Part shown: in pieces, positions 1 through 64,000 of the stretch | Layout of the letters: each line of letters opens with the position of its first letter | How positions within the stretch are numbered: position 1 is the first letter of the stretch | Source of the DNA: Takakia lepidozioides | Lineage: Eukaryota; Plantae; Bryophyta | Direction of reading: 5' to 3' | Length of the DNA: 64,000 nt | Assembly (NCBI GenBank): GCA_030704615.1 | Contig: CM060731.1 | Span: forward strand, 48,794,001 to 48,858,000 | Notes under the pieces: model-generated | Told to the model about the DNA's origin: nothing | The model's input: the letters and a program-made list of their open reading frames with translations, nothing else | Database searches by the model: none | Translations under genes and position numbers: made by a program

Positions 1-243
1 GGTTGGAAGCGCGTGTTTGTCATCAGTGTTAAATTTGGAGAAGCATCTGAAGACCAACACAGGCTACTGTATGCGTTCCAGATCGAGGCGTTCAAGTCCA
101 CTACCACTCCTTCAGCATATTCCGTGGTATGCAAGTGCTATCTCTAATCCTAGCTGCCATTTCTCCAGTTCATTTTCAAGCTGGTCTTGGGCAGATCTTG
201 TTGGAGCCACAGTAAGTTGGGTGTCCGTGTGCGAGGTTACTCG

Positions 244-708
244 TTAGTCCGATCTGTCAACTTCGCGGCAGGGAGCTTTTGCATGAATCACGATGCCACC
301 ACCCATCACATTCCCACTCATGTCACCAGCACCATCAATTGCGTGTAACCATGCAACGTAGCGGTCCCTTAACCAACGCAGCCTGCTCTTCATACTCACT
401 TGCTTTGACTTGGGCTTCGATTGCCCCGACACCCTTCCCTCTCCACCCTGCGCTATTTCTACATTCCCAAGACTTTGATCGGCATCGTTCGTGGCAGGTG
501 GCTCGTAGGGAGCGCTTTCCAGTATGTCAGAGAGATTCGCGTTGCATCTATGCCGCGTCCTGCGTTCTCGAGATGCATTCCTTTTTTCGACATTTCCCGC
601 CATCACATCAACACTATTCGACTTCTCATCTTCTCTATCATAAACTCTGGTTGGTGCATTCATCTTGAGAATGCACCAGGGACAAGGCTCAGTCGTGCCT
701 TGCACCAA
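244..708 (-). CDS. Hypothetical small plant protein
   Basis: 154-aa ORF. The C-terminal RLRWLRDRYVAWLHAIDG resembles the 'LRDAYV' motif of uncharacterised small plant proteins (from memory). Start and exon structure are uncertain. Confidence 0.3.
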   Translation of the reverse strand: MVQGTTEPCPWCILKMNAPTRVYDREDEKSNSVDVMAGNVEKRNASRERRTRHRCNANLSDILESAPYEPPATNDADQSLGNVEIAQGGEGRVSGQSKPKSKQVSMKSRLRWLRDRYVAWLHAIDGAGDMSGNVMGGGIVIHAKAPCREVDRSD

Positions 709-1743
709 AAAACATCCGCTTGAATATGTGTTTCGAAGTTCTGAAGCGGCTCACGCTATGCCTGACTTCAACCACAATACCCAAGTACGCAAGTACTCAC
801 ACAGCGGCTTCGTCAGTAGACATTGCTTCAGTACTTCGCATGATTCAAGTATCGGTCCTAACACGACGCTGTTCACCCTGTACTCTCCAAACAGCCTCAG
901 CAATGATATCTTGTCCTTCCTGGTTGACGGGTTCATATAGCGCACCTCAAGCTGACTTTTTCAACACGGAGAAACGAACTCTGAGACAGGCTGCAGCTTG
1001 TACTCCAAAAGCCCATCTCCCTGTCTTGCCGCAGGAGGTGGGATTGACTTCCAGGAGGAGCAAAGAAAGAAGGAACGGGTCAAAACGTGACGCCATAGCT
1101 GCTCCATAGTCAATAGCTTCAGGGCCATAGCGGCCAAGTGGGCACTTTAAAACCTCCCCTTTTTCTTTAGTCAGTAGGTACGATTCCAGGATTGGACTGC
1201 TCATATCTCATCATCCAAAACGAGACAATTATAGGAGACTACGAGAGCACAAGCACTCATCAGTGTCTCCATCCCATCCTCGCAACGAGCACGCTCTATA
1301 AAAATCCTTGGGACTTCCCAGTGAGATCATGATATCCTCGCCGCTCTGGCACGGCACTCGAATGGCACTTGGAGCTGTTCACCAAAGCAGCGCTTCCGAG
1401 ACTTTTTGTGTATCTACTCTTAGCCGATTCCCAGGAGGGTTACCATGTATGACAATGGGATTCATTTAGTTTATGAGTGGAAAATGCACACATCCCTGTG
1501 AAGTGGACGTTCATGTGGGCCACCACAGCACTCAACCACCGTTGTTCTCAACATGATTCTCATGGTCGAAGTGCAACAATAGTCGGGTTGATTTCCTTTG
1601 TGAAGAAGGATTGTTTGCTCGTTCGAACAATCATGCAGTCTTTTGAAATTACTCATGTGGGTGAATTTCGTTTGAGATGACCATCATTCATAACCAACCT
1701 TTTGACCTTTTCATCTGTTTGCCTTTTAGTAGCAATCTGGGTG

Positions 1744-2041
1744 GGCGCACATTAGAAAAGCCCTGGGAGTTTAATGCGACCCCTTCCGTCCTGCGTGCGT
1801 GGCACCCCCCCCCCACCCCAGCCGCACCCCTTCGCCGGCTCCTGCGCGGCTCGCGGTCGCTGCGCCCCGGCGCCCTCTCGCCAGCCCACCCCTCACGCCC
1901 CCATCCCCCTGCCCCCCGCCATCCCCCTCCCCGCCCGCCCGCCCTCCCCGCCCCCCGCCCGCCGGCCGTCACCACACCACATGAACTTTGTGGCACATGA
2001 CACCTATCACCACAACCCAACATCGCGCGCAGGACACATCG
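1744..2041 (+). repeat. Left terminal inverted repeat of the MULE (C-rich)
   Basis: Inverted match to 21013-21282, from GGCGCACATTAG to ...GGACACATCG. Confidence 0.93.
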
Positions 2042-2419
2042 TGAGTCGAAAACATGGATCCATACATGGCAGATGACACATACATGATGGTCACGAAAGT
2101 AACATGATGACCATCACGAAAGTCACATTATGACCATAGGCGTGAAGCCCTCACATATGCATGCATAAACAAGGTTGTACATGTTCAAATTTCAAAATTC
2201 AAATTTGAAATTTAGTATTATTTTATGGATTGGGTCTACTTCTAGGATTTAGGATGGATGTATGTAGGTACGGATGGATGAGACCAAGAAGTATGTGTAA
2301 TGAGAGGCAACCTCCAATCGTCACCTTCCTTTCATGGTCCTCTCAAACTGTTCTGACCACGAAAGCACAACGTGCAGCCAGTACCAGCCGTGCCTCAGGT
2401 CCCTGAATTGCGCCACGAT

Positions 2420-3613
2420 ATGTCTGTTGCCGAGAATGAAGATAATATTGCAACCCATCTTGTTTTGCTGCTTCGAAACCAAGTTCAAATGCCCAATGTA
2501 GGTGCTTTTAACCAGCATGTACTGCAGTGGCGTTTCCAATGGCATGGCAAGCCTCCTGGCCAAAACTCTGTTGAAGTCGCCTACATTCCCTAGAATCGAG
2601 TTGCTGATTTCATTACAGGGGAGTCTTCCCGTTCAGATGGCCCATGCACTTTCAGCAGGCATCAGCAAAGATGCCATCCGGAGGGGTCTCTCTCAGCTCC
2701 TCGCAGCAACAGTGCCAGGACTACAACAAGGTACATTGGGCTACAGGTCATGTGTTGCAAGGGCTACTGAATGATTTCCATGAATGTCCGAGTGCCTGAA
2801 TCCCCTTGGTGTCATAGTAACGGATTGTTTTTTTGTTATTGTAGGTATCACTGCTCATATGGTCCACAGGACAGAACTAGTTCCCTCTTGGAGGTTACCC
2901 CTGCAATGGCACACAAGAAACGCCGAGTGAAGCCTGCAAAGAAGAAGGGGAGGAAGCCAAGAGCCACGGCCGCTTCCACTGAAGCAAAGCCAAAACAAAT
3001 GAGGACCACACAAACAAAATCGGGGGAAGGCATCAAGAGGGGATGCATGTGCAGGTTTGTAGTGAAGCAATGCTATGTGGACCCTGATATTGTAGAGCTG
3101 GTCTATTATGAAAAGAGACATGTGAATGGGGCTGGACAGGTCTTCCATGGACCTGCGCATCAAGTAGGTCGCGTTTCATTAGCTCCCCACCTGAGAGATG
3201 AGATGAAATCATGGGTGTTACACAACCTCCGTCTCGGACTAAGCATCAACAAGATAATGGCCAAGCACACGCAGAAGGTGAGGGAAATCATGGATGGGGG
3301 GTTCGAGGTTACTCGTGACACCTTCCTTCTTTCAAATGACATCCGAAATATTGCCAACAAGTGCGATGAAGAAACATTCAAAAAGCACTCCAATGATGCA
3401 CAAAGTGTCCGAATGTGGGTGCATGAAAACCCAGGAAGCATTTTCTACTACCAGGAAGAGTCTAATCACCCTGCTTGGACGTTGAATGACAGAAAACTCG
3501 ACCTTCCATTTGTGCTTGGCATACAAACTGATTGGCAGAGAAAACAGATGCTCAAACACGGCCATCGTCGCATAGTTGCTTGTGATGCAACCTTTGGAAC
3601 GAATGAAAAGAAG
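2420..3613 (+). pseudogene. MULE/SWIM-family transposase, N-terminal half (premature stop, truncated)
   Basis: Exon 2420-2730 has an in-frame TAG at 2591-2593, followed by a GT-AG intron at 2731-2844 and exon 2845-3613. Motifs VAYIP..VADFITGES, CSYGPQD, KRGCMCRFVVK, PFVLGIQTDWQ and ACDATFGTN (first catalytic D) match the At4g13970/At1g60560-like MULE family as I recall it. The remaining DDE and SWIM exons were not found. Confidence 0.85.
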
Positions 3614-5249
3614 GTTCGTCAGATTGTTAACCCAAATTTCTTGAAAGCATGACAAATTACGTTCTTCGTGTGAAGTACTCTGTTTTGCAACCATTTCCTT
3701 TGCATTTGAAGAAGGTCTCCTGATTCAAAATACCTACTGAACTACAGTGACCCAAACCAAAGATCCAAACTCCTAGCAAGTTGAACTACATCCCAACTCA
3801 CATGTAAGAGTTTGATGAGGCTACAAACCGAAAGAGAATGAGCCCTGTATCTGATGCTATTGTTATGATGGTCTCCAATACTAGAAAGTCGCCTCTTCAA
3901 GGCAACAATACGCAGAGCTCGGTTTAAAACCCGCTGAGGCGGTTCAGAGTGTGTCCTGAACCCTAAACCTCAATGAAAAGCAACATACCTCGTTGGCAGG
4001 CTGAAAAGATGCATTGGTCTTCCTCACCGTCTCCTGCAGATCACATGTATTAGCCACAATATTTAAGATCCAAAGAACTTCACCACCCCCTCATAGTTCA
4101 CCATCCCATTTCCATGCACACACAAATTTGAAAAGACATGTTCAGTCGGAAGGTCTGCTTCAGATTATCCCTACATAGACCAGCCTCATTTCCCATTAAC
4201 TCAGCATACACCCCATGGAAATGACAGACCTGAAGTTCAGAACCAGGAGAAAGACATGGCTACTCGGGAAATTACCCACCCGTGCCCCAAGATTCCAGGA
4301 CCAGGAAGAGGTTGTACACCGGCTGAAGGACTTCAGGTAAGCCAACATAGGGAGGTCTCATGGATCACCAACAGTGCAGCTGCAAAACAGCCTAACACCG
4401 TTGTACTCAGGTCAAAGATTCCTATGTGCTCCTAACGAAGGTTGGGGGCCACATGCTTTGGGCCTGGACCCTTCGAAGGAGAACGAGTGTTTTCATATTT
4501 TTACCTTGTTTCAATGGGTAGATGAAGGTTGGGACTGCATTAAACTGCTGGACGAACTTCCTTCCCCCATCATTCGCAAGCTTCAGAAGGGTTGCAGACC
4601 TGAAAGACCTTGGACCAGGGCTGGTGACATTTGTCTAACTATTGAGGATGGAGTGATGCATGTCATGTTTGCTTCCTTCATGCATTTGCGGAAGAACTCA
4701 TCCTCGCTGTTTTTGCGTGTCTTGCCGCATTGGGGGAGCAATCACTTCCACCACTCAGTCTTCTTCTTTCGGTGGGATATGAGAGTGTGTGTTTGGAAAG
4801 AGAGAATGATTAGGCAAGAGGTTCAGGTGCCTAATTATGAGTGGAATTTCAAAGATGTTGACTAGTTAATAGCATCTTGAACCTCTTTCACTAGCATCAC
4901 ATAGTTTGCCTCTTTTCTACGTTTGTGTGACCCTTCAGGGTGGAATTCTGGAAGCATGTGATGTTTGCTTGAACAATGTAGATGCCAAAAAACAGATTGT
5001 CACAACAATCTTTCCATGTATTCATGTCCAAAGTGTACTCCCGGCATTCATGGTTTTCATTTTGCTTTCACATGGTTTGAAGGTTCTCCCACCTTACTTG
5101 CACATGCACGGGTTCATGCACTTGCATATGTTCTAAAGTAGGTGCAGCAAGTGGAGTTGAAAGTGAATGACACATGCTGGGAGTTGTTGGAATCACTCAG
5201 TGTTGGGGTTTTGTCATCAGTGAGCAACCCTATTCAGGACCATACTCCT

Positions 5250-5930
5250 GACACCTCTGTTCACCAACATTGAAAATCAGGAGGCTTAGCCTAAAGCCCT
5301 GCTCCCCTTGGGGTATACAACAGATGGATGCTTGTGCGGAGGGATTTCTGCAGGAAATCTGGAAAGCTTGAACAATTTCCTGAACCAATTTTATATACCA
5401 ACGTAAGTCTCAGTACTGGATTAACCCCTCACAAATGTAGGTGTATCGCCTCTTCTGTTGCCCAACCATGGATGCGGGGTCTATGGCCACGACGCTATGG
5501 CAAACAACGTCTCGTGAGTACTCAGGACCAGCAAGAACATAGTCTCTCCCTACGCCTCTGTTCACCAACTTTCAACCACTTTCACAAACTTTGTCGAGGC
5601 TGAGCCTAAAGCCCTGGCCATGTTGGGGTCTGATTGCTGGGCAAGTCATACTCAGCAGATTCATGCATGTGTGAAGGACTTTCTAGAGGAATGAAGGAAA
5701 GCCTGAACAATGTCGAACATAGTCTCTCCCTACAGCTCTGTCACCAACTTTCAAGAGGTTTAAGAAACTGCGATCCTTCCTGAGTCTAAAACCCTGGCCA
5801 TGTGGGGGTATGATTGTTGGGCATGTCACCCTCAGCAGGTTGATGCATGTGTGAAGGACTTTGTAGAGGAACGAAGCGAAGGTTCAACAATCTCCTGAAC
5901 CAATTTTGTATACCAACATAAGTCCCACTT
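5250..5930 (+). repeat. Internal degenerate repeat array of the MULE (continues at 13240-13530)
   Basis: Recurring modules ..CCCTGGCCATGT(T/G)GGGGT.., ..TGCATGTGTGAAGGACTTT.TAGAGGAA.. and TCCTGAACCAATTTT(A/G)TATACCAAC(G/A)TAAGTC (~5378, ~5893, ~13317). Confidence 0.8.
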
Positions 5931-7109
5931 CTTGTGCCCTTCGAATGGATGCGAGAATGGATGGAGCAGCCCAAATTTCCAAGAGGGGGGGTGACAAATG
6001 ATGTGGTGTCTGTGTGGGTGTGAAGCAGTGGGAGCTGTGGGGCCAGCGATACAGCATTGGGAGGGGATCATGGGCTTGCCCCAGGCAAGAAGGCCATGCA
6101 ACCAATTTAGCTACCACATGACCACTGGTTGAAACAGGTAGTTAGTAGAGAGAGAGAGTGAGAAGGAGAGTACAGATACATAAGCTAGAGGTGTTGTGGA
6201 ACGTGGGTGGGTGGTTGAATGTGTGGGCAGCAACGTCCAACACTACAACAGATGAGTGTTTTTATGACTGCACATATGACTATTTTTTCAGTCCTATATG
6301 CGTTCATGACTACATCACTCTGTAGTGAAAAAAGCCCTATCATAGCGACTAGTCTTTAGCACTGCATTTTGCAAGTCATAGCCGTGACTGCATGCGTGGC
6401 ACTTGGAGTCATGCATAAGAGAGTGATGTATTTACAACTCTATGACTTACATACGACTAACTATATGACTACATTGTCTGATGAGCGTTGCCTACATGGA
6501 GAGGCTTTAGAGGAACACGTGCACCACTGCGCAAGCAACACGTCACGACACCTGTTGCACTTCAGATGTGACATGTGGCACTTAGACATAATATATGACT
6601 AGCATATATGGCAGGGTTTATGCCACATGTCATCAAGAATGTCTCTGAAAATAATTTAATAGTTATATTTGTAATTTTAAATTCTTAAATTTTTATTTTA
6701 TTTTTGAAAACAAGGGATAGCAGCTTGGAAATTTTTATTAAATGGTATTATTGTTTAATTTAATAATGTTATATAAAATAAAAATAGATTAAATGATTTA
6801 AATTCTTCATTACATGGTGAAATTCTGATATAAAAAAAGAATGGACCCCTCTTGCATACTAGCAACCACAAGGACATTCAAAATAGACGAGTTCACGGGA
6901 ATACACGCCGTATAAATTATATTACAAAAATCCAAATGAGACCAATGTCCCAATGGACACCTCAAAGGCCACAATGTCCAAAAATCCACGCCTGAAAAGG
7001 TCCAGTAAGCAAAAAATAAGCAAGCCCACACATGGGCTGAATTGTTGTAATATTAGTTTGTTCTGGTGCTACTAGAATCAAGGACCCTGTTAAACAGTGC
7101 AATACTTAC

Positions 7110-10100
7110 GGCCGATTTGATAAGAGGGAAAAACAGGGTGAAATGTGTTGAAGAAGGTGCCTTGATTAACAGTGCCTGATTTGATCAATTGTGTCGCTGC
7201 TGCTGCGGCTTCCAGTTGACCATCTACCCATGCAAGTTTCTTGTACCTATCCTTCCACAGGGAATCATAGGTAATATGGAGCTTGAAATCCGGCCCTCTT
7301 GGATGAATCTGGACCCACACATCTATCCCTGATCCTTCAGCTATCCATTCCCTTGCACAAATCATGCATACATCCTCGCCTTGCTGCTAGCAGCTGACAA
7401 TGACAACCTAGAATTGCTTGAGCAAACACCCCAACCCTACTTATCACACTAGTTCCTATGCTGACTTGCGTCTGCTTCCAACAGGCATTCACCTTTTGCC
7501 TCGATTGTTCCATCATTGACTGAGGTCGGGAACGTATTCATCCTAGAGCTTCTCCTCGAGTCTCTGTTATCTATTTTTCGATACTTTCCTGTCGACCACA
7601 TTGGCAGTAACATGTCAAAATCACTCCAAAACTATCATAGATCCACCAACGAGCTAACTTGCAGAATTCAACATTAAAATTTAGGGACGACTCTGATAGC
7701 AGGGGAAAACAAGGTGAAATATGTTGAAGAAGGTACCTTCATTAGCAGCGCCTTGTTTTATGAATTGTGCTGTTGCCGCTGTTGTTTCTAGTTGACCATC
7801 TACCCACTTATAGCCGCTGTGAGCTATTGAAGAAGGTGCCCCCTTCCCCCATCATTTGATCATATGTCTCCATACCATGTCCCTGCTCTGCATATCCTAC
7901 AAGCATCGCGTTCCATGACACCACATCTCGTTCAGCCATAGTGTTGAAAACTCCCTTCGCATCCTTAATGCACCCACATTTCGCATACATGTCCACCAGG
8001 GTAGTGTTCAGAATGACATCTGGTACAATTCCAGCTTTGATGGTGTCACCATGGACCTCTTTCCCCTTTTCCAGAGGTCCCAGGCTTGCACACGCATTGC
8101 AAACACAAACAAACGTGATGTGGTTGGGCTTCACCCCTTCGCGCAGCATTTGCTCATAGGTCTCCAAAGCATTCGTACCACACCCATGCTTGGTAAATCC
8201 TGCCAACATTATATTCCACGTTATCAAAGATCATTTAGACATTCTGTTGAAAACTTCGTGAGCATGCATGCATGATGCTCCTGCACTTAACATACATGTT
8301 TGCTTCTGCACCCACATTTTGCATAGATGTCCACCAGGGTATTGTTCAAAATGGCATTTGGTACAATTCCAGCCCTGATGATGTCGCCATGGACCTCTTT
8401 GCAAGCCCTTTTCCAGAGCGACCATGGCTGTGTTCAGAATGACATTTGGCACAATTCCAGCTTTGATGATGTCACCATTCACCTCTTTGCCCTTTTCCAG
8501 GGCTGCCAAGCTTGCACAAGCATTGCGAGTGCACACAAACGTGATGTGGTCGGCCTTCACCCCTTCGCACATCATTTGCTCATACGTCTCCAAAGCCTCC
8601 ATCTCGCGCCCCTGTTGTGCATTCACTGCGAGCATCGCACTCCACGACACCACATTTCATTCAGCCATATTGTTGATCACTCCCTTTGCATCCTTGATGC
8701 TCCCACATTTGGCATATAAGTCCACCAGGGCAGTGTTCAGGATCACATTTGGTATGATTCCAGCTCTGACGATGTCGCCATGCACCTCTTTGCCCTTTTC
8801 CAGGGCTACTAGGCTTGCACACGCACTGCAAACGCACACAAACGTGATGTGGTCGAGCTTCATCCCTTCACACATCATTTGCTCATACGTCTCCAAAGCC
8901 TCCATCCCGCGCCCCTGCTGTATATACCCTGCGAGCATCGCACTCCACGACACCACATTTCGTTCAGCCATATTGTTGAACACTCCCTTTGCATCCTCGA
9001 TGCTCCCACATTTGGCATACATGTCCACCAGGGCAGTGTTCAGGATCACATCTGGTACGATTCCAGCTCTGACAATGTCACCATGCACCTCTTTGCCCTT
9101 TTCCAGAGTTGCCAGGCTTGCACACGCACTGCAAACGCACACAAACGTGATGTGGTCGGGCTTCATCCCTTCACACATCATTTGCTCATACGTCTCCAAA
9201 GCCTCCATCCCGCGCCCCTGCTGTATACCCTGCGAGCATCACATTCCACGACACCACATTTTGTTCAGCCATATTGTTGAACACTCCCTTTGCATCCTCG
9301 ATGCTCCCACATTTGGCATACATGTCCACCAGGGCAGTGTTCAGGATCACATTTGGTACGATTCCAACACTGACGATGTCACCATGCACCTCTTTGCCCT
9401 TTTCCAGGGCTGCCAGGCTTGCACACGCACTGCAAACGCACACAAACGTGATGTGGTCGGGCTTCATCCCTTCCCCCATCATTTGCTCATAGGTCTCCAA
9501 AGCATTCCTACCACACCCATGCTTGGTAAATCCTCCCAACATTATATTCCACGTGTTCAAAGATCATTGAGGCATTTTGTTGAATACTTGGTGAGCATCC
9601 ATGATGCTCCCGCACTTAACATACATGTTGACAAGGGTGTTGAGGAGAAAAACATTTGGCGTGAATCCACTTTGGATAATGTGAGTTTGCACCTATTTTT
9701 CAGCTTCCAGGCCTTTCACCTTGATGCACTTATGCAAGAGACAGACATACGTTTCTGAATCTACTGAAATGCCTCCTTGGTTTAAAGTCTGTAGAGCCTC
9801 TGTCAGTCTGCCTGCCTCACAAAGCATCTTCACATGCCCATAAGTGCCAGAAGAGACATTGTGGACTCCCTCTCTTGATCCGCTTCCAGAAGCTGTGGTC
9901 ACGGTTGAGGTGCCTGGTTTTATCAACTGTGCCGCTGCAGCTGCTGCCTTCAGTTGACCATCTACCCATGCAGGTTTCTTGTGGCTATTGATCCACAGGG
10001 AATCATAGGTAATTTTGTGCTTGAAATCTGCCCCTCTTGGAAGAATCTGTACCCACTCTCTATCCCTGCTTCTTCAGCTATCCATGCGTCTGCACAAATC

Positions 10101-12055
10101 ATGCATTCATCCTTGCCTTGCTGCTAGCAGCTGACAATAACAGCCTAGACACCCAACTCAGCTTATGACCCTAGTTCCTATGTTGAATTGCATCGTTACT
10201 CTCTGTAATCTAACATACATTCACCTTTTTGCCTCGATTGTCTCACCATTAACTGGGGTCACAAAAGTATCCATTCCACAGCTTCTCCTCATCTCTGTTA
10301 CATACTTTCCTGTTGTCACATTGGCAGTATCATGTCAAACTTGCTGCAAACTAGATTCACTCAACCAGCTAACGTGCAGAATTCAACATGGAAATTTAGG
10401 GCCGATTCTGTGATTGGAAAGAGAACCCAGAGGGATGGAATGGAAGCAGCAACATAGGTGTGTCTCTGATGCATCAACAGACAGCGGTCAGACCAAGTTC
10501 TATGACCCAAACCCAGAGTGAGCACAATGGCTTTGTAAGGCCAATGCCTACAGGGCATATTCAATACTACAATGAGGATACGCAAGCAACAGATACCATG
10601 TGCAAATAAAAAAACAACAAAGGTGATGAAGGTGCGCAACCTGCCAAAGAGAGGGCGGAGTTGAGGAAGGATGAAGCAACTACAGACATTGGGAAATGCT
10701 CTGATGCGGGCAGAAGGGAAGACCCAGGCCCTGTCGGGGTTCAGCTGGCAGAAGAACAAGCTGCTGACAGCAACAACATGGAAGCAGAGTGGATACAAGT
10801 TGATTTTGACAAACCTAAGTCCATCAGACAAGGCATCAGAAGGCCCAAACAAAGAACACTGTGCAATATCTGTAATAACATGAGACACAGTCATCACGTC
10901 ACACGCTAACCCAACATGGGTCTTGGCAAACTTTCAGCAAAGCTGAATCAATCACAGAAGCAAAAAAAGGGGCAGGACCTCAAGGGAAGATGTATGGAGT
11001 ACCTTTTGCAGTGATCAATGAGTACGTGGAAGGAGGAGAAGCTTACCCATTGCCAAGCACGGAGTACATGATGCAACCAACAGCACAAGTATCATGTCAG
11101 TTCACTCATAATGAGCTGGAGGCACTGGATAAGTTGGACGAGATATACCATATAAGTGATCACACTCCAATAAGACTACAACAACACCCCACATCAACAT
11201 GTTGACACGGGGAAGTGCAAAGAAGGCCAAAATATGGGATGGGATGCCTATTCTGCAGAAATCCAGCCAAGACATCAAGGATTTAGGGAAAAAACATGGA
11301 TTTGGTGAAGAAGAATGCATTGGCATGGACAATATCTACAGCTCAGCAAGGTTTGAGCGCCAACCAGAGATATTCATGGGAGAGGGTGACAAAAGTGAGG
11401 AAGAAGCCAAAACACAAAGCCTTGACGCATTCACTGAAGACTGGGCAGACAAACAGATAAGAGAAGACAGCTCACAAGAAACGGATAAGAGGGAAAAACA
11501 GGGTGAAATGTGCTGAAGGAGGTGCCTTCAGTAGAAGTGCCTGACCTTATCAATTGTGCCGCTGCTGCTGCCGCTTCCAGTTGACCATCTACCCATGTAG
11601 GTTTCTTGTAGCTATCCTTCCACAGGGAATCATAGGTAATGTGGAGCTTGAAATCCAGCCCTCTTGGATGAATCTGGACCCACACTCTATCCCTGCTCCT
11701 TCAGCTATCCATGCCTCTGACAGCCTAGAATTCTACCAGCAAACACCCCAACCCTATTTATCACAATCTGAAATGCATCTGTTTCTCTCTGTAGTCCAAC
11801 AGGCATTCGCCTTTTTGTCTCCATTGTCCCACCATTGACTGGGGTCGGAAAGTGTTCACCCCAAAGCTTCTCCTCACCTCTATTATATGTTTTTGGATAC
11901 TTCCCTGCTGCCACACTGGCAGTAACTTGCCAAAGTCACTCCAAACCACCACAGATCTACCCAACGACCTAACTTACAGAATTCAATATGCATCTTGCGG
12001 CCGAGTTTGATGAGAGGGCAACACAGGCTGAAATAGGTTGAAGAAGAAGGTGCCC
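7110..12055. repeat. ~570-bp repeat unit flanking the PPR array: copies at ~7110-7685, 7686-7806 (partial), ~9910-10410 and ~11485-12055
   Basis: Shared blocks GAAGAAGGTGCC, GCTGCTGC..CAGTTGACCATCTACCCA, CCACAGGGAATCATAGGTAAT and CAGAATTCAA. Confidence 0.85.
7808..9926 (-). pseudogene. PLS-class pentatricopeptide repeat (PPR) gene, degenerate, no E/DYW domain
   Basis: Canonical P-L-S triplets (VVSWSAMLAGY / HITFVCVCSACASL / VILNTALVDMYAKCGSIEDAKGVF) in ~303-bp near-identical units. There is a 2-bp deletion near 9225, a CGA>TGA stop at 8657-8659 and a partial duplication at ~8310-8420. The 3' end is fused to the flanking repeat. Confidence 0.93.
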
Positions 12056-15000
12056 TACCACATTGTCCTTGACCTGTCCTGACCCATGGAGGATTTGACC
12101 GACCATCAACCTAAAAAGACCTCTTGTGTGTGTTGCTTGTGTCTGTAGTCAGGTAATGTCGGATTGGTCTGTGAGATCGAACCACCACGGCGTAGCTGAG
12201 TAGTCAGAGCTTGAAACACGCCTGCTAAGACCAAGCTGACTCTCCCAAGAACGGCGAGCTCGCTTCTCCTCATCTCCTCTCCTCCTCCTCTTCTCCTTTG
12301 TGCATCATTTGCTCAACGCCTCCATCCCACGCCCGTGCATATCCTGCTATCATCGCGTTCCATCCCTCAGCTATGTGGTGTGGCGCAGGAGACAAAAAAA
12401 CGCCAAGTCCCAGCCCTCCTTTCTGTTCACGATTACCCTAATGGGCAACCTTATTAGCAACTTTTTAACTTTTTTAAACCTAATGGGCAACCTTATTTGC
12501 ATTATATGTGCCTTCAAAATGACACGTGTAGTGATGTAGTCGTATAAATAGAGCTGTGAAACCATCTTTAGTCATGGAGTCATAAGATTCCATGAAACGT
12601 CGTCCACGTGTAGTCAAACATATCACACTAGTCATATAAACCATCCCTGTCATCATGGTCAACAATGTTTGACCAATGCTCCATAACTTTCCGGAGTCAT
12701 GTAGTGATATCCATTACTACAAAGTCATAAAACTATGACTGCAATGCATTTTAGTGCTCTGTAGTCATCTACCTAGTGCAGTTTTTATGACTCCGCCAAA
12801 GCCGTAGTCCTAAAAACGCTCATCTCTTGTAGTGCAAGGATGCTGTAAGCTGCAGGGAGAGGGGGCTGTAGTACCAGTAGTTAGTGGCGTAGAAGCTAGG
12901 GAACAGGGAGGGCAGACTGCAAATTGAAGATGAGCAAGAGGGTCCTCTATATGAGAGGGTAGTATGGGTTTATGGGTGTCAAAGAAGACCTTAATGTACT
13001 GGGTAACATAGCAGCTCTGAGGCATGCATGTAGTACAGACAGTAGGGTGTGTTAAGCTGGTGTAAGGCAAGAGATAGGGAGTGTGGAGGGGGGAAATTAC
13101 CATGAATTTGGTGTGTGTGTTGATGCAAGTGCTAGTGTAGGGCAGATCTGGTGGTGTTAACAGTGGTGGGACAACATACAGTCTCATATCATTTAGTGTA
13201 GTCTGGACGGTCCGTTGGAAGGGGGCTGGGCAAAATTTGGTCAGCTGCAGGTCACCCCCAGCAGGTTGATGCATGTATGAAGGACTTTCTAGAGGAATGA
13301 GAAAGCTGCAACAATCTCCTGAACCAATTTTGTATACCAACATAAGTCCTACAATTGGACTGAACCCCTCACTTAGATAGGTCTATCGCCTCTTCTTTTG
13401 CCCAAGAATGGATGCGGAAGGTCGAGCCTTAAGCCCTGGCCATGTTGGGGTCTGATTGCTGGGCGGGTCACACTCAGCAGATTCATGCATGTATGAAGGA
13501 CTTTCTAGAGGAATGAAGGAAAGCCTGAACCAAGAGTCTTCAACTCATACCAACTCTGAGATAAGTAATTGTTACAACATGCATGTACTATATGTCTGAA
13601 GCCAACTTTCATGTACAAACCCCGAAATAAGGAGGCACAAAGCGAGAGTCTGGTGCAATGAATTCTGCCAGTACTAGGTCTTCAATGAAAACATGAGAGT
13701 CTTACAACCATTCAGTCCTGCATAGCTGTGGACCTCATCCTCCAAAAACCCCTTAGAGGGGTCTACGACTATTATGCCCCTCTTACTTTCTGGGATGAGT
13801 TCCAGAAACTCTTGTACCCATCCCTCTCCCATATCTACATGGTACCCCCAATCCACAACACCATCCCCTTCATAGCGGCTGGTTGTGTGGTGTCAGGTCT
13901 TCAACACAAGCCTGTCCACGAAACCTAACAGCACATGGCACAAAACCACAGCTCATTGCTCCTCTTCATCCATTGTGTAGAAACACTTCAGGTCGCCCAT
14001 GTGGACTGTCATTGTCCTTACTCCTCCTTGGATTTTGTAAACCCACACTTTGTCTTGTCCCTCTTCCGTTTGCACCTTTTCAAGAAGGCGCAAGATGACC
14101 TCATGGGGAATATGGGCTGGCAATTCTTCAAATCTTGCATAAATCTTGCGGAGCCTGAAAGCTACACCCGCCCCAAATCCCATTGCAACCCTCAACTTGA
14201 TATAGTAGTCTCCTCGGAATATGTAAGTACTATAGTGTGTGGAGAAGATGACTCCAAAGAGCTATGACTTTCTTAGAAGAACACCAGGAAAACAACGTAT
14301 ACAGGAGACGATTTGGGTAACCCTAAGATAACAACAGAACTTCCTGATACTCCCTCTTGAAAGAGATGATGTGAAGAAAAACAACGATGAATCACATGAA
14401 ACACATAATGACCCTGTGCTTATATTCAATTTTTCAACTTGCTCTTCCACAAGGTCTTGATGGGACAAACGTGAACTCCCCACTAGCAGAAAAAGCACCT
14501 ATGTATATCCCATCGAGGGTTGCACTGTGTAACGGCTGCACCGTTACACATGGCATTTGCATCTGTTTGTCATCCATCCGTTCTGTGTAATCATCCCCCT
14601 GTCGGATTTATCAGCTTCACTTCTTCTCCTCTTATTCAATCGAGGTTAAGTAAAGTCTTTGTCGCTGGAGAATGAACCTAGCTTTGTAAACTGTTGTTAT
14701 GTACACATACACAATGAATACATCGTTCCTCTTGTGCTCAACATTCTAGAAGCGCTAATGTGAATGCTCGTCACAGTTCGAATAAAACAACCAACTTGAA
14801 GATGCACGTGGGTTTTTCAGACTCCAGCTTGTCCTGCTCTTGTGCAATTCATGTGTAACAATATGTCAGATTTGCAGCATGACGCTACCATTCCAACACA
14901 ATATCAGTAACCCATACGGAATGCAACATTGTACATGGCCCAATATGAATGCAAGTGGCAGTATGAACAGGAACCCTAAAAGACCAGATGCATTGAGGTT

Positions 15001-16220
15001 TTGTGAGCATAACCTGTTGTAGTGTTACTCAATTCACATCTGTAGTATCTTATTTTGCATGTGAGAGGGAGTGGCGAAGACTTCGACAATCTTAGTCTGC
15101 ATGGGGTTGGGTTGGCTTGTGTGTCACAGAATAGAATGTCCATGCCAGGTTACAATTTACATATTTTACCAGCAACAGAACCTGGTGCGAAATTGAAGCA
15201 TAACAAATCGCCATTGAGAACATAACTGTGAGAACCATGGTTCAGACCGTGGATATAATCGTGTGACACTGTGACCTCATGTCTGGAGGCATAAGTCTGG
15301 AGGCATAAGTCCTGAATTCTGTGAAAGAAAGACTCCAATGAAGGTAGATACGGGAACAACTGTTTTCTCGAATACCCCATTTGGATCGCCGATGTGCATC
15401 CCATAGAACGATGAAGTCTGTAACGTCTGCAAGATTACACAAGAAGTTTCATCCATTCTTCTGTCAGTTGTCTTTTCATCCGCCAACCATCATCTGACAC
15501 TATCATCCTCAACCCTCATGTTCTGCCGCTATTCATCCCATCGACGGATGAAATATGTGTGCATGCACGGTTACACATGATTGTCCATCCATTCTTTTCT
15601 CAGTTTCCTTTTCATCCGCAGATCATCAGCATCATCACAACAGGGACCGTAAGAAGATGAACTTGCAACTGAGCAGAGTACACAATGATCTGTGACGGTT
15701 TTGTGGACATACCAACGCCATTAGCCATAATACTGTCCAACTGAAACAGCCTCCACAGGTACAGTCAAGCACACCTTCCTCTTACGCGCCAAAACAACGT
15801 GAGGTTTGAGGAGGAGACTGTTTACACGAGTATTGTGGAGAAAATGTGTCATATGGAGCTTGGTTGCTTCGCCTTCATGAGGAGCGGCAATCGACGAGGT
15901 TGATCTTTGTTGCGAAATGGAATCCAGTTGCTGCCGCCGGTGAGGATCGGAATTGAGTGCATTTCATGAACTGAATGTCTATGATGTTTGAGAAAGTAAG
16001 GTTGCATTTTCCTCCTCTTCTTTTCGTAAGGCTGCATAGGTTATAGCCTTCGCGCCATCCGATAATATTCCGACTCTTGCACTCGGAACAGCTGCTTATG
16101 TGACCATCTGCCTGAAAGCCCCAAAAAACAGTGAAACATGGGAAGCGGCATATGTTTAGTTTCTTCAGTTCTCAAAATCAGTAATGTATATCTTCATTGT
16201 TTTTTAAGGAGGCAGTATAC

Positions 16221-17241
16221 AATGGAGGTGAACCTCACTCGTTCGAGACCAGGGCTGGTTAAGCGTCCTCATGAAGATTTTGCTTTCAGAATGTTGATGA
16301 ATGCTCAATCGGTCTGGGCCGAGGATGGCAGTGTAGCAGGGTTGGCGGTTTCGCAGCTCTAGTCATTGGTGACCTGGCAGACCGCATTTGAACTGGCATA
16401 TGTTCAATCGCAGCTTAAGTCGCAATTGGAAAAGCACACTCGCACTTAAGTTTGGGCAAAGGCAGACACATTTGAGGGCGTTTGTTTTTGGTACCGGGGT
16501 TTCCAACTTCCTTTGGGCTGCTTTTCCATTACGAACTCAGGTCATGGCATACTATTCAGGTACGAATGGCAGTCTTATTGAAGTTGCCATTGAAGATCCC
16601 CGCGATATCTCGGATGTGCTGCAACCGCGATTGGCAGGGACACGCACTGTCGTTGCAAACATTTTGTTTGGTTCCAGCATGGAGAAATCAGTGTGTCTGG
16701 AAGGAATAGTGTTGTTGTACAAGCCGAATGCCCCAAAGTCATATGCTATGCAATATGTGACTAGGGGGTTGCTTTGTGTATTTGGGATGTGATTGCATGT
16801 GCTGCATAGGCAAAAGGATTTCATGTGGACACAACCACGAAGGCTCGGATTTCTGGGGAGTACTTGTGGTTGGAGGTGAACCTGCGGAGTCCTCAGAAGA
16901 TCTTCAGCATTGTGGAGGCAGACGAGACCGGGTTCCTATCCAAGGTCCCCATTGTGGACCTGAAGAAGACCCTCGCTGGTATAAAAACTAACGTGATGGT
17001 GAAGGGTAGCTTTACAGTGCGACTAAAAAAGCAGTATAGGGTTGAGAGAGGAGAGCATAGTGTTAGTTGGTTGTTGGGGCTCACTCCCACTACTGCTTTT
17101 TTGATTGACAAAACCGACATCGATAAGACTTCTGCCATGGATGAGCTCGTGCAGGACTTGGGTGCTCTTAGAGTCAGTCCAGCCCTCTCAGGTTTGCTTG
17201 TAGGTGGGGCAGGATCGTCCACGCCAAAATCTGAGAAGTAA
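16221..17241 (+). CDS. Orphan multi-exon ORF inside the MULE (possibly degenerate)
   Basis: Three consecutive coding-like segments (MEVNLTRSRP.., VMAYYSGTNG.. after a CAG acceptor at ~16540, and ..DTTTKARISGEY..SEK* ending at 17241). An internal stop occurs at ~16360. No family recognised. Confidence 0.4.
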
Positions 17242-18330
17242 TTGATAATGCTTCATAGAAGACACGGTCGGCGGCTTAAGGTGGGGATCCAATTGAGTGC
17301 ATGTGTTTGCTCTTTCAAAAACTGAGGCTAGAGTTTGTGGGGCAGTTCATAAGTATTTCTGAACTAGAGGAATTGCTTGGTCGTTCAGTACTGCCTCGTT
17401 TGCACCAGAAGTGCATAAGGGGTTGCATGCAAATGTGCATGTTCCATGCTGAAGATCTGAACAAATGCTACTGAAGCAAGCATGGTGTGGTCTGATTGCA
17501 TGTGTTTGTCCCCCAGCTTCAAGAGGGCTGTGGGTGAAGTGAAATTCAATTATGAAGGGTACCTGACAGTTGGTAAAGGCACCCTTCAATCCATAGTCAT
17601 CCATATGTTCACACAGAACTTGCTGAGATTTAATTAAATGCATATGAAACCAATAGGCATTTATGCATAATATTGTTTGCTTTCGTAATCTTCCTTACCT
17701 GGGGTGATACCTTCAAGATTACATTCAATTGGCCTATAGCAATTAGCAGAAGGGAAGGGACATTTCTTATGTGTCACTTACCCTTCTACATACAGGTCAC
17801 ATGGGAAGTATGTAAATTTAGAAGGAATGATTTTGCAGCTCCCATGATGCTGGCAAGGCAGGCTTGCATTTGTGCACCCTGAAATCAGAACACATAAGTG
17901 GATGAAGTAGAAGAAGTGTATATTCCTTGGGAGATAGGGATGGATACAAATTGGGGCCGAAGTATGAAAGGACATTTGAACAGTTATTTTTTTTTTGGTT
18001 GACGGGCACCATTGTTGTAGAGAAGTGCACAGGCTTCGGTGAAGATGGGGGAGAGCAGGTATACGAGGAGGGGAAACATCAGCATATTCAATCCTTTCAT
18101 GTGTTAGAATGAAAGACAACGGCAAAGAGAGATGGGGGATGGAGAGGCCCATGTGTTCAAACATTGTGCCATAGACATGGAAATGTATGGACCACAACGT
18201 CCCGAATTTCGTATGTTGGTGCAATCACGGTTGGTGCGCATTATAGTCAACCATGATGCCGCTGTGGAGTTTATTTCCGAGCCTGATATCAGGTGCAAGA
18301 AATTTAATGAGAACAACACCAGGGACATTG

Positions 18331-20428
18331 TTAAGAACCACCAGGAACTGAAATGTAGTAGCACGAACCGTGGTAAGGGCAATACACACCTGGTGGACAA
18401 GGAAGCCAGCCCATGTTGACATCCTCCCGATGCTTCAAAATTTTGTTCAAGTCCTTCAAGACTTTTTTCTTGCCCCCTGCACCATCAGTTGGTATACTCC
18501 CACACCATAATATTTTGAAGGCAATAGGATTCAGAACGGCGAGGTCACGCACAGCCCTGCATCGGACCTCGCGCATGAAACAATGCAGATCTTCAAAAAG
18601 GTGTTCGCAGTCCTCTTTCCGCACTCCCCAAAGGGCTGCAAGCCCTTCACGCACCTGGGTTCGGGCTTCCTCGTATGAGGGCATGCCTTCGTACATGAAG
18701 TATCCAATCTGCAGGAAAGTCTCACCCGCATTTGTAATGGCACACTGGCCATCTTCTGTGTCGAGAAGATGATTTCGGAGAGTTAACAAGATGGAGTTTC
18801 GGGGAATTGACATAGGTTTCATGTTGTGAACGTGAGACATCCAAACCAGACGGAACACCCTGCTGAAAAGCGGAATGTTTGGAGGTGGAGCGTGGTGGCG
18901 AGCAGCCTCAAGAATGACCATCAACCTATCAGATTCATCCTCAGAATGTGTGAACATATCGGGGGGCAACTCAGGGATCTCACCTACTGCAACAATTTGG
19001 TACAGAGGGGACCAACCCCAGATTCCCTCCTGTTTCTCATCATATTGTTCTCTATCCCATTTTGCCATGTTGTCGTCAACAAACTGCCTTCTACGAGCCT
19101 CCAACTCAGACTGGGCTGCAATTCCTTTCATTTCGAAATCCAGCAATGCCATGGCATACTTGTGATGTGCCATCACCAGTTGGCATTCCGCCAACTGAGC
19201 GGGATGGTCACGAGTTACTCCAGGACGTATGGCAAATAGCTCCACCACATTTTCCACAGCTGCCTTCTCCTCTAGAGGTGCATCAAACTGCTCCCCCGCC
19301 ATTGCAGAGTCATGGAGCTGGTCAGTAATAGAGGAAGAGTAACCAAAAACCCTAAACTTGAAAGGCAACTTCAAACAAAATGCAAAGACACGCATCATCA
19401 AAGAAGGAGTTGTGACCATGAAGGTGCAGGCCAAGAAGAAGGTGTGTTACCCGTCGTTTAAGCCACCATTGACCGAAAGCGTTGCCCATCATTTGGTCCC
19501 CGAACTCAAATTTCCCAATAAGAGCCATAAGACGATTGAGAAAAGAAGGCTCGTCCAGAGATGGAAATCCGTCGGGCAACAAGTCGAACTTCATCAAATA
19601 GGTCAGTCCTGGGCATGAAACAGGTGCGGGTATGGGAGGCACAACAATATCTGAGGTCAGTAGCAACGACGCCTTGACAAAGCCTTCCCTTGCCTCTTCT
19701 CTACTTAGCGGTGCAAGGGTTGTGGACTTAAGAATGCGCACTGGAGGTCTGCCATCTTGTCTACATGAAGATGCAACTCCAACGTGCACTTTGGGTCGAA
19801 GACTTTGCTGCGGCACGGCAGGAGGTCGTACAAACGTAGAGTTTACAATGCGCTCAGATGGAAGACTTTCCTGTGATGGCAGAGGTGCGTCCAATGAGTC
19901 CTTTTGAATGCGCTGAGGTCTGACAGTCTGCTGTGGCAGCGCAGGTGGTGCGTCCAACAACTGGAAATTGTCATCGTCATCATCATCGTCAAGGTCCATT
20001 CCCGGCTCCTTCCGAAGAGTCATGTGCTTCCTGCGCTTAGGTTCTCGTGTAGTCTCTTCTGTCGTCGTCTCCTCGCGTTCTACCCTCGTCTTCATCAACT
20101 TGCAGGAAGGAGGCTTCATCCCATGCTTACTAAGAACAGCCTCCATGATGTGCCTCTGCCCCTTTTCAAAAACAGGGTACATTTTCAATTTAGGCCCACC
20201 CTTTCCCACAACAGCATCACAGCCATTTATCCTGTGAATGTTAAGTTTCTTCTTATCTTTATATTGCTTAAGACAATGGATACACTTGAACGGCTTCCTA
20301 TTATCATCACCGGGCTGCTCAACCCTTGCCTCTGAGTGAGCCTCGCATATGAGATTTTCCCACTCATCAGAGTCGTACGTTTCATTGTATGTCCGACGCG
20401 CTTCGCGCATGGAGGATTGTTTCATCAT
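18331..20428 (-). CDS. Two-exon ~650-aa unknown protein with N-terminal C2HC/C2H2-like zinc finger (MULE accessory gene candidate)
   Basis: Long ORFs 19352-20485 and 18331-19434 are joined in frame by a phase-0 GT..AG intron at 19450-19318 (CGG|GTAACAC ... TACTGACCAG|CTC). Features are FKCIHCLKQYKDKKKLNIHRINGC, a basic NLS-like PKRRKH, a poly-D tract, a Pro-rich linker and a helical C-terminal domain. Confidence 0.7.
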
Positions 20429-21012
20429 ATCGGCGCCCACTCCAAATCCACTACCCTCCTCCTGAAGAATCCTCCAGCCGAGCAAAGGTTGCTGGAATGT
20501 GAAAGCAAGAACTCAAACTAAAACATAAAGCATGCAAATGGACTGCAACAGACAGAAATGGCAAGCAAGAGGAAGAAAATAGCTGCAAATCACACGAATG
20601 ACTTCCAAATTCTCCAAAAAGAAACCCTATACTCAAGTCGAATGAGTAATCACTTTACCGCCACAACTAGTCAACAGTTTATAACAGCCGCGATGCATAC
20701 TCCTCAAGGAAGTGCTTGTAACACCGCTTCCGCCGGGATCATACATTTCGGGCCATGCAAACGCCAGGTAGCTTGGAAAACCTGTCCTGTGGCTGCCATG
20801 AATTAAATCAATCAAGCATCTACGTAGCTGAAGGGCCGCATTCGAATCGACAGGTCCACCTTCGAATCGACAGGTCCACCATGTTCGTGCGAACTGGACG
20901 CGAAAAGCACGAAAGGATGAGTATGTGTCACATCATGTCATGTCAAGCCGTCCATCATCATGGGTGATTGCAGCACATGGATCATGTTGCATCTCATCCA
21001 TCTTTCGTCATG

Positions 21013-21282
21013 CGATGTGTCCCGCACGTGATGTTGGGTTGTGGTGACAGGTGTCATGTGCCACAAAGTTCATGTGGTGTGGTGACGGACGGCGGGCGGG
21101 GAGGGCGGGCGGGCAGGGGGATGGGGGGGGGGTGAGGGGTGGGCTGGCGTGGGGGTGAGGGGGCGCCGGGCCGCAGCGACCGCGAGCCGCACAGGAGCCG
21201 GCGAAGGGGGTGCGGCTGGGGTGCCACGCACGCAGTACCGAAGGGGTCGCATTAAACTCCCAGGCCTTTTCTAATGTGCGCC
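21013..21282 (-). repeat. Right terminal inverted repeat of the MULE (G-rich on + strand)
   Basis: Reverse complement of 1744-2041, with indels in the homopolymeric G/C tracts. Confidence 0.93.
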
Positions 21283-22825
21283 ATCTGGGTGTGTAGATGC
21301 TCCAAGCCACGAGGAAAGTAGAATCTGTGTTTTATTTCCTGTGGGATGTGCCAGCCAGGTTGTTTGGATTTTGATTGAAATGGGTAATGGCAGGAAAGCA
21401 AGCCAACACTGTGTTTCACAAGAAGTTTGAAATAGATGGTGGAAAGATTCGGTGATGGGCAGTCCAGGGAGGAACAAAAAATGATAGCAGACATCAGTTG
21501 CACTGATCAGAAACTCAGAAGGCCTTGTTGCATCTATTTCAGCTGCAGTTGAGGTCGTGTCCCTCTCTTCAAACTGGGCTGCATCTATGGCCACAACGCT
21601 CTATTCTCTACGTCCATTATGGTGGTTCGACAACCTGAAGATCCATTTGTTTCGTGGGCACTCACTCAACTCTAGTGACAAAAGGAGAGAATCAAATAGC
21701 AAACAATTGTCAGTAACAGTATAAAGAGAGATGCTATGTTTGCTATGGTGTACCTGCACGGGCACTATTCCCAGGGCAATTCCCTAGTCTGCATTGGCAA
21801 GTTCTCACCCACAAGGGTGATTGGCTATAAAATCAGCCCAAACCTGTCCTCCTGCTCAGTCACAGCCAGCAAGATTATGATTCAAGGGCTCAAAATGAGA
21901 ATTTTTTGAAAAGCATTATGTTAAATGCAGCTAATGCAGCCCTACGATGAAAACAAGCGAGAATACAAGAGAAAAAATTATCGTCAATGTAGCTAGGGTT
22001 AGCTTGTCTCTGTAAGACTGTACCGCTGGCAAAATGTGGCTCTCTCTTCATCTTTCACTCCCTTAAAAGCATGCATTGACAGTTGAAGAAAAGTTAAAAC
22101 AAGTCAAGAGGACCATCTAAGGAATGAGATCCGTAATCAATTAAAAAATGTGTGTCTCGACCAAAAGCTGAAAATTTAAGTGCTGTGATTTGGGACACCT
22201 TCACAAGCAGGGTTGATTAAAAACGGAGCAATCTCGATACAGTAACCTAAGTCAGTCTACCAAAGCACTTGCCTTCATGGCGTGCTGAAAGGATAATGGG
22301 CAGACAACAGTGACAGAGACACACCACAGCACGGACGAGCATGGACTTACTATGAGACCTATAACCTTAAATTGAGCTCTCAATCGCCTATGAATTGTAA
22401 TTCAGCATGTGACACACAGTTTCGAGAAGAAACCCAACTCACACCCGACCGAACACAGCCTGCGTCACTTGGGGAGGGCGAGGCCACAACTTTTGCAATC
22501 CTCCAGAAAAACGTTAGCCCAAGTTCCAGATTCCATCTCCATCACCAAATTATGTCATGAGCAACACAATTTTGAAGACACTCTTCACTCCAGAGTTCGA
22601 TTTAGTAACCAAGTTGGCAGATTACCTTGTCCATCTTCTTCCTCCCTTTGCGAAAGAATGAATTCATTGGGAAACTTGCCCATTGCCCAGAGCCTGATCT
22701 CCAGAACAGGGATCAACCCTCATTCACTGGGGTCTTCCATAGATGAAACACTATATGGATAAATGTATACAACACTCACCGTAAGATTAAAATACGTAGG
22801 AATCTTCAACCGTTGGATCTATATT

Positions 22826-22878
22826 AACCCTAACCGGGGCTCCAACCCCAGATCCTCCTGGAGGTTAGGTTAGGGTTT
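22826..22878. promoter_or_regulatory. Telo-box elements in the RPL7a promoter
   Basis: AACCCTAA at 22826-22833 and TTAGGGTTT at 22870-22878, the latter also at 37110-37118 in copy 2. Telo-boxes are typical of plant ribosomal protein promoters. Confidence 0.65.
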
Positions 22879-22971
22879 GAGAGGCAGCTTGAGGCGAGGG
22901 GAGGACAAAGTAAGTCTCTTTGCGAAGCTTCGTCTTCCGTCCTCTCGCCGCCATCGCCAGACGTTGCTGCA

Positions 22972-25729
<2,758 letters not shown>

Positions 25730-26313
25730 GAGACTTGTCCCAGTAGTCTTGTTGTGCCAGACGTCTTCATGGAAGCAAATTGTTTTTAGGTATGATGAAG
25801 AGTATGCGGTCATACCAGATACGCCTACTTCCAAACAAAGATCGATGAAGAGTTCTATTTTGAGAGTCTTGCCTGTCAAAGCTATGATTCATTAGTGCGG
25901 CTTTTTATGTATAAATTTTCACATGCCTGACAAGATAGGAAGCTGATGCTGATTAAGAGTGTTACCACGAGTTATACCAGATAATCATGCAACCTATCTA
26001 CCAACCGTGGATGGTATGAGTGTCGAAGGACCAAAAACGAGTTGCCTGTGGGAAGTTCTATCAACCCTGATGACTTTTTCATCAACTTGGGAAGGGTGAA
26101 CAGAAGCTTGAGTGAATATAACAGCTTGGATTAATGAGTTTTATGTGCTCCATTGGGGTGTCTGGGAAGGATCAATGTACTGAAATTCCCTTATCGTTAC
26201 CTTCTCAGAGGGGATGTTTTCATCCTGACTAGAGGAGGAACCATAACTCGTAAGACACCTAGGGCCTTACAAAATTCGGAGTATGATGATTTGGGGGTGA
26301 TGGAGGGGACATG

Positions 26314-29056
26314 TTTTATTTTTTATTTATTTTGGTCAACAGGGAACTGAGGCCCTGAGAACTTTATTGAATGGCAAAAGAAAACAGAACAAAAGAGGAG
26401 GAAAAAATAACCTCCTAGAGGACTGTAAAGGTGTATTGCATGGGGAACTCCAATCACTAAGAGGGAAGAGCCCGAAAAGCGGGAGTTATCTAAGTATCAG
26501 TCTAGAGGGGTGGTAGGAGAGAGAGCTCCATAAGGCCAAAGTTAGCCTAAGGGCACCAGCAATATTGGCAGCCTGATGAAATCGCCACATAGCTGGTAGA
26601 CTGGCGCAAATGCTGCAAAACTGATGAAGTGGCACTAATTGGCAAAGTGCCCAAACCCAGGGACATAGATTAGAGACCGAAGTTCAGCTGGGTTTTTGAT
26701 TTCGCAGCGCGGAGACGTCGAGTCCCTCTGACTCAGCAAGAGACTTGCCAGATGGCATCATGCCAAGTGATTCGCAAGTCTCAGACCCTGGTGCAGAGGA
26801 GGCCATCTTTTGCCCAGGTGAGGTCGAAGTTCGCGAATAGTTGACGACGCTGCATTTGGCTGACGCTGCTTGCAAAGACACCCAAGCCTTTCGCCCCTCA
26901 GTCATCAGATCAGTAAATAACTTATAAAGAACTAATCTGATACTGGGGCGCTTCCCTTCAAAAACCAGACAACACCTAGCCTTCCAAATGGACCAGAGGG
27001 TGCGTGTTCGGAGGCATGCCCAAATTGGACAATTACTCCAGATGGATCTATTGTGCATGTTTAGCAGTAGCAGGGGCGCAGCTGTTCGTGGCACAGATTT
27101 CCAGCGCGCATAGAAGGCTGTGACAAGCTGCCAGATCCTACCTGATAGGTAATACTCGGTGAATGTATGCTCAATTGTCTCGTTCAGGTGGCAGTTGCAA
27201 ACAAAGCACGATGGATCACGATCAAGGAACGAAACGTTCATGGGCAAAATCCTGTTTGCCAGCTTCCACAAGAAGGCACTGGTTTTAGCCAAGCGTCGCT
27301 TGGCCCATATGTCCTTCCACATCGAGTTCTAGGCAGGAAGCTGCAGGATAAAATTCCATTTTCGATTCCACTTCTCTGTAAAGTTCACCTCACCGAGAAG
27401 CAGCCTATAGCCAGTTTTCACTATATAGCCTAGAAGGGGTGTTTTTTTGTCATCTTTCCATGACCATTCTCCTGGGTCGAATTGCAATCTACTGAGCGGG
27501 AAATTCAAGAACCATGCGAAGGGGATTTCTGAGCCCAGCAATATTCTCCTCCATGTGGCGGCCTTGGTTCTGTCAAGCCTGTTAGAGTATCAAAGACTCT
27601 AGTGATTCTATAGGCCAAGTCATGAAGCAGTTCCCCATTGCCCATGAAGGATAGACTCCCGTTAGAGGCAGGCCTGAAAAGAAGACCTCCCTAGTGCGTC
27701 TGTGAGGAGGAGATTGCCAGAAGAGCCACGAGCCTATCGCCCTCTGAGCCTCCGAACCAGACAGGCAAGTCATTGACAGTGGACCTCCCAGAAGCAAGGG
27801 TTGTACAAGTGAGACCGCTTCTTTTATCTGATCCCATCCGCTCCTAATAGAGCTTGCAGCAAGCAAAGAGGACAAAAGGGAAGGGTCTAGCAGCTGACCG
27901 TTTTCCCAGACATTGGCAATGTGCGAAAAGCCTTTTGCCTCCCAGGTGGCCCGCTTCTAGTTGAGAGTAGCCAAATGATCAGCATTCAGGTTGTGGTTGC
28001 CAAATAAGGGTTGTCGAATGGCCTCTTCAAAGCAGGCAGCTCCACTTTGAGTCAAGTGGGGACAAATGGACTTCCATGCCTCCCAAATAGAGTTCCAGGC
28101 AGCAGATCCTGCTATTCTCGATTTTCCAGTACCGTGAACCAGCCATTTAAGGGTGCCTGGGAGTTGGTCGGGAAGGAGTGCACCATGTGTGCTCTTACCA
28201 GAGTACACCAGGGACTAAGCCCATTACATATCGACCTTGGTATCCACTTAGAGAGCAATGCAGATATCTGCAAAGCCGGGTCAATAAGTCCCAGACCTCC
28301 TTCCTTATGGGGTCTACAGAGCTGGGTCCAAGATACCAACGCCCTTTTGTTTGGATTCTGGGGGAGGCGCCCCATAAGAAATCCCTCATAAGCGCTTTAA
28401 TCTTATTCATGAGCTTGGAGCCAGGTGACCAGACCGAAGCTGGATCTCAAATAGAGGCGAGCAAAACCTGGTTAAGGACTAGCACTCTCCCTGCAATGGA
28501 GAGCATTGTCGAACTCCAGAAGGCCAACTTGACAAAACCTCTGTAAAATGGGCTCAAATCTTTGTTCATCCGAAAGCCCGATTCTTATCTGAAAGCCAAG
28601 GAGAGTGTGCGCCGAACCTGGCAGCAACCATCTGAGGCCCAAATCTTGCCCCCAAGGTGGAGCGTGGCTTTTTAGAGAGGAGTCGGGCAGCTTCGTAAGA
28701 AGCCCCACAGATTTATTCCAATTGATTTTGAGCCCTAATGCCAAGCAGAAGAACTGCAAGGCTTGTCTGGCTCTATCGATATTGGATGCATCCTCATTGT
28801 TTAGAAACAACATGGTGTCATCCGCCTACATAGAGAGCTTAATATCAGGCCCTTGCATCAGATTTAACCCCACTATGTCCTGTCTGGAAGCAAAATAGTG
28901 GCCCAATGCATCAGCAGCCATGATGAATAGGTAAGGGGAGAGGGGACAACCTTGTCTCACCGATATGTGGAGGGCAAAGGATTTAGAAATAGGGAGATTG
29001 CTATTTCCTGAGCAGAACCCGTGAGGAGAAAATATTGTGAGCAAAATTTTGCTCAT
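26314..29056 (-). mobile_element. 5'-truncated degenerate L1-clade LINE (RT C-terminus + zf-RVT)
   Basis: SVRQGCPLSPYLF, YADD mutated to *ADD, GLKINWNKS, HKEGGLGL, CFVCNC..ETIEH and WSIWKAR. An A-rich tail appears as a T-tract at 26314-26333 on +. Confidence 0.92.
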
Positions 29057-29164
29057 GTTTCTCGGAATTAGAATTTAGGGTTGGGCCTATTACCGCGGTG
29101 CGTTAGCTCCTAGAAGCCCTATTGCCGCGGGGCTTAACCGCCGAAAATGGAAGCTTAGTATTCC

Positions 29165-30292
29165 TAGAGTGTGACTAACTAATTCATCCAGTACCATAAC
29201 CCCCAACCACCAAGCCCATACGCAACCTGCAATCCATTCTCACACGAGAAGCAAATAAACAAGCCTCAGCCTTTACAGCCACACCAAACCCCATATCCAA
29301 AATTAATGGACACAATATACAGTTCTTCACCATAAGTTATCAAACTACTTTTGGCACACCTAGACTGTCACTGAGCGCAAATCCGACAAACACTCAACTT
29401 TCGCTACGCTCAATACATGGGACACCAACGTAAGTACATCTTCTGCCCGCGCCTATTCCCATCCCCCAATTGTCCATTATGCTCACATACACATCTAGTA
29501 CGTGACACCTGCCCCATCTCCCCAGTCAGTGTACTCACCTCGTTATACATGGTCTCCGCATTACTCGCCATAATCACGCAGTCTGGCACATCCATAAACT
29601 TCTCATGACCCGATCAGAAACCAGATGGTTCTCACTCATCAGTGCTGGTACCTACGACCCCCTGACCACACCGTCTCTCACTCGATCCTTCCGTGTATAT
29701 ATCCTCATTCACCCTGTACCTGCTCCTCCCGACTCTGCCCGGATATCCTACTTGTCCAAGGCTTACCCATTAATGCCCCCCTACCCACTTCCTTCCCCAG
29801 AACTCACCATTCACTTTGTTGAATTGACATACTGTCACGACCGATACCTAGCCCCCTCCACCTTAGAGAAACGACAAAAATATGCCCCCTCATCCTTGCT
29901 ATCCGCCAGCGTGGTTGGCGCACCGACCCCCTATCAGTCATCACAGCCGGTACTAGAGGTGGTATTCATACCGCCAGTATAAACGCGTTACACGATAATC
30001 TTAAAATCCCTATCCCCCCGATCCACAAATGCTTTAAGGCCATTCACCTCACTGCGCTTCACTCCCTAACATCTATCATAACCAATAAGCGGCAACTCGA
30101 GTCCAACCCCTCTGCGGTACCTCAGAATACCCTAGGGTACCCTAGATACCGCTATCCTATATACCACTTCTCGGTGTCCCCTGGACACCTATTTCTTTAT
30201 AGCCCCCCCGCCCCCCCCAAAAGGGACAGTAGCCGTGAGGCGAAGAGACTCTTAATTACGCCGGCTTCGGTCGGAGTCTTCTCTCTCTCTCT
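29165..30292 (+). mobile_element. 3' end of an RLE-type (restriction-like endonuclease) non-LTR retrotransposon
   Basis: With frameshifts: CPLC..DT..H..QC zinc finger, ITRHNHAV, PDILLV, IHFVELTYCHD, EKRQKY and VITAGTRGGIH. It ends in a (CT)n tail. A candidate TSD CTCATG is at 29052-29057 and 30291-30296. Confidence 0.8.
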
Positions 30293-30394
30293 CATGGATG
30301 CTCCCACTGTACCAGCTGAGGAGCGCGAGCCATCATGTCGATGTTCCTCGCATGTAGGGGTTTGAAGTACTCAAAAAGGTACTCCCTTAGCAAC

Positions 30395-30860
30395 ATTAAG
30401 CTTGGATTACAACAACCTATTTTTCCCTGGAGATTCATCTTCTAATCTAATAGTACACAGTTCTTCATTGTATTGACCACTCAACAATGGAATGTAAGGT
30501 AAATCCGTTTTCTTTTTGTTAGATGTACTTGCTATTTCTTCAAATGAATCCAAAGTGTTCACGTCTTTTAATTAGTTTTAGATTTGACTCCTATCTATTA
30601 TTATATGCAACTAAACATTGATTTGTTGTTCTATGGAAGTTTAGATTTGGAAGAGCGCTATAGTATTGCCGCTCTCTCTCGTGTCTCATGTCTTTGAGTG
30701 TCTTATGTCACTCACTTGAGGCAACAACCATAACAGCTTGCTTGCCTTCAAGAATGTGAGAATTACATAGTTGTTCTCTGACAAAGACATGATTATTGAG
30801 AAAAATCGTAAGCATTTTACGTTTGAGAATGTAACATTGCATATTAAATGTTATCCCTTG
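30395..30860. repeat. Dispersed repeat, inverted homolog of ~52240-52610
   Basis: AAGCTTGGATTACAACAACCTA..GTTCTTCATTGTATTGACCACTC matches the reverse complement at 52480-52580. AACATTGCATATTAAATGTTATCCCTT is shared in direct orientation. Confidence 0.7.
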
Positions 30861-33667
30861 TCCAAAAACATTAAAGTGATAGTACCATCAGTGAAGTTTT
30901 CTAGTCAAAATGGCATCATGTGCATTTACAACGTTGTATTATTATGGAGAAATAAAAATCATAATTATGTGAAAGATGTGTGTTTCTATTAGGAAATGGA
31001 TGTTTGCATTATTGGCTCCTCCCTCAAGAGGAGACCACGCATCAATGTTGAAAAGATGGATGATCCTGATATACCTTCACCGAAAAACACCCAAACATAA
31101 CAGATATACCTTCACTAGTTAGTATTTTTCTTGATATTGTATTGTTTTTTTATTTTTGTGAAATATTTTAACCAGTAACAACCACTAATAAAGTCCGGTG
31201 AATGCTGGTTCTTCTTCCCTGCTGTCTTGTTCGCAAAAGCCTAGCCTTCGTCGTCCTACCTCTGGGCGTGGAGGAATTGGTGCATCCTCGCAGGGAGGAA
31301 ATTGCACCATGAACATGTGCATGCTATCACGGCTCTTTCACCTTTCCATCCCCTGATTCTCAAGTTGGGCTTCGTAGCAACTCGAACCCTAACAGAAGTC
31401 CTCATATTCAAGAAGATGGAGCGAGGCCGCCAAAAGAACGCACAGAAAAGCTCAAGCATTACTACGATGAAGGGAGCGGAGTGTTGTATGTACAGTTTGT
31501 GTGGGGAGCATGGCCTCTGGATTTCCTAAAGGAGGAAGCCAAGATTTTTGCCAAGCTTTACCCCAAGGTCTACTTGATAACAAGTGCCTTATGCAAATAA
31601 GCTGCTAGACACTTCTTGGTCTGCAACGCTGATACAGAATATCCGTGTCATTTAGTAGGTGTGGTTTCTATTTTCAAGCCTCTCTATTGGCAACTGCACC
31701 TTCATTTGGGAAACATGGATGATGCCCATGGAGCCAGGCCGGAAGTACACGGAGCCTCCACCATTAGCCCAGAAAAATTATGCATCCATTAGTTCATTAA
31801 AAGCTCTTCATTGTAATCAGCCATGGTGATTTAAATACCAACTGCACAAAATTCCTTCCAGGATGCTGAGGTATGTCTGTAAGGTTCTAAGAGCACTCTG
31901 TATGTTTGCTCATATTTGAAAGGGAATGGGTCAGTCTCTGTATATGTCTTGTGAGGAAGTCTTGATTGTTGCAGTTCAATGTTTTTGCTGATCGCATTCC
32001 TTTACTTCAAGTGAAACCTCTTTGGGACGAGAATCTGCTGATGCTGGACACTGTAGGTATGTTGAAGATGGAGATCAAGGAGTGAATGATGCACGCTGGT
32101 TCACAACAAAGCCCTTCTTGTCACATCAAGTGGAAATGGGAGGTAATCATCTGCAGTAGAGGCTTTTCTGTACCACTGAATCCACAACGGGAGGGGAAGT
32201 TATTAGTCACGATCCACTCTACAACCAGTCCAAGCTTTCCTGTACCACTGAATAGAGAAAAGAAGGGGAAATATTTCACCTTGATTTTGATGGGTTGCAG
32301 AGTAGTGCTCTTATTCTAAAGTTCTAGTCATTGTAAAAAAACTTTGTTCCGGTAGTCAGCTGTACAGGGTAAAATCCATTATCTTTCGAGTCCTTCATCC
32401 AAATGATGATGTGTTGACCATCAACCATAGCTTTGTGCACTCTAAACAACTAGAATGAAGGGCTAATTCAACCATTATGATAGCTGTATTGCCGAATAAA
32501 TTAGATGTGTCTGCATTCCAGCACCACTGAATGGTAACAAGAAACTTATTGTACATGATACTGTCGTAACACTGAATGATGTTTCAGTTTTGTCATCACC
32601 ACAACCATGCTGACCAGCAGTAATTGGATTGCAGTATTGCAATGTGGGATGTGTCTCTGGGACAGCCAAGGCACATTAATAGCATGCATATGATTGCAGA
32701 AAAAAGAAATGTAGTGTATCTCTGACTGTGGATCTATGGCAGATGCTGTACGAGAACATGCACAAGAACTCACAACCACTGGCGCGCTTGACTTACCTTC
32801 TCTCCAGCGATTGTCGCCCAATTCAAAGAGCCCAAAACTGACCTCACCACCTGTAAGTATCAGTCATTACTTGGCCTGCTCAATAGCCCTCCCCCAACCC
32901 TTAAACTTGTTCACAGGCATGAGTTGAGGAATGCATCAGAGGAGGGTGAATTTGGTCATTGATTTGAAAATTTACATTCGAAGTGGAGTGAGTATATCTA
33001 TCAAAAAAAATTTGTGAGGAGTTCATTCCACTGTGCAATCAATCAAGCTTAAACATATTGTCATTGATTAATGCCTCTTGGTAGAATTCCTGTTTAATTT
33101 GCTTTTCATCTCCCCATGAAGGAGAGATGAGATATCATGTGTACATGTTAACTTTCTCAGTTATGTTCTTGAGGCTTTGTGCATCCATTGACTACACTGG
33201 CAGCTGCATCTGTTTGGTGAGTTGACTCTTGAATGATAATTTACAAATGGGTTGAACAAGAAGGTCCATTCAAGAGAAACACTCTACATGGGGACATCTT
33301 TTAGCAATGCAAAATAGCCAAGAGTGCACAGACTGCAAGGTGGATAGCGACAATCTATTTACTTGACAATCTATGGACGAGCAGTCACACATGGATTGGT
33401 TGCTCCACCCCTCTATACATATACTGATGTAGTCCTTTTTGCACACTGCAGAGTCCCAGTGACTCCCAAAGGCTGTAGTTTTCACTTCCGCCATGTATAT
33501 GATCATCGTGTCGTGTTATCTTTCTGTAGGGAGATTCTCGATTGTTGTTAGCTACAAACTCTATGGTCAAATGTCTCGTGAAAGGGAGGGTAAGAGTGAC
33601 ACCTAACTTCTTCGGCGACCACTTCAAGTCAATGTCAATCTTACATAGTATATGTCATGCAGTAATT

Positions 33668-33825
33668 CAGATTTTCAGCGAGATTTTCAGCGAGATTTTT
33701 AGGAAGTATTTTAGTATTTCAGCCAGATTTTCAGCAAGTATTTTAATATTTCAGCTAGTTCTTCTGACTTCAACAAGTATTTCAATATTTCAGTTAGTAT
33801 TTCAACAAGCATCTCAATACTTTAA
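33668..33825. repeat. Low-complexity short tandem repeat (AGATTTTCAGCG / TATTTCA units)
   Basis: Visible ~8-12-bp periodicity. Confidence 0.6.
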
Positions 33826-34459
33826 TAATTAATAATTAATAAATCTGAAGATCAGTTTTGTAATAATATCGAATTCATACATCAATAAAGTTTTGCCGGG
33901 GCCTTTGTCCGTGCCTTTATGAATAAATAAATATTCCTCTTATGCTGAACATGTTTAAAATATAGTTTGAATATGTGATGACCTTATCTCAATATAACAT
34001 TTTAAGGAAATTTTCTACTTAGACTTTTAGGGTGGAGCCATTACGCGACTAGCTGCTTGTTTACCTTCCCATGACCATCTTTCTTTGAGTCTTACATAAT
34101 TTTTTAAAATATTTATTAGTTAGTGATGTGTCGGTCAACTCTATAAGCAAAAAATAAAATAAAAATGGTTGCAAATGTAGCAGATGCAAGCCACTGATTT
34201 AAAAATAAATAAATAAAAATAAATAAAAAGCAAACTCCAAAATGTTGTCTATGATGTTTTGTCTCAAAAATCTCTTTATTAAGATGTAGATCATATAGTA
34301 ATGAAATGACTCCATAGGTGTGCTTGGATTAGTTGGGATAAAACTTAGATTGTCGAGTAATATAAAGATAAAGATAAAGTTACTTTAACGTCCAGTGAAT
34401 TTACAGAGCCTACTGCTCAACACACAGGCCATCGAGGGCCCAATGGACGGTCTGAAGGC

Positions 34460-34540
34460 ACATGTTGAAGGATTGAACCCAGGATCAGCTAAGTGATGCA
34501 CAGGGAAGGCACAAACACCCAACCACTGGGCTACCTGCTC
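34460..34540 (-). other. tRNA-like Pol III promoter (SINE head-like)
   Basis: On the minus strand, an A box TAGCCCAGTGG (34533-34523) and a B box GGTTCAATCC (34479-34470) are 43 nt apart. No convincing cloverleaf. Confidence 0.45.
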
Positions 34541-34859
34541 AAGTGCAGCTCGGATAAGTGATGGGAGGGCGGTGTGCCATTCTCCGTAGCGCCCCTTAAG
34601 CTATCTTCTCTGCTACCCACTACTCTTAGAATTTCGCTAAAAGTTTTGCTCATCCTAGTTACTACCCTAACTCTTTCAGCGAGGCCCGCCGCCATAGCCC
34701 TCCAACTCTCCTTGCTTTCGTTACATACTCTTAGTGCACTCAGCCTTCACTCAGCGCATACTTTTTCTGTCCTCTCCAACCTTCTGCGCACCTTTTGAGC
34801 CGCTTCTCACAAGATTACCGTCCGTATTTGGCCCATGGGACCCTGCTCAAGCTTCTCCA

Positions 34860-35945
34860 TAGAAGTGTAACGAATAACGATGCAGGGAACATCAAGTTGC
34901 TGGATTGCTCCTTCAAGCAGATGCTAGTAAAGCCTATCGGCTCTGGGACAAAGGGACAAAGAAGATAGTAATCAACAAAGATTATTGTTTAATGAGGATG
35001 TTGCAATAGAACATTTTCAGAAAAACATTAAACTGCCTGGTACACCTGATGCTGAGATAATGCAGAAGTGAACATCTGATTCACTCGACTCCAATGACAA
35101 AAATTATGGTGAGTTTTATTCATCATCTACAAGACAAGTCAATTCTACTGAGGAAGTTCATCTGCCACCTACAGAAGTCTGTGGTTGAAATGTGCAAAGC
35201 ACCAGATACTACAAATGATGAAGCGGTGGACGAAGCAATAGTTCAACTAGATGGTCAATATGAGGGATCATATCGACCTCAAAGGAATCGGATACAACCA
35301 AATAGGTATGGAGATTGGTGCTACCAGGTCGTTGCCAAGCAATCCCACTCATATATTGACACGGCTGAATCTCAAAATGAAGAACCAAGAGATTACTCAG
35401 AGGCTATTAAGTCAGGGTATTGCAATCAGTGGCTGTTGGCCATGCAAGAAGAATATGCATCCTTGATGAAGAACAATACATGGATGTTAATCGATATTCC
35501 CAACAAGGAGAAAACCGATCAAGTGCAAATGGGTATACAAAATCAAAACCAAGCTTGACGGTACTATTCATAGCAATATGGCTTGGATTTTGAGGAAACT
35601 TTCTCACCACTCGGGAAGTGCGACTCTATACCCATGGTACTAGCTGTGGCTGCTACAAAGGATCTTGAGATGCTCCAGTTTGACATCAAGACTGCCTTTC
35701 TATGGCGGGAAGTGATCGAAGAGATCTACATGGTACAACCTCAAGGCTTTGAGAAAGCGACGCAGATAAAGTATGCAAGTTACAAAAGTGCTTATATTGT
35801 CCGAAACAAGCCTCCACGGCCTGGAATGAGAAATTCAATGATTTCTGCGTAAGGTATGAACTTGTCCCAAGTGATGCTGATCCCCATGTTTATTTCAGCA
35901 AACAGGATCCAAGAACGATTATCACCATTTTTGTCGATGATGGAT
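34860..35945 (+). mobile_element. Ty1/Copia pol fragment (integrase SH3 tail + RT), degenerate
   Basis: SKAYRLWD, EEPRDYSEAI, WLLAMQEEYASLMKNNTW, KCKWVYK, DFEETFSP, QFDIKTAFL, EEIYMVQPQGF and IFVDDG. It is cut at the left edge of duplication copy 2. Confidence 0.92.
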
Positions 35946-35947
35946 AG

Positions 35948-38900
35948 GACATTTTCATCTGTTTGCCTTTAGTACCAATCTGGGTGCGTAGGTGCTCAAA
36001 GTAATGGCAGGAAAGCAAGCAAACACTGTGTTTCAGGAGAAGTTGAAATAGATGGAGGAAAGATTCGGTCAGGGGCAGTCCAGGGAGGAACAAAGAGTGA
36101 TAGCAAACATCAGTTGCACTGATCAGAAATTCGGAAGGCCTTCTTGCATCTCTTTCAACTGCATTTGAGGTGTGTCCCTCTCTTCAAACTGGGCTGCATC
36201 TATCGCCACAATGCTCTATTCTCTCTGTCCATTATGGTGGTTGGACAACCTGAAGATCCATTTGTTTCGTGTGCACTGAACTCTAGTGACAAAAGGAGAG
36301 ACTCACATAGCAAACAATTGTCAATAACTGTACAAAGACAGATGCTATGTTTGCTATGGTGTACCTTCACAGGCACTATTCCCGTGGCAATTCCCTAACC
36401 TGTATTGGCAAGTTCTCACCCACAAGAGTGATTCGCTATAAAACCAGCCAAAACTGTCCTGCTGCTCAGTCACAGCCAGCAGGATTATGATTCAAGGGCT
36501 CAAAATGAGAAATTTGTGAAAAGCATTATGCTCGATACAGTAACCTAAGTCAGTCTACAAAAGCACTCGCCGTCACGGCGTGCTGAAAGGATAATGGGCA
36601 GACAACAGTGACAGAGACACACCACAGCACGGACGAGCATGGACTTAAGAGACCCATAAATTGAGATGTGAAATACAGTTCCAAGAAGACACCCAACTCA
36701 CAAGTGACCGAACACAGCCTGCGTCACTTGGGGAGGGCGAGGCCACAACTTTTGCAATCCTCCAGAAAAGCGTTAGCTTCAAGTTCCGAATTCCATCTCC
36801 ATCGCCAAATTAGGTCATGAGCAACACAATTTTGAAGACGGTCTTCACTCCAGAGCTCGATTTAGTAACCAAGTTGGCAGAGTACCTTGTCCATCTTCTT
36901 CCTCAATGGCAAACTACCAGAGCCTGATCTCGAGACCAACCCTAACACTGGGGTCTTTCGTGGATGAAACATTATATGGATGAATGATTGTATTTTCGGT
37001 ATAAGGTACACAACACTCACCGTAGGATTAAATACGTCGGAATAATCAACCGTTGGATCTACAATAGCCCTAACCGGGATTCGAACCCCAGATCCTACTC
37101 GTGGTTAGGTTAGGGTTTGAGAGGGGAAGCTTGAGGCGAGGGGAGGAGAAATTGAGTCTCTTTGCGAAGCTTTGTCTTCCGTCCTCTCGCCGCCATCGCC
37201 AGACGTTGCTGCAATGGTACGTGCTCGTAGCTATTCCCCTTCGAACCTCTCCTTCATGCAAGTTTTTCTGCTGTAATGTTATTGCAGAAATTTCTGCCAT
37301 GGTGTGTACTGTCTTTTCTCCGAAGCTGGAAGATGAAACTGAAGACGATTCGTAATAAGCTTGATTAGAGGGGCAGCCTTGTGGAAAAATTTGTTCAGCA
37401 TCTTAAATTTGGATATGTTTGTATGTTCCCGTGGTGCTGCTTCAGACAGAACCCTGGACTAACTTGCATGAATGTTGTCGAAAGCTAGCCTTACTCTTCC
37501 TGCGCCGTATCACGTAACGTCACCCCTGTCCTAGCAATATTCTACACTGCCTCTTGTCTTTCGTGAATTTGAAATCCTGCCCCCAAGTCGTGGGTGTGTA
37601 GCAACTTAACACCATTTCTATGGACATCCGTTTTAAGAATGTCAGGCGCTACCTTCCCTCGCCATTGTCTCTCATTCTACATTGTGACGAGACATCGCCA
37701 TATCTTGGTTGCTTTGGCAGGCTCCCAAGAAGGGGACATTGAAGACTCCGACCCCGGCACCTGTGGAGAAGAAAAAGGTGCGCATCCATGCACTCCTTGC
37801 TATGTTTGAACTGGGGGCACATGCAATTGTCGTATGATCTGCCGTGGAAAGGCTTTCAACGCGTATTCTCTTTCTGCACAACCTCTGATGTGCTATGAAT
37901 GCGTGCAGACCCCTGAGAAGGTGGTGAACCCGTTGTTTGAGAAGCGGCCAAAGCAATTTGGGATTGGTGGAGCCCTTCCTCCTAAGAGGGATCTCCACAG
38001 ATTCGTGAAATGGCCTAAATATGTGCGCATCCAAAGGCAACGCCGTGTGCTCAATCAGCGGCTGAAGGTCCCCCCTGCCCTCAACCAGTTCACCAAGACA
38101 CTCGACAAGAATCTTGGTCAGTGGGTTATTGCCTTGGTACAGTGTGCGTCTGCGATTTCGTCTAGAGGTGTAGAATTCAGACATGATGAAGGCAATAGTT
38201 CAGATATGGTGGACATCCTGAATTTGGGACTCTCAACAACAAGCTTACATGTCCAATGCTTATGAAGTTAATGCATAAATCAACTACATAGGAGATGAGG
38301 GGTTGGAAATGTCCCACAGATTGTGAATACATCATTTATTCCCTAGTACATCTACCAATCCAGCCACAGTCACTTGTAAATCTAGTATGTAATCTTGTCA
38401 AATGATATTACTAACCCAGCCCATTGAGTATCCTACCCACAGCAATCATTGGACGAGGATAGCATCCTCTCTGTCCTCATTTCATCACTGTCGCAGTTCA
38501 AATTGGTTGTTTGTCAGGATATGTAGTCAGGCAGATTGTTTGCATGTATTGATTAAATATGTTACTGATGGGTACAGCAACAAGCTTGTTCAAGATGTTG
38601 CTAAAGTACCGGCCAGAGGACAAGGCAGCCAAGAAGGAAAGGCTTCTGAAGAAGGCCCAGGCAGAGGCTGAGGGGAAAACCCTAGAGACCAAGAAGCCTA
38701 TTGTGGTTAAGTATGGCATTAACCACGTAACCTACTTGATCGAGCAGGTATGGCATCTTAGTCACATTCTTAGCAAATAATATTGTTCATCTGATTTCTT
38801 GTAGTTGAAGCGAGAAAACTACTAATTTCTTCTCCTCCGAAGAAGGATGAGCAGGCTGAGAAGGAAGACATTCTCTAAATGTGCTGGCTGATTTATGAAT

Positions 38901-40403
38901 TGGTTGGTAAGGGATGAGAGGTTATATAAGATGTCATAGGTTGGTTAGAGATTAAGGAGTGGAATGTAGAACCAAGCTTGGAGATGTTGACCCCTCGTGA
39001 TGGGAAGGTTCAGGGTGGCTGACATACACTGGTGGATGTGAGCAGGGGAAGGCACAGCTAGTGGTGATTGCCCACGATGTGGACCCTATTGAGCTTGTGG
39101 TGTGGTTGCCAGCCCTGTGCCGCAAGATGGGAGTACCTTATGCTATTGTTAAGGGCAAGTCGCGTCTGGGCGCGGTAAGAGGTCATCCTCAGTACTGCTA
39201 CTTTCTTCATCTAGGCACTGTTAGGCTGCCACCAGGCAATGATGTTCTCTCGGCTGAAATGTAGATGAGTAGAATAAAGTAATGCAGTCTGCATAGCTGT
39301 GTTGAGGTAACTCCCTTCAGTATCTTGCCTGGTATGTCAGATTGTACACAGCAGGACAGCTACAGCACTGTGCTTGACTTCAGTGAAGAATGAGGACAAG
39401 CATGACTTCTCCAAAGTTGTCGAGGCTGTAAAGGTAAACTCTTCACAGTATATCCATTGGCCGGGGCTATTTTCTTGGTTTGTGAACATACCATGGATAA
39501 GCACACTTTTGTATGGCTTGGGTATGCTTCTTAGTGTAGGTGCAGGATTATCGCTGTTCATCTCTTCTGGTGTTCGAAGTATGTGGAGGTTCTGTAAACA
39601 CAAGGGGGTGTTGTCATTTGATGGGTTTATCAATTTCTTCTTGGAGTGACATTCTTCGGTCACCTACAGTCTCTCTCTCCTTCTGCTCTTTCCCTCTTGT
39701 TGTGGGTGTGTAGTCTGTGCTAGACTTCCATGAGTACACATCAATGTAATTTATGATGCCCACCCGCTTCCGTGCAGGCAAATTTCAATGATCGCTTTGA
39801 TGAGTTCCGGAGGCAATGGGGTGGAGGCATCATGGGTGTCAAGTCGCAAGCTAAGACAAAGGCTAGGGAGCGTCTCTTAGCTAAGGAAGCTGCCCAACGC
39901 ATGTCCTGAGAGACTTGTCCCAGTAGTCTTATTGTGCCAGACGTCTTCATGGAAGCAAATTGTTTTTAGGTATGATGAAGAGTATGCCGTCATACCAGAG
40001 ACGCTTACTTCCAAACAAAGATCGATGAAGAGTTTTGTTTTGAGAGTCTTGCCTGTCAAAGCTATGATTCATTAGTGCGGAGTTTATGTATAGATTCTCA
40101 AATGTCTGACAAGATAAGAAGCTGATGCTGATTAAGAGTGTTACCGCGAGCTACACCGGATAACCATGCAACCTATCCACTAACCATGGATGATATTACT
40201 GAGTGTGGAAGGACCAGAAACTAGTTGCCTGTGGGCAGTTCTAGATGAGATAAGAAGCTGATGCTGATTAAGAGTGTTACCGTGAGCTACACGAGATAAC
40301 CTTGCAACCTATCCACTAACCACGGATGATATTACTGAGTGTGGAAGGACCAGAAACTAGTTGCCTGTGGGGAGTTCTATCAACCCTGATGACTCTTTCA
40401 TCA
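35948..40403 (+). repeat. Segmental duplication, copy 2 (lacks the MULE)
   Basis: TTTTCATCTGTTTGCCTTTAGTACCA-ATCTGGGTG-CGTAGGTGCTC joins the two MULE flanks. An internal ~135-bp tandem duplication lies at ~40112-40380. Confidence 0.95.
37214..39909 (+). CDS. RPL7a: 60S ribosomal protein L7a (eL8), copy 2
   Basis: Exons: 37214-37216 (alternative ATG 37299-37301), 37721-37777, 37909-38116, 38578-38747, 39046-39174, 39341-39433, 39778-39909. Exon lengths equal copy 1 and the ORF is intact. Confidence 0.96.
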
Positions 40404-42329
40404 TTAGTTTGACATGCTTTCATGGGGTGTCTGTCAATATGGCACTGTTTTCAGCTGGCTTGGAATGCTCTCAGTCAGGATAATGTACTTAAAAGAAGTG
40501 CAGATGCCGGGTTCTTTCCAGATGCTAACTGCATGTGGCCATTGTGTTAGTGTGGTTTAAGCCAAATCCTCTTACAGTGGCAAGGCTGTGATAGTGTATG
40601 CACATTAATGAAATCCTGACCCAGTCGTCCAGCTGATGGATAAGTTGTCCCTGTGGGATCGGGGTTCACATTTGTGAAGTGCTTTGAGAGTTCAGGACCC
40701 AAATTTGAGTAGTCTTGATCATGAGGCGATGCAGAATGAGCATGTGCAGTGTTTTGGGCTACAGCGCTGCAAGACTGGGCTCTCTGCTGACAAGGTGACA
40801 GCAAGTTTATTTGAGCCTGGTGTGAAGTGTGAAGTCTCCAAATTTGCGCAGTCCACAGTAGAGTCGATTAGATAATCCAGATAGCGAATTTGAATCGTTC
40901 TCTGTGGATCCAGATCACTATCCAAAGCTACGTGCTCTGTCACATCTCTCACGTCTCCCTTACATATGTTGGGGACCCTCGGTGTGGGGCTAGGTCAATG
41001 GGTCTGAGACTTTTGAAGAGTGCCCCTGTCAACTATAAGACTAGAATTGTGAGGAGACACTCCAGCCATGTGTTGAGCAGACAGCTCTGCAATGCAGTGT
41101 GCGACATGCCACACTGGATTTGGCTCCTGTTACACAACTCGAGACCAGCTGCTTGATCCGGATCAACACATAACCAGTGATGACCATCGCCGAATTCATT
41201 TCGTCGGAGGTCTAATTACACCTATGTGGTGCACATGGCTGCACGGATCTGAGTCAGCTGCTGAAGTAATCCACAGCCTGCTCATAATTCTTTGAAGTGA
41301 GATAAAGCGGGCACATGAGCATTTATTCTGCAGCCAGCCACCTTCGATGGGGATTAGAAGACAGAGTCTGCATCCACCTAGCTAGTAGCAACTCAGTCAT
41401 CAACAGCAAAGAACTGCCCAGAATTTTCCAATGTGATTCAAGGCCTCCCCGACTGGAAATACTCCCGCTCAAATTGGAGGATCATCTGCAGATTGTACGA
41501 CTGCCGCAGATTTTCGCATGCGGTGTCGACATTTCTTTTATATCATTTCTTTATATCACTTCTTTTCAGGAGCTTTTTCTTTTTCTCTTGAGAGGCTTTC
41601 TTCTTTTCCTTCAAGCAAGTTGAAGCAACCGTCCATTGGTGTTATGCTCCCTTTTGCGCTTTCTCCTTGTTTGGAAAGGCTATGACAGGCCTATGACAAA
41701 TAACGTGAAAATTACTTTATTCACAAATGAGGTAACAAAATTGTGGATGCCACGGTTAAGGATTCTTGAATTGCATTACCACAGGATTACCACAAATGTG
41801 AAAATTGAATGTGAAAATCAACATGTAGCTTGTGTGGTATCTCAACAAAGTTTTTTTCTTAGTGATACACAACTAACATTCAAAACTGAATTGGATACAG
41901 TAAATGAATCCTCATACGGTACTTCAATCCTTCTTCTAGAATCCTTCTTCTGCAGACACACAAAACAAAGACATTGTTCACAGTAGTTGCAAACTGTTGG
42001 CCAACACCACGTACAAATTGCATCGGAACTTGTCATCCAAAGATCTGTTGCAAACGGCCTTGTGTCTCTTCGTTTCTGTAGAAATTGTAGATTCACCTTT
42101 TGCACTACTCCAAAATTCATCATCTTCTTGTATTGCACTCAAGTCAAGGCTGTAATTCTTGTGCAGATGATGTTTTGAGAGCAACTGCCGATCTGATGAA
42201 GGGAGTGTAGCTGATGCCAATAGGTGCCACCGGTTGCCGAAGCTCACTAGGAACTAAGGGGAGCGACTCGGAACAATTGACGGGCACTGGAACTACCGAA
42301 GTACATGGAGTGGTTTGAATAGTATATGA

Positions 42330-43000
42330 GATATCGGAAGATCATGCTCCCTCTACGCAGTATCTCGCTAAGATCTCTTCATACTTTGCTTTCTCATTTG
42401 CAAATGCTCTCTCAAATGTAAGTGGCTTGCCTTCGAAAACCTCCCCAGATATGATGCGGGCCAATCAGCATCTTTTCAATTTGATTGTACCTAGGCAACA
42501 CAAAACAGGCAGCTAATTAGAATCATGAAGGCATAGATTCAAGTATACAACTCATTAATGATTCATTTCACAAGCAGCATGGAGATAACTTATTGTTGGT
42601 AGGATTTCGGGTCTCTGTGGCCCGTTTGCTCCATTCCAATATGTGTTGGAACCATTGCTTGTTCCATCCGTGTAATTCCAATACCTCTTCCAGTTTTATT
42701 CGTCAAAACTTTTCCAGCTAGCTGAGGAATGTCCTTGGTCATTCTCTCTGTGTAACTTCTCACAGTGTTCCTTCCTATTGGAATCGTTGTGTACCAGACT
42801 GGATCCATAAAATTCCACTTGACACGGGGGGGTCAAAAAGAGAGGATGCGGTGGTGGTTCACTAGCCTCCCAAGTAGGCCGCTTACTTTTCATCAGCAAG
42901 AATGCCTCAATCACTTATTGGTTTGGGCAAGTCAACTGCTTGTCGATCGAAGGTTGCAGAGCAGTGATCAACATCAATCTTGTAATTTTTTGAGGCCCTC
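42330..43000 (-). pseudogene. Crypton/DUF3504-like tyrosine recombinase C-terminal half
   Basis: SKNYKIDVDHC, PLFLTP, WYTTIPIGRNTV, LTNKTGRGIGITRM and TGHRDPKSYQ. An intron at 42593-42491 (donor mutated GT>AT) is followed by YNQ, which supplies the likely catalytic Tyr. Frameshifts are present. Confidence 0.75.
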
Positions 43001-43459
43001 TGATGATACATGTAACAAGTATACACGCATGGCAAGCAATAAATAACTCTTGAAGCGATTTTTGCACTATAACTTACTGCTAAGAGAACATCCTATCTGC
43101 TTACATCATCCCTACTCTTAGGATTCCCAAGATTTCAATGCAGACTCAAGCGGACTTGGCGTTTACCGGAAGCAAGATCGTAGCGCACAAGTTTTGTCTG
43201 GAAAACTAACACAAGGCCTAGGCAAACTACTGTCAATTGAGAGCTACCAATCAACAGAATCGAAGAATTCCCCTGGGGGTGGGAGCAAACTCTGCAAGAC
43301 TTTCATGATTCTCAGTAATCTGGTCAGTTGCGCTCCAACTATATTTTACTATAATGGCTCCCCCTCCCAGTCACTTCAAGCAGCTCCCCACTGGGGCCCT
43401 TGATTCTAATTCCTTGTACTCCACCTGGATAAAAGCTTATATAACTTTGTTATTGACAC

Positions 43460-44045
43460 AGTGTGTGATGTACCCGGCGAAAGATCGTTAGGTAAGGAAC
43501 ATCGTGTACTCACTCCTCTTGTGTTTAGTATGGCGATATGGCGTCCGGGTTAGTAAAGATGGTAGCGGCAAAGTGGTAGGGCTTGATGCCCTCGGGACTA
43601 CTTATACTTATGCTAAGAGCTATTAACCAGGGTCCAGGTATACCAAGCATACTTCTTCGGCAACCCATGGCGCTGTTTGTGTTCTTTGTTGGCATTAACA
43701 TCCGCACTTATGTTTCTATATGAGCTTGTTTATACTGGAGCTTTTTGAGTTGCTCCGTAGTTATTGCCACAAACTTAGTCAGTGTATGTACATGTATATG
43801 TGTGACAGGGATTTTCCCTCACATTCAGGTTCAATCAAACGTCTTCGCTGTTATGCAAGATTCTAAGCTGCCCTTGCTCTTCTACAGTACATCCATCTTC
43901 ACAGTGTGACAGAGTGTAATTTGGGTATCTTTGCAAGTATCTTGTTTCTCAGCCTTATGTTCTGCTATCTAGTTTAGTATTGTGTTTTGCAAGAGAGGAG
44001 ATATGGCAGATGTTGACGATTCATAGGTTATGGCATGGGCCCACA
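43460..44045 (+). mobile_element. Possible Copia LTR remnant with PBS-like motif
   Basis: LTR-like composition ending ..GATTCA, followed by AGGTTATGGCATGGGCCCA. This resembles the GGTTATGGGCCCA half-tRNAiMet PBS of some Copia lineages. Confidence 0.3.
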
Positions 44046-46894
44046 CTACGGGCGTAAAGGCCAAGGAAAAAGTTGGGGGAAAGGATGTCTTCTACCAATC
44101 ACTTGGATTTTGATGGACGAGATCTCCTTGCCCGGGGTTTTTTTATTTAAGCACAGCCAACAGAGGGTTGTTAGAGAGGGAGCCTCCGAGTAAATCAAGT
44201 GCACTTCTAAGTTATCTCGTGTACTCAGAGCATTCGCAAACCCTTTCACGTACACGTACATCCATTTCGGGGGAAAGTAACCCTATTCATTGGCCAGCTT
44301 TTTAGTTATAGCTCTGGTTTTGTCTCAAAAGAGAGCTGTCTATGCCATCATTCAATGTTCTCTCAGCGTTTTCTTGAATTTGCATGGGGGCTCTTCCTAC
44401 TGTGTCGAAAGCTGCTGTGTGTGTGTGGACATAATTTGAGATACTCTCTCACCCCCACTTCTTTTCTCCCACGCTGAACATACTCTCGGCAGGATCGAAG
44501 TTGTGAAAGTAATCACCTGCTTATTGTAAACCCTCCTGAAATTGAATGACTGCTGTTTCCTGACTGTTTCGACTTCAAGATGCTTTGGATAGCATTGCCC
44601 CTGCCTTCCAAGATCCGGTCGTAGCTGTTAAACCTTACATACAATTGCCATCGACCCCGTGTATTGCGAAGAAGTTGACCAAGAAGAAGAGTGCACTGGA
44701 AGAAGAAAACGAGAGGGAGGGAGGGAGGGAGGAAGGTTGAGATTCCCAATCGGAAGTTTTGATCAAATACTGTATAGCCACGTTGAAAGCACGCTGACAG
44801 TTCGAAGGAATTGGAAAGGAGGGACAGTAATTCCATGCCTTTTGACCCTGGAACTTGTAGAATCTTGGAACTGATTCCAATGTATGGTCAGTAGGTCTCA
44901 CGGTTTTCCCTTGCCTCGCAAGCAAGTCAAATTGTCAGATGTTTGTGTGGTACCCACATAGGATGCTTAGTACATCTGACACATCTAGTGTCCTAATGTG
45001 AAGATTCTTTCTTTTTTCCTTTCTTTCTGATTTATATTGGTAATCTGAGCAGTATCAAATTTCGAAGTTGTTGGAAGACGACTGTCATCTGTGAAGTTTT
45101 GAAAGCCCATACAAGCCTGAGAGGTAGTATTTGACCAAAGCCTGTTGTGTTTATCTCTGGTTGCATCAGTAAAGCTTTTTGCATCTTGAATGTCATGTTG
45201 CAAGTTTGATAATACCCTTCTTGTATTGGAAATCAGCATGTTATCAAGTTGCGGTAATCACAGTATAGGAAGGTAACCATTCATGTAACTTCCAGTTGTA
45301 GTCTTCCTTTTGTTTCCATACAAGTCAATACTTGAAGATTGGAGAGACGCACCTGGAACCCCACTTCTATGGGCTGATCAGTTTGTAGGAAGCAAACATA
45401 GAAAGAGGCGAACACAAAAGATTCCCTGAAATAAACGAACATTGATCAAGCTACATAATCTGCTTTTCACTCATCGTGACAACTTGCACATGAACAGCTC
45501 ACAATTTCTGTTGGATGACACTCCAGAAAGACATGGATAGAAGTGCATGTGTGCCATTGATGCGACCGTATGTTTCCGATTGGCAAGGCTGTCTCATCTT
45601 TGCATGATTTCATGCTCTCCAATGTGTCCAAAAATGTCTTAGGTGGTTATGTAGATTGTGGCTTTGAATTTGCAATGCGCAACTGCGTGATACTTTCCCA
45701 AAGCCATAGCAACTCAAGTCAAACTCATTAATGTACTGTACCACATGCAGAACCACATTGTCCACCAGACAGCTTCGATCATGCTTGTGGGTCCCTCTAC
45801 ATAGGACCTGTTTCTTATCATATTTTTTGGCAAAGGGACCGTCCATGATCCATGATTATGCATTCTGGATGGAAATTATCTTATATTCCACGTTATACCT
45901 GTAGGTAGGTCTGATCTGATCCCAAAGGTCTCCAATACTCATCTAGGCTATTCTGACAACCGGCCCACATTTCCCTTTTCTGCAAAAACAGGGAACACTG
46001 GAGAAAAAGCCATAAAGGAATCCGTGACAGTTTCTCCCGCGTTTCTTTCTCGTCTCTCACGTTCAATCTAGGTGGATGGGATATTATGTGGTACAAGGGT
46101 AGATTAAAGATATGTCTTGAAAGTAGATCGCATCCCGACAACGCGGTTTCCAACGGCTGTGGGCTGATGAGGGTGGGGCTGTCTTGTTCTGCATCGCTAC
46201 ATACTCTGTCTACCGGTACCTGCTCTTTAAATTGCTTCTCCACCCGGGGCCTTTGACCGCACTCTGTTAGTTTATGAGTCTAGGAGTGTTACTCCTTCGT
46301 TTCTTTCCAGCATTGTCCCAAAAGTCTCGCAGTTTGGGCTCTCAAATATCACTTGTCTTGTGTCTGGGTCTGTCAATCGCCGTCTCCGTCTGGCTTATGT
46401 AGTCGCTCACATACACACAAATCCAGTGGGGGGCTGACTACAACAGTACAACGGCCTCTGGAGACTGTTTGATACCGGGAGGCTCACAAGTTGTTGCCGT
46501 GGGGCATGTGAGGGAAAGCGGTTGTCTGGGCTTCGAGTAGGTGACAGTTGTTACGTTTGCTGCAAACAAGTTCTCTTGTATGAAGGAGCACTGGGGATGA
46601 GCGATTTCATGGGTGGTGCTTAAACTCGCCTCGAGGACGTACACGCTCTGTCCAAGCGCAAAGCCATTCACCACTGAAACAGCCGATTGAACCCAGAGAT
46701 AAGAGCATTTCATCCTCTGTGCCATGGAGTTTCTCGCCGTCTTCGACGAAAGCTGCCTTGATACCTACACGGGCCTGCTCCCGCTCCTTTGGAAAGCCGT
46801 TTTAAGGATACATGATGGGGTACATCGCAGTTCGTACGAGACACTTGGCGGAGATCCTGGGCGCAGGTCAAGGAAAAGAGGATGCAGAACACAT

Positions 46895-47398
46895 AAGCTG
46901 GGTTGTGATGGAAAACGAGGAACGTGGAGCCTCCGACTTCCCAAAATTCACTTCCGAAAACGCGTGAGCTTTCCTGCAAAAGTGCTCCGAAAGTTTTGAG
47001 ATTCAAGTTCCGTGCAAGCAGACAGGGAGAACCGACAGACACATCGATGACTAATTCCGAACCACAATTACTTTTCGAGGTTGGAGAACTCACAAATCAG
47101 GTATCCAAGCAGGCGGTGGCCCGAATTCAGAGGAATTCCAGGTCTTGAAACAAGAGTAGTACAGCAGTTGATGTAGGGCGAACGGATAATCAGGTTTTAA
47201 CAATTCCTGGGAGACTCTTTTCCAGGAAGAATCCTGGCACGGACCAGTCTCCCTTAGAACTCCCACAAGCTCCTGATAGAACGCTTGAGCTTGCGGATAC
47301 GGAAGTCCGGCCTCTTCAATGTCGAGCACTGTTAACTCCCATATAGTTTTGTTTGCAGATTTCAATGTCGACAATCGCGTGCAGATTCTGGGGCGCAC
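46895..47398 (-). pseudogene. Acyl-activating enzyme 17/18-like gene, N-terminal exons only
   Basis: LDIEEAGL..WKRVSQELLKPDYPFALHQLLYYSCF..FGPPPAWIPD is followed by a GTGAGT donor. A degenerate second exon (FGALLQE..FGSE) follows. No clear ATG or downstream AMP-binding exons were found. Confidence 0.75.
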
Positions 47399-48474
47399 AT
47401 GTTAATTTATCAAACATTTAGCTTTGAACTTCAAGCCAACCAGTCACCCATCAATGCACCCTAGTATTCCTGAGCACAGTACTCACTCTCCAAGCAGCTT
47501 CTCAATTCCAGATCTGCAATCGTCAGACTCCAGGAGGATGCACTGAATATCCACTCTACTGTACAGCTTTCCCTGCACCTGTGAGTGAACCCACGGTTGT
47601 CAGTGGAGCGTAGAGCACCGCGCCGGCATGAAATTCTGTAAGTTAGCGAGTCTTTTAAACCAATGAAGTTTGTCACTCTGGAGCTTTGCTTGTACATACA
47701 CAGTGAGCATGTGAACTAGTCTCAAACAGCTGCGCAACTCGCAAGACTCAGTACTTGGAGCATCCAGAGCAGCTTGGTTGTGTGCAGAGTACTCTGCGTG
47801 TGGAATCCAGACGTTATGAAGAAACAGATTGCTCAGATGAAAGCCCTCCTCTCTAAATTGCAGCAATGTTTCCCTCTTTAGTCATCTACTAGTTAAGGTC
47901 GATTTTAATCTTGAAAAGTTAATCTATGAAGGTTTAAGCCTTGGTTAAACAATAATACTATTCGACAATGTAACGCTTCGGATAGTAAATGATATCCGGT
48001 TCAGTTCATCAGAATGGCTCAGATTAAAAAGGTTAGCGTTGTTATGTACAATGACCAATGGGTCCACCGAACAAAGTCCAGCTAGCCTATACACAGTGAG
48101 CTTACACCCAGAAACCATACAGGGCTTCATACATGATCCAAGGAGTGCCATTCTCTCCCCAAAAAATTTCTTGTGTTCACAAGATTTTCGTAAGATGATG
48201 ATTTGGGGGGTGATGAAGGGGACATGTTGGTTTTTAATGCCAGTGAAGGGCAGCTGATGAGGCCATTCGCCGCTTGAAAACCAAGGAAAACATAACCTTG
48301 TAGGGGCCATAACACAATTAGGAAGGGAGAAATTGGGTACATTAACTCTTACACAATATAGCCCTTACTTAAAATAAGGGCTACAATCATCAAATTAAGA
48401 CTTTTTCTTGATTTCTTTATTGATTCACTTAGAGATGGAAGTAAGAATCAAATGTACATGATGAGTACCTCTAA

Positions 48475-48810
48475 GAGCTTCTCCACCGGGGGTACACTAA
48501 ACACCACTGCAGAGTAACCTCCCGCTGCCTCGAACACTCCCCTCGCCCAATGGCAACTCCATCAAACTTGCCCTGCACATGTAATTTTTGATGACGTGCC
48601 TTGCAGCAGAGGGACCACCTAAAAGACACCGCCTTACCATCACGCCATAAATGCACGCTGACGTGCTTTTTAGTCGCTCCAGCAGGTACCGGCCGGGCTG
48701 ACGAGGGCCTGTATCTGTATCCTGCAACCAAAGTGCGGGCCCGGGGGGTGCGAGGGCCAGGGGCTCAAATACACTTGCCGTGGCATTGAAGGACACTGGT
48801 GGGGATGCTC
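48475..48810. mobile_element. PIF/Harbinger (Tourist-like) MITE
   Basis: TAA|GAGCTTCTCCACCGG ... CTGGTGGGGATGCTC|TAA, i.e. an imperfect 15-bp TIR and a TAA TSD. Confidence 0.8.
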
Positions 48811-49074
48811 TAAGTTGCAGTTCTCTCTGTACAGTTGTATAGCACTTAGAAGACTAGATAGCTTGACATCTTTGAATGTTAGTGGGTTGGGATGTCAAAG
48901 TTGCAACCATTTGCTCTTCAGCGCCAAATACTTCATCTTTAATCACTTCATAGTGTTGTTAAGGCTGAATCTTAACTTCATAGTGTACAAATTCATTTCT
49001 TACATGCAAACAATAATTGCTCTTGCTGCTGCTAATAACCCAGAAATACTTTTGATAAGTGTGACATTGTTGGG

Positions 49075-49138
49075 TGTGTGTTTGTGTGTATATATATATA
49101 TATATATATTCTCTCTCTCTTTCTAGAGAGAGAGAGAG
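49075..49138. repeat. Compound microsatellite (TG)n(TA)n(TC)n(AG)n
   Basis: Directly visible. Confidence 0.9.
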
Positions 49139-50107
49139 GGAATAAGCAGCAAAACATTCACGTGACAAAATATATTGTTATGTGAAATCTATTTTATGCA
49201 AGAAAGAAAATCATGAGTTCACATAAAATAAAATTTGCAAATACAATTCTATTTGTGATGGTTTCTTCACTGGTAATACTGACTATAAAAAAATCAACCA
49301 AAAACACATGTAGTCCAATTGATTAAGAAAATGTTCCTCAAGTGTTCCACACTTATGAATTAAATAACTGATATAATGAACTCTCAACGTGTATCATGGT
49401 TTTGAGTCTTTCTTATATCTTTTGGAATGAAGACATGTGTTCATGGCATTAAGGTGATTGTGACAACCAACATGGTTTTATAATGCAGTTGTTTTGGATG
49501 TGAATGGTCAAACTACAAATATTCACATCATATTGTTCACCACAAAAATAATTTGTAGTATATGTAACCACTTCATCAATGTTGTTTGAAATTTTTGAAT
49601 TGAACCACGTAAGCAATAACTTCAACTTGTGTGATACATGTCATGTAACCCGCAAATAATAATGGTCATACATTTATGTGTAGACGGGAGGTTTGACAAG
49701 ATACAAAACATAAATATAACATTGAAATTTTTAATTGAGCACTCGTAAATTATATATAGCTTGGAGGCATTGGCAAGTGCAAACTCTGAATTTGTCAAGA
49801 TGTTTGACATTTGTTAATGTATAGATGGACATGCGGATACTCGGAGATGCAAGTTAACGTGCAAACAAACGATCGATCGCTACTAAAATAGTGAGAAGTG
49901 TGAGGAATATCAACTTCTTAAACATTCTATATTTTATAACGAATTGCCTAGACTTGTAACTATTGAATATTGTGTAGATAAAAAGTTGCACATCAACATC
50001 AATAGCATGCACAATGGAACATTGGATGAGGAAGAAAAGGGGAAAGATATGAAGAACAAAAAGACACAAATGAGGATTAGGTTTATATTATCGATTGATA
50101 TTTTCAC

Positions 50108-50250
50108 AACGTGGAAGATTCACAATGTTTTCCATGTCAACCTTCTCAGAAAATATATGTCAGATTCATCTCATGTCTTGCCCACATTGCCTCAGGTTAT
50201 GACCGATGGTAAGTTGATAGCTAAACCTGAGAAAATCTTGAAAACGTACC
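50108..50250 (+). mobile_element. Gypsy integrase C-terminal fragment (region just upstream of a chromodomain)
   Basis: WKIHNVFHVNLLRKY..PEKIL. Confidence 0.7.
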
Positions 50251-50967
50251 TGTCGCGGCCTTTTGCCTTGAGGGCAGGGGGTCGGGACGCAGAGGGGCTG
50301 CCCCTGTGGTGGGGGCGGTGGCAGCAATAGGTAGGGGGGGGGCTGAAGCACCCGTGAGTTCCCAAGGCACTCAAGGAGGCGGAGGCATTCACTAGGTGGA
50401 GCCCTACACACCGGGTTGCGATGGGGGTGGCTCCACAAGGGGTGGTGGTAGCTTAGTGGGACTTAGTGGGGGTGGTTTAGGACTCACCATGGGGCGGAGA
50501 CCTTTGTGGTGGGAGTCGTGGGGAGTCTTGGGACTCACCACAGTCCAATGGGGCCGTGGTGGGTGGGCCAAGACTCATCACCGGGAATCGAGGGTCTTCG
50601 TGGTGGTTCGCCATAAAATGGCATGGTTGTTTGTGAAACCCCCGCGGACACTCACAGAAATATATATAGGGAGTAGTAACCCCGAGAACGGTGCAAACCC
50701 GTTGGTGCCAAAAAACTAGTGAGTAAACGAACGAGCCGGAAAGCGACCAAGAAGTGGGGAGCTATTCCGGACTGGCATCTACCAAAGGGAATTTCCACTA
50801 GGCCCAAATTGGTGGAGGGTCTGTTGGAAGAGTAAGGGGGACCGTTATTTCTCGGTGAGCAGCCGAAACTCCGAGTTGGCCCGACGGCCAGGTTGGGAGT
50901 TAGGCGCGCGCATCAAAGTGAGTAACTATGACTTAAATGGGAGCTTACCGAAGTGAAGTGCGCGACA
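50251..50967 (+). mobile_element. Solo Gypsy LTR (same family as 60778-61480, opposite orientation)
   Basis: TGTCGCG...CGCGACA termini and colinear similarity to the reverse complement of 60778-61480. No matching TSD (GTACC vs ATTCA). Confidence 0.9.
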
Positions 50968-52674
50968 ATTCATTTATGTCATTGAGGACAATTACCTGTC
51001 TTTGGCATGGGAAGCTTGTTAGGGATTTCGGAAGTGAAGGACAGAGCAAAGCAAGATCAAGAAGATGGCCGAGAGATAGTCTGGTTTTGGGCAGATTTCA
51101 ATCTAAATGACGTTCACAGATGAAGCACAGTACGGAGGTTGGATAGACCGGGATAGTTACCCGGTACCGTGTACCTGTAATTAGTTTGCAAGTGTTATAG
51201 ATCTTAGCTGACTTTCCCTGTTGCAATGAACTAGGCCATGGGGCCTTCATCTGTACAGATTAAAAGCTTGTAAATCCTGTGAATAGATTATTAACATTGA
51301 AAAGATCAGTCGATAATATAAACCTCATCATCAGTTGTGTCTTTTTGTTCTTCCTGTATTTCTCTTTTCTTCCTCATCCAATGTTCCATTGTCCATGCTA
51401 TTGATATTACTATGCAACTTCTTATCTACAGAATATTCAATAGTCATAAGTCTAGGCAATTCGTTATAAAATATAGAATGTTTAAGAAGTTGATATTCCT
51501 CATGTTTCTCATTATTTTAGTAGCGATCGATTGTTTGTTTGCACCTCTTTACACAACTTACATCATGTCCATCTTTGCATTAACAAATAGCTTGACAAAG
51601 TCAGAGTTTGTACTTGCCAATGCCTCTAAGCTATATATGACTTACGAGTGTTCAATTACATCCTCAGCCATTTTCTGATTTGTTATGGAAGCATATGAGA
51701 ACTTTTTCAACAAAATATCAGCCAAAGCAAGAGATATTGTCTCCCGTAATTCCTCTTTAGATGCAATGGTCAATACTACGAGTAACTTGTGACGGTTGGT
51801 AATGAGGTTGTCGATATCATTGCAGTCTTCAAGCAACACCAACTTGTTTGGCGTGAGGTTAGCGCTTAACAAGTCTCTCAACTCTTTATCAGCAGGCATC
51901 ACAACAAATGATAAGGAGACGAGCAAAAGCGCAAGGGCAGTTAGCAAGCTCAGTAAGTTACTTATAGACCACCAAAATGGACCAAGCTCTTTTGTCAGTG
52001 ACTATTATGTGATGTCCACAGATAAGTAAATAACAAATAACATTCAAGAAAAACCATAGAAGCAACGAAAGAATTGCAGAAGAAATGAAGACATGAAAGT
52101 TACACTTTATTGTGTGTAGCCAAGAAACACAAAACAACAGTCGAGGGAAATAAGTATATACCTGTAGAAACTTTGGGTTTCAGGAGCCGTACCTCTTCAA
52201 GAAGTTGCACAAGCAACTATATAATTCTCACCTTCTTGAAGGCAATCAAACCGTTATGGCTGTTGCCTCCAGTAAATGACGTAAGACACTCAAAGACACA
52301 AGACAATAGACACGAGAGATAACGACAATACTGTAACATTATCCCAAATCTGAACTTTGATAGAACAACGAATCAATGTTTAGTTGCATGTAGTAATAAA
52401 ATATGAGGCAAATTTAAATATGATTAAGGGATGTGAAGATATAGCAAACATCTAACCAACAAAAAGGATTTACAAACCTTGCATTCCATTGTCGAGTGGT
52501 CAATACAATGAAGAACGGGGTACTATTAGATTAAAATATGAATATCTAGGAAACTGTAGGTTGTTGTAATCCAAGCTTCATGAGAAACATTGCATATTAA
52601 ATGTTATCCCTTCCCATAGTGATAAAATATTTAAGACTAATTATATTGAATAAATATATTTTAGAAATAAAATT

Positions 52675-52835
52675 GGAACCTAACGGAACCGGTGGCTTTT
52701 TCAGCAACTAACCCGTAACCGGAACCGGCCCCATGTTTAAAAGTCGGATCCGAAACCGGACCGGAACCTACTCAATAAAAAGAAACAGAACTTGATCCTG
52801 AACCGTCTCTTGAAATAATTGTGGAACCACAATCG
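52675..52835. repeat. Cluster of GGAACC(GG) motifs, hAT-like subterminal repeats
   Basis: Repeated GGAACC/AACCGG motifs. Element ends were not resolved. Confidence 0.45.
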
Positions 52836-53799
52836 AAGGTTCCCTTCATAAATGTAACAACCCCCCAACGATGGTATTAACTTAGTAAAATAACTAGTAA
52901 GAGACAAGGGATCATAGAACTTAGTTTCTTATAGGGGAAGAAACCCTTTCTCTAAGGTTGGGGATTCAAATTTGGCTCTGCGTTTAAGTTTTTGCTCGCG
53001 ACGCCGGATTCTGACCGTCGGATGGTTTTATTTTTGTATGGCTTTCGATTGGCTGATGTGGCAATGAGCTTCTTATCTTAGCGTCTTCATAACTTTCAAA
53101 ATTATTTTAAAAGTATTTTCAAGGACTATTTAATGGGGTTAAAAAAGTCCACTATTTCCTTATTAGAGGAGGTGTTTCCATGAAGTTGAACTATTAAAAT
53201 GCTTCCAGTAATATAGATTGTCTCGCATATGCACTAGCCATTTAAAATAGTACTCAACATATAATCCATCCATGGAAATGATGTCTTCATTCATTCAAAT
53301 AGTTTTTTATTTGTACGAAATACTATATAATTTTCTACAAATACCAAATATAACTACAAATTGCACTCATCATGCTCATCGATTGATGTATATCACCATG
53401 GCTCATACTTTGAGGAGCCTTTTTTAGCAACTTTCCTATTCACCATATTTATAGTTTCAGTGAACATATGATTTTTGTTTAGTAAAACAACATCTAGCTT
53501 AAAATTGGAGTATGTAATATTCTCACTCTTTAATGTACCATTGTGCAAGACTTTTCAATCAAATAAATATTGAAGAGATGTAAGTTGTCTCAAACTTGTA
53601 AATTGATTCAATGCTTCATCTTTTAATAATATCCACTTTGTCCAATAAATAATTGTGAACTCATCATCAGCGATATCAACATCTGTTGAAACCTTAGTTG
53701 ATTTCGACATATGCAGTTGGTGCACAAGAACTTTGTACCCCGGTAAGTCAATCATAATATATTTTACAGATTAAATTTGAGCTTCAAACAATCTAGGAT

Positions 53800-54353
53800 A
53801 AACAAGAGATATTTCTTTTAAGTTTTCAATTCATCTCTAGATATTATTTGCAATCGTATTGCAAATCACAAAATGACACTTCTTTTAGGCTCGAAATTTG
53901 ACAAATCGTATACGTGTCAGTGTTTCCATCCGTATTAGCACAACATGTGTATCCATTACTTTCGACTCACCAAGTCCTTGTTTTGTATATGATCCACTCT
54001 ATCCTTTGTAAGGTGCCAACAAAAAAGAAGAGTGTACTCAGATCGTAAGACATCAGCATCTATAGCTTCTAATATATTTTGCAAAGAATATCAAATGTAC
54101 CTCATTTTCTCCAAAATTTTTGAATTTCTTCACATGAGAATGTTTACACTAGATAACATTTTCATCCAAAACCACAACAGATGATGTGGTGGTCGGATAT
54201 GCTATTAGGATGCTATTGAATGCGTTGTATGCGTTGATGCTATTATATGCTATTGTATGCTATTAGGAAACACTGACATTTGCAAGGAAATTTGAACCTA
54301 CATACGCGAGGTACGGGTGTAGAGATCCATAGAGGCGTAGAGTGGGGATGCTC
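53800..54353 (-). mobile_element. Possible Harbinger remnant
   Basis: Terminus GTGGGGATGCTC|TAA at 54342-54356. Minus-strand DADVLRS and LAPYKG resemble Harbinger nuclease motifs. The partner end was not found. Confidence 0.35.
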
Positions 54354-54965
54354 TAATGCATGTACAACCCAAATGGCTATTACATGTATAGAAGAGAAAT
54401 GGCTATTGCATGGTAACGGCACTTGGCGATGGCGTAGTTTGGAGATTTCTACATGAACTTTCTAGAATTTGTTGAAGGGGTGCTGTACGAGGGAGAGGGT
54501 GCATTAGTTTGACAACAAGCTATACGAGGGTGAGGGCCAGTTAGTTTGGCGACAGTCTGAGCATCGATAGTTGAGAAGAAGTAGAGAGTCAAGGAAATGG
54601 AGATTATGACAATAGCCGCTACAGCATAGCGTAGAAGTCGTAAAAAAAAAGAGCCCGGTGCAGACAAAAAGAGGGAAATAGTCCTATATTTAAATATTTC
54701 AACTAAAATTCAGGGATGCTTGGTGAAGCGTAGAGGTCATCCAAAACAAGAGCCCCATGCAGACAAAAGAAGGAAATAGTCGTGTACTCAAATATTTCAA
54801 CTAAAATTCAGGGATGTTTTTTTTTTTAAACATTAAAAAATATTAGAAAATTGAACTTGTAAAACAAATAGATAAATTTTGTGGTTTGAAACTACTATAA
54901 TTGAGATATCTTAATGTCTTGGCATGCTAACAACTGGTGGTTAACCGTCCACCACTGGTTAATAC

Positions 54966-57076
54966 CAGTGTTGTGCGGGTAGTGCATTTTTAAGGAGGTT
55001 GAGTAGCGCTTGAGCACGCTCACGCCTCTGTGCGCTTGCTCACGTAAGCAGAAGAGAAAATCCCGGAAATTCCAAGAACATTTCCGAAAGGATGTGATGG
55101 CGAAACTAAAAAGTGAAATTTGTGCTCATGAGCACAGAAACACGGCGTGAGCACGGAAAACGTAGGCGTGAGCACAAGCCACGCAAAGTTGGGGCAGAAA
55201 GAATATTCGGTAGGTGCCGTCTCCATCAAGGATTTTCTTTGCTTAATAGTTTTGTATTTAGTCAAGTGCATGTGATGCTCGATGCAATCAATAATACGCG
55301 AAACTAGAATTATTTCATTCTGTTTCGCCCCCGAAAGCATACCGCAATAAGCACATATCAATTCATTATCGACATAAAACAATCTCACGTCGTCTCTTAT
55401 GTGCAAAACCAAACATAACATAGTTTATTTCGCCCACGAAACCATTGGATAATGACCTACGCAACAATATCTAGAAGTTTCGCTGCGAAACCCATCATTT
55501 TGCTGGCAAAATCCAATACCTTGATTTATTTTGCTACCGAAACCCCTTTGTTTGCCTCATTATATTAAATTGTTCAATTATTGTTTGGTAATTGTGTTTT
55601 GGATGGTGTTGGTTATTATGACTTTATTTTTCTTTAATGCGTTATTCTGTTGTAGGATACCAAAGCTGTAGATATGTGGAATTTGGAGCTTGAAGATATA
55701 CATTATGGGTGCCTATTTTCATTAGGGTTTAGGATTTAGGGACAAAATAGGGATAGAGATAGGCACAAAAATAGACACACAACTAACATTTTTGCTATTT
55801 TGGAACCCTATTCGATTTCCGCGAAAACATGTGTACCCCATGGCCGTGTTTTTGTCCTCAAGCCTACGTTTTCCTATGCTCACGCTGTTTGTGCTCACAA
55901 GTGTGCTCACGTTCTACCAACCCCCCTGTTTTTAAGGAACCCGCCAGGTCCGGGTTCGGGTTTTCTTTTGGAACCAAGTCCGAGTCTAGATCCGGGGTTT
56001 TGAAATTTGGAAAATCTGGGTGCGTAGAAATAAGAGATGAATTAAAGATTGGTTGGGAAAACAATTAAATCCTAATAATGAATTTTACTTTAAGACATAT
56101 TCATTCAATATACCATGAATATGTATTCCTCATTTAATACAGGAATTAAACTAGAATTTGAGTTCCATTCTTCTATATCAATTCTTAAACATGTTAAGAA
56201 TATTCATTACAAACAGGAAATCTGCCTTAGTTGGCAAGGCCTGGACGGATTCTGGCCCTTCTTATATTACAAAAAATAGAAATGGCCGTCGAAGTCCGCC
56301 ACATGGCAGAAATCCAACGTGCCAGGCCACGTTACATCCGAGGAAGGGCGTTTAGGTGAAAAAATATTGAACTCAAGAGGGCGGGGCCGCAGGCAAACCC
56401 TTACTAAGTCTGGACATTGCTCTTGTAGCCCCAGCCCCACGCCTGCTTGCACTCGCGGCCTGCTATCACAGCTCACCTGTCCACGCGGGTTCAATTCTTG
56501 GCCTCCATGTGGTTTGAAGGCATTGACAGGTCCAACTTCTATAAGGATACAAATGTTCTTCACTTGTTTGAATTGCTTAAAACTGGTTGTGATTATTTAT
56601 TATTATTATTTTTAACTTATTGTTGTGCATTTGACACTTGTGTTGTCAATTGGTTGATATTTATAAGGGCCGGATTTATAGCTGAACACAAAATAAATCA
56701 TTAGGAATATTACCAGTTGTAAAAAAATTATCTCGAAAATTGACCGGGTATAGTTACCACTAAGGGGCAGCAACCGACTGCCCAACCCACTTAGCCGATT
56801 GCTGCTGGGAATGAGCGGCTACTAGCTGGTTCAACTGAAATTATTTCCCGGACGTTGCGTCGCACCTAAACTTAAGACCCTGACCCTAACCCGCTAGACT
56901 GGCCCGCATGTAGCCGGGACCTAGCAAGCGGGTCCGGGTTCAATTTAAAAAAGAACCTGGGTCAAGGTCCAGGGACCCTAAACGTGATGGCACGGGTCCG
57001 GGTAACCCGGATCCTAGTAACCCGGATCCTAACCCGCTGGGTACCCGGGGTCAAAACCTAGACTTGCACAACACTG
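54966..57076. mobile_element. Non-autonomous hAT element
   Basis: TIR CAGTGTTGTGC / GCACAACACTG, a perfect 8-bp TSD GTTAATAC (54958-54965, 57077-57084) and (A)ACCCGG subterminal repeats. Confidence 0.9.
54994..55926. mobile_element. MULE-like MITE nested in the hAT element
   Basis: Ends GGAGGTTGAGTAG..TGAGCAC and GTGCTCAC..CTACCAACCCCCC, with a 9-bp TSD CATTTTTAA / TGTTTTTAA. Confidence 0.7.
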
Positions 57077-57151
57077 GTTAATACCTACTTTAAGTGGGCT
57101 CTAAACATGTACGCAAAAAAAACATGCAAGCATGAGCCACACCTATATTAA

Positions 57152-57308
57152 CCCTTAAACGCCCACCATGCCCGTTTTGGGTTGGGTTTAGAAATTTCTG
57201 AATATTTTTTTTATTTAAAAAGTTAATTTTGTGAAAATTACACCAATGTTTCACTTAAGGGGTCATGTTTTTTGGAAAAATCAAACTATGGCACTGGGCG
57301 TTTAAGAG
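57152..57308. mobile_element. piggyBac-like MITE
   Basis: TTAA|CCCTTAAACGCCCA ... TGGGCGTTTAAGAG|TTAA, i.e. a TTAA TSD and a 13/14 TIR starting with CCCT. Confidence 0.75.
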
Positions 57309-57319
57309 TTAATAAATAG

Positions 57320-57692
57320 AACAGCTAAGGGTCCCAAATCCCAAATTCTGGCAAGGGCTATTCCTCAAGGTTAAAAAAAGGGAGAGGATTGGAGCAGCCA
57401 ATGGGGAGGGAGATAACCCGTGTTGGAATCCGTGAAATGTAAGGCGACGTGTAGAGGCTAGCGTAGTACTAGGAGGTGGGCCCTCCTTCTCCTTCTAGAG
57501 CTTTCCAAAAGCAGACGAGGTGGTGGCCCGTTCTAGAAGGCTCCACCGCCGCCTTGAGATGGTGTAATGTTTATAATAATAATAATATTTATATTCAATA
57601 TTGGACGCCTCTCCAAGGAAACGTAAATTATGGTGTCTCTTCATCCCGAAGGGTTACTGCACTCCGCTAGGAACGTGGACACATTTGTGACA
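57320..57692. mobile_element. Partial LTR of a second retroelement family
   Basis: It ends ..TTTGTGACA close to where the Gypsy integrase is truncated and contains LTR-like TTCTAGAAGG motifs. Confidence 0.4.
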
Positions 57693-57699
57693 CCAAGGG

Positions 57700-60600
57700 T
57701 GGATTGAACCCAAAACCACTTCTGAGGTGGTATGTACAGCCCCACTGGCTTTTTGTACTCGCTCCGGTTTTGTTGGCATGTGGTGCATGTCTTGACATAC
57801 TCCTCGGCCTCCTCCCTCAGTTTGGGCCAGAAGTACTTTTTTTCAAGAGTGCCGCGGTGCACTTGGCTCCGTCGTGTCTCGCAAGCGGACCATCGTGGCA
57901 TTCTCTCAAGAGGCTATCTCTGATCTCTCCCTTTGGTACGTAGAGTCGCTTTTGTTTGTACCGGAGCAATCCATTGTGCAAATGGAACTGCGATTTAACC
58001 CCCATCCTCAAGTCCCGCATCACAGACTTCGCCATCTCATCCTTCCGGTAATCCTTCCGGATCTTCCTTTAGAGCGCCGTCTCGCCCCTGTACACCAACA
58101 TGAGCTGCTGCTTTCTACTTAAAGCATCGGCCACCACATTGTCCCGTCCCGGTTTGTACTGGATATCCACGTCGAACACCGCCAAAGTGTCTTGCCACCT
58201 AAGTTGTTTTGGGGACAACTTATGCTGCGTGGCAAAATACTTCACCGTGACATTGTCCATGAACACCTTCACCGGGTTGGAACCAACATCGTGGCGCCAA
58301 AGCTCAAGGCAATGCACCACTGCCTTCATTTATTTCTCGTGCGTAGGCCACCGTTGCTCCACTTCATTCAGTTTCTTACCTTCGTAAGCGACTGGACGTC
58401 CATCCTGTATGAGTACACCTCCAATTGCGAAGTCCGACGCATCTGTATGAATCTCAAATAGACGGTCGAACTCTGGGATTTTCAAGACTGGAGCTTCCGC
58501 CATCCGCTGCTTCAACTCAGCAAAAACTTGGCCGCAAAAGGTGTTCCATAGCCATACCTTGGACTTATATAGAAGGTCTGATAATGGCCCCGCGATCTTG
58601 GCAAAATTTCTCACATACTTTCGGTAATAGGAGGCGAGTCATAGGAAGGATCGCACTCCCGAGACCGAAGTCGAAGGCTCCCAGTCCAAGATCGCCCTCA
58701 CCTTTCTGTCATCCATTTTGATCCCATCCTGAGTAATCACATGCCCCGGGAACTCCACTTTTGTGACACCGAATTCGCACTTTGATTTGGCATACAGCTT
58801 CCCTTCCCGCAATTTCTGGAACACCCTTTCGAGGTCCTCCAGGTGCTCTTGCTTTGTTTTCGAGTACACCAAGATGTCGTCGATGTACACGATCACAAAG
58901 TCATCCAACCACTCCTGGAAAAGGCTGTTCATTAGCGTGATAAAGGTCGCGGGTGCGTTGGTGAGCCCAAAAGGCATCACCAAAAACTCATATGAACCAT
59001 ATCTTGTCCTGCACGTGGTCTTCTCCTCATCTCCTTCCGCCACTCGGATTTGATGGTAGCTAGAGCGCAAATCGATCCGGCTGAAATACTTCGCTCCTGC
59101 CAATCGATCGAAGAGGTCGTCGATCCTTGGCAAAGGGTACCGGTTTTTGATAGTCACCTTATTCAGAGCCCTGTAATCGACACACATCCGCAACGTCCCA
59201 GTAGCGTGACTATTATCTTGCGGCCATCTATGACCGCTCCGGATCTGCTCAAAATGGTCATCCCCAAAATGAAATCGATCTCGCAAATGGTGAAGTTCTC
59301 ACGTCCCTCCTAACTCCCCAGTTGAAGAGGAACATCGAACATCAACCTCGTCGCTAGTTGTGGTTCTCCTTTGGCAGAACGCACTTCAATAGAGGCCCCC
59401 ACGTCACTTGTCGGGAGCCCCAGCTTCCGTGCCGTTGCTGGTGTCATGAAGGAGTGCGATGCTCCTGTGTCCACCAACAGGTTCCGAAAATTATCCCACT
59501 CACGAACATCAACTGACTCCCTTTACGCAAAGGACCAGTCTCCTGATACAACTCACAAGAGTAGTTGGCACCTTGCAAGTCCACCGCTTCCACCAAGCAG
59601 TTGATGGAATCTTCGGACAGCTCCGTGGTTGCCCGAGTCATGTTCAATTAACGGGGCTTCGCGCACTTCTTAGTCATGTGCCCGGGCTCCCGCAATTAAA
59701 GAACACCCCATCGAAGGTCGCCTTCTGTCCACCATAAGCCGTCGCACCTGATTTTCCTTTCAGAGCACCGGGTGCCGCCTTGACGTATGAAGACCCTCCC
59801 TTCGATTTCCATGTACCATTGTCGCCGCGTGGCTTATCCCACTTCTTTTCCGGTCGGAAGAAGTCACCCTCCCGCCAAGTCTTCTTGTGGTTCAGCTCCA
59901 TACAGCCTTGTCTTTCGCCCCTAGGGACATCCGAGAAACATTCAGCCCTTTCAATTGCCTCGTTCAAAGTCTTTAGGTGGTTTCTCCTTCAACTTCTGCC
60001 TGGCCCATGGGGCCAGTCCCGCTACAAAGTTGAAGACCATTTCTGGTTCCGTCATATCCGCGACTTCGAGCAATAGCACATTGAAAGCCTGAACATATCC
60101 CAGAATGTCATCCGTTTGCTTCAAATTTCTCATCTTGTCCCGGGCGAGCCAGAACGGGTTGAGTGGCACAAACTGTCTTTTCATAAGTTCCTTGAACCCA
60201 CTCCAGCTCAAGGTTTCTGCGTTTGGACTTTGGTCATGAAGACATTTCTGCCACCATTGTTGAGCATAGCCCCTCAAATAGGTGAGCCACTTCCACCCGA
60301 TCCTCGTCACTCAACTTGGCCGCCCGGAAGTACTTCTCTAGCTCCAAGAGCCAGGTATTGAGTGCCTTTCGATTTCGGATGCCCTCGAAGGTATCGGGTT
60401 CCTTAGGCTTCACCTTAAACTTTGCCTTAGTGGAAGTGGCATTAGCCGCCTTCAACACGTCTTTCAACGTCCCGCCAAATTGCGCCAACAACCCTTCCCA
60501 AAATGCTGCTAGCATGGGAGGCATCTGTTGGTCTGGCGGAGCCTCCGGGAAGTCCTCGGGCTCCGACTTCCCAAATTCCTCCGGTTCTTGAGCGGCCTCG

Positions 60601-61480
60601 CTTTCAAAAGCATGAATCGCCTCCTCAAATTGTCGCTTCGGTAACACGTCGCCCCCATCGGGCTCACCAGGATCATCATCTTTCGGGCCGTTCCGCTTTC
60701 GCTTTGGCTTGCCCGACCCCATGATGAGGCCGATCTCAAGGACGATTGCGTACTGAACTCTAGGCTCTGATACCAAGTGTCGCGCACCTTACTTCGGTAA
60801 GCTCCCCTTCAAGTCATAGTTACTCGCTCCAATGTGCGCGCCTAACTCCCGAACTGGCCGTCGGGCCAACTCGGAGCTTCGGCTGCTCACCGGGACATAA
60901 CGGTCCCCCTTTGCTCCTCCACAAGACCCTCTCTCAATTTGGGCCTAGTAGAAATTCCCTTTGGTTGTTGGCAGTCCGGAACAGCTCCCCACACCTTGGT
61001 CGCTTTCCGGCTCGCACGCTTACTCACTAGTTTTTGGTCACCAACGGGCTTGCACCGTTCTCGGGGTTACTACTCCCTATATATACTTCTGTGACTATCC
61101 GCGGGGGTTTCACAAACAATACCATCCTTTTATGGCAAACCACCACGAAAACCCTCGATTCCCAGTGATGAATCGCGGTGAGTCTTGGCCCACCCACCAC
61201 GGCCCCATTGGACCGTGATGAGTCCCAAGACTCCCCACGACTCCCACCACAAGGTCTCCGCCCCATGGTGAGTCCTATGCCACCCCCACTAAGTCCCACT
61301 AAGCTACCACCACCCCTCGTGGAACCACCCCCACCGCAACCCGGTGTGCGGGGTTCCACCTAGAGCGCCTCCGCCTCCGCATCCATATTGCCCCCGTTCC
61401 TATTGTTGCCACTACTCCCACCACAGGGGTAGCCCCTCTTGTGTCCCGACCCCCTGCCCTCAAGGCAAAGGGCCGCGACA
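57700..61480 (-). mobile_element. Ty3/Gypsy LTR retrotransposon, degenerate and 3'-truncated
   Basis: 5' LTR 60778-61480 and tRNA-iMet PBS TGGTATCAGAGC (60775-60764). Domains: gag (KPKEPDTFEG, zinc knuckle), protease LVDTGASHSF, RT ([19 protein letters not shown]), RNase H (TDASDFAIGGVL) and integrase HHCC. Stops, frameshifts and a deletion are present, and there is no 3' LTR. Confidence 0.95.
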
Positions 61481-62265
61481 TTGGACATCCATGGTCTCAT
61501 GCGAGTCACTTCACCAGGGTTGATAACCCCACCCCCCAAACCTCACGTCTTTAATCAAGTCAGTGTGCTTTCTAACCGTCCAGCCCCTAACCCTGCTTTG
61601 CTGGTCAGTTGCAGGTTCATCCTAATTAATCTTACATGCTTCGTCGTCGTCTCCTCTATCACTTCTCGCTCCCTCAGTGAGCTCAAATCGTTCTCTCCCA
61701 ATCATTATGGCAACGCCCTCTGATCAAGCAGCGCCTTCAAAGTCTTTTTTCTTCCTGCTCCCCTCTTCTTTCTTGTCAGGCTGTGTCGCTGCTGTAACTT
61801 CCCCAACAATGGTCCCGCCGTTCTGATTAACATTCTGTTGTCAGCACCCTATCAGCGCCGCCCTCTCTCTTAAATTCCCATCTTGTATCAGTATCAGGCC
61901 TTCCAATCTTCGCTGATCCCCCCGGTGCAAGCGCATAGCTTGTCCCTTTCGGTATAAATATAAGGTGGCCTCGCTCCTCTCTCTCTCTCCCCCTCCGCTC
62001 TTCTCCTGATCACCTCCTTCATAGTTTTTCATTCCAATCTTTTTCTGCTGTCTCTCTGGCTTCCAGAGGAGCTCCCCGAAAGAAAAGATCAGGATCAGGA
62101 TCTGGAGTAAGCTCTAGAGGAAGAGGTTCTTGGGTACCTCGCTCTTCCACCTCTACCCCGTCCTCTTCAATTTCAGGCAAAGGGCCCGAAGCTCTTGGCC
62201 CAAAGCCTTGCCAAGACTTAGCTCCGTGGATTGATTCTGTCGCTCCCGATGCTGACTCCCAGGAG

Positions 62266-62950
62266 GTGATTGGTCTGGACCTTGAATGTTTAAGAACTCA
62301 TTCTTCCAAGATGATGCAACACGGGATTTTGGTGCATTTCCCAGGTAGACCCAGAGACAAGGACTGGGCGAGAAAGTGGGTGACCGAGCATTTGGGGGCA
62401 CAAGGAGGATTGTCACACCACTTTTGCCACCCAATGGGTAGAGGATTTTACTCGCTTAAATTCGGCTCCAAGGAAGAGGTTGATCGCGCGCTCGCTTTCA
62501 ACACTTGCAAATCAAGGTTCAAGGTCAATATTTTCCCTTGGACGCCGGAGTGGGGCCACAAAGATGGAGAGACTCGAAACCGCGAATAATCGCCCTTCCG
62601 TTCCTTCCAGATAATTATTTGGCCTCCCTCCCAAAGATTGGTGCGCACTTCGGCTCTTATATCGGAAGCCTGAACGTCTTCGACCCAATAGATGATGTCG
62701 TGCTGAGCTGATCAGGACCCCTCCATTTTCGACTCCAGCAAGGACTCGGGAATTCCCAAAATAGTGGTGTTGATGCCAGATTCCGCCAACATTGGAAGCG
62801 CAATTAGCTGCCTACGCTTGATGAATCCTTCATTTCGGTCCAAATCAAAGAGGAGGTCTTAAGCATAATCTGCTATGGATGCAATGGAGAAGGGCATGTG
62901 GTTGCAGACTGCCCCCGAAAAAGGTGGAGCCCCAAGCTCAAGAGACAATA
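62266..62950 (+). mobile_element. LINE ORF1 remnant (DUF4283-like + CCHC zinc knuckle)
   Basis: GRGFYSLKFGSKEEVDRAL..IFPWTPEW and CYGCNGEGHVVADC at ~62871-62912, with stops and frameshifts. Confidence 0.75.
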
Positions 62951-63043
62951 CCAGCCACCTATGCGAGGTGCCAAAGGGAAAATCGCAAAGTGCTCCAAAA
63001 GCAATTCAGTCCCCATCGCGCTCAAGAGATGCCAGTGCAGTCA

Positions 63044-63253
63044 GGTGGTAGCTGAAATAGAGACACTGCATCAGGGTGTGTCCCTTCAGGCTCTACAGCT
63101 GGATTTGTGCTCCATTGTGTCCACTCTGACATTTGCAAAGACCATTCAAGAGCTGTTTGAAGGAGAGAATCCACTAGGTAACCTACAGCTACTGGTCAAC
63201 AATGCGGGGATTTTGGCTGCATCCCAGCGCTGGACCTCCGATGGATTTGATTG
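63044..63253 (+). CDS. Isolated exon of a short-chain dehydrogenase/reductase (DHRSX/RDH-like)
   Basis: LQLDLCS..LQLLVNNAGIL..TSDGFD is bounded by a CAG acceptor and a GT donor. No upstream TGxxxGIG exon was seen in the window. Confidence 0.75.
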
Positions 63254-64000
63254 GTGTGCATGCATCCTTCCCCCCCAACTAGGAGCTCAGCATCCAGATT
63301 TTCTGCTGATCAGCTCATGAACTGTAAGTTTCATCAAGGATGAACTCAGTCAGAAAAGTTTCCAACTAATGCCTTGCAATGACAATTGCAGCATAGGAAC
63401 CTGGTGAAGAATTTTCATATTCGTCGGGTATCAATAGAAGCATACTACACAGACAACAAGGCGGTGGAGTTCTCTCTCAAACTGGTGGGCAATATGTTCG
63501 CAGAGGAAAATTTCCAGTTCCATCTCAGCAACAACACCACGGTGCATTTTGGGGCTTTCTGGGAAAACACTGCGGAATTTCACTCTGCCTCCACGGTGCA
63601 CACTATGCTTGCCTTCCACTATGAAGACGTTGTAGCTGACAAGCCGAAGTTCAAGCCCTATTCCTGGGCTACGCTGCAATCTCTGGAGGAGGGTTCTGGG
63701 GGCTATCTGCCAAACAGCAAAGAGGCTCCAGCGGGTAATTTTCCATCCTCTGGCGGATTCGCCAGAAGCATCAAAGTGTTGCGGGCAGGTTTCATTCTCG
63801 TCAACAAAATCCTCGGTCTGGCAGCACCTTCGCCTCTCTCACCTACTACCTGCAAGGCTGAAGAGGTGGGCTTCTAACCATATGCCAGCACTTCGAAATC
63901 GACGCGTAAGGGATCACCATCAGCTCCTTCGCCCTCAACTTTTGTAGCTCTACCTTCTCTGGTAAGACTAGCTTGCTACCCCCCCCCTGTCAAGGACGAG

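What the first reader, a model, noticed from the sequence alone, without database searches (positions are those of the whole stretch)
1735..21291. 19.5-kb cargo-carrying Mutator element with its empty target site in the same window
Seen: ~300-bp TIRs, a perfect 9-bp TSD, and a paralogous duplicate (35951-36000) that reads straight across the site with a single ATCTGGGTG. The unit therefore inserted after the RPL7a duplication. Even without the nested CACTA it is ~13 kb and multi-gene: transposase at the left TIR, a convergent zinc-finger gene at the right TIR, and orphan ORFs and repeats between. Known: MuDR (mudrA/mudrB) and VANDAL (VANA/B/C) have multi-gene layouts. Inference: this is an undescribed large MULE family with its own accessory gene set and is the best candidate for a new system here.
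Basis: partly seen in the sequence, partly recalled or inferred. Interest (0 to 1): 0.88.

Follow-up and report, generated by a model that had tools for sequence, protein, structure and literature searches.

The report
Dead moss Mutator with helper gene
This is a real but crippled copy of a multi-copy moss jumping gene that has lost half of its transposase yet keeps an intact, undescribed zinc-finger helper gene; the same helper rides in other moss transposons, but here it lacks the protease and the repeated DNA word that go with it there.

Summary
Structure confirmed: inverted ends 1744-2059/20996-21282, 9-bp target duplication, an empty paralogous site at 35978, and a nested 6.6-kb CACTA with PPR fragments. 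The copy is non-autonomous: its transposase has a stop in exon 1 and nothing after the first catalytic Asp. The two right-hand ORFs are one intact two-exon 644-aa gene (C2HC finger, coiled coil, helical domain with no PDB match); an RNA-labelled contig of a related copy shows the intron spliced. Sequencing contigs show near-identical and ~84% copies sharing this gene and a broken orphan gene at 16.2-17.2 kb, so the cargo is not a one-off. The helper also lies beside related transposases in 7 of 27 Sphagnum-type loci, two of them inside inverted ends, and has transposase-free homologs in Ceratodon and Sphagnum. Several related elements are saturated with one short motif and some carry Ulp1; this copy has neither. 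Other 'orphan ORFs' are unsupported. The scan already found this helper family on other DNA of this genome. Verdict: a new variant of the known multi-gene MULE kind, not a new system; helper function untested.

The parts
1735..1743 (.). Left 9-bp target-site duplication
1744..2059 (+). Left terminal inverted repeat, GC-rich, starts GGCGCAC
2462..2745 (+). Transposase upstream exon (approximate ends), in-frame TAG at 2591-2593
   Evidence: tblastn to the matching exon of L004, E 8e-4; stop position
2843..3613 (+). Transposase exon 2, open, ends just after the first catalytic Asp motif (CDATFGTN); later DDE and SWIM exons absent from the window
   Evidence: 35-50% identity to P0001-P0013; no hit for downstream-exon profiles
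5318..5928 (+). About 180-bp repeat units, left of the CACTA
6238..12835 (.). Nested CACTA element 6241-12832 with CAA duplication; carries a 303-bp PPR repeat array (about 7808-9760, minus strand, broken) and repeated flanks; no transposase seen
13247..13530 (+). Further copies of the 180-bp unit, right of the CACTA
15388..15628 (+). Diverged 137-bp-period duplication; other copies also have 15629-15818 in the opposite orientation
16219..17241 (+). Orphan gene, broken here (stops 16360 and 16447, frame change near 16526), GT-AG intron 16757-16809, last exon 143 codons; 5' end unresolved
   Evidence: exon-side conservation in an 83% relative; no homolog
18331..19287 (-). Helper gene exon 2 (318 aa): coiled coil plus all-helical domain
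19288..19450 (-). Helper gene intron, 163 nt, GT-AG
   Evidence: spliced joint in X6 contig; junction aligns with Ceratodon P0016
19451..20428 (-). Helper gene exon 1 (326 aa): C-x2-C-x12-H-x4-C zinc finger domain, basic/acidic linker, short conserved block
20996..21282 (-). Right terminal inverted repeat
21283..21291 (.). Right 9-bp target-site duplication
35978..35986 (.). Empty target site in the paralogous segment

Best explanation
A deletion-crippled copy of a multi-copy bryophyte Mutator-like family (host probably Takakia, inferred). Shown: it was inserted by cut-and-paste with a 9-bp duplication, cannot make a working transposase, and holds a nested CACTA. Shown: it carries an intact 644-aa helper gene that is family-wide, spliced in at least one related copy, and an old passenger of this transposase clade. 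Inferred: any further movement needs a transposase from another copy acting on the inverted ends. Inferred, untested: the helper is a nuclear nucleic-acid or chromatin-binding accessory factor that promotes the element's own expression or transposition. I put about 0.45 on an anti-silencing role with a target I could not see, and 0.3 on a MURB-like transposase cofactor.
For: Ends, duplication and empty site. Missing downstream transposase exons by HMMER --max, while relatives have them with MULE/SWIM-like hits. Contigs at 98-99% covering 15.5-21.3 kb where the window has A/T against their G/C in 26 of the 40 listed differences versus 3 the other way, plus 83-84% relatives that keep exons but not introns, plus other flanks at the right end. 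Helper domains beside the transposase in 7 of 27 distinct loci with enough flank, 2 more with Ulp1 only, 0 decoy hits; two inside inverted ends with 9-bp duplications; three supported transposase subclades. Invariant C, C, H, C ligands in 20 sequences.
Against: No binding, methylation or mobilisation data. No motif enrichment in this copy's non-coding DNA, which a VANC-like reader would need. The one spliced contig carries a stop at the junction and its run is only guessed to be RNA. The closest helper homologs sit in host context. Contig depth gives no copy number. An autonomous copy with these ends was not seen.
Confidence: 0.72

Rival explanations
1. The helper is a conserved moss host gene that this family captured (transduplicated) and keeps, as KAONASHI MULEs keep Ulp1; its function need not concern silencing.
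For: Nearest homologs are Ceratodon M758_5G026400/KC19_5G024800 and P0015 (51% in the finger, 30% in exon 2, junction in register). They and intact Sphagnum genes have no transposase within the fetched flanks and keep position between Sphagnum samples. No motif coating here.
Against: The gene family rides in several unrelated-looking MULE subclades in two orientations. 30-50% identity to the host gene means any capture is ancient. The tree does not place the window gene, so domestication from MULEs fits equally well.
Confidence: 0.3
2. A VANDAL/VANC-like system proper: the finger reads a short word accumulated in the element's non-coding DNA and protects it from methylation.
For: Relatives L022, L059, L026, L084, L004, L005 are strongly motif-coated (log10 p -10 to -33 against null minima of -4 to -5). 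Earlier scan notes report the same in this genome. The 180-bp repeats could hold a site.
Against: In this element no 6-8-mer, exact or with one wildcard, beats a Markov null (p about 0.07-0.27); TGTAACCC is absent. CpG is depleted in the interior (o/e 0.34-0.45, similar to neighbouring host DNA) and the copy shows C/G-to-T/A decay. No VANC-like Pfam match.
Confidence: 0.2
3. A one-off Pack-MULE-like chimera whose internal DNA was captured at this locus only.
For: About 6 kb of the interior (3.6-6.2 and 12.8-15.5 kb) matches nothing fetched and was not covered by the read test.
Against: Two independent DNA runs hold other alleles of 15.5-21.3 kb, diverged relatives and different flanks; the helper-transposase link recurs in Sphagnum-type loci.
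Confidence: 0.05
4. The paralogous site is empty because the element excised precisely after being duplicated, not because it inserted later.
For: Only ~30 bp of left-flank homology, and a ~70-bp indel 12 bp from the site.
Against: The copy is only about 1-2% from its family and has a perfect duplication, whereas the paralogs differ by 5-8%; a single clean target copy is the expected pre-insertion state.
Confidence: 0.07

Closest known systems
Maize MuDR (mudrA/mudrB)
   Same: Long inverted ends, 9-bp duplication, transposase from one end and a convergent second gene from the other (layout from my own knowledge; MURA-MURB interaction in PMC12973397).
   Different: The second gene has a C2HC finger and a distinct helical domain with bryophyte-only homologs; no MURB match was returned by Pfam; a third orphan gene is present; the transposase falls below the Pfam MULE cut-off.
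Arabidopsis VANDAL (VANA/VANB/VANC) and KAONASHI
   Same: Multi-gene MULE; relatives combine a putative DNA-binding helper, Ulp1 and dense short motifs, as VANC systems do (PMC5735166, PMC13317346).
   Different: VANDAL/KAONASHI are non-TIR (PMC13317346); this element has 300-bp inverted ends, no motif accumulation, no Ulp1 and no detected homology to VANC.
Motif-coated zinc-finger/Ulp1 MULEs of this genome (scan notes s1-459431, s1-459310, s1-451701) and Sphagnum-type loci L022, L059
   Same: Finger and helical domain beside a related transposase inside inverted ends (tested for L022, L059).
   Different: No protease, no motif coating, helper nearest to the Ceratodon host-context gene, extra orphan gene.
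Pack-MULE / Pack-CACTA
   Same: Non-autonomous element with foreign-looking internal DNA; the nested CACTA with PPR fragments fits Pack-CACTA.
   Different: The outer element keeps transposase remnants and a whole intact family-wide gene rather than random fragments.

Membership tests
Mutator-like elements (MULE) | 8-11-bp (usually 9-bp) target-site duplication | tested here: met
   empty site
Mutator-like elements (MULE) | Long terminal inverted repeats | tested here: met
Mutator-like elements (MULE) | MULE-type DDE transposase with SWIM finger | tested here: inconclusive
   Window piece has no Pfam hit but aligns with relatives whose later exons hit MULE E 0.003, ZSWIM RNaseH-like E 6e-5, SWIM E 0.001, all under curated cut-offs
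Autonomous MULE | Complete, intact transposase | tested here: not met
   stop at 2591; downstream exons absent
VANDAL/VANC system | Short motif accumulated in non-coding DNA | tested here: not met
   with positive controls
VANDAL/VANC system | Non-TIR ends | tested here: not met
   300-bp inverted repeats
VANDAL/VANC system | Homology of the accessory protein to VANC | tested here: inconclusive
   No Pfam family or angiosperm-named hit; no direct comparison with a VANC sequence was available
VANDAL/VANC system | Sequence-specific binding and demethylation | not testable with these tools
   needs ChIP/DAP-seq and bisulfite data
MuDR-type (mudrA/mudrB) | Convergent second gene from the opposite end | tested here: met
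MuDR-type (mudrA/mudrB) | Second gene homologous to MURB or binding the transposase | not tested
   no MURB sequence in session; no interaction prediction run
KAONASHI-type (Ulp1-carrying MULE) | Ulp1/C48 domain | tested here: not met
   no ULP profile hit in the window; present in relatives and P0069
Curated Repbase/RepetDB family | Match of ends and genes to a deposited family | not testable with these tools
   no such library offered; paper searches found no description

The most novel reading that the evidence does not exclude
This family is a motif-free, protease-free branch of an old bryophyte MULE helper system with its own two-gene accessory set (finger plus a helical domain of unmatched fold, and an orphan gene). 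It works by a mechanism other than VANC-style motif reading, and the same helper was domesticated into fixed moss genes.
Probability: 0.2. Interest if true: 0.72.

Novelty: new variant of a known kind. Interest (0 to 1): 0.45.

Why it matters
Accessory genes of plant Mutator elements are poorly understood outside MuDR and VANDAL. This helper family is undescribed in the papers I could search, spans distant mosses, has a confidently modelled domain with no solved match, and has host-context homologs. This element is a natural control: an intact helper without the motif coating and without the protease lets one test which component reads the motif in the coated relatives. As a single locus it is a dead copy and repeats a helper family the scan has already reported.

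Tried and rejected
Pfam, PHROGs and NCBIfam gave no family for the transposase piece, either helper exon (only a sub-threshold C2H2 hit, E 0.076) or the orphan gene. Orphan gene: no homolog by word search, ESM Atlas (best 0.86, below use), PDB sequences, or HMM on the 92 loci then held. ORFs 4374-4865, 12810-13343, 13935-14267, 17778-18224 and 18108-18416 have no credible hit and are treated as chance frames. The first helper model only matched generic coiled coils. Viral contigs: nothing. Rfam: nothing in 1-26000. Motif coating rejected; a CATGCA excess (3.4 vs 0.9 per kb) does not rank among top words under the Markov model. Copy number from contig depth was rejected as unreliable: no single-copy baseline. 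The zinc-finger tree left the window gene unplaced, so no direction of capture is claimed. A resemblance of the transposase to Arabidopsis At4g13970/At1g60560 is from memory only; the paper search was blank.

Full report
Observation. Self-comparison gives inverted repeats at 1744-2059 and 20996-21282 (82% with gaps, E 5e-87), with ATCTGGGTG directly outside both. A paralogous segment reads across one copy at 35978-35986. Its left-flank match is only about 30 bp because a truncated Copia-like piece abuts it, but the match is significant (E 9e-8), and a contig from another sample carries the same empty junction. A CACTA element with a CAA duplication occupies 6241-12832 and carries broken PPR repeats. 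The element is 19,539 bp, or 12,944 bp without it.

Host. Not given. About 5,080 windows of 64 kb, 2023 DNA runs and moss homologs suggest Takakia; this is my inference, and note s1-459431 names the same host.

Transposase. Exon 2843-3613 is 35-50% identical to thirteen unnamed proteins, with a fourteenth at 27%, and ends just after the first catalytic Asp motif. An upstream exon has a stop at 2591. Relatives continue with exons that hit MULE, ZSWIM RNaseH-like and SWIM models below curated cut-offs. Profiles of those exons find nothing in the window. This copy is therefore non-autonomous.

Helper gene. The two long minus-strand ORFs are exons 20428-19451 and 19287-18331 of one intact 644-codon gene. 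Both halves match single proteins P0015, P0016, P0018 and P0020. A contig from a run guessed to be RNA joins the two exons across a 163-nt GT-AG intron, although that related copy has a stop at the junction; another such contig is 87% identical to the 5' end. The N-terminal domain has invariant C-x2-C-x12-H-x4-C ligands. Exon 2 is a long helix followed by an all-helical domain, modelled at pLDDT 82, pTM 0.78, with best PDB Z 3.7 and Atlas TM under 0.4; that is no match, not proof of a new fold.

Family status. Contigs of two independent DNA runs cover 15.5-21.3 kb with alleles 1-2% from the window. In the 40 listed differences the window has A/T against G/C 26 times and the reverse 3 times, as expected if the contigs follow a majority of copies and this copy has decayed. 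They also show a 4-bp insertion after 16305, a 1-bp loss at 16526, an inversion of 15629-15818, extra DNA at 18296, 83-84% relatives that keep exons but not introns of both internal genes, and other flanks at the right end. Copy number cannot be read from depth. The left interior was not tested. The orphan gene at 16219-17241 is broken here and has no homolog anywhere searched; its support is the in-phase intron and the exon-side conservation.

Beyond this genome. A metagenome scan with the transposase alignment gave 80 loci, 46 distinct; a contig from one of these samples is 96% identical to a Sphagnum chromosome. Of 27 loci with at least 3.7 kb downstream, 7 carry the finger or helical domain and 2 more carry Ulp1 only; 7 of these 9 are convergent and 2 lie upstream in tandem; reversed decoys gave none. 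L022 and L059 enclose helper and transposase within inverted ends and 9-bp duplications (one with a mismatch). They fall in three supported transposase subclades. The contig of P0004 also shows long convergent genes, identity unknown. Intact homologs with no transposase in the fetched flanks occur in Ceratodon (M758_5G026400/KC19_5G024800, between ordinary genes) and Sphagnum, one of them a finger-Ulp1-helical fusion. The Ceratodon gene is the window gene's nearest match, but the tree is unresolved.

Motif test. VANC systems depend on dense short motifs in non-coding DNA (PMC5735166). My test detects such coating in L022, L059, L026, L084, L004 and L005 at log10 p -10 to -33, against null minima of -4 to -5; the window element shows none (p 0.07-0.27), and no Ulp1.

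Mechanism. Shown: cut-and-paste insertion, loss of autonomy, retention of an intact family-wide helper. Inferred: insertion after the RPL7a duplication (1-2% against 5-8% divergence) and mobilisation in trans. Inferred and untested: the helper is an accessory nucleic-acid or chromatin factor, more likely acting on silencing (0.45) than as a MURB-like transposase partner (0.3; MURA-MURB binding in PMC12973397), the rest being a kept host capture with another role, as for KAONASHI Ulp1 (PMC13317346).

Verdict. It is a MULE by ends and duplication, works like MuDR in layout, and is not a VANDAL member. I found no paper describing this helper, and Repbase could not be searched. The scan has already reported this helper family in other elements of this genome. 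What this locus adds is a motif-free, protease-free version with an extra orphan gene. New variant of a known kind; interest 0.45. Spliced models were searched exon by exon and the joined search was left out.

Noticed in passing
window 6241-12832: Pack-CACTA-like element with a 303-bp PPR repeat array and three to four diverged copies of a ~600-bp unit (7119, 9857, 11484).
   Followed up: partly
L007:10001-12838; L093/L096; L008-L010; L097: Intact finger-plus-helical-domain genes in Ceratodon and Sphagnum with no transposase nearby, including a finger-Ulp1-helical fusion next to a shorter paralog: candidate domesticated helpers or donors.
   Followed up: partly
L022:2345-12201 and L059:932-18506: Sphagnum-type MULEs with inverted ends, helper upstream in tandem with the transposase, coated with ATGTTTC; L026 (TGTAACA), L084 (TGATACA), L004 (GTGACAC) and L005 have their own words.
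   Followed up: partly
window 21292-26060 and 35987-40400: Duplicated segment containing RPL7a-like genes, 5-8% diverged; the second copy begins at a truncated Copia-like RT (35094-35947).
   Followed up: partly
window 50251-50970 and 60775-61480: Two LTR-like copies in inverted orientation (85%), with Gypsy-like gag and RT frames at 58639-60776.
   Followed up: no
window 30394-30773 / 52214-52582 and 49732-50106 / 51298-51658: Two further inverted-repeat pairs of about 380 bp (78% and 85%); not examined for target duplications.
   Followed up: no
   Followed up: no
L001:10001-11038: A distant relative of this transposase exon (P0014) lies on metagenome contigs of unknown organism and carries the MULE-like segment in the same exon.
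   Followed up: partly

What the first reader, a model, noticed from the sequence alone, without database searches (positions are those of the whole stretch)
18331..20485. Intact convergent zinc-finger gene inside an otherwise decayed MULE: candidate mudrB/VANC-like accessory factor
Seen: ~2 kb of open frame, rejoined by one clean 133-bp phase-0 intron, while neighbouring genes carry stops. It has a CxxC-x12-H-x4-C finger, an NLS-like basic patch, an acidic tract, a Pro-rich linker and an unrecognised ~330-aa helical domain with a Cys/His-rich tail (CPPGVYCPYHGSC). It reads inward from the right TIR, as mudrB does. Inference: a transposon-encoded DNA-binding regulator, anti-silencing factor or integration helper of a new family.
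Basis: partly seen in the sequence, partly recalled or inferred. Interest (0 to 1): 0.8.

Follow-up and report, generated by a model that had tools for sequence, protein, structure and literature searches.

The report
Second gene of moss Mutator transposons
This intact two-exon gene is the second, non-transposase gene of a lineage of moss Mutator "jumping genes", from a protein family with no described function. It matters because relatives of the same gene sit in ordinary, conserved chromosome positions in model mosses, where its function could be tested.

Summary
A minus-strand gene (ATG 20428, stop 18331) has two long open exons joined by a GT..AG intron. It lies inside a 19.5-kb Mutator-like element that has 9-bp target-site duplications, ~300-bp inverted ends and an empty paralogous site in the same window.

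The protein matches no Pfam family and no known fold. It does have moss relatives that share both halves:
- an N-terminal domain with an invariant C2HC (C2H2-type) finger;
- a ~300-residue all-helical C-terminal domain.

In four further loci, one of them in Ceratodon purpureus, a homolog lies next to a homolog of the same transposase in the same convergent layout. TIRs and 9-bp duplications were verified only for the two Ceratodon copies. Those copies give dN/dS 0.17-0.38. This points to an ancestral accessory gene of this element lineage, not recent cargo.

A slowly evolving clade of the family sits at a syntenic, transposon-free host locus in Ceratodon, another moss and Physcomitrium (dN/dS ~0.1). 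This is probably domestication.

The acceptor is more likely 19288 than 19318. The Cys/His tail is not conserved. The protein is not a member of the VANC family, and function is untested.

The scan has an untested note (s1-476679) of a C2HC accessory gene in other MULEs of this genome.

The parts
1735..1743 (.). Left copy of the 9-bp target-site duplication, ATCTGGGTG
   Evidence: Read directly. The same 9-mer follows the right TIR and occurs only once at the empty paralogous site.
1744..2059 (+). Left terminal inverted repeat, starting GGCGCACATTAGAAAAG
   Evidence: 82% identical over 319 nt to the reverse complement of 20996-21282.
2471..3649 (+). Truncated MULE transposase: an exon-like piece at 2471-2734 and an open 293-codon ORF at 2771-3649. 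The 3' SWIM-bearing exon is absent, so the element is non-autonomous.
   Evidence: 39% identity over 210 aa (E 4e-46) to exon 2 of the Ceratodon element's transposase, and 28% over 88 aa to exon 1. No match to exon 3 anywhere in the element. Pfam itself is blank.
18331..19287 (-). Accessory gene exon 2 (318 codons plus stop at 18331-18333). The helical C-terminal domain is about 19287-18388. The non-conserved Cys/His tail is 18387-18334.
   Evidence: HMMER search gave 23 relatives. Alignment A2 keeps all 7 invariant residues. AF2 pLDDT is 84, with the tail below 50.
19288..19450 (-). Intron, GT..AG, 163 nt, with an alternative in-frame acceptor giving 19318-19450 (133 nt)
   Evidence: Sequence. 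A contig of run X1 joins 19451 to 19287 once two CpG transitions are allowed. The host genes of Ceratodon and Physcomitrium have an intron at the same position. The Ceratodon MULE-borne model's intron lies about 10 residues away.
19451..20428 (-). Accessory gene exon 1 (326 codons from ATG 20428). It holds the N-terminal domain (about 20428-20102) with the C2HC finger (20284-20219), the basic patch, the Asp run, the Pro/Gln linker, and the conserved PCPGL..GxW segment (about 19657-19451).
   Evidence: Alignment A3 shows C, C, H, C invariant in 20 sequences. The profile hits classical C2H2 fingers in the PDB. AF2 pLDDT is 80.5.
20996..21282 (-). Right terminal inverted repeat. The accessory gene starts about 570 bp inside it.
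21283..21291 (.). Right copy of the 9-bp target-site duplication, ATCTGGGTG
35948..36001 (+). Empty paralogous target site. Both flanks are contiguous, with a single ATCTGGGTG at 35978-35986.
   Evidence: Left flank 1704-1743 matches 35948-35986, and the right flank from 21384 matches from 36001.

Best explanation
This is the accessory (second, non-transposase) gene of a lineage of moss Mutator-like elements. It belongs to a protein family that I found described nowhere.

The element has ~300-bp TIRs and makes 9-bp target-site duplications. Its transposase reads inward from one end and this gene reads inward from the other, as mudrA and mudrB do in maize MuDR.

The protein is about 644 aa and has these parts:
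- a ~110-aa N-terminal domain built round one invariant C2H2-type finger whose last ligand is Cys (C2HC);
- a basic, NLS-like patch;
- a fast-evolving low-complexity linker;
- a conserved PCPGL..GxW segment;
- a ~300-aa all-helical domain containing a ~60-residue helix.

Shown: the gene family travels with this transposase lineage and is under purifying selection in recently active Ceratodon copies. The window copy is intact and keeps every invariant residue, but it sits in a non-autonomous element whose transposase has lost its 3' part.

Inferred: the protein is nuclear. It uses the finger domain to contact nucleic acid, most plausibly the element's own DNA. It uses the helical domain for oligomerisation or for contacts with the transposase or with chromatin proteins. 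In this way it would help transposition or expression of the element.

My rough odds for the function:
- helper of the transposition reaction or of targeting, MURB-like: about 0.35;
- regulator or anti-silencing factor, VANC-like in action: about 0.25;
- something else: about 0.4.

A host-resident branch of the family in Bryopsida is most simply read as a domesticated copy.
For: 1. The element is a real MULE insertion. It has a 9-bp TSD, 82%-identical ~300-bp TIRs and an empty paralogous site.
2. Its transposase remnant is 39% identical (E 4e-46) to the transposase of a Ceratodon element. Exon 3 of that transposase sits nearest to MULE (PF10551) and SWIM clusters (score 0.95) and has a weak SWIM match in Pfam.
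3. Ceratodon carries at least 4 dispersed copies of a homolog of this gene, on chromosomes 2 and 11 in one isolate and on 3 and V in the other. Two were read. Each lies in a ~15-kb element with ~300-bp TIRs and its own 9-bp TSD (GTTCATTTG, GTAGACAAG), convergent with the transposase.
4. The same pairing and orientation occurs in three further loci: L009/L010, L011 and L012.
5. Between the two Ceratodon copies, dN/dS is 0.17 for the C-terminal domain (18 synonymous versus 11 non-synonymous codon differences) and 0.38 for the N-terminal part.
6. Both halves are homologous across the family. All invariant residues are kept in the window copy.
7. The intron lies at the same position in the Ceratodon and Physcomitrium host genes. 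A spliced junction using the same donor appears in a contig of a diverged copy from the same species.
8. The finger region matches classical C2H2 fingers (E down to 3e-8).
Against: No function was measured.
- No run listed holds this copy's RNA. The only junction evidence comes from a ~94%-identical copy that carries an in-frame stop, in a run whose RNA nature is a guess.
- This element is non-autonomous and its TIRs are only 82% alike, so this copy may be an unbroken relic.
- A single C2H2-type finger rarely gives sequence-specific DNA binding on its own.
- No dense motif array was found in the element's non-coding DNA.
- The predicted complex with the transposase N-terminus gave no verdict.
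- The family tree is unrooted and poorly resolved at depth. The window sequence is on a long branch. An old capture of a host gene by the ancestor of this MULE lineage cannot be excluded.
- For three of the co-occurrence loci the organism is unknown, and TIRs were not examined or lie off the contig.
Confidence: 0.78

Rival explanations
1. Captured host gene. A Pack-MULE-like element picked up a complete moss host gene (the Cullin-linked C2HC gene family), and the copy has no role in the life of the element.
For: A clade of the family sits at a conserved, transposon-free host locus (Cullin - gene - PEPcase) in Ceratodon, a second moss and Physcomitrium. That clade evolves under strong constraint, with dN/dS 0.10-0.14. 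MULEs are known to capture host genes (established knowledge). This element also carries other foreign DNA, a nested PPR-bearing insertion. The shared intron shows transfer at the DNA level, which fits capture as well as domestication.
Against: The gene accompanies homologs of the same transposase, in the same orientation, in five loci that are 19-27% identical to one another in this protein. Independent captures of the same gene into the same position are very unlikely. A single capture would have to be as old as the element lineage, which makes the gene an element gene in practice. Copies in Ceratodon show purifying selection. The window protein is only 31% identical to any host-type protein.
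Confidence: 0.08
2. Relic copy. The family is a genuine MULE accessory gene, but this particular copy in a non-autonomous, ageing element is no longer expressed or selected, and has simply not yet been hit by a stop.
For: The transposase of the element is truncated. The TIRs are only 82% identical. No listed run holds this stretch. A related copy in the same species already carries CpG-to-TpG changes that create a stop. The transposase remnant ORF (293 codons) is also still open, so openness alone is weak evidence of selection.
Against: 644 codons are open across two exons with intact splice signals. Every family-invariant residue is retained in both domains. Both open runs exceed all 100 shuffles. 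A trans-acting accessory protein could be selected even in a non-autonomous element.
Confidence: 0.3
3. Ordinary host gene that merely lies between two unrelated inverted repeats.
For: Relatives are annotated as plain 'uncharacterized protein' host genes in Physcomitrium and Ceratodon.
Against: A perfect 9-bp duplication flanks the repeats. A paralogous site in the window lacks the whole 19.5 kb and has the 9-mer once. A transposase remnant lies at the other end.
Confidence: 0.02

Closest known systems
mudrB / MURB of maize MuDR
   Same: It is the second gene of a Mutator element. It lies at the end opposite the transposase, is transcribed inward and convergently, and is lineage-restricted with no recognisable domain. 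[quoted passage not shown]
   Different: MURB is a small protein known only from Zea (own knowledge). The protein here is about 644 aa, with a C2HC finger domain and a 300-aa helical domain. It is spread across deeply diverged mosses. The predicted contact with the transposase gave no verdict.
VANC (and VANB) of Arabidopsis VANDAL elements
   Same: It is a MULE-encoded non-transposase protein with conserved domains separated by a highly variable region that contains tandem peptide repeats. Examples are the PPA(L/V)PQQ..RP repeat here and a 36-aa repeat in the Ceratodon copy. It evolves faster than the transposase: 19-27% versus 39-49% identity.
   Different: VANC proteins carry DUF1985 and DUF287 and bind short motifs arrayed densely in the element's non-coding DNA (PMC5735166). 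Neither domain is found here, and no such motif array exists in this element. The fold has no match.
Ulp1-like (Peptidase_C48) accessory genes of KI-MULEs
   Same: These are also recurrent extra genes of MULEs. One relative of this element (L012) carries a weak Ulp1-like ORF as well as this gene.
   Different: There is no sequence or fold relation. This protein is not a peptidase by any test made here.
Domesticated MULE genes (FHY3/FAR1, MUSTANG)
   Same: A host-resident, syntenic, strongly constrained branch of a transposon gene family exists, with three loci in Physcomitrium.
   Different: The known cases derive from the transposase. Here the host-resident branch corresponds to the accessory gene. 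The direction of transfer (domestication or ancient capture) is not settled.

Membership tests
Mutator-like element (MULE), for the element that carries the gene | Target-site duplication of 9-11 bp | tested here: met
   ATCTGGGTG on both sides and once at the empty site. The Ceratodon relatives also have 9-bp TSDs.
Mutator-like element (MULE), for the element that carries the gene | Long terminal inverted repeats | tested here: met
   ~300-bp arms, 82% identical. In Ceratodon the ~300-bp arms are 90-98% identical.
Mutator-like element (MULE), for the element that carries the gene | MULE-type DDE transposase, often with a SWIM finger | tested here: inconclusive
   The window holds only an N-terminal remnant with no Pfam hit. 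That remnant is 39% identical to a Ceratodon transposase. Exon 3 of the Ceratodon transposase is nearest to MULE PF10551 and SWIM clusters (0.95) and has a sub-threshold SWIM hit.
VANC anti-silencing proteins | DUF1985 and DUF287 domains (PMC5735166) | tested here: not met
   Pfam scans of both exons at E up to 1 list neither domain. Homologs are also blank for both.
VANC anti-silencing proteins | Cognate short motif arrayed at high density in the element's non-coding DNA | tested here: not met
   The most frequent 8-mer occurs 8 times in 9.6 kb, and there are no arrays. The Ceratodon relative has a 43-bp palindromic array, but its reader is unknown.
VANC anti-silencing proteins | Induces loss of DNA methylation at its own element | not testable with these tools
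   Needs expression followed by bisulfite or long-read methylation assays.
mudrB / MURB | Sequence homology to MURB | not tested
None of the 23 HMMER hits is a Zea protein by name.
mudrB / MURB | Second ORF at the end opposite the transposase, convergent with it | tested here: met
   Window: transposase on + from the left end, this gene on - from the right end. The layout is the same in L007/L008, L009, L011 and L012.
mudrB / MURB | Binds the transposase N-terminal region (PMC12973397) | tested here: inconclusive
   The predicted complex of Ceratodon transposase exon 1 with the accessory C-terminal domain gave no verdict.
Classical C2H2 zinc finger | C-x2-4-C-x12-H-x3-5-H beta-beta-alpha unit | tested here: inconclusive
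   The spacing C-x2-C-x12-H-x4-C is invariant in 20 sequences, with Cys in place of the last His. The profile hits C2H2 fingers in the PDB at E 3e-8 to 1e-3. Pfam zf-C2H2_4 scores only 14 bits against a cut-off of 27.

The most novel reading that the evidence does not exclude
Moss MULEs evolved their own trans-acting accessory factor, unrelated in sequence to VANC and not shown to be related to MURB. It would read the element's DNA through the C2HC domain and protect or activate the element. One copy was then domesticated in the ancestor of Bryopsida, and it now serves as a conserved nuclear regulator (three loci in Physcomitrium patens). This would be a co-opted MULE accessory gene rather than a co-opted transposase; all the domesticated MULE genes I know of derive from the transposase.
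Probability: 0.2. Interest if true: 0.85.

Novelty: new variant of a known kind. Interest (0 to 1): 0.68.

Why it matters
Accessory genes decide whether Mutator elements insert, stay expressed or escape silencing. Only a few are understood (MURB, VANC), and each is confined to a narrow lineage.

This is a large, two-domain accessory protein conserved with its transposase across deeply diverged mosses. It has a strongly constrained host-resident branch in Physcomitrium patens and Ceratodon purpureus, where gene targeting is routine.

Two questions become directly testable:
- what a MULE accessory protein does outside flowering plants;
- whether accessory genes, and not only transposases, are recruited by hosts.

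The result also gives annotators a marker for this element lineage, which Pfam does not recognise.

Tried and rejected
- **Word-indexed protein searches.** Searches with each exon found nothing. The full HMMER search was needed.
- **Pfam.** On both exons it gave only sub-threshold zf-C2H2_4 and DUF2518. DUF4187 and DUF2989 on homologs are sub-threshold.
- **ESM Atlas.** No usable hit by features for exon 2. By structure, TM was at most 0.28.
- **Foldseek and VIA-align on the C-terminal domain.** Only the long helix matched coiled coils, at Z up to 6.6. 'No known fold' is therefore provisional for that part.
- **N-terminal domain.** Best Z was 3.0 and best Foldseek E was 0.5.
- **Profile A2 against the PDB.** Positions 12-86 hit the MIT domain of VPS4B at E 5e-4, 22 bits. 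I rejected this as probably compositional, because the model shows one long helix there, not a three-helix bundle.
- **Predicted complex.** Ceratodon transposase exon 1 with the accessory C-terminal domain gave no verdict. It is evidence neither for nor against binding.
- **RNA evidence.** No listed run holds the stretch. Only three short contigs of run X1 lie on it, all from diverged copies.
- **Weak tblastn hits.** Exon 2 hits at 23700-23780 and 37873-37953 (E 0.09-0.5) were taken as chance.
- **Flanks of host-type loci.** TIRs were sought around the Ceratodon host gene (L001), the Sphagnum gene (L002) and L004, and none were found. Transposase homologs were sought in all host-type loci within ±10 kb, and none were found.
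- **Rooting the family tree.** This was not possible, because there is no outgroup.
- **Joined protein.** The spliced protein was never built, searched or folded.
Full report
**The observation**

Two long open frames lie on the minus strand. They are 20485-19352 (377 codons) and 19434-18331 (367 codons), and they sit in different frames. A GT at 19450 and an AG at 19319-19318 bound a 133-nt intron.

The stop-free runs of 386 and 371 codons are each longer than the longest run in any of 100 shuffles of the window (mean 172, maximum 300). The translation contains the C-x2-C-x12-H-x4-C finger, a basic patch, an Asp run, a Pro/Gln-rich linker and the C-terminal CPPGVYCPYHGSC.

**The element**

Inverted repeats of about 300 bp lie at 1744-2059 and 20996-21282. 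They are 82% identical. Both are flanked by the 9-mer ATCTGGGTG.

A paralogous stretch of the window has the two flanks joined, with that 9-mer once, at 35978-35986. The 19.5 kb is therefore a genuine insertion with a 9-bp target-site duplication, the Mutator signature.

At the left end, on the plus strand, there is an exon-like piece (2471-2734) and an open 293-codon ORF (2771-3649). Pfam does not recognise either. They are nevertheless 28% and 39% identical (E 4e-46) to the first two exons of a transposase found in Ceratodon purpureus. Exon 3 of that transposase is absent from the window element, so the element is non-autonomous.

**What the gene encodes**

Pfam, the word-indexed protein search on each exon and the ESM Atlas all gave nothing. 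The exhaustive HMMER search with exon 2 found 23 proteins at E up to 0.001.

The full-length hits share both halves with the window gene. These are Ceratodon KAG0615240, three Physcomitrium loci and a Sphagnum cluster. All are annotated only as hypothetical or uncharacterised.

Homologs align from their first residue to the ATG at 20428, which I take as the start.

In the N-terminal domain, eleven positions are invariant in 20 sequences, including the four zinc ligands. A profile of the domain hits classical C2H2 fingers in the PDB at E 3e-8 to 1e-3. It is therefore a single C2H2-type finger with Cys as the last ligand, embedded in a larger conserved domain. The AlphaFold2 model (pLDDT 80.5) has no structural match, with best Z 3.0.

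In the C-terminal domain, seven positions are invariant in 29 sequences, and the window protein keeps all of them. The model (pLDDT 84, pTM 0.71) is all-helical, with one helix of about 60 residues. Only that helix finds matches, and they are generic coiled coils. The Cys/His-rich tail is not conserved and is modelled as disordered.

**The intron**

The host genes of Ceratodon and Physcomitrium have an intron at the same place, directly after the GxW(Y/W).. motif. One homolog model reads through an intron at that position. The annotated intron of the Ceratodon MULE-borne copy lies about 10 residues away, so its position agrees only roughly.

No listed run holds this stretch. One 129-nt contig of run X1, from the same species label, lies on both exons. 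Whether X1 is RNA is only a guess.

The tool aligned that contig as a 168-nt skip with five unmatched letters. Read against the sequence, those letters are the last bases of exon 1 with two G-to-A changes on the plus strand at CpG sites. The contig then joins 19451 directly to 19287.

The 19288 acceptor gives a gap-free alignment with the Ceratodon protein (RR|FDAPLEEKAAVENVVELF against RE|TDADEEEQRAVKLTMSRF). By sequence, the 19318 acceptor has the better pyrimidine tract. Both may be used.

The contig is only about 94% identical to the window, and its two changes turn CGA CGG into TGA TGG. It therefore comes from another, degenerate copy. This shows that the family is multi-copy in this species. 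It does not show that this copy is expressed.

**Transposon gene or cargo**

This was the key question, and related loci answered it.

*One clade is a host gene.* The Ceratodon protein closest to the window protein lies between Cullin and PEP carboxylase genes. It has no inverted repeats and no transposase nearby. The same neighbours flank its orthologs in a second moss and, for Cullin, in Physcomitrium. dN/dS is 0.10-0.14.

*A second, divergent Ceratodon homolog is transposon-borne.* It is annotated at four non-syntenic places in two isolates: chromosomes 2 and 11 in one, and 3 and V in the other. I read two of these copies.
- Each lies in a ~15-kb element with ~300-bp TIRs and its own 9-bp duplication (GTTCATTTG, GTAGACAAG).
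- The accessory gene is on one strand, including an upstream ORF with the same C2HC domain.
- A three-exon transposase is on the other strand.
- That transposase is nearest to MULE and SWIM clusters.

*Three further loci show the same pairing.* L009/L010, L011 and L012 come from public assemblies of unknown organisms. Each shows the same gene facing a homolog of the same transposase. TIRs and target-site duplications were not examined there.

*Summary of the evidence.* Five loci share the pair and its orientation, although they are only 19-27% identical to one another in this protein and 39-49% identical in the transposase. The two Ceratodon copies differ mainly at synonymous sites: dN/dS is 0.17 in the C-terminal domain (18 synonymous versus 11 non-synonymous codon differences) and 0.38 in the N-terminal part. 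The gene is therefore a long-standing, selected component of this MULE lineage.

**Direction of transfer**

In the unrooted tree, the Bryopsida host clade is tight and short-branched. The MULE-linked sequences (window, P0009, P0012, P0014, P0020) lie on long branches on both sides of the midpoint.

This is most simply read as domestication of an element gene in the ancestor of Bryopsida. An ancient single capture cannot be excluded without a root. The Sphagnum gene is intronless and has no transposase within 10 kb. Its status is open.

**Mechanism**

*Shown:* the position of the gene, its conservation, the evidence for selection and the domain anatomy.

*Inferred:* the protein is nuclear (basic patch), contacts nucleic acid through the finger domain, and makes protein contacts through the helical domain.

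- It is not a VANC relative. VANC is defined by DUF1985 and DUF287 (PMC5735166), and both are absent here.
- This element has no dense motif array.
- Like VANC, the protein has a variable, repeat-bearing region between conserved domains.
- Its layout mirrors mudrB. [quoted passage not shown] My one predicted-complex test, on the Ceratodon pair, gave no verdict.

I put a MURB-like helper role slightly ahead of a regulator or anti-silencing role. Both are untested.

**State of this copy**

This copy is intact and keeps all invariant residues. However, it sits in a truncated element with diverged TIRs, and nothing shows that it is transcribed. I give about 0.3 to the reading that it is an unbroken relic.

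**Limits**

- The joined (spliced) protein was not built, searched or folded. Exons were handled separately by reference.
- Only this window of the genome could be read, so copy number and TIR linkage in this genome remain untested.
- An earlier first-stage note (s1-476679) reports a C2HC accessory gene in two other MULEs of the same genome. It may be the same family, but I could not check it.
- Literature searches found no description of this gene family.

Noticed in passing
window 21384-26064 and 36001-40379: A segmental duplication of about 4.7 kb, 80-97% identical, with about 14.2 kb spacing. One copy received the MULE and the other preserves the empty site, so the insertion is younger than the duplication.
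   Followed up: partly
window 53441-54016 (-): 25% identity over 209 aa (E 6e-8) to a third, unannotated 526-aa ORF of the Ceratodon MULE (L007 13190-14770, minus strand). It lies outside the element studied, near other inverted-repeat pairs (50251-50970 / 60775-61480 and 30394-30773 / 52214-52582). It may belong to another MULE of the same lineage.
   Followed up: no
L007 15007-15449: An array of about 10 copies of a 43-bp unit made of palindromic CCCCAACT...AGTTGGGG halves, in the non-coding middle of the Ceratodon MULE. It recalls the palindrome arrays that other first-stage notes describe in MULEs of the window's genome. What binds it is unknown.
   Followed up: no
L012 4142-4954 (+): An ORF with a borderline Ulp1 / Peptidase_C48 match (E 4e-4, 20.6 bits against a cut-off of 20.7), lying between the accessory gene and the transposase of a related element. 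This MULE lineage can therefore carry two or three extra genes.
   Followed up: no
window 7808-9560 (-) and 8424-9758 (+): Tandem 303-bp repeats encoding PPR-like motifs on the minus strand, with a 444-codon open frame on the opposite strand that is probably an artefact of the repeat. This is the nested insertion inside the MULE that another first-stage note mentions.
   Followed up: no
L007 vs L008: The two Ceratodon elements are mosaic. Transposase ORFs are about 99% identical, the accessory gene 96-97%, and the 4 kb next to the left TIR only 85%. This suggests recombination between element subfamilies.
   Followed up: no
window 58639-59286 (-) and 26684-27322 (-): A reverse-transcriptase ORF (RVT_1, E 1e-34) and a zf-RVT ORF. 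These are retroelement remains elsewhere in the window.
   Followed up: no
L002 10001-12328: The Sphagnum member of the family is intronless (775 codons in 2328 bp), unlike the Bryopsida host genes and the MULE-borne copies. The cluster has 48 near-identical members from many assemblies.
   Followed up: no
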